Origin: Eledone cirrhosa
Taxonomy: Eukaryota
NCBI GenBank assembly: GCA_964016885.1
Contig: OZ024743.1
Location: forward strand, 82,832,001-82,896,000
Length of the DNA: 64,000 nt
Reading direction: 5' to 3'
Shown here: positions 1 through 64,000 of the stretch, in pieces
How the letters are laid out: each line of letters opens with the position of its first letter
Position numbering within the stretch: position 1 is the stretch's first letter
Position numbers and translations under genes: made by a program
The notes under the pieces: model-generated
Database searches by the model: none
What the model was told of the DNA's origin: nothing
Seen by the model: the letters and a program-made list of their open reading frames with translations, nothing else

Positions 1-3000
1 CAGCTTCTCCTGCACATTTGGTGGAACATAAGACCATACAAGGCATGACAGCTTCTCCTGCACATTTGGTGGAACATAAGACCATACAAGGCATGACAGC
101 CTCTCCTGCACATTTGGTGGAACATAAGACCATACAAGGCATGACAGCTTCTCCTGCCCATTTGGTGGAACATAAGACCATACAAGGCATGACAGCCTCT
201 CCTGCACATTTGGTGGAACATAAGACCATACAAGGCATGGCAGCTTCTCCTGCACATTTGGTGGAACATAAGACCATACAAGGCATGGCAGCTTCTCCTG
301 CACATTTGGTGGAACATAAGACCATACAACGCATGACAGCCTCTCCTGCACATTTGGTGGAACATAAGACCATACAAAGCATGGCAGCTTCTCCTGCACA
401 TTTGGTGGAACATAAGACCATACAAGGCATGACAGCCTCTCCTGCACATTTGGTTGAACATAAGACCATACAAGGCATGACAGCCTCTCCTGCACATTTG
501 GTGGAACATAAGACCATACAAAGCATGGCAGCTTCTCCTGCACATTTGGTGGAACATAAGACCATACAAGGCATGACAGCCTCTCCTGCACATTTGGTGG
601 AACATAAGACCATACAAGGCATGACAGCTTCTCCTGCACATTTGGTGGAACATAAGACCATCAAGGCATGACAGCCTCTCCTGCACATTTGGTGGAACAT
701 AAGACCATACAAAGCATGGCAGCTTCTCCTGCACATTTGGTGGAACATAAGACCATACAAGGCATGACAGCCTCTCCTGCACATTTGGTGGAACATAAGA
801 CCATACAAGGCATGACAGCTTCTCCTGCACATTTGGTGGAACATAAGACTATACAAGGCATGACAGCTTCTCCTGCACATTTGGTGGAACATAAGACTAT
901 ACAAGACATGACAGCTTCTCCTGCACATTTGGTGGAACATAAGACCATACAAGGCATGACAGCCTCTCCTGCACATTTGGTGGAACATAAGACTATACAA
1001 GGCATGACAGCTTCTCCTGCACATTTGGTGGAACATAAGACCATACAAGACATGACAGCCTCTCCTGCACATTTGGTGCAACATAAGACCATACAAGGCA
1101 TGACAGCCTCTCCTGCACATTTGGTTGAACATAAGACTATACAAGGCATGACAGCCTCTCCTGCACATTTGGTGGAACATAAGACCATACAAAGCATGGC
1201 AGCCTCTCCTGCACATTTGGTGGAACATAAGACCATACAAGGCATGACAGCCTCTCCTGCACATTTGGTTGAACATAAGACTATACAAGGCATGACAGCC
1301 TCTCCTGCACATTTGGTGGAACATAAGACCATACAAAGCATGGCAGCCTCTCCTGCACATTTGGTGGAACATAAGACCATACAAGGCATGACAGCCTCTC
1401 CTGCTCATTTGGTTGAACATAAGACTATACAAGGCATGACAGCTTCTCCTGCACATTTGGTGGAACATAAGACCATACAAGGCATGACAGCCTCTCCTGC
1501 ACATTTGGTGGAACATAAGACCATACAAGGCATGACAGCTTCTCCTGCCCATTTGGTGGAACATAAGACCATACAAGGCATGACAGCCTCTCCTGCACAT
1601 TTGGTGGAACATAAGACCATACAAGGCATGGCAGCTTCTCCTGCACATTTGGTGGAACATAAGACCATACAAGGCATGGCAGCTTCTCCTGCACATTTGG
1701 TGGAACATAAGACCATACAACGCATGACAGCCTCTCCTGCACATTTGGTGGAACATAAGACCATACAAAGCATGGCAGCTTCTCCTGCACATTTGGTGGA
1801 ACATAAGACCATACAAGGCATGACAGCCTCTCCTGCACATTTGGTTGAACATAAGACCATACAAGGCATGACAGCCTCTCCTGCACATTTGGTGGAACAT
1901 AAGACCATACAAAGCATGGCAGCTTCTCCTGCACATTTGGTGGAACATAAGACCATACAAGGCATGACAGCCTCTCCTGCACATTTGGTGGAACATAAGA
2001 CCATACAAGGCATGACAGCTTCTCCTGCACATTTGGTGGAACATAAGACCATCAAGGCATGACAGCCTCTCCTGCACATTTGGTGGAACATAAGACCATA
2101 CAAAGCATGGCAGCTTCTCCTGCACATTTGGTGGAACATAAGACCATACAAGGCATGACAGCCTCTCCTGCACATTTGGTGGAACATAAGACCATACAAG
2201 GCATGACAGCTTCTCCTGCACATTTGGTGGAACATAAGACTATACAAGGCATGACAGCTTCTCCTGCACATTTGGTGGAACATAAGACCATACAAGGCAT
2301 GACAGCCTCTCCTGCACATTTGGTGGAACATAAGACTATACAAGGCATGACAGCTTCTCCTGCACATTTGGTGGAACATAAGACCATACAAGACATGACA
2401 GCCTCTCCTGCACATTTGGTGCAACATAAGACCATACAAGGCATGACAGCCTCTCCTGCACATTTGGTTGAACATAAGACTATACAAGGCATGACAGCCT
2501 CTCCTGCACATTTGGTGGAACATAAGACCATACAAAGCATGGCAGCCTCTCCTGCACATTTGGTGGAACATAAGACCATACAAGGCATGACAGCCTCTCC
2601 TGCACATTTGGTTGAACATAAGACTATACAAGGCATGACAGCCTCTCCTGCACATTTGGTGGAACATAAGACCATACAAAGCATGGCAGCCTCTCCTGCA
2701 CATTTGGTGGAACATAAGACCATACAAGGCATGACAGCCTCTCCTGCTCATTTGGTTGAACATAAGACTATACAAGGCATGACAGCTTCTCCTGCACATT
2801 TGGTGGAACATAAGACCATACAAGGCATGACAGCTTCTCCTGCACATTTGGTGGAACATAAGACCATACAAGGCATGACAGCTTCTCCTGCACATTTGGT
2901 GGAACATAAGACCATACAAGGCATGACAGCCTCTCCTGCACATTTGGTGGAACATAAGACCATACAAAGCATGGCAGCTTCTCCTGCACATTTGGTGGAA

Positions 3001-6000
3001 CATAAGACCATACAAGGCATGACAGCCTCTCCTGCACATTTGGTGGAACATAAGACCATACAAGGCATGACAGCTTCTCCTGCACATTTGGTGGAACATA
3101 AGACCATACAAGACATGACAGCTTCTCCTGCACATTTGGTGGAACATAAGACCATACAAGGCATGACAGCTTCTCCTGCACATTTGGTGGAACATAAGAC
3201 CATACAAGACATGACAGCTTCTCCTGCACATTTGGTGGAACATAAGACCATACAAGGCATGACAGCCTCTCCTGCACATTTGGTGGAACATAAGACCATA
3301 CAAGACATGACAGCTTCTCCTGCACATTTGGTGGAACATAAGACCATACAAGACATGACAGCTTCTCCTGCACATTTGGTGGAACATAAGACCATACAAG
3401 ACATGACAGCTTCTCCTGCACATTTGGTGGAACATAAGACCATACAAGACATGACAGCTTCTCCTGCACATTTGGTGGAACATAAGACCATACAAGGCAT
3501 GACAGCCTCTCCTGCACATTTGGTGGAACATAAGACCATACAAGACATGACAGCTTCTCCTGCACATTTGGTGGAACATAAGACCATACAAGACATGACA
3601 GCTTCTCCTGCACATTTGGTGGAACATAAGACCATACAAGACATGACAGCTTCTCCTGCACATTTGGTGGAACATAAGACCATACAAGACATGACAGCTT
3701 CTCCTGCACATTTGGTGGAACATAAGACCATACAAGGCATGACAGCCTCTCCTGCACATTTGGTGGAACATAAGACCATACAAGGCATGACAGCTTCTCC
3801 TGCACATTTGGTGGAACATAAGACCATACAAGACATGACAGCTTCTCCTGCACATTTGGTGGAACATAAGACCATACAAGACATGACAGCTTCTCCTGCA
3901 CATTTGGTGGAACATAAGACCATACAAAGCATGGCAGCTTCTCCTGCACATTTGGTGGAACATAAGACCATACAAGGCATGACAGCCTCTCCTGCACATT
4001 TGGTGGAACATAAGACCATACAAGGCATGACAGCTTCTCCTGCACATTTGGTGGAACATAAGACCATACAAGGCATGACAGCCTCTCTTGCACATTTGGT
4101 GGGACATAAGACCATACAAGGCATGACAGCTTCTCCTGCACATTTGGTGGAACATAAGACCATACAAAGCATGGCAGCTTCTCCTGCACATTTGGTGGAA
4201 CATAAGACCATACAAGGCATGACAGCCTCTCCTGCACATTTGGTGGAACATAAGACCATACAAAGCATGACAGCTTCTCCTGCACATTTGGTGGAACATA
4301 AGACCATATAAGGCATGACAGCCTCTCTTGCACATTTGGTGGGACATAAGACCATACAAGGCATGACAGCTTCTCCTGCACATTTGGTGGAACATAAGAC
4401 CATACAAAGCATGGCAGCTTCTCCTGCACATTTGGTGGAACATAAGACCATACAAGGCATGACAGCCTCTCCTGCACATTTGGTGGAACATAAGACCATA
4501 CAAAGCATGACAGCTTCTCCTGCACATTTGGTGGAACATAAGACCATACAAAGCATGACAGCCTCTCCTGCACATTTGGTGGAACATAAGACCATACAAA
4601 GCATGACAGCCTCTCCTGCACATTTGGTGGAACATAAGACCATACAAAGCATGGCAGCTTCTCCTGCACATTTGGTGGAACATAAGAGCATACAAAGCAT
4701 GACAGCCTCTCCTGCACATTTGGTGGAACATAAGACCATACAAAGCATGGCAGCTTCTCCTGCACATTTGGTGGAACATAAGACCATACAAAGCATGACA
4801 GCCTCTGCTGCACATTTGGTGGAACATAAGACCATACAAAGCATGACAGCCTCTCCTGCACATTTGGTGGAACATAAGACCATACAAGGCATGACAGCCT
4901 CTCCTGCACATTTGGTTGAACATAAGACCATACAAAGCATGGCAGCCTCTCCTGCACATTTGGTGGAACATAAGACCATACAAGGCATGACAGCCTCTCC
5001 TGCACATTTGGTTGAACATAAGACCATACAAAGCATGGCAGCTTCTCTTGCACATTTGGTGGAACATAAGACCATACAAGGCATGACAGCCTCTCCTGCA
5101 CATTTGGTGGAACATAAGACCATACAAGGCATGACAGCTTCTCCTGCACATTTGGTGGAACATAAGACCATCAAGGCATGACAGCTTCTCCTGCACATTT
5201 GGTGGAACATAAGACCATACAAGGCATGACAGCTTCTCTTGCACATTTGGTGGAACATAAGACCATACAAGACATGACAGCTTCTCCTGCACATTTGGTG
5301 GAACATAAGACCATACAAGACATGACAGCTTCTCCTGCACATTTGGTGGAACATAAGACCATACAAAGCATGACAGCCTCTCCTGCACATTTGGTGGAAC
5401 ATAAGACTATACAAGGCATGACAGCCTCTCCTGCACATTTGGTGGAACATAAGACCATACAAGGCATGGCAGCTTCTCCTGCACATTTGGTGGAACATAA
5501 GACCATACAAGGCATGACAGCCTCTCCTGCACATTTGGTGGAACATAAGACTATACAAGGCATGGCAGCTTCTCCTGCACATTTGGTGGAACATAAGACC
5601 ATACAAGACATGACAGCCTCTCCTGCACATTTGGTGGAACATAAGACCATACAAGGCATGACAGCCTCTCCTGCACATTTGGTGGAACATAAGACTATAC
5701 AAGGCATGACAGCTTCTCCTGCACATTTGGTGGAACATAAGACCATACAAGGCATGACAGCCTCTCCTGCACATTTGGTGGAACATAAGACCATACAAGG
5801 CATGACAGCTTCTCCTGCACATTTGGTGGAACATAAGACCATACAAGGCATGACAGCCTCTCCTGCACATTTGGTGGAACATAAGACCATACAAGGCATG
5901 ACAGCTTCTCCTGCACATTTGGTGGAACATAAGACCATACAAGGCATGGCAGCTTCTCTTGCACATTTGGTGGAACATAAGACCATACAAGGCATGACAG

Positions 6001-6606
6001 CTTCTCCTGCACATTTGGTGGAACATAAGACCATACAAGGCATGGCAGCCTCTCCTGCACATTTGGTGGAACATAAGACCATCAAGGCATGACAGCTTCT
6101 CCTGCACATTTGGTGGAACATAAGACCATCAAGGCATGACAGCTTCTCCTGCACATTTGGTGGAACATAAGACCATACAAGGCATGACAGCTTCTCTTGC
6201 ACATTTGGTGGAACATAAGACCATACAAGGCATGGCAGCTTCTCCTGCACATTTGGTGGAACATAAGACCATACAAGGCATGGCAGCTTCTCTTGCACAT
6301 TTGGTGGAACATAAGACCATACAAGGCATGGCAGCTTCTCTTGCACATTTGGTGGAACATAAGACCATACAAGGCATGACAGCTTCTGCTGCACATTTGG
6401 TGGAACATAAGACCATACAAGGCATGACAGCTTCTCCTGCACATTTTGTGGAACATAAGACTATACAAGGCATGACAGCTTCTCCTGCACATTTGGTGGA
6501 ACATAAGACCATCAAGGCATGACAGCCTCTCCTGCACATTTGGTCGAACATAAGACCATCAAGGCATGACAGCTTCTCCTGCAAATTTGGTGGAACATAA
6601 GACCAT
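1..6606. repeat. 48-bp tandem satellite/minisatellite, ~137 copies in window, open at the left edge; probably intronic
   Basis: Unit CAGCTTCTCCTGCACATTTGGTGGAACATAAGACCATACAAGGCATGA with few variants. Occasional 47-bp units (ACCATCAAGG at ~661, 2052, 5171, 6082) shift the frame of the spurious MTASPAHLVEHKTIQG ORFs. Confidence 0.98.
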
Positions 6607-7080
6607 GCATAAGCTAGACACAGATCCCTGGCTTGCCTGGGAAATCAGAGGCTCAACTTCAATACTGACATGGTCCATATGGACCCATCCAACCCTTGGT
6701 AGCTAGGAAAACAAACATTAAAACAATGTTGATGATGATGTGTAATATGTGTGTCTAATATATATGCATATAATAATTGTGTGTGTGTCTATATAATATA
6801 TATATATATCTATATCTAATGTATGTGTGTGTATACATAATATATATGTGAGTGTAATGCACATCTTTAATACATATGTATATGTAATGTATGTGTGTCT
6901 CTCTCTCTCTATATATATATATATATTATATATATATATATATACGGAAAAAATGAAACGAAATTTCATTTCTCATGCATGTACGTATACATACTTATAT
7001 ATATAATATATATATTATATATATGTAATGTATGTATTTAATATATATGTATATATCACAGCTGTTTATTTCTTTATTAG

Positions 7081-7156
7081 CTATGGTGTGGTGATTGACA
7101 ACGAACGTGGAAACAGACCACACATATATTCCCAGGAAGAAATACTGAAAGATGCT
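7081..7156 (+). CDS. TNRC18/BAHCC1: TNRC18/BAHCC1/winged-eye family, first visible exon (Tudor-like region); upstream exons lie outside the window
   Basis: tttattAG acceptor, GTAAGT donor. Translates YGVVIDNERGNRPHIYSQEEILKDA, matching the family motif ERGNRPHIY..E.LL.EA. Confidence 0.92.
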
Positions 7157-7192
7157 GTAAGTATTTTAATATTTTGAGACAAAGTGGGCAAA

Positions 7193-7385
7193 TTACAGGT
7201 CGGATACTTTGGGCATGTGGTTAGAATGTCTTAGGAAAGAATATCTGGACAGATTTTATGGGCAAAACCAACTGGCAGGAGACCTAGGGGTAGACCCTGA
7301 GCAAGGTGGTTGGATAACAGCCATGAGCTTGGATTTTCTCATTTGGGGATCCAGCTGGATCAGTTGGAGACTGGTGGTGGTGGTG
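7193..7385 (+). mobile_element. Old RTE-clade LINE ORF C-terminal remnant
   Basis: Translates YFGHVVRMS*ERISGQILWAKPTGRRPRGRP*ARWLD, the typical RTE WxGHVxRM...RxRGRPxxRW end. Confidence 0.7.
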
Positions 7386-7904
7386 GTGAAACATACATAC
7401 ATGCATTCATTCATTCATTCATACATACATGCATGCATATATACATACACGCATATACATATACATACACACATACATAGAATTCTGTAGTAGCAATCCT
7501 AGTATTATCACCACCATCACTATTATTAATACCTCCTACTTATCATCGCTTCACATTCATTTTCCATGATTCCTGAGTTGGACAAGTGGTCATGTCCTGA
7601 GTTAGTTTTCATTTGACGTTACAGCTATTTCTTGCTCATAGCTTCCATTTTTAACATGGTTTCTATGGATGGATGTCCTTCCTAACATCAGCTATTCTAC
7701 AGAGTAGTGTATGTTTTGTTATGACACCACCCCTACAGATACTGACATATCCTCAACATAATTAAAGAATCCTCTCTTCTCTACATTATCTGTTTCATGG
7801 CCAACCACTTTACACAGATTACTGGGAGCCATTTTATTGTGACACCAACATATTTACTTTTTAATAAATAACTGTCATTTTCATATTTACTGTAGACCTC
7901 ATGA

Positions 7905-8144
<240 letters not shown>

Positions 8145-8284
8145 TGATAATTATATATATTATTTGCTGAGATTTTCAATGTAAAATGGTATCAAACTTA
8201 GTAAAAAGACAACCAGAACGAGAGAGAAAAGACAGTGTTTACAGTCATCAACTGTAACACTAGGTTGATCTCAGTTGGTCACTT

Positions 8285-8503
8285 AAACACATTTGCATTA
8301 CTTTATATTTACTATTGTATTTTTGTGATAAAGTCTTTACCTTATAATTATTTCACATAATATCGTATCTATGAGATTTTGATATTATTTATTTTAAGAA
8401 TAATATCTTAACATCAATATGAGTGGCCAGATATGACCGGTTTGAATAGAAAGAGGTGAGAGAATTCTGGCTAGATACAGCTGTTTTAAATGGTAAAGGC
8501 TTA
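8285..8503 (-). mobile_element. Degenerate copy of TTAA MITE family 1
   Basis: Internal sequence (GTGGCCAGATATGACCGGTTTGAATAGAAAGAGGTGAGAGAATTC) shared with 35533-35743 and reverse of 16575-16777; TIRs decayed. Confidence 0.65.
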
Positions 8504-8504
8504 A

Positions 8505-8800
8505 ACCCATTTGATATCAAGTTGCCAAAACCTGCTCTAGTTCTCATCATCATCATCATCATCATCGTTTTACGCCTGTTCTTCCACGCTAGCATGGGTT
8601 CTATGAAACAAAACCACCCATTTTAAAGCCCCTTATTTAAATTTAAATATTCCAACAATTTTATATATGAACCATGTGTTAAGTTACTATCTTTGTAATG
8701 AATCAATAATTTTCGTAAATCCCTCAAAATTCTTCATTAATTATTAATTCATTAAAATAGAGTGTATTTTGTCAGAAATACAGTAAACATTTAGAGTTAA
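8505..8800 (-). mobile_element. Degenerate copy of TTAA MITE family 2 with a short SINE/RTE tail insert
   Basis: Reverse complement aligns loosely to 41820-42070 (TAACTTAACA..GGTTC.TA.ATAAAATT; TTTGATATCA end). Confidence 0.5.
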
Positions 8801-9061
8801 ACATTTTAAAACTAATTTTGACACACAAAAATGGCTGATAGGTAGAAAACTAGAGACATGTTAGAATGATTTGTGTCTTCTACATTCAATAACTTTGTTT
8901 TGAGTATGTGTTAGAAGTAATTTAGTTTGTTGTTACAATGTCTGGGAAGAAAAAGGAAACTCCTTTGACAATCAGACAAAAAATAAAGGTTTTGTAGTTT
9001 GTGAATCAGGTTCAAAAATTGCACACAAATACAGCATTGTAAAAGTCATAAAAACTGGATA

Positions 9062-9460
9062 CATTTTATTGTGGCACCCGCATTACCACTTTACAGAGTG
9101 TAGAGGGTGTATTTTATCATGGCACCAGCATTACCACTTTACAGAGTGTACAGGGTGTATTTTATCATGGCACCAGCATTACCACTTTACAGAGTGTACA
9201 GGGTGCATTTTATCATGTCACCTGCATTACCACTTTACAGAGTGTACAGGGTGTATTTTATCATGGCACCAACATTACCACTTTACACAGGGTGTATTTT
9301 ATCATGGCACCAACATTACCACTTTACAGAGCGTACAGGGTGCATTTTATCATGGCACCAGCATTACCACCTTACAGAGTGTACAGGGTGCATTTTATTA
9401 TGGCACCAGCTCTACCACATTACAGAATGTACTTGGTGTACGTATCGTAGCACCAGCTCT
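9062..9460. repeat. 48-bp minisatellite, ~8 copies
   Basis: Unit CATTACCACTTTACAGAGTGTACAGGGTGTATTTTATCATGGCACCAG; resembles the sub-repeat in the RTE/SINE 3' region at 62430-62520. Confidence 0.9.
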
Positions 9461-9829
9461 AGAGAGGTTGTGATATGTTCAACTAAACTCCAGAGCATTA
9501 TCAAATCCTATATTTTCTCCTGTAAAATGATGATGATAATAAACATTTTTTTAAACAATCAATTTTACAGCTCACACTTCTACAGGTTTATCTGGCTTCC
9601 TACAATGTTGTATCTCACAGGTTTGTGTTTTAATGATAGAGAACTCAGTCCTGCCACTCACATACTCCTGTATGTTGTTGTTACACTTGATAATAATAAC
9701 ATTGAAAAAAAAAAAAAATAATCAAGTTTACAGCTCACACCTATACAGAGTTTTTGCTAGCCACCCACAAGGTTGTATCTTATATGAGGTTTCTTAGGGG
9801 TTTTAATGATAGAAGCACGTTCATACCTT

Positions 9830-12800
9830 GTAGCCTCTGATAAATCTAGGCGTGAAAGTTGAATTGCTTTCCGAACACGCCCTGGTCATCCACCTGATGT
9901 CCACCCAAAGCGGCGTGCTGCAGCTTCCTTAAACCGCAGCTCGGCAAAACATGAAATCTTCAGCCTACGTGATGATGAGCAGATATGGAAGTTTGTTAAG
10001 GCTAGTGAATCATGGAAAAGAGATACCAGCTGGTCTGAAAAATCTCTGGGAAACTAAATCAGAACAACCTGCCATCCCCTGCACATAATCATAGACTGGA
10101 ATCAAGGTACAAATTGTTGTCCTTGAATGCACGTAGTCTATGCAATAAGATTCATCTTTTTGACTCCTACGTCAAAAGTATCAAGCCTGACTTCATTACA
10201 GTTACGGAAACTTGTGCACATTCTTTACTCTGTGATGGGGTTTTCAGCATAACTGGGTACAACTTGTTTCATAAAGACTGCATTAATCATTGTGTTGGTG
10301 GTGTAATGGTCTACGTTCGGTCAAATTTGTCGGCAATTCCTTGTGTTGATTTGAACCAATCACAGCAGGAAGTATTTTTCTGCTATACACCTATGAGCAT
10401 GTCAACACTGCTACTTGGAGTCGTTAACTGTCCCCCAAATTACCATCAGAACACTCAACTTTGTGATATCCTCAGAGTTGCTGCCAGGAAAACAGCCACT
10501 TATGTTTTCATTGCAGGAGACTTCAATCACCCTGAGATTGACTGGGAAACCTTTCGTTGGCCGCCAAGTGCAAATGACTTCCTTGAGCTAGTGCTGGACT
10601 CGAATTGATCCCAAGTAGTCACCTCCCCAACAAGAGGTGACAACACTTTGGACCTACTCTTCACCACTACTGCTGAAACAGTTATTAGTGTTACTGCTGA
10701 GGAACCTTTAGGTGACTGATCATGCTATGATCATTGCCAATCTATCCCTCATGGGCAGTAACAAGAACCACAACCATCTCCAAACTGCTCACTTTGACTG
10801 GAATAAAGCAGACTGGAACTGTTACTGCACTGAGTTGCAACGTCCAAACTGGCTTGAGTTCTATGACTCTGGAGATGTCAACACTGTACTCCAGAACATC
10901 CTGACAATATGGACAGCATGTGCAGCATCAGTGCCACGTAAGCAGAAAAAACATCCCAAAAGTGAAATTTGGGAGACTGCAGCAGTCCGTCTTGCCAGAA
11001 AAGAACGTTGTAATGCTGAACGTGAGTACAAACTGCATAAATCAGATATCAATAGGAAGAGGCGAAATAAATCATCCAACCATCTCAAACAGGTGACAAA
11101 AAAGGCAGTGCTTCAATTTGAGCAGTGCATAGCAAACAGCCCTAACAGTAAGGTGTTCTGGAAGTATGTTCACTCAAAGCAGAGGCCTCACTCTCCAGTT
11201 GGTCCTCTTCACAGTCCCCACACAAGCCAGGTTACTGACGACCTCAAGGAATGCGCAGAGCTCATTGCTGAATGCTATGCAGGCATTTTCACTATTGAAG
11301 ACCAGAGTGTACCGTCTCCACCACCTATGGCACTGGATTCTATTACAACCATGGTATTTACACCTGCGATGCTGCGATGTCACCTTAAAAATAAACACAA
11401 CCATGCCTCTCCTGGTCTTGATGGTGTTACCTACCTGCTACTCAAACGTGGTGGGTACTTCCTTCTGCACCAGCTATCACGCTTCTTCCAATTCTGTCTG
11501 AACAACGGTGCTACTCCAGAACAGTGGAAAACTTGCCAGTGTCATTCTTCTGTTCAAAAAGGGTGACTGCACATCACCTGTGAACTATCGTCCAGTCAGT
11601 CTTACTAACTGCATTGCCAAACTGATGGAATCCTGTGTCAGAGAAACACTTTGGAACTTCTGGAACTCTCACAGTTTTATCCGGCCCTTACAATTTGGAT
11701 TTATCCCTAACTCCAGCTCTTAGGGATAAATCCAGCTTATCGAGTTTCTTGAAGACATCACCCGGATCACTGATGGCGGCTCATGGGTGGATGTTGTTTA
11801 CCTTGACTTTGCTAAAGCTTTCAATTCTGTGCCACACAAAAGGCTTATGGCAAAACCCTCTGCAATGGGTGTGAAGGATGATCTTTTTAACTGGTTGAAG
11901 TCCTTCATTCTCAGTCGAAGAGAGGTAGTCACGGTTCTGGGACAGCATTCCTCACCATATGAGATGTCATCTGGTGTACCACAGGGATCTGTTCTTGGCC
12001 CCATTTTGTTTGTGGCATATATTAATGACATAGATGCCAACTTAAAGAATGCCATAGTACTGAAATATGCAGATGATATCAAGCTGTACCTTGAGATAAA
12101 AAGGACAGATCCTGAACACTATAGATCTTGCTTGCAGTCTGACCTGGACATAATGCAACAATGGATCACAGACTGGCAACTCAAGCTGTCTGTGGACAAG
12201 TGCACCACCATGCATTTTGGGAGTAAAAACCCAGCGTCCACATACTCCCTCTACCACACTAATATCAAGAAGTCTTCTTGTGAACGTGACCTGGGCATTA
12301 CGGTCAGCAGCGATTTGCGTTGGATAAAGCACATCTCTAAAATTGTCAAGAAGGCCAAGGGTGTCTTAGCATCACTCAGCAAGATCTTTGTCAGCCGCTC
12401 TCCAGCTATCTATTTAAAGCTGTATATGGCTATGGTGCAGCCACACTTAGAATTTGCATCACCAGTCTGGAACCCCTATCTTGCTCAGAATATTGACCTC
12501 CTAGAAACTGTTCAGAGACGTGCAACCAAGCGAATACCCTCTATCAGACATCTACCATACTCTGAACGCCTTTCTTCCCTGGGCTTAGATACATTGAAGC
12601 TCCGACGCCTGGCAACTGACTTGGTAAACACCCACAAAATTATTAACCCTTTTGCCAACAACAACCCTGAGTACCTTTTTTGATTTCCATCTGTCTAACA
12701 CACGTGGGCATGCCCACAAAGTCAGAAAACAGCATAGCTCCCATGACTTTCGGAAACATTTTTTCACGCTCAGAGTTGCTGAAGCTACTGAAACTACCTG

Positions 12801-13031
12801 CATCAGTTGTTAGCTGTCGAGACACTGCATCCTTTAAAACCTCCATGCTTCCTGAGATTCGTCAACACTACACCTAATGTTCCCCTTCCATACACATACA
12901 CACATGTATATCATGACTCATACACTATTCACTTCCCTGACATTTGTATATTATTCTATGTACTATACATGCACCTTTGACGAGTTGTAGTGCACCTGAG
13001 CACTTTACACAATAATTTCATTATTATTATT
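9830..13031 (+). mobile_element. CR1-group LINE, 5'-truncated in ORF1; near-complete but frameshifted ORF2 (APE endonuclease + RT)
   Basis: LNARSL and GDFNHPEIDW (APE); PVNYRPVSLT, DFAKAFNSVPH, GVPQGSVLGP, YADD (RT); HLEFASPVWNP. Split over ORFs 10114, 10712, 11508, 11787; 3' tail TTCA(TTA)n. Confidence 0.93.
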
Positions 13032-13259
13032 TGAAAGCGATATGAAATAAAGCATCTTGCTCAAGAATACAATGCTTTGCTTGAGCCAGGGGTCAAACCC
13101 AGGACTTTAGGTTTATCAGTCCAACACCCTAACCACTAGGCCATATGCCTTCACCGTAATAATAGTTATAACTAGAAACAGTACATTTTTTTGTTTTTTT
13201 TGTTTCATTTAACTTCAGGGCCTTCATTTTTTTTCTTATTTTCTGACTGTTTTTTCTAG

Positions 13260-13376
13260 CGAGTCCCAACCCTCATGCTGACAAATCTTCTGTGAGTGTC
13301 GAATTCGATGATGGTGATACTGGCCGCATACCCATTGACCATATAAGGATGTTACCCCAAGACTTCCCCATCGCAT
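13260..13376 (+). CDS. TNRC18/BAHCC1: TNRC18/BAHCC1 family exon (Tudor-like domain, C-part)
   Basis: ttctAG/GTAAGT, phase 1 to 1. SPNPHADKSSVSVEFDDGDTGRIPIDHIRMLPQDFPIA matches VEFDDGDTGRIP..HIRLLP.D. Confidence 0.95.
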
Positions 13377-14944
13377 GTAAGTTGATTTTCTTTGCTATGT
13401 TGTTGCTATCCATCATCTAGGTAACCAGTTTTATTGAGAAAGAAAACTAGTAATGCATACATTTATACACATTTATACGCATACATACATATATACGCAT
13501 ATATACATATATACGCACACATACATATATACGCATACATATATATATATGCACATATATATGCATATATATATACACATATATATATATGTGTATAGAG
13601 GAAGATAAGTAGCTTTCTATGTAAATGTATGTTTATAAGTGTATATATAGTATTCAATATGTAATGTAAACTGGTTATATAAGTTTAGTATTCTCTCTCT
13701 TTCTTTCTCTCTCTCTCTCTCACTCCCTCTCTTATATATATATATGTTGTTTAGGTTATGTATGTACACATATATACAATATTTATTCTGGTTTATCTTT
13801 AACAACCACTAGAGGTTGTCATGGTAATTGTTGCTGTTGATATTGTTGTTGTTGTTGTCAAAGTTGTTATTTTTTTCTTTCTTACCATTATCACTGTAGT
13901 AGTTGTAATTGTTGTTGTTGTTGTAATTGCTGTTGATTTATTCATTTGCATTGTATTTCATGAGGTTGGTCATTTTCATAAATGTTTTTGTATTGAGGTC
14001 ACCACCGACTTCAGATGTCAAGGTCACACATTCATCCATACCACCACCATCATCATCATCATCATCATTGCCGTCGTCATCATGATCATCATCATAGTCA
14101 TGATCACCTCCACCTATGCTGTCATTTTCAAAACCACTGTTATTATTGTTGTTATTGTTGATATGTACCCATCATAGAATAGGTACACTATATCCCTGCA
14201 TGTCATAAAAGGTAACTAAAAGGAGCTGGAAAAAAAAAAGAAAAAAAATCCTCAATAGGAAACCTGCCATGGGACCTGCAAAGCTAACCCCTATTTTTAC
14301 AGGGAAGATTTCCTTAAAATGCCTGTTGTTGTTATTTTCATGTTGTTGTTGTTATTGTTGTTGTTCCACCATTGTCATGCCATCATCATGAACCTATCAC
14401 CATTATTGATCTCTCATTATCACCATTATTGATCTCATTATCTCAGTTATTGGTCTCCGTTATCAATGTCTTACATGCCATTTCCATTATTTACCATTTC
14501 TCTTTTATCACTCTCAGTCATCTCTTTATATTCATTTGTATTTATTTGTGTATCTGTTGTCATTATTAGTTATAGATCCATTTCACATTGCTCCTGACCA
14601 CTCAGCTGAAAAGATGTGCCCAACAACTGCTAGGGATTAACTCAGAGAGGGACTAAAATCCCATCCAGGGGGTGTGTGTGTCGTCTTGTACTCTCAATCA
14701 CTTAATGCCAATGAAACGAGGATAAGCTCTTGCCTAATGAGTATCTAGGTTTGGGACAAGCATTAACCCTGTCATGGACTGGTGTCCTATCCAAGAGGCA
14801 GTCATGTATTTTTAGTCATTTAACACCAATAGAATCTGGATAAGTTCCAACCTGGTCAGACTCTGGGCTTGGGACATATATTACTATTCTAACCTTATCT
14901 CACCACTTATCGTTTTATGATCTTTTGTCATGCTGGTATGGGCT

Positions 14945-15605
14945 GGATGGGTCATCACTATCTAGGACTAGATGGGTCATTACTATCCAGGACTAGATGG
15001 GTCATCCCTGTCCAAGACTAGATGGGTCATCCCTGTCCAATACTAGATGGGTCATCCCTGTCCAATACTAGATGGGTCATTAATATCCAGGACTAGATGG
15101 GTTATCACTATCCAGGACTAGATGGGTCATCACTATCTAGGACTAGATGGGTCATCACTATCCAGGACTAGATGGGTTATCACTATCCAGGACTAGATGG
15201 GTCATCCCTGTCCAATACTAGATGGGTCATTAATATCCAGGACTAGATGGGTTATCACTATCCAGGACTAGATGGGTCATCACTATCTAGGACTAGATGG
15301 GTCATTACTATCCAGGACTAGATGGGTCATCCCTGTCCAAGACTAGATGGGTCACCCCTGTCCAAGACTAGATGGGTCATCCCTGTCCAAGACTAGATGG
15401 GTCATCACTATCCAGGAATAGAGGGGTCATCCCTGTCCAAGACTAGATGGGTCATCACTATCCAGGACTAGATGGGTCATCCCTATCCAGGACTAGATGG
15501 GTCATCCCTATCCAGGACTAGATGGGTCATTAATATCCAAGACTAGAAGGGTCATAACTATCCAGGACTAGACAGGTCATCACTATCCAGGACTAGATGG
15601 CTTCA
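14945..15605. repeat. 25-bp minisatellite, ~26 copies
   Basis: Unit GACTAGATGGGTCATCACTATCCAG (variant ...CCCTGTCCAA) with internal GATG-GGT-CATC hairpin. Confidence 0.92.
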
Positions 15606-16574
15606 TAAGCATATATAATATGGTTGCAGCATCGTCATCATCATCATCATCATCATCATCATTATTAAAAAGATTATGCATATTTATTACATTGTGGAAT
15701 CAAACTTCGTCGTCATGATCATTGTCATCACTAGAGTTACCATCATTAGGATTGTTGTTGTCATCTGTCTCTTGCAGCTCCTATTTATCACTACCAACCA
15801 CCACCACCAACCATCACTAACCACCGTCACCACCAACATCCCATCACCAGAACTGTCGTCATTACAAATGTTATTTTCATTACGACCCTTGTTTTTGTCA
15901 TCACCACCATCTTCATCGTCAAAACTATCATAATTATGACCATCTGTCTTCTCATCATCCTCCTTCCAACTTCACCACCACTGCTACCATTGTCAATACC
16001 ACTGACAACTATCATCACTACCACTATCATCATCATCATCAAAATCATCACTGTTGTTATCATCATCATCAACAGCAACAACAATGCCATGGGTTAATTT
16101 TATTTAATTTATTTTTTTGCCATCCCTGAAAAAGCGTGGCTAACTAACATAAGTAATCAACAGGAAGTTGGTACATCTTCCCAGAACCCCATAGAGTAAC
16201 AGGGTAGATAACAACAGGAAGTTGGTTCTTCTTCCCAGAATCCCACAGGTTAACAGGGTAGATAGAAAACAACAAACAAAAACTAAAAATAATAAATAAG
16301 CAAGAAAACAAAAATAGAAGGAAAAAAATAGAATTTATATGAAACAATGAAAAGAATATTAGCAAAAACACATTAATGTCATGGCATGAAGGTATGTGGC
16401 CAAGTGGTTAGGGTGCTGAACTTCGTAATCATATTGTTGGGGGTTTGAACCCTCAACTGAGTAAGTTGACCCCTAGCTAATGGTAAAGACACTTGCTTAA
16501 AATCCAGCTGTCTTGCATTCTTTAATGTCATGAGAAACTGAATACTCTAATGGACTTTTTCACCCTGTATTTAA

Positions 16575-16777
16575 CCCTTTAGCCTTTAAACCGGCTGTAT
16601 CCAACCAGAATTCTTTCACCTCTTTCTATTCAAACTGCCCTTAACTGGCTGCTCATACTGACATTAAGGTATTGTTCTCAAAATAAATAACATCAAAATC
16701 TCATAGATTCGATATTATGTGAGATAATTATCACGAAAATACAATAGTAAATATAGAGTAATACAAATGCTAAAGGG
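16575..16777 (+). mobile_element. piggyBac-type MITE, family 1, complete
   Basis: TTAA at 16571-16574 and 16778-16781; TIRs CCCTTTAGCCTTT ... AAATGCTAAAGGG. Confidence 0.85.
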
Positions 16778-17126
16778 TTAAAGTTAATTCATTTCTTTTA
16801 TCTCAATTTCTCCTTCTTCATGTCTTATTTGGGACTTTCATAAGAAAGAAGAAAGAAAAAATATATGTGTGAGATTAAGATTTTGATTAATAACATGGTC
16901 CACATTTACAGAATAATTTACATAAACGTGGCTATACTCTGGTGTCGTATTAGGGATGGGCCTTGTTCCCATTCTTTTTATCTTCAGAAACAAGTGTCAT
17001 CTTATACTCAAGAGGTTTTAAACACAAAGAAATACAATATATATAGAACATAGACATGAAGCTCGTTTACTGGTGAAATTTTCTGTTTCTTAATAATATA
17101 TTCATTCTTATTTCCTTCTTCCTTAG

Positions 17127-18836
17127 CTTATGACCAAAACCCTATTTTGCTGATGGGGAAACGACGACGCAAGACAATAACTGAAGATGTGGACAGTCGG
17201 AAAACTTCCTCTTCTGACACGCTTACAAGTGGTGGCTCTTCAGACAGTAAACGTGCATCAAAGTCAAAATCTACTTCATCCAATGCCAAATCTACATCGT
17301 CCAATGCCAAATCCAATTCCTCATCATCTTCTTCAAAATCCCAGATTCGGAAGCAACAAAAACAACAAAAACAACAACACAAACAGCAGAAACAACAACA
17401 ACAATTACAGACTCAACTTCATTCTCCCCCTCCTGCTTCAACTCCTGCCACCACTACCACCACCACCTCTACATCATCTGCCTCTGGTCCCAATGCTACA
17501 ACCCCACCAGGACCAACACAACCTGTTGCAGTCCCTCAGGTGTTCAAATTTGATACCCTTGTGAAAAGCCAACACAAATCCAATGTGGATATGAAAGCTC
17601 GAGGATTCAAAGTACTTTCGACAGGAACATCTCAATCTTCATCGTCTTCCTCGTCATCATCATCATTGTCCCCAACCACATCATTATCATCATCTTCATT
17701 ATCATCGTCATTACCACTAAAGTCCTCATCAGCAATGGGGTCATCCAGTTCATCTGGTTTAATGAGCCAGACTGTCATTTCAAACTCAAACACCACCACC
17801 ACTACCACCACCACCACCTCTGCCGTGTGTCACCAATCTGCCATCACTAGTGTGGCAGCAAATTCTTCTACGTCCACATCATCATCATCTATATCATCGT
17901 CGTCATTCAAGGATGCATTTCACACACAATTCCCGAATGCCACCACGAAGCCCAATTCTAGAGATATTGCTCTACAGCAGAAAGAGAAAGGTCGTAAGGA
18001 ACTGTTGCCAGCACACTCTGTTCATCATCGGTTACACTCACACAAGAGTTCACAACAAAAAGACAAAATGAAAAAAGAGAAAAAACTGTCAGCATCATCA
18101 AAAGCCAACCGTTCTGGTCATCCTATGCCATTGTCTCCTTCAAGTAGTGGTGAGAAATTCTTCTTCAATCATAAATGCAAAAAAGTACCAAAAAATGCTA
18201 ACACTTCATTTTCTATCCTCCGAGCCGCTTCATTTGATTATAAAATTAATGAGGGTGCCACACCCCTCAGCCATTCTCCCCCTCTTGATGATACTGCTTC
18301 TTCTTCTCTTGTCAGTCCTGCAAATATTTCTTCTTCTTCCTCCTCATCCTCTGCTTATTCAAAGTCTTCATCTTCTCCCTCCTCCTCCCCCATTTTGACA
18401 TCTACTACCACCTCATCTACTTCTACTACAACCGTCTCCTCCTCCTCTTGTTTATCATCCTCTCCTGCTCCCACCACACTTCCCCCTCCACCTCCTGTCT
18501 CTTCCAAATTTTCTACTCTCTTTCCTTCTACAACTTCTGTAACATCATCTTCTTCTTCTTCTTCTTTGAGTACCATTTGCGCAAAAAATACTTCTACCGT
18601 TTCTTTGGCCAATGACCGTAAATTGGCCAGCATCAAAACTGACAGTCCGCTCTGTCCTTCTTCATCACAACCAGACCGTGGCACTGACAGGTTCTGCTCG
18701 GTGCTAAAGCGAAAAGTTACTGAGAAAAACCTTGCTAAGGTTCAAAAGCCAGTCTCAAAGAGTTTCAAATCTAACCGCTGCAAGAAGAAAGGATCTGATC
18801 GAAGCATTTCGTCCGAAAACAAAAGTAAAATTGCAG
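17127..18836 (+). CDS. TNRC18/BAHCC1: TNRC18/BAHCC1 family 1.7-kb exon: Ser/Thr/Gln-rich disordered linker with basic NLS-like clusters
   Basis: ccttAG acceptor in phase 1, 570-aa open frame, donor G|GTACAT. Ends ENKSKIA, which joins the next exon to give the conserved [16 protein letters not shown] pre-BAH motif. Confidence 0.9.
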
Positions 18837-18932
18837 GTACATTTTCGATTTATCACTAAAACCCACTAAAACTGAGTGTATTTCCATGTATGCATATGTG
18901 TCTGTGTATGTGTGTGGGGAGGGTTAATCCAG

Positions 18933-19013
<81 letters not shown>

Positions 19014-19045
19014 CTATATACTGACATGCATTCATGCACAAATAC

Positions 19046-19084
<39 letters not shown>

Positions 19085-19534
19085 CAAGTGGAAGCTTAGT
19101 AAAATCGAAGCTTTGGCTGCGCCCAAGCAAAGTCGACCTACAATTAGGAATGAGTAGCAAAGCACTCCCTTAGAGTAATAATTTTACGTTTAGATAGCTT
19201 GACAAATTGAAAATTGCGGCAGGCAAAACCCGGCAAAACCCAACCATACATTACCAAAAGAACGAAAAAACTAATCAGGTAAAACAACAGACCTGGACAT
19301 GTTGAATGATATTCTGCAATACGTCCGATATGTTTCTATGAATCCAAAATCATCAATCCAACTTAAGTAATAAGTAAGCTTGTGGTATTCCATCATCGAA
19401 CAGGGGATTCTCTTCATCGACAGGTATTTCGTTCTAGACCTCAAACCGGTGTGAACTGTAACTCAATGCGACCACCACAATAGACAGCCTTGAATCATTT
19501 TGTTGTCACGTGTTATTTCCACAAATACATATAC

Positions 19535-19583
<49 letters not shown>

Positions 19584-19685
19584 TGTATATATAGTGTATT
19601 TTGCAATACACTGTATGCTTAATTAAAAGCATTTCGAAGACCATACGCTATTGTTTTAGAGTAGTGACAGTCTCACTTTAGATTT

Positions 19686-19778
19686 TTTTCAGCAAACAGG
19701 GGAGATAAAGCTGACAGAGCTCTGTTTCGTACTTTTTGGTACTTATCAAAGCCAACTACTCCACCTGTTTGCTGAAAA
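19686..19778 (-). ncRNA. Type I hammerhead ribozyme, U3-A8 core variant, copy 1
   Basis: Minus strand reads GCT-TTGATAA-GTAC-CAAAAA-GTAC-GAAA-CAGAGCTCTG-TC^AGC. Stem I extends through GGAG/CTCC and CAGCAAACAGG/CCTGTTTGCTG. Predicted GUC cleavage after 19713. Confidence 0.8.
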
Positions 19779-20005
19779 TCATGAATGTTTGTTTCTTATA
19801 GAATTCTAGTAATAATCAGGAACTGATTATACAGAGCGGTTGCCGGTCAAGCAGAAATTGAAAATTAGAATTGGTGCTCTGAAATAGCGATATATATATG
19901 AATGTATATATAGTGTATTTTGCAATACACTGTATGCTTAATTAAAAGCATTTCGAAGAGCTTACGCTATTGTTTTAGAGTAGTGACAGTCTCACTTACT
20001 TTAAA

Positions 20006-20099
20006 TTTTCAGCAAACAAGGGGAGATAAAGCTGACAGAGCTCTGTTTCGTACTTTTTGGTACTTATCAAAGCTATCTACTCCACCTGTTTGCTGAAAA
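20006..20099 (-). ncRNA. Type I hammerhead ribozyme, U3-A8 core variant, copy 2
   Basis: Core, stem II and stem III identical to copy 1; differences confined to stem I. Predicted cleavage after 20034. Confidence 0.8.
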
Positions 20100-20381
20100 G
20101 CATACAGTGTATTGCAAAATACACTATATATACATTCATATATATATATCGCTATTTCAGAGCACCAATTCTAATATATATATAAATATAGTGGTAAAAC
20201 ACCTGGAGGTTACATCCGTAGTAAGTGGAGCACTCTGCCCATAGGACAAGTTCTGTAGAAGGTTAATTCCACAACAAATTAGCAAACATACCTGAGTACA
20301 TGCGTTTCATCCAATACAGTTGAAAATCTGTTGGGTGAAACACACACACTCAGGTATGTTTGCTAATTTGTTGTGGACCTA

Positions 20382-20437
<56 letters not shown>

Positions 20438-20532
20438 AGAAAGTATGACCCCGACGGCAGAGCTCAAGCCGTTTTGACGGCTATTTCTGGACTAAAATAT
20501 ATATATATACACACACACACATATATACATGT

Positions 20533-20876
20533 GGAGGCACATGGCTTAGTGGTTAGAGCATTGGCCTTGCAATCGAAAGGTTGTGAGTTCAATTCTCAGA
20601 CCGGGTGATGTGTTGTTTCCCTGAGCAAGACACTTTATTTCACATTGCTCCAGTTTACTCAGCTGTAGAAATGAGATGATAGCGACTGGGGTCCCTATCA
20701 TTCCACTACAAAGTGGTCGTGTAGGTGCCACGGCAAAAAAGCACCCAGCACTCACTGTAAATGAGGTTGGTGTTAGGAAGGGCATCCAGCTGTAGAAATC
20801 AAGCCAGAACCAGTTCCTGTCCCACCCTTGCAAGCAGGGGAAAAGCGGACGTTAAACGATGATGATGATGATGATG

Positions 20877-20878
<2 letters not shown>
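20533..20878 (+). mobile_element. tRNA-derived SINE family A (CORE-like centre, RTE-derived tail ending (GAT)n)
   Basis: A box TGGCTTAGTGG, B box GTTCAATTC, centre CCTGAGCAAGACACTTTATTTCACATTGCTCCAG, tail GTTAAACGATGATGAT. Related copies at 13035-13155(-), 23590-23875(-), 35856-36190(-). Confidence 0.85.
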
Positions 20879-20916
<38 letters not shown>

Positions 20917-21298
20917 GCATGTATATATATATAATATATAGATATAAATGTATGTATATATATATCATCATCATCACCATGTTAGCATGGGTTTAGACGG
21001 GGTCTGTATATATTTATATAATAATAAGTATGGTACCAGGAAAAACAGGAATAACTAGGCAGAAAGAGAAATTTATTGAGTGTTCAATCTTTAACATATG
21101 TTTCTGTACAATTATCATCTACATGCACTGACTGCATACTCAATGTAATAAGTTATTGCATCAAAAAGGTGAGGACACCATATTTCTGCAATAAGTATTA
21201 CTTAGTGCTAACAGATCCAAGGTACAAAATACTAGCCAAATATGCATGTACATACATGCACAGACACAGACACACACACACACAGATATATATATATA

Positions 21299-21663
21299 TA
21301 TCATCATCATCATCATCATCATCTTACGTCCGCTTTTACCTGCTTGCAAGGGTGGGACGGGAACTGATTCTACTTGATTTCCACAGCTGGATGCCCTTCC
21401 TAACACCAACCTCATTTACAGGTGGGTGCTTTTTTGCCGTGGCGCCTACACGTCCACTTTACAGTGTGGGCTGGGTGCTTTTTTGCCGTGGCACCTCCAT
21501 GACACTTCCAGTGTCCTGTCATCTTCATTTCTACAGCTTAGTAAACTGGAGCAATGTGAAATAAAGTGTCTTGCTCAAGGAAACAACACATCACCTGGTC
21601 CAAGAATTGAACTCACAACCTTTCAATTGCAAGCCCAATGCTCTAACCACTAAGCCATGTGCC

Positions 21664-21664
<1 letters not shown>
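21299..21664 (-). mobile_element. SINE family A, antisense copy
   Basis: Reverse complement of 20533-20878 over almost its full length. Confidence 0.85.
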
Positions 21665-21726
<62 letters not shown>

Positions 21727-21733
<7 letters not shown>

Positions 21734-22140
21734 TTCCTTCTCCTAGAATTCTGCCTTGACAAAGGCTAAGGGGTCATCTCTCCCGGTGATTTTGGATGGC
21801 CATTGACTCTTAAGAGCTCCTTTGCCCTTTGACAGGTTTTGTTTTTAGTCCTGCAGGATGTCCAAAGTCACCCTCCTCACCAAGAAACCTTGGTGGGGTT
21901 GCCAGTTTAGTCGCCAACGACCCGACCATGAGACAGGTTGTACTGGGATACACATGCACTTGTCGTCACATGGTACTATGGGCCCAGCACTGTGTTAATA
22001 ATTGTCACAAGTGTAGTGTTTGTACCAGAGTTTTCAAGTCGCTGGCTGGACTAAAAAGTCACATTCGTTCACTGCATCGGTAGGAGTTCTCCTACATGGA
22101 TATAAAGTAGTGGCCTTACTCGAAAACGAGTTGGCAGCCA

Positions 22141-22143
<3 letters not shown>
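21727..22143 (+). mobile_element. Internally deleted RTE-like element (5' UTR joined to ORF end) inserted in (TA)n
   Basis: Starts CAGAGTTTTCCTTCTCCTAG (RTE-type 5' end). Ends with [23 protein letters not shown], resembling the RTE C-terminal CxxC..GLxSHxRxH finger, then a short UTR. Confidence 0.55.
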
Positions 22144-22196
<53 letters not shown>

Positions 22197-22207
22197 TTAT
22201 ATATATA

Positions 22208-22246
<39 letters not shown>

Positions 22247-22800
22247 TTATATATATATATGTGTATATATTTATATACTTATACACATGAATATGTTTCC
22301 ATTTGTCCCTCTTTTATAGACCTACAAATTCATATAGGTAAAAATAATAATAATATATCTATATGTATTATGAGTTCTTATGTATGTTTATATATATATT
22401 TACTAATATTGTAAATATATATTTCCATGTGTGTACATGTGTCTAACAATTGTCCAGCAAATACACATTCCTGCCATCACACATCTCAACATACATACAC
22501 ATGGATAACATATAGACAATGTGTTTAATTACATTGATATAGATATATGGCTTGGGTTAAGTTGCTGACATCTGGTATTTTCATGGGTTTGATTCCTAGA
22601 CAGGATAGAGTGTTGTGTTCTTAAGCAAGGCACTTCATTTCACATTGATTTCCATAACTGGACTGGGGTTCATATAATTGAAATACCCAAGAAGCTTCTT
22701 ATTAAATACAAACTTGTGGGAGACCTGTTTAGCCAGCATTGGTGTGAGCTGTACGTTTGATTTATTCACCTAATGACCTTACACACACACATGTACATAC

Positions 22801-22842
<42 letters not shown>

Positions 22843-22951
22843 TTACATATATATGTACATATATATATATATGTATATATATATGTACATATATATATAT
22901 ATGTGTATATATATATATATATTTACATATATATTTATATATGTATATATG

Positions 22952-22991
<40 letters not shown>

Positions 22992-23333
22992 GCATATGAA
23001 TGTATGTATGTTAAAACATGCATAAGTATGAATGTCACTCCAAGCATGTATAAATTTTTTCAAAAATATTTAGAAAGAAAAGATATTATGCAAAGCTATT
23101 TCTATCTGAGTGTTTAACTACTAATTCTCAATCTGCAGCTTTCTATATATGCATTAATCACCAAGCTTCATGCACACATGTGTGTATAAATTGCATGCAT
23201 GTTCAATGCACAGACTGATGCAGAGTTGTGAAAGTGTTAATGTTCTTGTGTGTCTACATATTACTATTATTATGTGTACACAATCTTTTGAGCAAAACAG
23301 CAGTGTCTTAGCCTTATGCGCACATACACATAG

Positions 23334-23387
<54 letters not shown>

Positions 23388-23411
23388 ATATATATATATA
23401 TACTCTTTTAC

Positions 23412-23523
<112 letters not shown>

Positions 23524-25356
23524 TATATATATATAAGCAAAGAGATATTTAATTTGTATATATATATATACACAAATGACCATGTGATTTGCACCTAGAA
23601 AGATGTCCTCCAAAGCACAAGTCCAGGCAAGGTTGTTTGAGGAAGACCAGTAGTTGCCCATGCATACCAGCCTACCCTCTCCTCGCCACCAATGTTGTCT
23701 AAAGGCAATGGCCGATACAGCTTGGCACCAGTGATGTTGCAGCTCATTTCTACAGCTGAGTACACTGGAGCAAAGTGTCTTGCTCAAGGACACAATGCAT
23801 CACCCAGTCCTAGAATTGAACTCACAACCTTTCGATTGCAAGCTCAGCGCACTAACCACTAAGATATGAGCCTTTACATATATATAGAGGAATGATCGAC
23901 TTTCGTCAAATCGGACCGAGGAAACAATGTTTCCATTTGTCTTTCCAATTGCTAATACTATCTATCGGTCGCAACTCCAGGTATAAAGAGCAAAGTTTCT
24001 TGCTCAAGGACATAACGCATCCAATTCTCTAACCACTCAGCCACACGCCTTCACTTCACATATATTTATACCATATATATATATCATTTATTATATATAT
24101 ATGATATATACATATATATACATTGGAAGGCTTAAGGAATGTGTAGTAGGATGGAATTTTTTAAGAGAAAGTTTTTGCTTTTTGTAAAGCCTACAACAAC
24201 ACATATTAACTATAACAGTTGAATAAAACTTGAGACATTACCCCAATGAGATTTTTAAAAATAAATAGAATTACCCATATAACAGTTAAGATTTTTTATG
24301 ATAAAAACAAAATGTAACAGAAAAAATGACACACAAATGTGTGTGTATTCACTTTGCATACATTTACATATACTTCCTATCAATATATGCTGAGTTGCTT
24401 CAGCACATTTCTTTGCAGTTAGACACTCAGTAAAACAGTCGGCTATTTTGATAAATCTTTTTTTCTCTAGAAATAAATATATCTTTTATTTCTAATGAGA
24501 TAAACATTAACTTTGAAACATAAACTGGCTTACAACTTGACCTACAGATCTCAGTCTAGTGTTTTAAAATAATATAATTGATTTTCTTAGAGGCCACACT
24601 ACATTCTTTTCCCTTGACTCTAGTCTTTACTTTCTTAAAGCTGGTCGTACACTTACTGATTTATTCTTTTATTAACACTTTCATTAAAATATTTCTAATA
24701 AAAACAGTCCATGATTTTCAAATCATTTTGAAAATAATGATGAATTTTTAAGGATTTAGTAATACAACAAATGTTATCATTATTAAGTTGGTCTTTGAAA
24801 CATAACTTACACAGTCTCTTAAATAAAATTATGATAGAAACATTTTGCATAAATACAGACACTTTAAATACAGACACTTTAAAAATATCTTTATCATTTG
24901 CAATTCAGTTTAACAATATTTTAGTGTGACTGTAGTGTTTTGTAACCACACACACACATACTGCAGGAAATTCATATAAATATATTTGTTATATGCATAG
25001 TTGTATCATGTATAGATCTAAAATTGTTTAAAATTGCACAAGGACTTTATAAACACCCTGTGTGTATATATTCTTCTGTTAGAAATATGCACAATGACTT
25101 TGTAAACACACTGTGTATATATATATTCTTTTATTAGAAAGATGCAGAAGGATTTTATAAACATCCTGTGTATATATCTCCTATTAAATTCTAGCAATCA
25201 GTCCTTATTGAGGCTTTTCTGTGAATTCCTGTACAGTTAGCTCAAAATAATAACCATTTTCTGATTGGTTGATCAGGCTAGAATGTTTTGTTGTTCTTTT
25301 ATCACAGAATTCCAATCTTAGTTCATTTAAATGTTTTATTGTTGCAATCAGAATCC

Positions 25357-25459
<103 letters not shown>

Positions 25460-27175
25460 AGCAACAACATATTCCTTCCCTCCTATTAGATAGATATGGT
25501 TGGAAAATGAAGAATTTCAGGATTTTTTTAAAACATTCTATTTTTTATTTTTTATTTTTTAACCAAAATCTGAAAACTCAACATTCTAGGTCTCAATATG
25601 TTTTAATCAATATGACTTGAAGAATTATAGAATTATGGTAAAAACTAGGCAACTGTTAGTCTTAGATTTTGTAACCAAGCAACCATGTTTGGAGAGAAAA
25701 AATAATAATCAATCAGCTATTGTTAGTTGTTCAGTTCCAAACTAGATTGGTGATTGGTATCAGAGAGTCTTTCATATATTTCTTTATTTCCTTTGATCTG
25801 TGATAGCCACATATTTTATTACACTTTCTCTCACTCTCTCCCTTTTATATATTTCTTTCTCTCACTCTCTCCCTTTTATATATTTCTTCTGTATCTCCTC
25901 CCCACCTCCAACAAATTACCCCCCCCCCCCCGCCTTCTCTTATTCACTTTCAGCAATTTTTTTTATTTTTTATCTATCCATCCTCCCTCTTCTCCCCACC
26001 TCATTTCATGGTATCTCTCGGTATCTATCTGCCTACCTATCTGACTATTTCTGTACTCCTAACTATCATATATACCTACCTACATATATATATATATATA
26101 TATGGAGACAAAAAAGTTATATATATATACACATATCATCATCATTTACATAATTTCCCATGCTGGCTTGAGTTGGATAAGTTATCACACACTATATCAT
26201 CAGAGACACTGGACCCAATTCTGAGTTTGTCTATGTCTTTCAGTGATGACTGAATGGATTTAGAGTGGGCCTCATCTACTCTGTATTGTTTTTTGGGGGA
26301 GTTACCATCATCCTAGATGGATTGCCTATCATGCAGCTTGTGGAGTCCATATCTTACTCATATGTTCTATTTTGGCTTTGTTTTTCTCTCTATGGTTTTA
26401 TGCCCTTTGCAGTAATAGAGAGGGAAACAGATATCCATATATATATAGAGAGAGTGATACACAAATTTAGATACAAAAGAAAGCAGCCATCAACACATAA
26501 TGTGGAAATTGAGACTGTTTCTGTAAAGTTTGACAGATTTTTTTTTACTTATTCGTGCATTATGAAATGGTTTTCTGGCTGTAAATATGACCAGCTATTG
26601 CAATTGTGATAACACAAATATGTGAAATTTAAAATAAAGAAGCTGCTTAACTGGCATCTTAAAGAGAGCCTTCATTGGTTGGTTTGGAATATATAATGTT
26701 ATATACACTATATATTAAACACTAGCTATTTAAACACCACAGTTGACATAGATGGCGAACATTCTTAAAATACTAAATTACCAGATTCTTCAATTTTATC
26801 ACAGCTAAAAAAGCTGGGTGTATTTACAGACATGAAACCTTTTGCTAATGCAGATATAAGTGAAACTGTATATATATATATATACATATATACTTTCCTC
26901 TCTATTACTGTTTCAAATATCTTTGATAAACTCATGGTGTTTCATTTACAATAAAAACCTCCATTTTATTACAGTTTTTCCCCCACAGGTCTATCTTGAT
27001 ACATTTTTACTTATTATTTTTATTCCATGAAAACTTTTGACATTTTATGCAATCTCATTCTTTTGTTTGTTTTTTCTATCTGTCTCACTCATTCCGTTGC
27101 CATAGTTACATGTTATGTTACTATTCTCAAGGTTTTCGTTGTCTGTGTATCTTTGTATGTATTTGTATTTGATTT

Positions 27176-27240
<65 letters not shown>

Positions 27241-27316
27241 ACATATACATACATATATATACATATACATATGTACATATATATACATATACATATGTAC
27301 ATATATATACATATAC

Positions 27317-27347
<31 letters not shown>

Positions 27348-27548
27348 TGTACGTACATATATATATATATATATAATATATGTATATGTATGTATATATA
27401 TATATATGTATGTATATGCTTATATATATATAATGTATATATATGTATGTGTATATATACATATATGTATATACACACACACATATATGTATGAATGTAT
27501 GTATATATGTATGCATGTATATGTATGTACATATAGAATCAAACCATG

Positions 27549-27602
<54 letters not shown>

Positions 27603-27916
27603 TTTTATCAATCAGTTTATATTTTCATGCTGTAAATGTGAATGTTGTTCCAATATCATTATTGTGGCTTTGTTGTTGTAGTTGTTGTTATCATTGTTGT
27701 TGTAGTTGTAGTTGTTGTTATCATTGTTGTTGTAGTTGTAGTTGTTGTTCTTATTGTTGTTGTAAATTTTAATTGTCTCTCATCACCCAAAGGAACTGAG
27801 TCTCACCACTCACAGAACATTCTTCCCTATTCTGGCAAGTCTTGTATTCAGTCAGTAATATTCCTTATCACTGCTACCATTCTAGCATATCACCTGTGAT
27901 TTCTTTCATTTCAATA

Positions 27917-30900
27917 CCAGTTTTAGTTGTCTGACTGTGGCCATGCTGGGGCACTGCCTTCATTTAGTCAATCATATCAACCCTAGTACCCTTTTCCCAG
28001 TTTTAGTTGTCTGACTGTGGCCATGCTGGGGCACTGCCTTCATTTAGTCAATCATATCAACCCTAGTACCCTTTCCCCAGTTTTAGTTGTCTGACTGTGG
28101 CCATGCTGGGGCACTGCCTTCATTTAGTCAATCATATCAACCCTAGTACCCTTTTCCCAGTTTTAGTTGTCTGACTGTGGCCATGCTGGGGCACTGCCTT
28201 CATTTAGTCAATCATATCAACCCTGGTACCTTTTTGCCCAGTTTTAGTTGTCTGACTGTGGCCATGCTGGGGCACTGCCTTCATTTAGTCAATCATATCA
28301 ACCCTAGTATATTTTTCCCAGTTTTAGTTGTCTTGACTGTGGCCATGCTGGGGCACTGCCTTCATTTCGTCAATCATATCAACCCTAGTACCCTTTTCCC
28401 AGTTTTAGTTGTCTGACTGTGGCCATGCTGGGGCACTGCCTTTATTTAGTCAATCATATCAACCCTAGTACCCTTTCCCCAGTTTTAGTTGTCTGACTGT
28501 GGCCATGCTGGGGCACTGCCTTCATTTAGTCAATCATATCAACCTTAGTACATTTTCCCCAGTTTTAGTTGTCTGACTGTGGCCATGTTGGGGCACTGCC
28601 TTTATTTAGTCAATCATATCAACCCTAGTACCCTTTCCCCAGTTTTAGTTGTCTGACTGTGGCCATGCTGGGGCACTGCCTTCATTTAGTCAATCATATC
28701 AACCCTAGTACCCTTTTCCCAGTTTTAGTTGTCTGACTGTGGCCATGCTGGGGCACTGCCTTCATTTAGTCAATCATATCAACCTTAGTACATTTTCCCC
28801 AGTTTTAGTTGTCTGACTGTGGCCATGCTGGGGCACTGCCTTCATTTAGTCAATCATATCAACCTTAGTACATTTTCCCCAGTTTTAGTTGTCTGACTGT
28901 GGCCATGCTGGGGCACTGCCTTTATTTAGTCAATCATATCAACCCTAGTACCCTTTTCCCAGTTTTAGTTGTCTGACTGTGGCCATGCTGGGGCACTGCC
29001 TTTATTTAGTCAATCATATCAACCCTAGTACCCTTTCCCCAGTTTTAGTTGTCTGACTGTGGCCATGCTGGGGCACTGCCTTCATTTCGTCAATCATATC
29101 AACCCTAGTACCCTTTTCCCAGTTTTAGTTGTCTGACTGTGGCCATGCTGGGGCACTGCCTTTATTTAGTCAATCATATCAACCCTAGTACCCTTTCCCC
29201 AGTTTTAGTTGTCTGACTGTGGCCATGCTGGGGCACTGCCTTTATTTAGTCAATCATATCAACCCTAGTACCCTTTTCCCAGTTTTAGTTGTCTGACTGT
29301 GGCGATGCTGGGGCACTGCCTTCATTTCGTCAATCATATCAACCCTAGTACCCTTTTCCCAGTTTTAGTTGTCTGACTGTGGCCATGCTGGGGCACTGCC
29401 TTCATTTAGTCAATCATATCAACCCTAGTACCCTTTTCCCAGTTTTAGTTGTCTGACTGTGGCCATGCTGGGGCACTGCCTTCATTTCGTCAATCATATC
29501 AACCCTAGTACCCTTTTCCCAGTTTTAGTTGTCTGACTGTGGCCATGCTGGGGCACTGCCTTCATTTCGTCAATCATATCAACCCTAGTACCCTTTTCCC
29601 AGTTTTAGTTGTCTGACTGTGGCCATGCTGGGGCACTGCCTTTATTTAGTCAATCATATCAACCCTAGTACCCTTTCCCCAGTTTTAGTTTTCTGACTGT
29701 GGCCATGCTGGGGCACTGCCTTTATTTAGTCAATCATATCAACCCTAGTACCCTTTTCCCAGTTTTAGTTGTCTGACTGTGGCCATGCTGGGGCACTGCC
29801 TTCATTTCGTCAATCATATCAACCCTAGTACCCTTTTCCCAGTTTTAGTTGTCTGACTGTGGCCATGCTGGGGCACTGCCTTTATTTAGTCAATCATATC
29901 AACCCTAGTACCCTTTCCCCAGTTTTAGTTGTCTGACTGTGGCCATGCTGGGGCACTGCCTTTATTTAGTCAATCATATCAACCCTAGTACCCTTTTCCC
30001 AGTTTTAGTTGTCTGACTGTGGCCATGCTGGGGCACTGCCTTTATTTAGTCAATCATATCAACCCTAGTACCCTTTCCCCAGTTTTAGTTGTCTGACTGT
30101 GGCCATGCTGGGGCACTGCCTTTATTTAGTCAATCATATCAACCCTAGTACCCTTTCCCCAGTTTTAGTTGTCTGACTGTGGCCATGCTGGGGCACTGCC
30201 TTCATTTAGTCAATCATATCAACCTTAGTACATTTTCCCCAGTTTTAGTTGTCTGACTGTGGCCATGCTGGGGCACTGCCTTTATTTAGTCAATCATATC
30301 AACCCTAGTACCCTTTCCCCAGTTTTAGTTGTCTGACTGTGGCCATGCTGGGGCACTGCCTTCATTTAGTCAATCATATCAACCTTAGTACATTTTCCCC
30401 AGTTTTAGTTGTCTGACTGTGGCCATGCTGGGGCACTGCCTTCATTTAGTCAATCATATCAACCTTAGTACATTTTCCCCAGTTTTAGTTGTCTGACTGT
30501 GGCCATGCTGGGGCACTGCCTTCATTTAGTCAATCATATCAACCTTAGTACATTTTCCCCAGTTTTAGTTGTCTGACTGTGGCCATGCTGGGGCACTGCC
30601 TTCATTTAGTCAATCATATCAACCTTAGTACATTTTCCCCAGTTTTAGTTGTCTGACTGTGGCCATGCTGGGGCACTGCCTTCATTTAGTCAATCATATC
30701 AACCTTAGTACATTTTCCCCAGTTTTAGTTGTCTGACTGTGGCCATGCTGGGGCACTGCCTTTATTTAGTCAATCATATCAACCCTAGTACCTTTTCCCC
30801 AGTTTTAGTTGTCTGACTGTGGCCATGCTGGGGCACTGCCTTCATTTCGTCAATCATATCAACCCTAGTACCCTTTTCCCAGTTTTAGTTGTCTGACTGT

Positions 30901-32440
30901 GGCTATGCTGGGGCACTGCCTTCATTTAGTCAATCATATCAACCTTAGTACATTTTCCCCAGTTTTAGTTGTCTGACTGTGGCCATGCTGGGGCACTGCC
31001 TTCATTTAGTCAATCATATCAACCTTAGTACATTTTCCCCAGTTTTAGTTGTCTGACTGTGGCCATGCTGGGGCACTGCCTTCATTTAGTCAATCATATC
31101 AACCCTAGTACCTTTTTGCCCAGTTTTAGTTGTCTGACTGTGGCCATGCTGGGGCACTGCCTTCATTTAGTCAATCATATCAACCCTAGTACCCTTTTCC
31201 CAGTTTTAGTTGTCTGACTGTGGCCATGCTGGGGGCACTGCCTCCATTTAGTCAATCATATCAACCCTAGTACATTTTTCCCAGTTTTAGTTGTCTGACT
31301 GTGGCCATGCTGGAACACTGCCTTCATTTAGTCAATCATATCAACCTTAGTACATTTTCCCCAGTTTTAGTTGTCTGACTGTGGCCATGCTGGGGCACTG
31401 CCTTCATTTAGTCAATCATATCAACCCTAGTACCTTTTTCCCAGTTTTAGTTGTCTGACTGTGGCCATGCTGGGGCACTGCCTTCATTTAGTCAATCATA
31501 TCAACCCTAGTACCTTTTTCCCCAGTTTTAGTTGTCTGACTGTGGCCATGCTGGGGCACTGCCTTCATTTCGTCAATCATATCAACCCTAGTACCTTTGT
31601 CCCCAGTTTTAGTTGTCTGACTGTGGCCATGCTGGGGCACTGCCTTCATTTAGTCAATCATATCAACCCTAGTACCCTTTTCCCAGTTTTAGTTGTCTGA
31701 CTGTGGCCATGCTGGGGGCACTGCCTCCATTTAGTCAATCATATCAACCCTAGTACCCTTTTCCCAGTTTTAGTTGTCTGACTGTGGCCATGCTGGGGCA
31801 CTGCCTTCATTTAGTCAATCATATCAACCCTAGTACCTTTTTCCCCAGTTTTAGTTGTCTGACTGTGGCCATGCTGGGGCACTGCCTTCATTTCGTCAAT
31901 CATATCAACCCTAGTACCCTTTTCCCAGTTTTAGTTGTCTGACTGTGGCCATGCTAGGGCACTGCCTTCATTTAGTCAATCATATCAACCCTAGTACCCT
32001 TTTCCCAGTTTTAGTTGTCTGACTGTGGCCATGCTAGGGCACTGCCTTCATTTAGTCAATCATATCAACCCTGGTACCCTTTTCCCAGTTTTAGTTGTCT
32101 GACTGTGGCCATGCTAGGGCACTGCCTTCATTTAGTCAATCATATCAACCCTAGTACCCTTTTCCCAGTTTTAGTTGTCTGACTGTGGCCATGCTGGGGC
32201 ACTGCCTTCATTTAGTCAATCATATCAACCCTAGTACCCTTTTCCCAGTTTTAGTTGTCTGACTGTGGCCATGCTAGCACTGCCTTCGTTTAGTCAATCT
32301 TATCAACCCTAGTACATTTTTCCCAGTTTTCGTTGTCTGACTGTGGCCATGCTGGGGCACTGCCTTCATTTAGTCAATCATATCAATCCTAGTATATTTT
32401 TCCCAGTTTTTGTTGTCTGACTGTGGCCATGCTGGGGCAC
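27917..32440. repeat. 60-bp tandem satellite, ~75 copies, highly homogeneous
   Basis: Unit CCAGTTTTAGTTGTCTGACTGTGGCCATGCTGGGGCACTGCCTTCATTTAGTCAATCATATCAACCCTAGTACCCTTTTC-type; columns stay in register over successive 60-nt lines. Confidence 0.97.
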
Positions 32441-33007
32441 ATGATTTGGGCTGACCCTTCTACCCAACACACACTCACTTATATACATATACAATGAGTT
32501 TCTGCAATTAAATTCCAAGAGATACTTGCCCAAGGTGCTGCACTGCAGGACTCAACCCTGGACCCTGAACCTCATGGTTGCAAAGAAAACTCCTTAACCA
32601 TGACTCTTTTTGTTTTTCTTCTTTCTTCACTCATTCCTTCCTCACTCTAATTCCCACAGAATATTTTTATATTTATATCTCTGATGATGATGATGATGAT
32701 CTCTGTCTGGTCAAGAGTTATCTGACTTTTATCCACCTTTAATTTATATCTTTACAAATTCTGTCTCTACAACTTTCTTTTTTGTTTGTTTTGGAGATTT
32801 TTTGGTTTCTTTTCTCCTTCAATTGTCAAATTGAAGTCAGATTAAATCATCATCATCCTTATAACAATGGTAACCCCTCCCCAATTCGTCAAACACCTAT
32901 TACCTCCCTTAGTAATGCCATCTCTAGTTTAAATGTCTCATAGTATGATATAGGCCACCACCTTTCAATATATGATCACAATTATATGATCATAATACAG
33001 CTTAGAT

Positions 33008-33636
33008 CAGAAGTTCTCAAAGTGGGCACTACCACCCCATAGGGATGTTGAGAAGGTCCAGGGGGGCACTGCAGCTTAACGGGGTGGTAGAGATGATATA
33101 ATAGTATATTAACTATAGTAAAATATATATATAAATATAGTAAAATAAAAAATATATAATATTTATTTATACATAGTATCATCATCATAGTATATATTAT
33201 ATTATTTATTACATATAAATGAATGATTTTACTTATTATATATAACGATATGATGAAATTATTGTGTACAGTGCTCAGGTGCACTAGAACTCGTCAAAGG
33301 TGTATGTATAGTACATAGAATAATATACAAATGTCAGGGAAGTGAATAGTGTATGAGTCATGATATACATGTGTGTATGTGTATGGAGGGGGAACACTAG
33401 GTGTAGTGTTGGCGAATCTCGGGAAGCATGGAGGTTTTAAAGGATGCAGTGTCTCGACAGCTAATAACTGATGCAGGTAGTTTGCTCCATGCTTCAGCAA
33501 CTGTGGGCGTGAAAAAATGTTTGTATATCATTTACAACTTGTGTGTAGGTATGTCTCTCCTATAGGGTGGGGGCGCTGAGGGTAATATGTCGCCGGGGGG
33601 GGGGGGGGGGGGGGGGTAAAAGTTTGAGAACCTCTA
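33008..33636. mobile_element. Probable hAT (Charlie-like) non-autonomous element with a nested CR1 3' fragment
   Basis: Ends CAGAAGTTCTCAAAGT ... AGTTTGAGAACCTCTA are imperfect TIRs; TSD not recognisable. Confidence 0.55.
33245..33522 (-). mobile_element. 5'-truncated 3' end of the same CR1 family as 9830-13031
   Basis: Reverse complement of ~12755-13025 (CTGAGCACT.TACACAATAATTTCA, GACACTGCATCCTTTAAAACCTCCATGCTT). A ~50-bp tail-only copy lies at ~53205-53255(-). Confidence 0.88.
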
Positions 33637-33654
33637 TAATTATTATTATAATGA

Positions 33655-33850
33655 AGGCAGTGGATTGGCAGTATCGGTAGAGTGTCAGACACTATGCTTT
33701 GCAGCATAGAGTTATGGCTCTTTACATTCTGAGTTCAAATTCTGCCGAGGTTAGCTTTGCCTTTCATCATTACGGGGTTGATAAAATAAAGTACCATTAA
33801 TGCACTGGGGTAATTGCTGGCCTTGTGCCAAAAGTAGAAACAATTATTAT
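33655..33850 (+). mobile_element. tRNA-derived SINE family B (Meta-domain-like centre, (ATT)n tail)
   Basis: GG..GTGGATTGGCAG head, GAGTTCAAAT B box, centre CTTTCATC.TTACGGGGT.GATAAAATAAAGTACC. Further copies at ~37421-37650, 37830-38000, 46715-46905, 53424-53615, 53720-53860 (+) and 46490-46645, 47060-47395, 52655-52780 (-). Confidence 0.8.
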
Positions 33851-33855
33851 TATAA

Positions 33856-34411
33856 CTAGCAGAAAAGCTCCCCTTCGGGTGGTTTGTCTACTATCATGTG
33901 TAGTGGGTATATTGATATTATACGCAAGTATATATACATGTAGATATAATACATCAAATAAAATAGTAATTGGAGAGAGACTGTGTTACACTCTCTTCTG
34001 TAATCAGTAAAGTAATCCATGATACATTTAAAAAAGACGATATTATATATAAACTGCATTACGGTGAAATGTAATGAAAATGAAAAAGGAGAAAATTAGT
34101 GACCGAAATATAAACATTGTGATATAACGATGCAAATATATGAATGTTTATATAAGTGATATGATATAGCATACGTTATATCATAACCGGAAGTATTGAG
34201 ATTTGAAAATTTGATTTGAAAAGAAATGAATCTTAAAATAAGCAATCATTATATATAGGAATATTTATGTTTAATCAACAGCTACGAAATTTAGTAGATA
34301 AATTATGTAATATTCATTCATTATTTATTGAAAGTAATCTAACTTATTTTTCTCACAGGATAAACAAATAAATTCAGGACAGTCCCACACTCTCCCTTTA
34401 TTATATTATGA
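33856..34411 (-). mobile_element. Probable non-autonomous Helitron
   Basis: Minus strand reads A|TCATAATATAATAAAGGG ... GC-rich subterminal hairpin (CCC-GAA-GGG) ... CTGCTAG|T: TC start, CTAG end, AT target, no TSD. Confidence 0.55.
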
Positions 34412-34682
34412 TAATGCTGGGTCTTTTTGACTCCTCCTATTTTGATTCCAAAATGTATTTCTTGCCTTAAATTGCTATCTAAAAGGTTAAGTCAGCCAGA
34501 ACAATGAACTATCATCATCATCACTATCAGTAGTAACATTATCATCACCACTATCAACGTTATCATCATCACTATCATCATTATCATCATCACCACTATC
34601 AGTAGTATCAACATTATCATTATTAACATAATCCATAAGCTTCCAATTTCATTTCACTGCAATTTATTACTTTTTCAATTCC

Positions 34683-34747
<65 letters not shown>

Positions 34748-35184
34748 GCTCCTACCTTTTTTTCGTTTTCTTTCCTTCCTCCTACCTCCTCCGCTTCACT
34801 TTGGTCAAAATGTCACCTGCTACTCATCAGTCAAGCCCCCCCCCCCTCTTCACTTTAGTCAATAATCTATTTTTAGAGTTTTGTGTTTAGTCCTCTTGAG
34901 AGAGGGGGGATAGAGAGGGAGATTGCCTCCCTGAAGGGGGGAGAGAGGGAGATTGCCTCCCTGGAGGGGGGAGAGAGGGGGATAGAGAGAGAGATTGCCT
35001 CCTTGACATTTCCAGATATAACAGGGAGTCATTTGAGAAAAAGATATTTGTGCCTCCCCCGTTAGTTCATTTGCTTTATTGGACATCGGTACTCTGGTGA
35101 GTTGGAGAGTTGAAGAGTTGCCTCCAAAATGGCACCAGCTTCAAATCAGATGGAATTTAAAGGGTCTTTCAAAGTCAACACTCT

Positions 35185-35278
<94 letters not shown>

Positions 35279-35532
35279 GTACAGTGATTGCGTGTGTATA
35301 TATATATAATAAAAGGACAATTTTTATGTCTTCATTATTGAGTAGTGAAGCATGTTTCACTATTGATCAGCTCAAGGTTTGATCTGGTTCAATCCAGATC
35401 AAGGTTTGATATAGATCGAACCTTGAGCTGATCAATAGTGAAACATGCTTCACTACTCAATAAATATAATGAAGACATAATTGGGGTTAACCACAGTTAG
35501 TAAGGTACTCAATACATAAGAATCAAGTTTAA

Positions 35533-35743
35533 CTCTTTAGCATTTTTCTATATATACTATTGTATTTTCGCAGTAAAGGCTTTACCTCACATATCTCACA
35601 TAATATCAAATTTATGAGATTTTGATATTATTTATTTTGAGTACAATTACCCTAATGTCAGTATGAGTGGCTGGTTATGGCCGGTTTGAACAGAAAGAGG
35701 TGAGAGAATTCTTGCCAAATCAGCCGGTTTAAATGCTAAAGAG
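35533..35743 (-). mobile_element. piggyBac-type MITE, family 1, complete
   Basis: TTAA flanks (35529-35532, 35744-35747); TIRs CTCTTTAGCATTT ... AAATGCTAAAGAG; body is the reverse of 16575-16777. Truncated copy at 51122-51232(+). Confidence 0.85.
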
Positions 35744-36185
35744 TTAATAGAGAAATGGCTTCTACACGATTAGAACTGTTTCATTTACAATGATTTCTTT
35801 TGAATGAAACAGTTCTAGTCCTGTAGAAATCATTTCTATATTAAACTTGATATATCATCATCATCATCATCATCACCGTTTTATGTCCGTTCTTCCATGC
35901 TAGCATGGGTTAGACGGGTTGTCCTGTTGTGGGCAGTGTCCGGTCAGCTGACCTTCTCTTGCTCATACGGGAACTGATTCTGGGTTGATTTCTACAGCTG
36001 GATGCCCTTTTTTGCCGTGGCACCTCCATTTTGCAGTGGAATGATAGGGACTCTAGTCCTATCATCTCATTTCTACAGCTGAATAAACTGGAGCAATGTG
36101 AAATAAAGTGTCTTGCTCAAGGAAACAACACATCACCTGGTCCGAGAATTGAACTCACAACCTTTCGATTGCAAACCTAATGCTC

Positions 36186-36236
<51 letters not shown>

Positions 36237-37376
36237 ATAATAATAAAATTGAAGACTAAAATCCAAAGAGGGCTCGATAAGGAAAATATATATCAAATAT
36301 ATAAGAACCGTAGAGCAAATATTTATTAAAATAACAGATTAAAGTTTAAGCAAAGAATCGCTGCTTTCACCCTTAACGGAATCTTCTGAAAGATCCCGTT
36401 AAGGGTGAAAGCAGCGATTCTTTGCTTAAACTTTAATCTGTTATTTTAATAAATATATATATATATTTTTTTTAATTGGTTTCAAGTTTTTTTACTCATT
36501 TTTTGTTTATGTTCCCCTACCTCTCCCTCTCTCACACTACCTTTCTCCCTCTCCTCCCCTCCTCCTCCTGGTCTATTTTTATAACTTGCAATCCTATTTT
36601 TCTTTCATCCTTATTAATATATAATATATATATGCATATACATATGAACACACATACACATTTCTATGATGTGTATATGTGTGTGTGTGCATGTGTGTGT
36701 GTGAGTGCATGCCTAAAGTGTCCCAAGTTTAAATAATAAAAATGAATATAAGTACAAAAACTAATTCACCAATAAGTAATTTTTGAAAAATTAAATTAAA
36801 TTTAAATTAACATTATTAATTTTTGACTCAGGTAATGAAACGATCCCATTCTCTTGTCCAAAAGTTTTTTTTTTAATTTATTTATTTTTAAAACAGTTTT
36901 CTTTTTTAAATTCAAATATTTATAGTATCTTTACTAGTGGACAGGTTGCTGTGAACATTTGTAGTATTAGACAAGACACTTTAACATTTAATGTGATATA
37001 ATGAATAATGTTGCATAGTCTGCATATTAACTGACTTTCAACATCCTGTAATGATTTAGCAGAAAATATCTAAAAATGGGTTAATTCAAATGTTTACAGT
37101 ATCTTTACTATAGGACAGGTTGTCATATTTGATTTTTAATGCAATCACAGAGCTGTTTTGTACTTTGCAAGAATATCATGTGAATTTGGTACATGCCATT
37201 AAGAGTTAAATAATACTGCTTCTATTGTTACTATTGTTGTTGTTGCTGTTGTTACTGTGGTGTTTGTTTATAACTACTGTTGTTGCAACTATTTCTATCC
37301 TTCTTTACTCTAACTACTAACAATATAACTTTTGCTGTTGTTGTTGTTCTTATTCTTGTTTAACATACTTTTAAAA

Positions 37377-37409
<33 letters not shown>

Positions 37410-38616
37410 GGTAGTAAATAGGGTGGTGAATTGGCAGTATCAGTAGAGGGTCGGACGCCATGCTTTGCAGCAAAGAGTTACGGCCCTTTATGATCTGAGT
37501 TCAAATCCCACTGAGGTTAACTTTGTCTTTCATCCTTACAGGGTCGATAAAATAAAGTACCAGTAATGCACTGGGGTCAATTTAATCGAGTTTCCCCTCC
37601 TGCCAAAATTTGCTGACCTTGTGCCTAAATCAGACACCATTATTATTATTAATAATAATAATTACGGGGTTGATAAAATAAAGTACCAGTAATACACTGG
37701 GATAATTGCTGGCCTTGTGCAAAAGTAGAAACAATTATTATTGATGGCTGCTGTCACAATCTTGTTAAACAGGTGTATGTCTTTGTATTTTTGTTTTGTG
37801 ATCATTTGTAGCAGTTGTTATTGTAAAACAGTGGATTGACAGTATCGTAGAGCATCAGACAGCATGCTGTGCAACAAAGAACATAAAGGGCCGTAACTCT
37901 GAGTTCAAATCCCGCCGAGTTTAGCTCTGCTTTTCATCCTTACAGGGTTGATAAAATAAAGTATGAGTAATACACTGGTGTTAATTTATTCGACTTTCCC
38001 CTTGTTGTGGTTGTTGTGGTTGTTGTTGTAGTAGTTGTGGTTGTAGCTGTTGTGGATGTTGTTGTTGTTGTAGCAGTAGTTGTTGTTGTGGTTGATGTTG
38101 TAGTAGTTGTTGTTGTAGTTGTGGTTGATGTTGTAGTTGTGGTTGATGTAGTAGTTGTTGATGTCGTAGCTGTTGTTGTGGTTATTATTATTATGATAAC
38201 ATGTTCCAGTTGATGAGATCAATGGAATAGCCTACTCGTTAAATTAACATTTTAGTGATTGAGTATTCCATTGACACCCATAACATAATTTCTCAGGGAG
38301 ATTCAGCATGACATAGTGCATGACAAAGCTGACCCCCTTTGAATTACAGGTACCACTCAGTGAAAGTGTTTTTTCTGAAGAACACATGATTTGAACACCC
38401 TAACCTCTAAGCCAGGTGCCTTCGCAAGATTAAAGATAATAATGATGATGATGATGGTGGTGGTGGTGGTGGTGGTGGTGGTTCTCATTGTTTTTTTAGT
38501 TACTCTCCATCCTACAATACAAAATGATGGTGGGGGGCATATATATATATCCAGGTAAAACTTGAACCGTTAAGGTCTCATTCCTGGATATGTCAATATT
38601 TATAAAACAAGCTCTG

Positions 38617-38677
38617 TATTTTATCTGATGAGAGCGTACCAAAGTTTTGGTACCCTTGAAATATATATAATAGAATA
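38617..38677 (+). ncRNA. Type I hammerhead ribozyme, canonical core, within a ~240-bp element (38551-38788) flanked by (TA)n
   Basis: TATTTTAT-CTGATGA-GAG.GTACCAAA/TTTGGTAC.CTT-GAA-ATATATAT-A^ATAGAATA: 8-bp stem I, long stem II, palindromic stem III. Predicted cleavage after 38669. Confidence 0.75.
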
Positions 38678-38786
38678 AATATGCCATCAGGGTCTTGAAC
38701 ATTTTCCTATTACCCAATCTGCTACCCTAAGTATTAAGTACTCTGGTGCATTATGGTCCATCTGGTTCCTTACCACACTTCCTTCG

Positions 38787-38824
<38 letters not shown>

Positions 38825-39564
38825 AAGTTGGTGGTTCACCATTGTATAGAACTGGTCATTCCATATAGTTTACCATGATGCAATAGCAGAAAAAGCACTC
38901 AATGTAACGCAACTCAATCATCTTTGATGTAAGATTCTGTTGGTGGTGCGGGAATGGAGTTCTGTCACTTTATTCAAGATTATATATATAATTCAAATTA
39001 AAAAATATATGAATATATAGAGAGAAAGAACCATCTCAAGAGAATACACAATATATTGTATATATACAAAGCACATATTTCAAAGAAAAATATGTACTAT
39101 AGATGCAAACAATAAAATTCCTTATAGCACTATTTCCTGACCAGTAGTACCATAACTTAAAAATCAATCTATGTAATCGATCATCGATCACAAACTATTG
39201 ATTTTGGTTAAGGTATGGGAGACATGAATCAATCATCAGAAGAAATCGTCAATTATATAATTCGAAACAAAAGTATACAGTTGCAATATAGTATGTCTAA
39301 CCCATGCTAGCGTGGAAGATAGACGTTAAACGATGATATACAATATACCTGTTTATATCTGGAGGGAAACTATGAACTAATGCCAAGCTGGAAGCAGCAT
39401 GGTGTAGTCACATTTAACCCAAGGTAACAGATAAACAAAACAGGACATCAATTCTATATATATATAGATATATTTTTGTTTGTCAGAGCAATTATCTCTA
39501 CAGCTCGGCTATTCTTGCTGCCACTAAATTATCTAACCGTTATATTGTGGTCAGCCTTGGTATC

Positions 39565-39945
39565 AGTGTGACTACCCAGCTAACAGTGTACCATATGTCA
39601 GCAGGATCAAGTGATCTGTAGGTCACACTCAGGTGTATGACCACTGACTACCTGGGTAGCAGCATGCTATAGATCAGCAGGATCAAGTGGTATGTAGGTC
39701 ACACCCAGGTTTATGACCACTGAATACCTGGGTACCAACATGCTACAAATCAATAGGATCAAGTAATATGTAGGTCAATAAATATACAGGTTACACCCAG
39801 ATGTATGGCCACTGACTACCCGAGTAGCAGTGTACCATATGTTAGCAGGATCAAGTGATCTGTAGGTCAATAGATTTGTAGGTCATACCCAGTTGTTCAA
39901 AAACCATCTACTGAGATACCAGTGTACTATAGGTCAAGTGGAGTA
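39565..39945. repeat. Degenerate ~76-bp tandem repeat, 4-5 copies
   Basis: Recurring CAGCAGGATCAAGTGATCTGTAGGTCACACCCAGG..TATGACCACTGACTACC. Confidence 0.75.
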
Positions 39946-40576
39946 AGGCTGACCTGTGGCTACATCACAACGATATAACATGCAACAGTAAAATAAGAGT
40001 GTAATTTAATTTTTGGTAGCCAGGCCAGCTGGAGCAATTAACTTCGACAGATTTCACCGGGATGTATATATAGTAGCTGGTAAGTTAGTTAAAGTCTGTT
40101 CAAAGTCAAGGGGCTCATCAAGTCTGAACTTGTCCCAGTTTCATTGGCATTGACTGAAAGTACAAGAATCCCTCCTCCCTGTCCCCAGACTCGTACTAAC
40201 TTTTTCAGCTCATTTGACTAGAGCAATGTGAAATGAAGTGTCTTACTCAACAACATAACACACTAACTAGTCTGGGAATCAACCTATGACCTTATGGTTG
40301 TGTGCATAACACTTTAACCACTTGGCTTTATACCTTGACAGTAAAGTTGTGAGATTTAAATTCATGACTATATATGATATGAAGAACCAATGTTGACAAT
40401 GATGATGATGATGATTATAATAATGATTTTGTAACTAGGGTAGTATGGCAGTTTTTATGGTTTATAGAATCTGTCCCTAAAGTATTACAGATACTTATTT
40501 ATATTAACTATAGAAAGGTGAAGAGTGAAATACATTCTGGTGAAACAGACTATTTTAATCAAACATGTTCACTCTT

Positions 40577-41860
40577 TGTCTGTCATTAACACTTTCATTA
40601 CCATATTTCTAATGAAAGACACTCTCTGTCATTAACCCTTTCATTACCATATTTCTATTGAAAGACAATCTCTGTCATTAACCCTTTCATTACCATATTT
40701 CTAATGAAAGACACTGTCTATGTCATTAACCCTTCATTACCATATTGCTAATGAAAGACACTGTCTATGTCTTTAACCCTTTCATTACCATATATCTAAT
40801 GAAAGACACTGTCTATGTCTTTAACCCTTTCATTACCATATTTCTAATGAAAGACACTGTCTATGTCTTTAACGCTTTCATTTTCACATTTCTAATGAAA
40901 GTCACTGTCTATGTCATTAACCCTTTCATTACCATATTTCTAATGAAAGACACTGTCTGTCATTAACCCTTTCCTTACCATATTTCTAATGAAAGACACT
41001 ACCTACATTTTTAACCCTTTCATTACCATATTTCTAATGAAAGACACTGTCTATGTCATTAACCCTTTCATTACCATATTTCTAATGAAAGACAATCTCT
41101 GTCATTAACCCTTTCATTACCATATTTCTAATGAAAGACACTGTCTGTCATTAACCCTTTCATTACCATATTTCTAATGAAAGACACTCTCTGTCATTAA
41201 CCCTTTCATTACCATATTTCTAATGAAAGACACTGTCTATGTCATTAACCCTTCATTACCATATTTCTAATGAAAGACACTGTCTATGTCTTTAACCCTT
41301 TCATTACCATATTTCTAATGAAAGACACTGTCTATGTCTTTAACCCTTTCATTTTCACATTTCTAATGAAAGACACTGTCTATGTCTTTAACCCTTTCAT
41401 TACCATATTTCTAATGAAAGACACTGTCTATGTCATTAACTCTTTCATTACCATATTTCTAATGAAAGACACTGTCTATGTCTTTAACCCTTTCATTACC
41501 ATATTTCTAATGAAAGACACTGTCTATGTCTTTAACTCTTTCATTTTCACATTTCTAATGAAAGACACTGTCTATGTCTGTAACCCTTTCATTACCATAT
41601 TTCTAATGAAAGACACTGTCTATGTCTTTAACCCTTTCATTACCATATTTCTAATGGAAGACACTGTCTATGTCATTAACCCTTTCATTACCATATTTCT
41701 AATGAAAGACACTGTCTATGTCATTAACCCTTTCATTACCATATTTCTAATGAAAGACACTATCTATGTCATTAACCCTTTCATTACCATATTTCTAATG
41801 AAAGACACTGTCTATGTCTTTAACCTTTTCACTACCATACTTCTAATGAGAGACACTGCT
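40577..41860. repeat. 48/44-bp minisatellite (~27 copies) built from the end of a TTAA MITE
   Basis: Unit TTAACCCTTTCATTACCATATTTCTAATGAAAGACACTGTCTATGTCA. The last unit continues into the MITE body (41820-42070); the same terminus occurs singly, reversed, at ~50945-50975. Confidence 0.92.
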
Positions 41861-42167
41861 TATTTGTTTTAATGAATCTTTAAAATAATCAGGAATTCAG
41901 TAATATAACTAACTTTCTCATTATTAAGATGGTGTTTGGAATATAACTTAACAAAGGTTCTTACATAAAATTATGATGAAAAGTTTTTCAATAAATATAA
42001 ACAACTTAAAATAACAGTTTTGTATTGAAGAATTGGGGATGGTTTGAACTGGTTTGATATCAGAAGTGTTACGACTACGGGGGATGGTTTCAAGTGGTTT
42101 GATATCGTAAGTGTTATGACCATTTTGCCTACTAAATAAGGTCAATGACCCTGAAAGGTCTGTTTAA

Positions 42168-43692
42168 CCCTTTAGCATTCGCATTAATTTTCAAATGTCA
42201 CGCTTATCTGTTCGCATTTATTTTGAGTTAATCATACTCAAGAGGGTTATCAATTTCATTTGTTTGTAATTTTCTTAATTTTCTATGTGCAGACTTGAAA
42301 TTTTGTCAGTAGATGTTAAAATATCAATAATTTACAATTGTATATTTTTACCAATTTCTTTTGTTAAATTTGACTTTTATGGGCAAGTGAAATTAATTAA
42401 CAGGTGTAAAAGTAATGACTTTATGGATAAACACAAAAATTAAAACTTTATCTGACTTACCTGCTAGATTTGTTACAAAGAATATCCAACAATGACCTAG
42501 ATGTTGACTTCCAACAATTTTAGCACATTTCTGAACAGGTGAATTAATTTAAAATGCAGGTATAATCAGTACAGTACACGGTTTTAGTCTGTCTCTACAT
42601 TTCATGCAAATATTTTCATTGAAAAAAATGTATAAAACCCTTTCACCAGTCAAAATAATATTGGCAATGTACTCTTACACAATGTACTGAGTAGATTTAT
42701 ATAACAGAATGTACCCAATATATAAGTTCATTAACAGGTGTGATGCAGATGAATGCAGGTGTTTTTTGTATATAATGTGTTCCAATATATTTTTTTCAAT
42801 ATTGTCAGACAATATTTCTATCATGATATTGGCCAAAACAGCCTTTACATAATGTCACTTTGCAAAATGAACACATAAACGTGATTTGAATTCCACAACC
42901 TTTAACAGTTTTTCTCTTTCGCAAAGAGCACATTCAGCAAACCTTCCTCCTCCCATTCATTTTCTCCACTTTGTGAAAATCAATATTTTCCGTGTTTACC
43001 TCAGATAATTTCGACTTTCTCCCAGCTTTGTGTTTACGAGAAGAATATCCTCCATGTAGCTGAGAGGCAGAGTCTACACAAAATTTCCTGTGGCAGTAGT
43101 CCTTTGGTGGTGGCGGATCCTTGTGGCTTTTAGTGAATACAATAAAAGAATTAACAATGGCTAAATTCACTAAAAACCACAAGATATACCTCCATTTCTT
43201 CCAGGAGCATCCAACTGGGTAGTAGGTGCAATATTGGTCAGATTTATCAACCCCACCCATATATTTATTATAGGAGAGGTTGACTAAAGGTTTACCTTCA
43301 ATCCCAACTCCTGGTTCTTGGTTAGACGATAGGAACAAAATTTGTCGCTTGTCTTTATACAATGTGGCTAACAAGTTCCCTTTTTGCAATTGGAGAATGT
43401 CCCCTCTCTTTTTAAATTTTGTGATTTTCATTTCTTGGGGTAGCGCTTTGCGATTCCCCATTATTGTACCGCAGGTGTACGTATTTACGAGGGCAAGATC
43501 CTCTGCTAGACGCACTGAAGAAAAAAAACAATCAAAATATATGTGTCTGTTTTGAGAGTGAAAGGGTTCAGTCAGAGACCACACAACATCGTACCCCAAG
43601 CCATATTTTCTCTCTCCGTTGTGTTTCTTTCCTGTGTAAACATCAAAGTTTACACAGTAGCCTGTGTCCGATTCACAGAGTTCCCACACCTT
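42168..43692 (-). mobile_element. piggyBac transposon 3' half; PGBD4-like transposase pseudogene at 42805-43692
   Basis: KVWELCESDTGY..FDVYTGK, YFDCFFSS, GTIMGNRK, YNKYMGGVDKSDQ. Past an in-frame TGA the Cys-rich tail reads C*MCSLRKRK..TFMCSFCKVTLCKGCFGQYH. Terminus TTAA|CCCTTTAGCATT at 42164-42179. Confidence 0.9.
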
Positions 43693-46105
43693 GAGTGCGT
43701 GCACGACGGTTTCATCGCTCTGCGTGCATCTCGGATAGGCTCAGCTGACAGCACTTCCGTGCCTGTAGAGCTTATCTCGAACCGGCAACGCTCCCTGGTA
43801 GCACTGCCAAGCCAGGGATTTCTGGAAGAGAGCAAACAGCTGATTTTCTTTGACGCCCAGGATCTCTCTGAGAACGTCGTCGCTCTTCTCCTCCACTAGT
43901 CCTCTATAGAACGCCAAGGTGGATGTTCCAACGATACTGATGCCCAGCTGGCAGAGGGCGGTGAGCGCCTGGAGACATTCCAGTTTCCAAGCTCTATCTC
44001 TCGGTCTTTTCCTGACCCAGGACTACAGCTCCATCAAGGAGACGAGCTGTGGGAAAACATACCTGGCGAACGGCGACCACACCTGTTCACTGTCAAGGAA
44101 GCACCAGTTATGTCGCAGCCTCAGCGCATGTTTGCGCATCATCAGCCATGGCATGCCCAGTCCTCCACGCAACGGGTGTTGACAGCAGATGGATCGTCTG
44201 ACCATGGGAGCGTGTCCTTTCCACAAAAAGTGGAAGAGGAGGCGCTCCATTTTGGTGAGAGTTGGGCCGGGGCAAGGGACGATGGTGAGGGGGTAGCAGA
44301 TGACGGATGCGATGTACGCATTTGCCACCTCAGCCCGGCCTTTCAGAGACAGCTTCCTCGGCCCATTTCTGGGTGAGGGAGGCCACCCTGCTCATCACCT
44401 CGCTCCAGTTTTTCTCCATCTGGAGGTCCGGTCCGAACCAGACCCCGAACAATTTAACTGGTCCGTCCGTCCAACGCCCCACGACGCTGTCGGACGGCAT
44501 GGACTTGCCTCTCCAGGTGCCGAGCTGTAAGCCCACCGACTTTTCCAGGTTTATTTTTGCTCCTGTCACCGCTTCGTATTCCTTGAGAGCGGTGCTGAGC
44601 ATCTGGACATGTCTGGTGCTCGACACCACCATGGTGACGTCGTCGGCACAAGCCGACTCGGATTTCCCGCATCCTAGTTCGCGTAGGATGTCCCTCATCG
44701 CCCCCAGTTTTTGCAGTAACGACTCGAGAGCCAATATGTACAAGACGGAAGAGAAGGGACAACCCTGATGGTCCAAGCGCATGATGCTGAACGACTGCGA
44801 CAGGTGACTGTTCACCCTCATAACCAAGCAGATGTCGCTGTACATCACAGCGATCCAACCCCTGAAAACGGGCCCGAAACCGGCTGCCTCGAGGACCGCC
44901 GTCAGGTACCGATGGTCGACCTATTGAATGCTTTGGATTGATCCAAGTTGATCAGGGCCCCACCCATGGCAGGTTCCTCAACCAACTCTCTACGATGTAT
45001 CGCACGAGGTGGAGGTTGTTGTGTATGGATCTGTCCGGAATGGCGCATGTCTGCGATCTCCCACCAGATCCTCGATGACAAGCCCCAACCTCGTTGCTAA
45101 CACCATGGCCAAAATCTTGAACTCTGCGTTTAGCAGCGTTACAGGCCTGAAGTTATCAATAACATCCCCCTTGTTCGGCTTTTTTCTCAGCAGCGCCACC
45201 GCTCCCCGGCTCACAAAACTGGGAATGCTCCCGTTCTGCTGCCAGTTGCAGTAGCCGTCTACCAAGAGGTCACCGAACAAGTCTGGCATAAATGCATGAA
45301 GCTCGTAGGGCAGACCATCCAAACCTGGCGACTTACCCCTCGTGCAGTTTGCCATCGCTTCCCGTATTTCACCGGCTGTTATTGGTTTTTTGCAACACAG
45401 TGCTGCAGTCGTTGAGAGCCGAGGCAGTCCATCGAGGTATGCACTGAAGTCTATACCCCGATCCGGGCCGCCGCTGCTCCCGAACAGTTCAGCAAAGTGC
45501 TGCTGAAAAGCCTCACACATCTGCTTGGGTTCGAGCAACACGCACCCGTTTTGGTCAGACAAAGACCGAATTGTGGTTTTGTTGCCATGTCGCACCTCTG
45601 CCACCCGGGCCCATTGGACGGCTTTCGTCCCCTCGTGTTTCAGAGCATGCGCTCTAGCTCTGACAATGCAGCCTTCGTGTTTTGCGTTGAAGAATTGGTC
45701 GAGTGCCAATCTCGCCGCAAGCACATCGGTTGCGATGCCTGTCCTAAACGCCTCTTCTAGCTTTCTGACTAGCTCTCCCTCTACTCTATTTTCCTCTATC
45801 ACCAGTCCTTTGCTAAACCTAATCGACTCTACTTTAATTGCCCTTTTCAGGGCGAACCACCACCTGTTGTTGACGACCGCTCCTGTCAACGCCAGCTTAA
45901 CTAATACGCTAATCCGGTCTCTGTAGGCTTTGCGCGCCGGGAAAGATGCGTTCAGCTTCCAGTAACCGGGTCCTTGTCTATGAAGTCTGTCTATGTCGAT
46001 CTCACAGATCACAAATTTGTGGTCTGTGTAGTCAACTATTTTAAATTGTGGACAACTTATACCAGCCTTATCTAGTTCTCTGCAGAATACCCTATCTAGA
46101 TACGG
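43693..46105 (-). mobile_element. L1/Tx1-clade LINE ORF2 remnant (end of APE, RT, start of zinc knuckle), GC-rich, frameshifted
   Basis: LDRVF..YTDHKFV, GPGYWKLNAS, GKSPGLDGLPYE, NFRPVTLLNAEFKILA, QGCPFS, ACADD, YPRCTQSDETVVHAL. Confidence 0.9.
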
Positions 46106-46136
46106 GTCTAGATAACAACAATAATAATGCTTTAAT

Positions 46137-46492
46137 AAAGACCTGGAAATAGAGATTGGAAAAATGTAGAAGTTGAGAACTAAAACAATAGCAGTGGTTG
46201 TAGGCGCTCTAGGAATGATACCTAAGGGATCTAATGATTACTTATCCCAAATCCCAGGAAACCCGCATATAGAAGAAATACAACAGATAGTACTAATGGG
46301 AACTGGCCATATACTTAGGAAAATTCTGTCAATACCTCCTCCTTAAATCAATCAACCTACATGTGCATGCTCAGGTCAGACCCATTCACATGAGCCATTC
46401 TCACCACATTCACCCACTGGGGGGCAGCACTTCCCTCTCCACCCTCACCTTCCTTTCCAAGAGAAACTTGAAAAAGTTAATAATAATAATAA
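46137..46492 (+). mobile_element. R4/Dong-clade non-LTR retrotransposon 3' fragment (restriction-like endonuclease C-terminus)
   Basis: KDLEIEIGKM*KLRTKTIAVVVGALGMIPK...IQQIVLMGTGHILRKILS; flanked by (AAT)n, the known Dong target. Confidence 0.75.
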
Positions 46493-47492
46493 TTGTTTTT
46501 ACTTTGGGCACAAGACCAGCAAAATACCATTGCATTACTGGTACTTTATTTTATCGACCCTGTAAGGATGAAAAGCAAAGTTAACCTCGGCGGGATTTGA
46601 ACTCAGAATGGCAAGGGCTTTATGCGTCAAAATATGGCGTCCGGTAGAGGGTCGGACGCCATGCTTTGACGCATAGAGTTACGGCCCTTGCTTTATTAAA
46701 GCATTATTATTGTCGGTGGATTGGCAGTATCGGTAGAAGGTCGGACGCCATGCTTTTACGCATAGAGTTACGCCCCTTATCATTCTGAGTTCAAATCTCG
46801 GCGAGGTTAACTTTGCTTTTCATCCTTATGGGGTCGATAAAATAAAGTACCAGTAATGTACTGATAATTGTTGGCCTCGTGCCAAAAGTAGAAACAATTA
46901 TTATTGTTGTTATCTAGACCCGTATCGAGATAGGGTATTCTGCAGAGAACTAGATAAGGCTGGTATAAGTTGTCCACAATTTAAAATAGTCAACTACACA
47001 GACCACAAATTTGTGATCTGTGAGATCGACATAGACAGACTTCATAGACTAATGGTTACTGATTTGGACACAAGGCCAGCAATTTGGAAGAGGGGAAAGT
47101 CAATTAAATAAACCCCATTGCATTACTGGTACTTTATTTTATCGACATCATAAAATGAAAGGCAAAGCTAACTTTGGCGGGATTTGGACTCAGAACGTAA
47201 ATGGCCATAACTCTATGTAACAACGCACATTGTCCGACGCTCTACCGATTCTACTGCCAATCCATAATAATAATTGTTTCTACTTTTGGCACAAGGCCAG
47301 CAATTATCCCAGTGTATTACTGGTACTTTATTTTATCGACCCCCTTAAGGATGAAAGGCAAAGTTAACTGTGGCGGGATTTGAACTCAGAATATATAATG
47401 ATAATATTAGTGATGATAAAAAAAAATAAGAGAAACATTATCTGCTTTTTTTATCTCTTTGTCTCTTCTGTTACCTTTTTGGTGGTTCTTAA

Positions 47493-47696
<204 letters not shown>

Positions 47697-48547
47697 TAAA
47701 AAGATAATAATAATGATATATTGTTTTCTTGTGTGGTTCCACTGTGAGAAGGGAGTTCCTTGGCTTTGTGGTTCTTCAAGGAAAATGGAAATAAGAATCA
47801 TATTGCCATGACAACAAACTTGTGACTGTGGTGAGATCATGATGATGGTGTTAATGAGCATGATAATGGTGGTGGTGGTGATGATGATGATGATCGAGAG
47901 GAGGAGGTGGTGAGATCATGATGATGGTGTTAATGAGCATGATAATGGTGGTGGTGATGATGATGATGATGATATTTTTTTAATTGCATGTTTTACTGTT
48001 TATATTTTTTATGTTCTATTGTTTGCAAGTTCTATTATTATTGTTGTGATGATTGCTGTGTTGGCTGTTGTTATTGTTGTTGTGTTGGCTGTTGTTATCG
48101 TTGTTGTGTTGGCTGTTGTTATCGTTGTTGTGATGATTGTTGTGTTGGCTGTTGTTATTGTTGTTGTGTTGGCTGTTGTTATCGTTGTTGTGATGATTGT
48201 TGTGTTGGCTGTTGTTATCGTTGTTGTGATGATTGTTGTGTTGGCTGTTGTTGTTGTTGTCCATATCAGTTGTGGTGGCTGTTGTTGTTGTTCATGTCAG
48301 TTGTGGTGGCTGTTATTGTTTTTGTCCATATCAGTTGTGGTGTTGTTATTGTTGTTGTTCATGTCAGTTGTGGTGGTTGTTGTTGTTGTTGTTGTTCATG
48401 TCAGCTGTGGTGGCTGTTGTTGTTGTTGTTGTTCATGTCAGCTGTGGTGGCTGTTGTTGTTGTATTTCAGCACAAGGCCCTCTCTCTGTTGTTCTATTGT
48501 TGATTAAAGCAGATCATTTCCTGTAGATATCGAAATATTGGATATGT

Positions 48548-50020
48548 TGGGTTATATATAGTGGGGGACTGGGGGTATATATATAGTGGGGGAATGGGGT
48601 ATATATAGTGGGGGACTGGGGGTATATATATAGTGGGGGAATGGGGTATATATAGTGGGGGACTGGGGGTATATATAGTGGGGGACTAGGGTTATATATA
48701 GTGGGGGACTGGGGTATATATAGTGGGGGACTGGGGGTATATATATAGTGGGGGAATGGGGTATATATAGTGGGGGACTGGGGGTATATATAGTGGGGGA
48801 CTGGGGTTATATATAGTGGGGGACTGGGATATATATAGTGAGGGACTGGGGTTATATATAGTGGGGGACTGGGGTATATATAGTGGGGGACTGGGGGTAT
48901 ATATATAGTGGGGGAATGGGGTATATATAGTGGGGGACTGGGGTTATATATAGTGGGGGACTGGGGTATATATAGTGGGGGACTGGGGTTATATATAGTG
49001 GGGGACTGGGATATATATAGTGAGGGACTGGGGTTATATATAGTGGGGGACTGGGGTATATATAGTGGGGGACTGGGGGTATATATATAGTGGGAGAATG
49101 GGGTATATATAGTGGGGGACTGGGGTTATATATAGTGGGGGACTGGGGTATATATAGTGGGGGACTGGGGTTATATATAGTGGGGGAATGGGGTATATAT
49201 AGTGGGGGACTGGGGTTATATATAGTGAGGGACTGGGGTTATATATAGTGGGGGAATGGGGTATATATAGTGGGGGACTGGGGTTATATATAGTGGGGGA
49301 ATGGGGTATATATAGTGGGGGACTGGGGTTATATATAGTGAGGGACTGGGGTTATATATAGTGGGGGAATGGGGTATATATAGTGGGGGACTGGGGTATA
49401 TATAGTGGGGGACTGGGGTATATATAGTGGAGGACTGGGGTTATATATAGTGGGGGAATGGGGTATATATAGTGAGGGACTGGGGTATATATAGTGGGGG
49501 ACTGGGGTTATATATAGTGGGGGAATGGGGTTATATATAGTGGGAGACTGGGGTTATATATAGTGGGGGACTGGGGTTATATATAGTGGGGGACTGGGGT
49601 TATATATAGTGGGGGACTGGGATATATATAGTGAGGGACTGGGGTTATATATAGTGGGGGACTGGGGTTATATATAGTGGGGGACTGGGGTATATATAGT
49701 TGGGGACTGGGGTTATATATAGTGGGGGACTGGGGTATATATAGTGGGGGACTGGGGTTATATATAGTGGGGGACTGGGGTATATATAGTGAGGGACTGG
49801 GGTATATATAGTGGGGGACTAGGGTTATATATAGTGGGGGACTGGGGTATATATAGTGGGGGACTGGGGTTATATATAGTGGGGGACTGGGGTTATATAT
49901 AGTGGGGGACTGGGGTTATATATATAGTGGGGGACTGGGGTTATATATAAAGTGGGGGACGGGTATATATAGTGAGGGGCGGGTTATATAGAGTGAGGGA
50001 GTGGGGTTATATAGCGTGAG
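48548..50020 (+). repeat. G-rich ~22-25-bp minisatellite, ~60 copies
   Basis: Unit GGGG-T(TA)n-TAGT-GGGGG-ACT with strong G skew on the sense strand. Confidence 0.95.
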
Positions 50021-51019
50021 AGAGTAGGGACTATATGGTGGGGAGTGATCCCTCTGTCATAATGGAATACACTCAGTATCTCCCCTTCCCCCACAAATGT
50101 AAAGTCCTGAGTGAACATACTATGCCAAATGTTGGCGCCATGATCGACTGCACCCAGTAGACTCTGTAATGCGGTTGTCAGTATATAGTAGGGAAGACCC
50201 TTCAATCTGGCCAAGCATATGATAACTTTTCTAGTGCCGGTGCCATGTTAAAATGCACCCAGTACATTCTGTAAAGTAATAGTGCCACAATGAAAGTCAC
50301 CTGGTATACGCTGCAAAGAGGTTGGTTTTAGGAAGTACAACCAGCCATAGAAACCATGCCAAATATGAAACCTCCCAACCTGTCTAATCTCAGAACATGA
50401 TGGCCCCTACAACCCATGCCAGTGTGAAAACCAATGTAAAACAATGATGGTGATGGTAATGTTGATGATGGTGGTGTTGATGATGATGGTATATGTTTGA
50501 TAAAAAGAAGTGCATGGAACATGTACATAAGAATGTATGAGTGCATGTATGTATAAATTGATATGTCTGAATGCTAATAATATTAAATAGCTGACTCTGT
50601 TGAACTTCCAGAGTTTAATTAGATCAATCACAAAATATTGAATATCAAAGTGACATTTTAAGTGATTTAGTTATAAGTTATTCACACACAATATAATAAA
50701 CCGAAATTAAAACAACATTTTCAACATTGCTACTACCACCCACCTGTGCTTCAAATTCATCATTGTACACCTTGCTAACTCCCACCCAGCTGGATGAACC
50801 TTTATACAGAGCTTGCACAACCCTCACATATATATTTATCTAAAAACCATACACTAAAATGTTATGTAAGGACCTTCCTTAAGTTATATTCCAAGTAAAA
50901 GCTTAATAGAGGGAAAGTTATAACATTAGTCTCCTTGGTTAGTGCACTTTAGAAATATTTTAATGAAAGGGTTAAAACTTTAACTATGTCATGTAGGAAA
51001 GGGGGTGGTAAGTGTGTGG

Positions 51020-51051
<32 letters not shown>

Positions 51052-52136
51052 TCTAGCAGGGCTTGGTTCTCAGTTCACTTCTGTATATCATAGTTCTTCA
51101 GGCCATAACAGAGGAGTTTAACCCTTTAGCATTTAAACTGGCCATATCCGGCTAGAATTCTCTCACCTCTTTCTGTTCAAACTGGCCGTAACTAGCCATC
51201 CATACTGATGTAAGGTATTGTTCTCAAGATAAATAGGTTAGAAAGGCATGAAACAAACACTAGATATAAAGAGCCAGAACAAATACCACAATGGCATTTT
51301 ATCAAATACTCTATCAATTCTACCAATCCATTACCATTTGTCAGCTAATAATATTAAAACAAATTATTATATATAACAATTAATATATTGTGAAAAGATG
51401 TGTAATGTTAGTGTGCATGAGTGACATAACATAAGGAAGCTAAGAGTAAAATTCTTTATAAAAACCATGCCTCTCTACTACTGGTGCCATGATAAAACAC
51501 CTAACCCACAATAAAGTGGTTGGTGTTAGGAAGATCTTCCACTGTAGAAATCATGCCTCTCTACTATTGGTGTCATTAAGAATACACCCAGTATACTTTG
51601 GTTAGAGAAGGGCATCCAGCTGTAAAAATGCTGCCCCCAAAATGAGTCAAGCGAACTCTTCAGTTATGTCAATGGCATGAGAACCACTATAGTTTTGGTG
51701 ATCTACTACATGGTAAATACACCCAGTACACTATCTAAAGTAGTTGGTGATAAGAAGGGAATCCAGCCATAGAAATCTTGCTGAACAAAGAGTTTGGAAG
51801 ACATTTCACTGGTACCATGATAAAATGCACCAAGTACACTCAGTAGATGTTGAGGTGTTAGTATCTCTGATTACGTTCTTGACTTGGTCTGTGATGACCC
51901 TTGCTAGCTGAGAAAACATGTTTGAGGATGGTGATGATGGTGCTGGTGGTGGGGATGATGATGATGATGGTGTTGATGGTGATGATGGTGATGATGATGA
52001 TCTAAACAGCTTTGTGTCATAAAGTTGAGGGCAGTTTTAAGGGGTTTGGTTTTACAAGAGTTAATAATTGTAATAATATATACCCAAACCCCAAACCTGA
52101 TAATAAAAACAATGTTTTATATTTGTGTATTTGTAG

Positions 52137-52334
<198 letters not shown>

Positions 52335-52350
52335 TAGCTACATTTACCTA

Positions 52351-52381
<31 letters not shown>

Positions 52382-52773
52382 TAGAATTCGGTTTTCTGCT
52401 CTAGCATAGCAGGTACATAAATGCATTCGTGAGTTTCATATCAAATAATAATAATATTCAATTTGTTTGCAAGCAAACAGCCTCATTATGCTGTTTTTAG
52501 ATGATCATCACCCTCGTTTTGTCACTGCTAGAACAAAAGGATGGTGATGGTTGTCTAAAAATCAGCATAATGAGGCTGGTTGCTTGCAAACAAATTAAAT
52601 ATTATTATTTTATATAAAACTCATAAACGCACATATATATATATTAATCTCTAATTCATGTACAAAGCCAGCAATTTGTGGGGAATGGGAGATCATTTAA
52701 ATCGACCCATTGAATGCTACTTAATTATTGACCCTATAAGGATGAAAGGCAAAGTTGGATTTGGCAGGATTTA

Positions 52774-52995
52774 CATTCAGAGTGTAAAGAGCTGGAAGAA
52801 ATGCCACATTGAAAGTGTAAAGAGCTGGAAGAAATGCCACATTGAGACTGTAAAGAGCTGGAAGAAATGCCACATTGAGACTGTAAAGAGCTGGAAGAAA
52901 TGCCACATTGAAAGTGTAAAGAGCTGGAAGAAATGCCACATTGAGACTGTAAAGAGCTGGAAGAGATGCCACATTCAGGGCTGGAAGAAATGCCA
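52774..52995. repeat. 30-bp minisatellite (~7 copies) inside an antisense SINE-B copy
   Basis: Unit GTAAAGAGCTGGAAGAAATGCCACATTGAGACT-like, flanked by SINE-B body and head sequence. Confidence 0.85.
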
Positions 52996-53624
52996 GGCAT
53001 TTGTTCTAGGCATTTGGCCAACATTCTAATGACTCTGCCAATCTATTGACCATAAAGATTATTAAAAGGTTAAAATTTAAAGTCAATTGCAAGACAACAC
53101 CACCACTGGACAGGATGAAGACACCACCACCCCTGGAGAGGATGCTAGTCTCATGCTGATGCTGGTACACTTTATTGCCAGCTGAGTTGACTGAAGTTAT
53201 GTTTATAATAATAATAATAATGAAAATTATTGTGTACAGTGTTCAGTTACACTACAAAAAAGGAAATGTTTTACTCAAGAACACAATGTGTAACTCAGGG
53301 TCCCATTATGGAGAGTATTGGTCTTATCCATGTCTTCCTTTACCATTCACCAATACTCTGAACTCCACAATAAAACATATTTTACTTTGTTGTTGTTGTT
53401 GTTGTTATTATTATTATTACAAGGGCGGTGAATTGGCAGTATCGGCAGAGGGTTGGATGCCATGCTTTCTATTCAATTCAATATATTTGACAGAAATTAA
53501 AACAGATGCTTCAGATGCCATGTATGTTATGTCCCATTACGGTCTGAGTTCAAATCCCGCCGAGGTTAACTTTGCCTTTCATCCTTACGTGGTTGATAAA
53601 CTAAGGTACCAGTAATGTCACATC

Positions 53625-53655
<31 letters not shown>

Positions 53656-53901
53656 ATATATATGTGTATATATTTGTGTTCACACATATATATATATACA
53701 CACACACACACAGATCCTGGTGAAGTTAGCTTTGTCTTTCATCCTTAAGAGGTTGATAAAATAAAGTACCAGTAATGCATTGGGGTTGATTTAATCGACC
53801 CCCCCCCCCCCAAAAAAAAAAATTGCTGGCCTTGTGCCTATAGTAGAAATCATCATTATAATTATTATTATTTTTTAAATTTTGTTTTCTCACTTTTTTA
53901 G

Positions 53902-54111
53902 GGAGCCCTATTCCAATCCCCTCACATTGACGAGAATGATGTACAAACCATATCACACAAGTGCGAAGTCCTCTCCATCAATGACTTCCGTCTACGTAAA
54001 TACAATGCCAGCAAAATGGAAGACTACGAAGATATATATTTCCTGGCAGGATCCTACGATCCAATGACTGGACGTGTCACTTATGAATCCGGAATACCAG
54101 AAATCATATGA
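53902..54111 (+). CDS. TNRC18/BAHCC1: TNRC18/BAHCC1 family last coding exon (BAH C-terminus, stop TGA)
   Basis: tttttAG acceptor. GALFQSPHIDENDVQTISHKCEVLSINDFRLRKYNASKMEDYEDIYFLAGSYDPMTGRVTYESGIPEII*. Confidence 0.97.
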   Translation, partial: GALFQSPHIDENDVQTISHKCEVLSINDFRLRKYNASKMEDYEDIYFLAGSYDPMTGRVTYESGIPEII

Positions 54112-54221
54112 CCAAACAAGAAGACACAATTACAACATAATAGAGACACATTCGTAACCTATTGAAGGGCTGTGTCTGTTAATTCAACACATACTCATAT
54201 ATATATATATATATAAATATT

Positions 54222-54254
<33 letters not shown>

Positions 54255-54484
54255 ATACATTCATATATACAACAGCAAGAAGCATTTTCATGCTATTTTC
54301 CCGGCTAAAGCAGAGGTTAAGCGTATCGACCCTGTAACAGGTTTTATACTCATCACAGGGGACTTTTGAAGTAATTTTTTTCCAGCTGGATGCCATTTGT
54401 TGGCCCAAATATTTTTAGTCGCCTCTATCGACATGCAGGGATACATGAACCTTTTGTAAATCAGGAACACAGTGTATATATATG

Positions 54485-54541
<57 letters not shown>

Positions 54542-54585
54542 ATATATATATATATGTGTGTACACAAATATATACACATATATAT

Positions 54586-54633
<48 letters not shown>

Positions 54634-54950
54634 ATGCAAATAGATGTGATATATATCTAAGAATGAATTAAACAGATCAGTGAACGATGCAAAAACTATA
54701 TTTACTGAATAGAACTCACAAAAAAATTGAAATCAAATATGGAGGTGGGGGAATCATTATATGAGGAAAATATGAGAAAAATGCTTAACACCTGTGAGAC
54801 ACATTGCAAGAGGCACATTTGTGAGACCCAGCCATGACCCACCCCCCTTCACATCAGCGACAACCACCATAACCACAAAAGAAACCCCATGTTTGCTATT
54901 CCTTTTGAAAACTGCTGGAGGGAATTTTTATCTGCTATGAATATTACTCA

Positions 54951-54994
<44 letters not shown>

Positions 54995-55377
54995 TAACTG
55001 ACAATAATGAGATACAACTGCTGAAGTTGAGCTGATTGTGGAATAACCATATAAAACCCAAACCATATACATACATATATACACATACACATATATACAT
55101 GATATATAAGCATGATCATATATATATGTGTGTGTATATATATGTATAAAGTGATATGATGATCAAGGGAAAGAAAATGTTGGTTTAGGACAAACAACAC
55201 TGCCTCTACATACATTTATATACACATCTTCATGAGGATTGCAGATGAAGAAAACTATACTATGTAGAGTGTGTGGGGGCTGCATGTATATACAGCACAG
55301 ACTTTAAACAATGGAAATGGAATAAAAACTGCATACACACACACAAAAACAACAAACTTTGATAAACCTGTGTAAAT

Positions 55378-55422
<45 letters not shown>

Positions 55423-55536
55423 AAACTAACAAACAAACATATATACAAATGAATGTATATTGAAATAATTACTTTCATCTTATTTTAAAATTTTTTTATG
55501 TTCTTTTTCATCACCATCATTCTGATGATAATAATA

Positions 55537-55578
<42 letters not shown>

Positions 55579-55880
55579 GGTGAAAAATGAAAGAAAAAAC
55601 AAAACTTTCTTACCGAGAATATTTGAGAATATTCTAAAACAGCTGCGACTAACATGTCGAAAAAAAGACAAAAAACAAATGCCTTGTGAAATATTGGCGG
55701 GCTGCTTATATATTAACTGAATATATACCTGCCTTATTTCCCATGGTGTGTATATATATATGTGTGTGTGTATGTGTGTGTGTCTGTGTGTGTGTTATAT
55801 GCTTTTGATTGTATCATATGTACATTTAATAATATATGCATGTGTATATATATATATACATACATTACTTTCTATTCAGT

Positions 55881-55915
<35 letters not shown>

Positions 55916-55996
55916 ATATACTATACAAAAACTACATGCATCTATGTGTATATAAATATGTGTGCATGTATTTATGTGTGTATATATATATACATG

Positions 55997-56028
<32 letters not shown>

Positions 56029-56203
56029 GTCGTAAGATATCATCCCAAAGGAAGACCCTCCCCATTTCAACTTGATGTTCTCAAGTCTCTTCAGGGGAAT
56101 TATCTATATATATTCACATATAGAGACCTGCTAACAAACATGTATATATGCAGATTGTTAGTAGACATTTCATACAGAGCTGCATGCATGCATCCCATTA
56201 TTG

Positions 56204-56291
<88 letters not shown>

Positions 56292-56443
56292 CGTACATAC
56301 ATTGTATATATCTTTGCTGTTAATTTGGGTTTAGCATGAAACGTCTCCCAGTGCTGCTGTTGATATTTTTTTTCTTTGGAGTTCAGTTGTTCATGCTAAT
56401 CTAAGAATGGACTAACTAATACAAAACAAGAGAGAGAATCTTT

Positions 56444-56490
<47 letters not shown>

Positions 56491-57151
56491 TGGGGAAATG
56501 ATGGAGACAGGGAAGAAATGGTGTCTCCTATCATTTTCTTTCTCTTTTTTTTTTTTTTTTGTAATAATTGAACTGATGTACTAAAACAATCTTTAAAAAA
56601 TGCTGAAGAAAAACTTTACCAAAAAAAATAAAATAAAAGCTATTTTATTTCAAGGAGCAAGAAGCCGAGGAATATTATTATTATCAAGAATATGAAGGAA
56701 AAAAAGTTTTGCAAAAAAAAATAATACTATAAAAAAAAGAAAAAGACTAACAGCTATAATTATTATTATCAACTGAACATTTGAATTTTTTTTTTTCAAT
56801 TTTTGTTTTATTCAAAGAAATATTTCTGTTTTCCCTGGCATTGGAAGAACGGGAAAATAGAATATAATGACATTGTTGCAATTCTATGTATGTTAAAATT
56901 AGATCCCTCCAAGACATGGATACTGAATATATGAGTGAGTGTATATATATATATGTGTGTGTGTGTGTATGCATGAAATGAATAAATATATATATATACA
57001 TAGATGTATATATATAAAATAAATAAACATATATATATATATGCGTGCATGTGTGTGTGTTTGTGTGTGTATAATATTGATTGTCTTTAAAGAAAACTTA
57101 ACAAAGAAATGGTGTTATTTCATTACAAAACACTCAGAATAATTCAATGTT

Positions 57152-57157
57152 AATAAA
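57152..57157 (+). terminator. Candidate polyadenylation signal (would imply a ~3-kb 3' UTR)
   Basis: AATAAA followed ~35 nt later by a GT-rich tract; TE-poor DNA ends just after it. Other AATAAA hexamers exist upstream. Confidence 0.25.
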
Positions 57158-57226
57158 ATGGGAACGTTTATTGAAAAATTAAGAAATATGGTTTGTTTGA
57201 TTTTAACTATTTGAACACAACTCTTT

Positions 57227-57266
<40 letters not shown>

Positions 57267-57323
57267 TTCATTTTTGTATTTGTTTTGCAAGATTTCTTAT
57301 CTGAAAATATGTATTGAAACAGA

Positions 57324-57546
57324 TATTGTTATACTTTGGGAGACACACACCTGTTGGTTTTGACTTCAATTTATTACAAATTTCCAGTTAGTTGGTTTAA
57401 TAACCAGATGATTGTTTATTTATTGTCATGCCAACAACCATCCAGTTATTAAACCAACCAACTAGAAATTTGTAATAAATTGAAGTGAAAACCAACATGT
57501 TCATGTGTTTTTATTGGCAGCCCGACCCTCCCCAAGTATAACAATA
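57324..57546. mobile_element. Fold-back/MITE-like inverted repeat
   Basis: TATTGTTATACTT.GGG ... CCCAAGTATAACAATA ends and ~65-bp imperfect inner arms. Confidence 0.6.
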
Positions 57547-57626
57547 GATACTTTACACTTCATCATAGTTCAACACAAATTTCCATCAAGACAGGTTTCT
57601 TTTGTCTACTTGGTATCATCCTAAAA

Positions 57627-58650
57627 ATGGAGAACCAAAACAAACATTATCAATCCCTCATGCTTTTTTATTTAAAAAAAGGCAGGAAAGCAACAAAAAC
57701 CTGCAGGAGTATAAGAGCTGTGTACGGGATGGATGCTGTTACAGAACATGTGGGCTAGAAGTGGTTTTCAAGATTTCCATCAGGAAATTTTTCAATTCAA
57801 GATGCGTTATGCTCTAGCCAGCCAACTGAGATTAACAGCTGCAAAGTGAATGAGTTAGTCAACACCAACCTCCATCATATGACCAGAATGATCACAGATA
57901 ATCTTCAAATATCCAAATCGAATGTTGAAAACAATCTGCATCAACTTGGTTAGTCCAGCAGGCTTAATGTTTGGGTTCCACATAAACTAAATGAGGCTAA
58001 ACTCACCCAATGGATTTACATCTGCGATTCTTTGCAGAAACATGAAGAAAACAATACTTTTTTTTAAAGAGATTGATGTCTGGGGCAAAAAATGGATTGT
58101 CTATAATAATGTGAAGTGGAAGCTATCATGGAAGGTTATGCTTTCAATTTGGTGTGATTGGATGGGTATTGTTTTTTACGAGCTTCTTCCTACAAACAGG
58201 ACCATCAATTCGGATGTATGCTGTGACCAGCTGGACAAATTAAATGCAGTGATTCACCAGAAGTCTCCAGCATTTGGTAATAATGAGAACTTTGTCTTTC
58301 GTCAAGACAATGCCAGACCACATATTTCTTTGCAGACGCAGCAGAAGCTACTGCGGCTTGGCTGGGAAATTTAGCTTCCCCCTCCATATTGACCCGACTT
58401 CAAATTTCCACCCATTTAGGTCTCTTCAAAATTCAGGCTTTCCACTCAAGAGGATATAAAAATTCACCTAGCAGAGTTTTTCACTAGTAAAGACATGAGA
58501 ATCTTTGAGTAGAGGATAATGGATCTGCTGCAAGATGGCAGAAGATACTGGAACAAAACTAATATCATTGATTGAGTAAATTGCTTTTTGTTTAAAACTT
58601 GTGTCTTATTTCTTGCTTAAAAAATCGAACAACCTTTTTGGCCAACCTAA
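57627..58650 (+). mobile_element. mariner transposon remnant (transposase pseudogene, 3' TIR intact)
   Basis: MENQNKHYQSLMLFYLKKG, WVPHKL, KWIVYNNVK, KVMLSIWCDW, QDNARPH; ends ...TTTGGCCAACCTAA|TA. Confidence 0.9.
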
Positions 58651-58699
58651 TATATGTATAATGTGCATATATATATTTATGTGTATACATATATATATA

Positions 58700-58792
<93 letters not shown>

Positions 58793-58854
58793 TTATACAT
58801 ATATATATATATATGTGTTTGTGTGTATACATATATATATACATGTGTTTATAC

Positions 58855-58890
<36 letters not shown>

Positions 58891-58896
58891 ATACAT

Positions 58897-61050
58897 ATCA
58901 TCATCATCATCATCATCATTGTTTAACGTCCATCTTCCATGCTTGCATGGGTTTGGACGGGAGTTTTCCCACTTGAGGCAAGATTGGTTGTCTTGCTCGC
59001 ATAGGACTGTCTGGTGGGTTTTCTACGGCTGGATGCCCTTCCTAACACCAACCACATTTACAGTGTGGACTGGGAGGTTTTTACCGTGTTACCTACACAC
59101 CCACATTACAGCGTGGACTATGTGTTTTTTTTTTGTCGTGACACCTACACGACCTCATTTGTTTCGGACTGGATGTTGTGGTACCAACATAACTTCACAT
59201 TTAAGGGGGTGGTGTGGATGGGGTGGGGGTAGTGGGATGGGGGTGTATTTTGTTAGAGGTGCCTACTGACTGTAGGTTTCGCTTTGTACTTAGGCAAGGC
59301 GGGTCTTCTGTATTACTGTGTAGCGCCAAAGATCTCCGTCTAGTGACATTGTCTTGGAGAGGTGTAAGTGTGTGAGGTCGGAATTTATCAAGTCGTCCCA
59401 GGTTTTTCTGGGTCTGCCTACTCCGTGACTACTGTCTATTTTTATCGCCCTGCACTTTTTTATACAGCTGTCGTCTTTCATGCACATCACGTGACCGTAC
59501 CAATGTAGTCTTCTCTCGAGTAAACAACATCTGATCCCTCTTATTCCTAATTTCTCCCTTAGTTCGTTTATGCTTTGCCGTTCACATATATTACTATTAC
59601 ACATCCAGCGGAGCATGCAAGCTTCGTTCCTCTCCAGTCTGTGTATATCCTCTGCACACAATGCCCAGGTCTCACTGCCATGTAACATTGCTGTTCATAT
59701 GCAGGCATCATACAGCCTGCCTTTCATTTTTAGAGAGATTAGCGGCCAATAGTGGTATAAGCTCTCTGAACTTTTTCTATCCCGTTCTGACTCTAGCTAC
59801 CCTACTTTCAGAGCACCCTCCCCCACTGCTGATTTTGTCACCCAGGTAACGGAAGGTGTCCACTATTTCTATAGAACCATCTGTGCAATGGAATGAGCTA
59901 GTATTCTGTGGGCAGATGCTACTTATTGCACCAGAGCACCGGCCACATATAAAATCTATATTCTTAGTTAGCTTACCTGTGATCCCACTACATCTTTTAT
60001 GCACCCATACTTTGCATTTGGGACATAAAATGGAGTTTCTGCCTACTCCTTTCCTACACACTGAGCAAGGCCATTTCCCAGATGGGACCGGTGTCCTATT
60101 TTACTTCCTACAAACTAGAACTTTGTCTTAGACAAGTTAACTTTAAGGCCTTTTGATTCTAGGCCATGCTTCCATGTTTGGAATTTCTTCTCTAGTTTAG
60201 CCATTGATTCAGCTATGAGCGTTAGATCATCTGCGTATAGGAGTTCCGATGGGCAGCCAGTCTTGAACTCCTCTGTTATAGCCTGAAGGGCAATAATAAA
60301 TAGTAGGGGGTTAAGAACGGAGCCCTGATGAACACCAACTTTTACGTTAAACTCTTCACTATATTCGTTGTTAATACTAACCTTGCTGACTGTTTCTTTA
60401 TACATGGCTTGTATAGCTCTCACAAGCCATTCATCAACACCTAGTTTTCTAAGAGCCCACCAGATAATGGAGCGGGGGACTCTGTCAAAGGGTTTTTCCA
60501 AGTCAACAAAAGCTAAGTATAGGGGTCTACTTTTAGCTAGGTACTTCTGTAGTTGTCGTACAATGAAAAGAGTGTCTGTGGTACTTTTACCTGACCTGAC
60601 ACAAACCCGAACTGCATTTCGTCTAGATCAATTCGCTCTCTGATTAGTTGCGCTATTACGTTTTCTGTGACCTTCATGACCTGGTCGATTAATTTAATGC
60701 CTCTATAGTTACCCCTATCTAGGGCATCACCTTTACCCTTGTTAGTGATGCTGCTGCTACGCCAGTCCTTCGGAACAACCCCATTCTGTATGACTTGGTT
60801 TACTATGACCATAGTGTGACCCACCGTTCCAGATGCTTTCAGCATTTCAGCAACTATTTCCGAAGGCCCAGCCGCCTTACCCGTCTTCATATCTTTGATT
60901 GCCTTACTTATTATACTACCTTCAACTAGCACTGCTGGTCTCTCTATTGGGTCGATGTGGGGGAGACTGTCTTTCTCCCATTTATTCTCCTCATTTAGTA
61001 GCGTTTCGTAGTGACACTTCCAAGCTACCTTCTTATCAGCATCAGTGATG
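58897..61050 (-). mobile_element. RTE-clade LINE, 5'-truncated and frameshifted
   Basis: NYRGIKLID, VGVHQGSVLNPLLF, LLYADDL, C-rich insert CPKCKVWVHKRC, LHGSETW, RLHWYGHV, GRPRKTW; (GAT)n tail. Confidence 0.92.
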
Positions 61051-61086
61051 GCAAGTACACATATATATATATATGTATATGTATAC

Positions 61087-61120
<34 letters not shown>

Positions 61121-61419
61121 GTATATATATATGTGTATACATATATGTGTATACATATATATATATAGTAGTAATGCGTATAATCGAAGTTGCAGCTGCA
61201 AGTAGCAGGCTAGCCTTGATCATCGAAGACTGCCATGAAGCACTCAATGATGAGTAATTAATAAATTCCTCCTCAGAGTGAACACAAGAAGTTAGGTAAT
61301 AGTGACACAATGAATAATGTGTCCAGAGACATGTTGCCACGTTATACTACAATAACTAAGATACAAACGGTTAAAGACGAACCTATATATATAAGTAGAT
61401 TAAAATAAAATATATTTTA

Positions 61420-62268
61420 ATCATATACCATAAATCAGCTCAAATATGCTTTATACAGGCTAAAATCTGTATTTTGCAGAGCATTATTTCTTCAAAATAT
61501 TATTAAAGTACAATACTAAAGTATATTACTATTAAGAACATAGCAAGCAAAAAAATATAATTTTACCTTCATAATTGTCCATACTGTGGTTTCACCATGA
61601 TTATGAATACTAGCTAATTAATATAATTAATTAGGCAACCAAATTACATGGATCTTTAGTTGACTAGTCTTAATTAGATTGAACAGCTAATACAGCTAAA
61701 GGAAAACAATGTTATGAACTCCGCGTGGTTTAGCTATAGTTATTCAGTACAGAGTGAAATAACTTAATAAGAAGACATATGAAGCTAGAAACATCTTACA
61801 AGATCCTCAAATTTAACAACTCAACTTGAAATTAATTAACTAAAAGAAAGTAGCAACATTATAAAAGTGGATTAAAAGGAATTTATTTCAATCAGATTAT
61901 ACTATAAATCAGCTCAAATATACTTTATACAGGCTAAAATCCATATTATGCAAATAATTATTTATTCAACCTTTTAGCTGTAATAGCTGTCCATTCTAGA
62001 CGTTATTTCCAACACAAAAAAATTCATTAGAGGTTTCCTGAAATAGCTATTAATTAGTGTATCTTAAAACTAGTCTACTGAAGATCCATGTAGTCTTGAC
62101 TGTCTAATTAATTATGGTAATTAGCTAGTATTCGTAATCTTGGTGAAACTGCAGTATGGACAATTATGCAGGTAAAATATTTTTCCCTTAAATATTTTTT
62201 TTTACTTGCTATGATCTTAATCTTAATAGTAATATACTTGTGTATTGTACCTAAATAATATTTGAATA
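61420..62268. mobile_element. Penelope-type direct plus inverted pseudo-LTR structure containing a hammerhead
   Basis: ~61425-61495 repeats directly at ~61895-61970; ~61490-61705 is inverted at ~61970-62265. Confidence 0.65.
62073..62161 (+). ncRNA. Type I hammerhead-like motif with long stem II insert
   Basis: GTCTA-CTGAAGA-TCCA...TGGT-GAA-ACTGCAGT-A^TGGAC: palindromic stem III, GUA triplet, non-canonical U-U at the base of stem II. Decayed copy on the minus strand at ~61577-61667. Confidence 0.6.
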
Positions 62269-62272
62269 TATA

Positions 62273-64000
62273 TATCATCACCACCGTTTTACATCAATTC
62301 TTCCGCGCTAGCATGGGTTAGACGGGTTGTCCTGTTGTGGGTAATGCCAGGTTGGGTGACTTTGTCTTGCTCATATGGGAACTGATTTTGGCTTGATTTC
62401 TACAGCTGGATGCCCTTCCTAACACCAACCTCATTTACAGTGAGTACTGGGTGCTTTTTTACCATGGCGCCTACATGACTACTTTACAGTGAGGACTAGG
62501 TGCTTTTTTGGAGTGACACCTCCATGACCAATTTTCAGTGGGAGGGAATGGGGGCATATTGTCTATATGTTTCAGCTTTGGCTTGTACCCATGGGAAGTC
62601 GGGTCTTCTGTATTACTGCGTGATGCCAGAGGTCACGGTCCTGTATCATCGCCTTTGAGAGGTGATATTGGGCAAGGTCAGCTTTTATCACCTCATCCCA
62701 GGTCTTCTTGGGTCTCCCCACCCCAAGGTTTCCATCGACTTTTAGTGCCCTCCACCTTTTTATGCAGCTGTCATCCTTCATATGCATCACATGTCCATAC
62801 CAACGCAACCTCCTCTCCTGCACACAGCATTTGATTCCTCTTATGCTCAGTCTCTCTATCAATTCGTTTATGCTTTGCCATTTCCATATATTACTATTAC
62901 ACACCCATTGGAGCATGCAAGCTTCATTTCTTTCTAATCTACGCAAGTCTTCTACACTCAGCGCCCAGGTCTCACTACCATGTAACATTGCTGTTCGTAT
63001 ACACGCATCATACAGTCTGCCTTTCATTTTGAGGGAAAAGCCTTTTGCAGCTAGCAGTGGTAGTAGCTCCCTGAGCTTCTTCCATCCCATTCTTACCCTG
63101 GTTACTGTACTTCCAGAACACCCACCTCCACTGCTAATTCGATCACCTAGGTAGCAGAAGCTGTCTATTGTTTCTACAGAGCCCTCCCAGAGTTTGGTAG
63201 TGCTTGTTTCCTGTGGCAGTTTGCTGCTTACTGTCCCGGTGCAGCTGCTACATGTAAAGCCTACATTCATAACTAAGCTTCCTGAGATCCCACTACATCT
63301 CTTGTGTACCCATAGTTTGCATTTGGGGCAGAGGATGGAATTCCTACATACTGAGCAAGACCATTTCCCTGAGGGGATCTGGGTTCTGTTTTCTTGTCTA
63401 CTTACGAGAATCTTTGTCAGGTTGACTTTGAGACCTATTCTTTCTAGTCCTTGCTTCCATGTCTGGAATTTCTTCTTTAGTTCCACCATGGATTCAGTTA
63501 TAAGTGTAAGATCATCTGCATACAGAAGTTCCCATGGGTATCCGGTCTTAAACTCCTCTGTTATAGCCTGCAATACTATAATAAAAAGGAGAGGGCTAAG
63601 AACAGAGCCTTGGTGGACACCGACCTGTATGCTAAAATCCTCACTATAGCTATTGTTAACCCTAACTTTGCTGACTGCTCTTCTATACATAGATTGTACA
63701 GCTTTCACAAGCCATTCATCTACTCCTAGTTTTCTAAGGCCCCACCAGATTATAGCACGGAGCACTCTGTCGAAGGCTTTTTACAGATCGACAAATGCTA
63801 GGTAGAACTGCTTACTTTTAGCTAGGTACTTTTCCTGTAACTGCCTCACAAGGAAGAGAGCATCAGTGGTGCATTTTCCTGGCACAAATCCAAACTGCAT
63901 CTCATTTAGTTTTACCTGGTCCCTAATCAATTGTGCTATAACTCTTTCCGTTACTTTCATGACCCGGTCCATCAGCTTTATATCTCTATAGTTTCCTCTA
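62273..64000 (-). mobile_element. RTE-clade LINE (same family as 58897-61050), continues beyond the window
   Basis: 397-aa ORF with VGVHQGSVLSPLLF, LLYADDL, LHGSETW, RLRWYGHV, GRPKKTW; upstream QFGFVPGKCTTDA, LAFVDL; 3' UTR ends (GAT/GGT)n. Confidence 0.93.

Follow-up and report, generated by a model that had tools for sequence, protein, structure and literature searches.

We report that a hammerhead-bearing insert in a 64,000-nt stretch of the Eledone cirrhosa genome (contig OZ024743.1 of assembly GCA_964016885.1; the whole stretch is hereafter called the window) is a copy of a non-coding repeat of about 320 nt that sits in (TA)n, has Penelope-type ends and likely spreads as a retrozyme, probably by way of RNA circles and the reverse transcriptase (RT) of a Penelope-like element (PLE). 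Dispersed copies, subfamilies, compensatory evolution, fixed 3' ends, (TA)n flanks, inverted arms and arrays are observed directly in the DNA. The most informative features are the inverted arm, the two-ended tail signature and the (TA)n targeting, all of which an earlier note on this DNA had missed. The parts of the locus and the nearest host exon (window coordinates, strand, identity) are as follows:

17127..18836, plus strand: upstream host exon of a BAHCC1/TNRC18-like gene, limits set by eye from splice signals
19525..19570, no strand: (TA)n tract, left insertion boundary and likely target
19571..19890, minus strand: complete retrozyme unit of about 320 nt, its 3' end entering the (TA)n tract (end type 1, untailed)
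19593..19612, minus strand: terminal 8-bp hairpin (helix 8), one double-sided change in subfamily E
19615..19632, minus strand: 6-bp hairpin (helix 7), one double-sided change in subfamily E
19663..19677, minus strand: 5-bp hairpin directly 3' of the ribozyme (helix 6), one double-sided change in subfamily C
19686..19778, minus strand: type I hammerhead 1 with extended stem I; U3 at 19749, A8 at 19744, predicted cleavage after C17 at 19713
19713..20033, minus strand: predicted 321-nt monomer between both predicted cleavage sites
19864..19889, minus strand: 'tail' segment where two units join; 64 of 182 copies stop at its far edge (end type 2)
19890..19899, minus strand: (TA)5 inside the unit, where 75 of 182 copies stop (end type 1)
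19891..20099, minus strand: second tandem unit, 5'-truncated, 209 nt
20006..20099, minus strand: type I hammerhead 2; U3 at 20070, A8 at 20065, predicted cleavage after C17 at 20034
20100..20175, plus strand: inverted arm made of the element's 3' end and tail (20150-20175), stopping in a TA run (end type 2)

The earlier note had described two direct units of about 320 bp, but only 19571-19890 is complete, the second unit being truncated to 209 nt and followed by an inverted 3' end with its tail. The inverted arm at 20100-20175 repeats 19864-19939, and TA runs meet both outer ends of the insert. Nor do the catalytic parts stand out as identical amid differing flanks, as had been claimed: over 108 nt of flank the two copies in the window agree at 98% of positions, and what looked like a difference is due to the inversion. 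Contigs of runs X1, X2 and X4 (one study, possibly of the assembly's own sample) also contain the family, with loose TA ends at 19863-19864. The terminal hairpin at 19593..19612 is a possible RT recognition element. An internal TATATA in 19864-19899 lies 26-39 nt upstream of Inr-like words within or after the tail; the arrangement resembles the TATA and Inr of rotifer pLTRs as described in the accessible text of PMC3846280 and may be a promoter. Immediately right of the element lie an inverted repeat of 66 bp and a piece of a different repeat family that also inserts into TA (20256-20389 and 20437-20497); this family recurs at sampled loci L171 and L174. Rfam matches of miRNA type near the locus were sub-threshold and were rejected as artefacts of TA repeats and hairpins.

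On the minus strand we located both of the extended type I hammerheads that had been read from the letters, each with a UUGAUAA core, a GUAC/GUAC stem II, GAAA, the palindromic stem III CAGAGCUCUG and a GUC site. Both have the general hammerhead core (C/U)UGAN(G/A)A...GAAA...UH within three stems, stem I being open, and the cut sites predicted in the earlier note, after 20034 and 19713, hold as well, with the C17 positions exactly 321 nt apart. The predicted 321-nt monomer (34% GC) has a circular minimum free energy (MFE) of -79.7 kcal/mol and a z-score of -5.7 (100 shuffles). The hammerheads themselves fold with z-scores of -7.6 and -6.9, none of 200 shuffles being equally stable; since the plus strand of 20003-20100 also folds (z -5.5), folding alone does not fix the strand. 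An Rfam comparison, as the earlier note had proposed, did match both copies to HH9, but at 23-24 bits only (E 0.014-0.024) against a gathering cut-off of 52 bits. In two-dimensional models, from which tertiary contacts and dimer folding are excluded, pairing between the core and the 5' half of stem III disfavours the active fold in the window copies; this fold lies 3.0-4.5 kcal/mol above the MFE there (P below 0.01), 0.5 in two subfamily B copies and 7.9 in two subfamily E copies. Among Xenopus retrozyme dimers, cleavage was seen in 1 of 9 (10.64898/2026.07.22.740005, accessible text).

Genome-wide, an exact pattern of core plus stem II gave 1,537 matches and its reversed control 0, which shows that the motif is not a chance occurrence, and an exact 22-mer of the 3' hairpin gave 3,393 (control 0). 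The family thus has thousands of copies, and these pattern counts are lower bounds. The 3-8 pair is U-A in 1,405 of the 1,537 matches, C-G in 106 and, by subtraction, mismatched in 26, so that 1,511 retain a Watson-Crick pair. The earlier note's proposal of a retrozyme with a compensatory U3-A8 core is borne out by these counts and by the sequence-level hallmarks of retrozymes: a 321-nt unit of 34% GC with one type I hammerhead, within the 150-450-nt low-GC class; many dispersed copies; and tandem organisation from dimers to multimers. A Pfam search of the ORFs over the unit returned no match.

At least five subfamilies are seen. Subfamily A, to which the window copy belongs, has U3-A8 and a 10-nt palindromic stem III; B has C3-G8; C has U3-A8, an 8-nt palindrome and an altered stem I (46 pattern matches); E has C3-G8 and an altered stem II (413 exact core/stem II matches, control 0), the pair being C-G in 92 of the 100 matches listed out of 413, by manual count; and F, with a weak first pair of stem II, has U3-A8 in 24 of 26 copies parsed from 30 loci. 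A perfectly palindromic stem III occurs only in A and C, both U3-A8; since F is U3-A8 yet non-palindromic, palindromy does not simply track the core variant. Subfamilies also meet within single loci. About 4 kb to the right of the window (G000:C4), an E copy (L178:4195-4445) and a C copy (near L178 4850-5190) lie less than 1 kb apart in neighbouring TA tracts. A tandem at L168:835-1700 consists of a subfamily C unit followed by a subfamily A unit, which suggests template switching or insertion into the internal TA of an older copy.

Compensatory change across the family was followed in an alignment of 24 natural full units, six each from A, B, C and E (36, 18, 18 and 9 being available). The hammerhead fold and the three downstream hairpins are paired in 97.6% of 1,079 cells, and 13 of 45 pairs show double-sided change, as against 28-45% paired cells and 0-5 such pairs in slid controls; the covariation of core and stems that the earlier note wished to see among genomic copies is thus present across subfamilies. 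These double-sided changes are a handful of subfamily-level lineage events rather than independent copies, and a shuffle test for their number on the same 24 units was not significant (69 of 500). The 11 core nucleotides are invariant across A, B, C and E. Between subfamilies, 46 of 97 ribozyme columns differ, compared with 22 of 110 and 21 of 105 flank columns (about 20%), and the ribozyme is therefore the part that changes fastest between subfamilies, through compensatory pairs. The earlier note had argued for selection from conserved catalytic parts; the form of that argument was wrong given this ratio, while selection itself is now supported more strongly. With seven F units added, the tree reads (E,F) versus (B,(A,C)). 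On it the 3-8 state must change twice, and grouping all U3-A8 copies in one clade is rejected even when every ribozyme column is left out (p-AU 3e-4). The 3-8 pair has thus switched between C-G and U-A at least twice. Given that C3-G8 is universal, two gains of U3-A8 are the simplest reading, the order of change being left to a root placed by midpoint only.

In single copies, within subfamilies and within arrays, the ribozyme decays about as fast as its flanks. Selection has therefore acted on the propagating source lineages, and the intronic window copy bears no sign of being special. By a strict pattern, an intact ribozyme remains in 0 of 14, 1 of 32 and 3 of 19 units of three arrays. Divergence is 5-7% in arrays versus 2-4% in dispersed copies, a comparison confounded by the choice of dispersed copies for intact cores. 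Hypermutation of the arrays by RNA editing was considered and rejected, as the mutation spectrum is strand-symmetric and an excess of A>G is absent.

The ends of the copies carry the strongest resemblance to PLEs. We classified 182 distinct ribozyme-bearing copies (250 before duplicate removal), in samples picked for intact ribozymes or as top matches: the internal TA is the end point of 75 and the tail edge that of 64, 17 run on into a tandem unit and 26 stop elsewhere. The two fixed 3' ends are about 27-35 nt apart and lie in (TA)n. A TA-type run that is not templated by the element adjoins 63 of the 64 tailed ends; as background, 8.6% of window positions have (TA)3 within 18 nt, under a run definition slightly different from that used to score ends. 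The insertions sit in (TA)n, where a target-site duplication would be unreadable. Head-to-head inversions with two 3' ends make up 44 of 126 loci, and in 39 of these 44 one end is tailed and the other untailed, where about half would be expected (P = 6e-8). The inverted arms differ in length and their ends are unequal; 5' ends vary from copy to copy, and 3' ends are fixed. Both in the window and at these 44 loci we find the optional tail, usually on one end, and the inverted 5'-truncated copy beside a partial tandem that are characteristic of PLEs: in the accessible text of PMC3846280 and 10.1101/2021.04.23.441226, PLE insertions typically consist of a partial tandem plus an inverted truncated copy, carry a tail of 30-40 nt on one end and are biased towards microsatellites. 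According to the corresponding text of PMC11167929, reverse transcription has two start sites inside the RNA, with the tail as the stretch that separates them, and AT-rich DNA is cut and extended on both strands by the PLE protein. The rule of one tail per insertion (39 of 44) points to the use of two RT start sites on opposite target strands, and a PLE protein probably mobilises the retrozyme in trans, with one start site per strand.

Arrays and partial copies bear on the template. Among the first 30 of the 3,393 3'-hairpin matches (about 24 loci, half of the matches being classed by eye), 20 reach 5' past the cleavage site, 2 begin at it and 8 begin 3' of it. The template was thus mostly uncleaved or religated RNA rather than a linear monomer. 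The tandem arrays that the earlier note had recommended looking for exist, with 5, 14, 16, 19 and 32 full units; a count by trimer pattern (12 matches) severely underestimates them, as those loci contained long arrays. Two same-strand ribozymes occur in only 16 of 126 sampled loci, most copies being shorter than 1.5 units. The 32-unit array (G000:C2, about 11.5 kb) is bounded on one side by a short inverted arm that stops in (TA)n and on the other by a tail with (TA)n. In four long arrays, adjacent and distant units diverge alike (0.126/0.127, 0.120/0.122 for the 32-unit array, 0.112/0.113 and 0.095/0.092). At least one pair of units in each of these four shares variants far beyond chance, indicating later local duplication; shared variants exceed a uniform-rate null in two of the four, and one long array has a clear higher-order repeat. 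Because of the local duplications and the excess of shared variants in two of four, the arrays are not pure one-step products: rolling-circle synthesis followed by local duplication fits best, and early local amplification may have contributed arrays. Within loci, median divergence is 7.9% for tandem and 6.1% for inverted pairs, compared with 5-8% for random same-subfamily pairs whose subfamily labels were faulty, and does not separate the template models.

PLEs are abundant in the same genome, with candidates in the tens of thousands. One family, a young one, is Hydra-like, with open frames of 821 aa, copies about 97% identical and a 3' UTR of 1.2 kb (L065, L172-L174; 111 scored matches). The Hydra-like clade is reported to carry hammerheads; a hammerhead descriptor search of this family found none. 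A second, Neptune-like family has a minimal hammerhead near a TA-flanked end, and this end differs from that of the retrozyme. Both clade labels are our own assignment, presumed from DKT/DKS and CxxC motifs (as in the accessible text of 10.1101/2021.04.23.441226). Pfam gave no match on five PLE fragments. BLASTN of the retrozyme against 30 Hydra-like loci gave TA-level matches only, and an nhmmer profile of the retrozyme run over the sampled loci gave, among the matches listed, family copies and bare hammerhead cores only. We found no PLE ORF in eight array regions searched with two PLE queries, and no shared foreign sequence beyond 30 copies chosen by their 3' hairpin (45 nt inspected). Likewise, the PLE ORFs for which the earlier note had proposed to look were not seen: in the two PLE families and the sampled loci there was neither an RT and GIY-YIG ORF attached to the element nor a shared end repeat. 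The element has a terminal hairpin in common with the Hydra-like end, a likeness too weak to name a partner.

Several other hammerhead repeats came to light. One, unrelated to the retrozyme (L104:1850-2320; L155:1770-1960), has C3-G8, a 4-nt palindromic loop III and a long stem I, forms inverted arms in TA tracts and is probably another retrozyme or PLE end family. A minimal family with U3-A8 forms head-to-head pairs near TA runs (L044:5730-5900, also L034, L047 and L156) and is a further independent use of U3-A8 in this genome. Another minimal family is marked by a long stem II and by a 3' end that is fixed and flanked by TA (L009:1050-1300; L174:1800-2150; L043; L156), and two more minimal families end in TA tracts (L042:5590-5690; L011; L115; L192; L171, minus strand near 5100).

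In the cycle that we propose, dimer and multimer loci would be transcribed and the hammerheads would cut out 321-nt monomers, which a host ligase would circularise; RtcB is the ligase named in the accessible text of PMC7229834. By analogy with PMC11167929 (accessible text), a PLE RT/GIY-YIG protein would nick both strands of a (TA)n target and reverse transcription would start at two internal RNA sites, one per strand, leaving one tailed and one untailed end. Synthesis would pass the religated junction, with early stops giving truncated monomers and dimers like the window locus and long runs giving arrays. Inserted copies decay neutrally as a class, as the window copy presumably does. We regard a retrozyme mobilised by PLEs as highly probable when circular and linear templates are taken together, and a circular template as likely. 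Speaking against the retrozyme that spreads through circles are the absence of shared PLE sequence in the families and loci searched, the local duplications, the disfavoured two-dimensional fold, the low number of loci with two same-strand ribozymes (16 of 126), the single cleaving dimer among nine in Xenopus, the in vitro transposition of PAc without cleavage and the non-significant shuffle test. More tentatively, we suggest that the DNA records the full cycle, namely a ribozyme-made circle, a PLE RT dimer priming both strands at two internal sites, and single rolling-circle arrays of at least 10 kb.

The main competitor, unlikely in our estimate though deserving weight, retains PLE mobilisation of a non-autonomous element and dispenses with the circle: linear uncleaved multimers would be copied, the arrays would arise by local amplification soon after insertion, and the ribozyme would be kept for another step such as the trimming of read-through transcripts or a late cleavage assisted by protein. 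For PAc, transposition in vitro proceeds from unprocessed RNA and does not require the hammerhead (PMC11167929, accessible text); the 20 of 30 copies that cross the cleavage site fit uncleaved RNA equally well, and both the later local duplications in four of four arrays and the disfavoured active fold in two dimensions favour this account. However, most copies hold fewer than 1.5 units and yet full units survive in at least five subfamilies, a persistence that a circle, by regenerating units, explains simply; most array units are star-like without an excess of adjacent-unit similarity, and efficient ribozymes would be expected to destroy an 11-kb multimer template.

Two further accounts give up the independent retrozyme. 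An origin of the repeats as the end repeats (pLTRs), truncated at the 5' end, of an unsampled autonomous PLE agrees with the tail, the inverted arm and the TA targeting, which are exactly PLE insertion features (PMC3846280; 10.1101/2021.04.23.441226, accessible text), and with a genome in which only two families among tens of thousands of PLE candidates were closely examined. Upstream of the ribozyme, however, copies carry on through the common spacer into another unit, for as many as 32 units, none of the 30 3'-hairpin copies enters shared foreign sequence within the 45 nt inspected, the eight array regions match no PLE ORF with the two queries, and the PLE-linked hammerhead of this genome (Neptune-like) is of minimal type whereas that of the retrozyme is extended; we hold this origin to be very improbable. 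A satellite or MITE-like repeat that spreads as DNA and whose hammerhead is a non-functional relic, to which we give hardly any credence, would account for the local duplication in arrays and the neutral decay of copies, and inverted ends with TA flanks are superficially MITE-like, but its arms should not vary in length with unequal ends, nor its 5' ends vary while 3' ends are fixed, nor core nucleotides stay fixed while stems covary across subfamilies. We therefore keep to the PLE-mobilised retrozyme with a circular template as the likely reading.

The insert lies antisense within the intron that follows exon 17127..18836, as the earlier note had stated, the host gene being placed on the plus strand by BAHCC1-like Tudor exons (about 8.0 and 13.3 kb) and by a BAH exon further downstream (about 52.1 kb). 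One homologue of the exon near the insert was found; it comes from Octopus bimaculoides and matches 38% of the query at 69% identity. Being antisense to it, the window copy would not cut the host pre-mRNA, and the insert is most likely neutral for the host gene. The introns of this gene also contain large minisatellites at 1-6606, 27917-32440, 40581-41858 and 48548-50014 (periods 48, 80, 48 and 23/45 bp). Degenerate pieces at 10039-12700, 42937-46237, 57489-58371 and 59293-64000 are what we take, from ORF motifs, to be LINE-type RT, L1/Tx1-like, mariner-type transposase and RTE-like fragments, the mariner pieces alone having Pfam matches.

How animal retrozymes return to DNA is the question that these data address. 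PLEs and circular templates are proposed for this step in PMC7229834, to which 10.64898/2026.07.22.740005 adds PLE co-occurrence and end-repeat homology; the accessible text of neither contains insertion footprints, and here a non-coding retrozyme carries the PLE-specific tail. If the full cycle is indeed recorded, the family would be direct genomic evidence for the proposed route through PLEs and circular RNA, and its repeated switches from C3-G8 to U3-A8 would be natural tuning of a circle-forming ribozyme. The five subfamilies also amount to a natural series of mutants of a single hammerhead. Since this genome has PLEs with open frames and an in vitro PLE assay exists (PMC11167929, accessible text), both trans-mobilisation and synthesis by rolling circle can be tested directly. 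In the open literature (including the accessible part of PMC6765202; subscription papers, Repbase and Dfam lie outside this scope) we found no cephalopod retrozyme, of which the supplement to PMC7229834 may list some, and no account of PLE tails on retrozymes; the word 'hammerhead' occurs 0 times in the accessible text of an O. vulgaris repeat annotation (PMC13282606).

Compared with animal non-LTR retrozymes as described in the accessible parts of Cervera and de la Pena 2020 (PMC7229834) and Li, Clavereau and Pollet 2026 (10.64898/2026.07.22.740005), the octopod family is alike in its non-coding unit (170-400 nt there, GC under 45%), in its single extended type I hammerhead per unit, in its range from monomers to multimers, and in its thousands of copies without LTR-type features and with co-occurring PLEs. 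It differs in its octopod host (the mollusc studied there is a mussel), in the dominance of a U3-A8 core that has switched at least twice, and in its (TA)n targeting, 5' inverted arms and two-ended tail, the word 'tail' having 0 occurrences in the accessible text of 10.64898/2026.07.22.740005; expression and circles were shown for the published retrozymes, whereas this family is known from DNA alone. With endonuclease-bearing PLEs (PMC3846280; 10.1101/2021.04.23.441226; PMC11167929, likewise in their accessible parts) it shares the partial tandem with an inverted 5'-truncated copy, the optional tail of 30-40 nt, microsatellite or AT-rich targets and a hammerhead 5' of two fixed 3' ends, but it has no ORF, its hammerhead is extended rather than minimal, and neither of the two PLE families examined matches it in sequence. 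That U3-A8 is a tolerated covariation, as the earlier note had held, was already in print: the variant has been described for natural hammerheads (PMC3088659) and for some 1,300 PLE hammerheads of Schistosoma (Cercyon PLE min-HHRs, PMC4209133), which, as far as the accessible text of both sources goes, have the same compensatory core pair in minimal or scattered motifs, whereas here it occurs in an extended retrozyme hammerhead with both 3-8 states in sister subfamilies of one element. Thus, U3-A8 itself is not new, and the octopod family is a non-LTR retrozyme of known kind with a new-looking PLE footprint.
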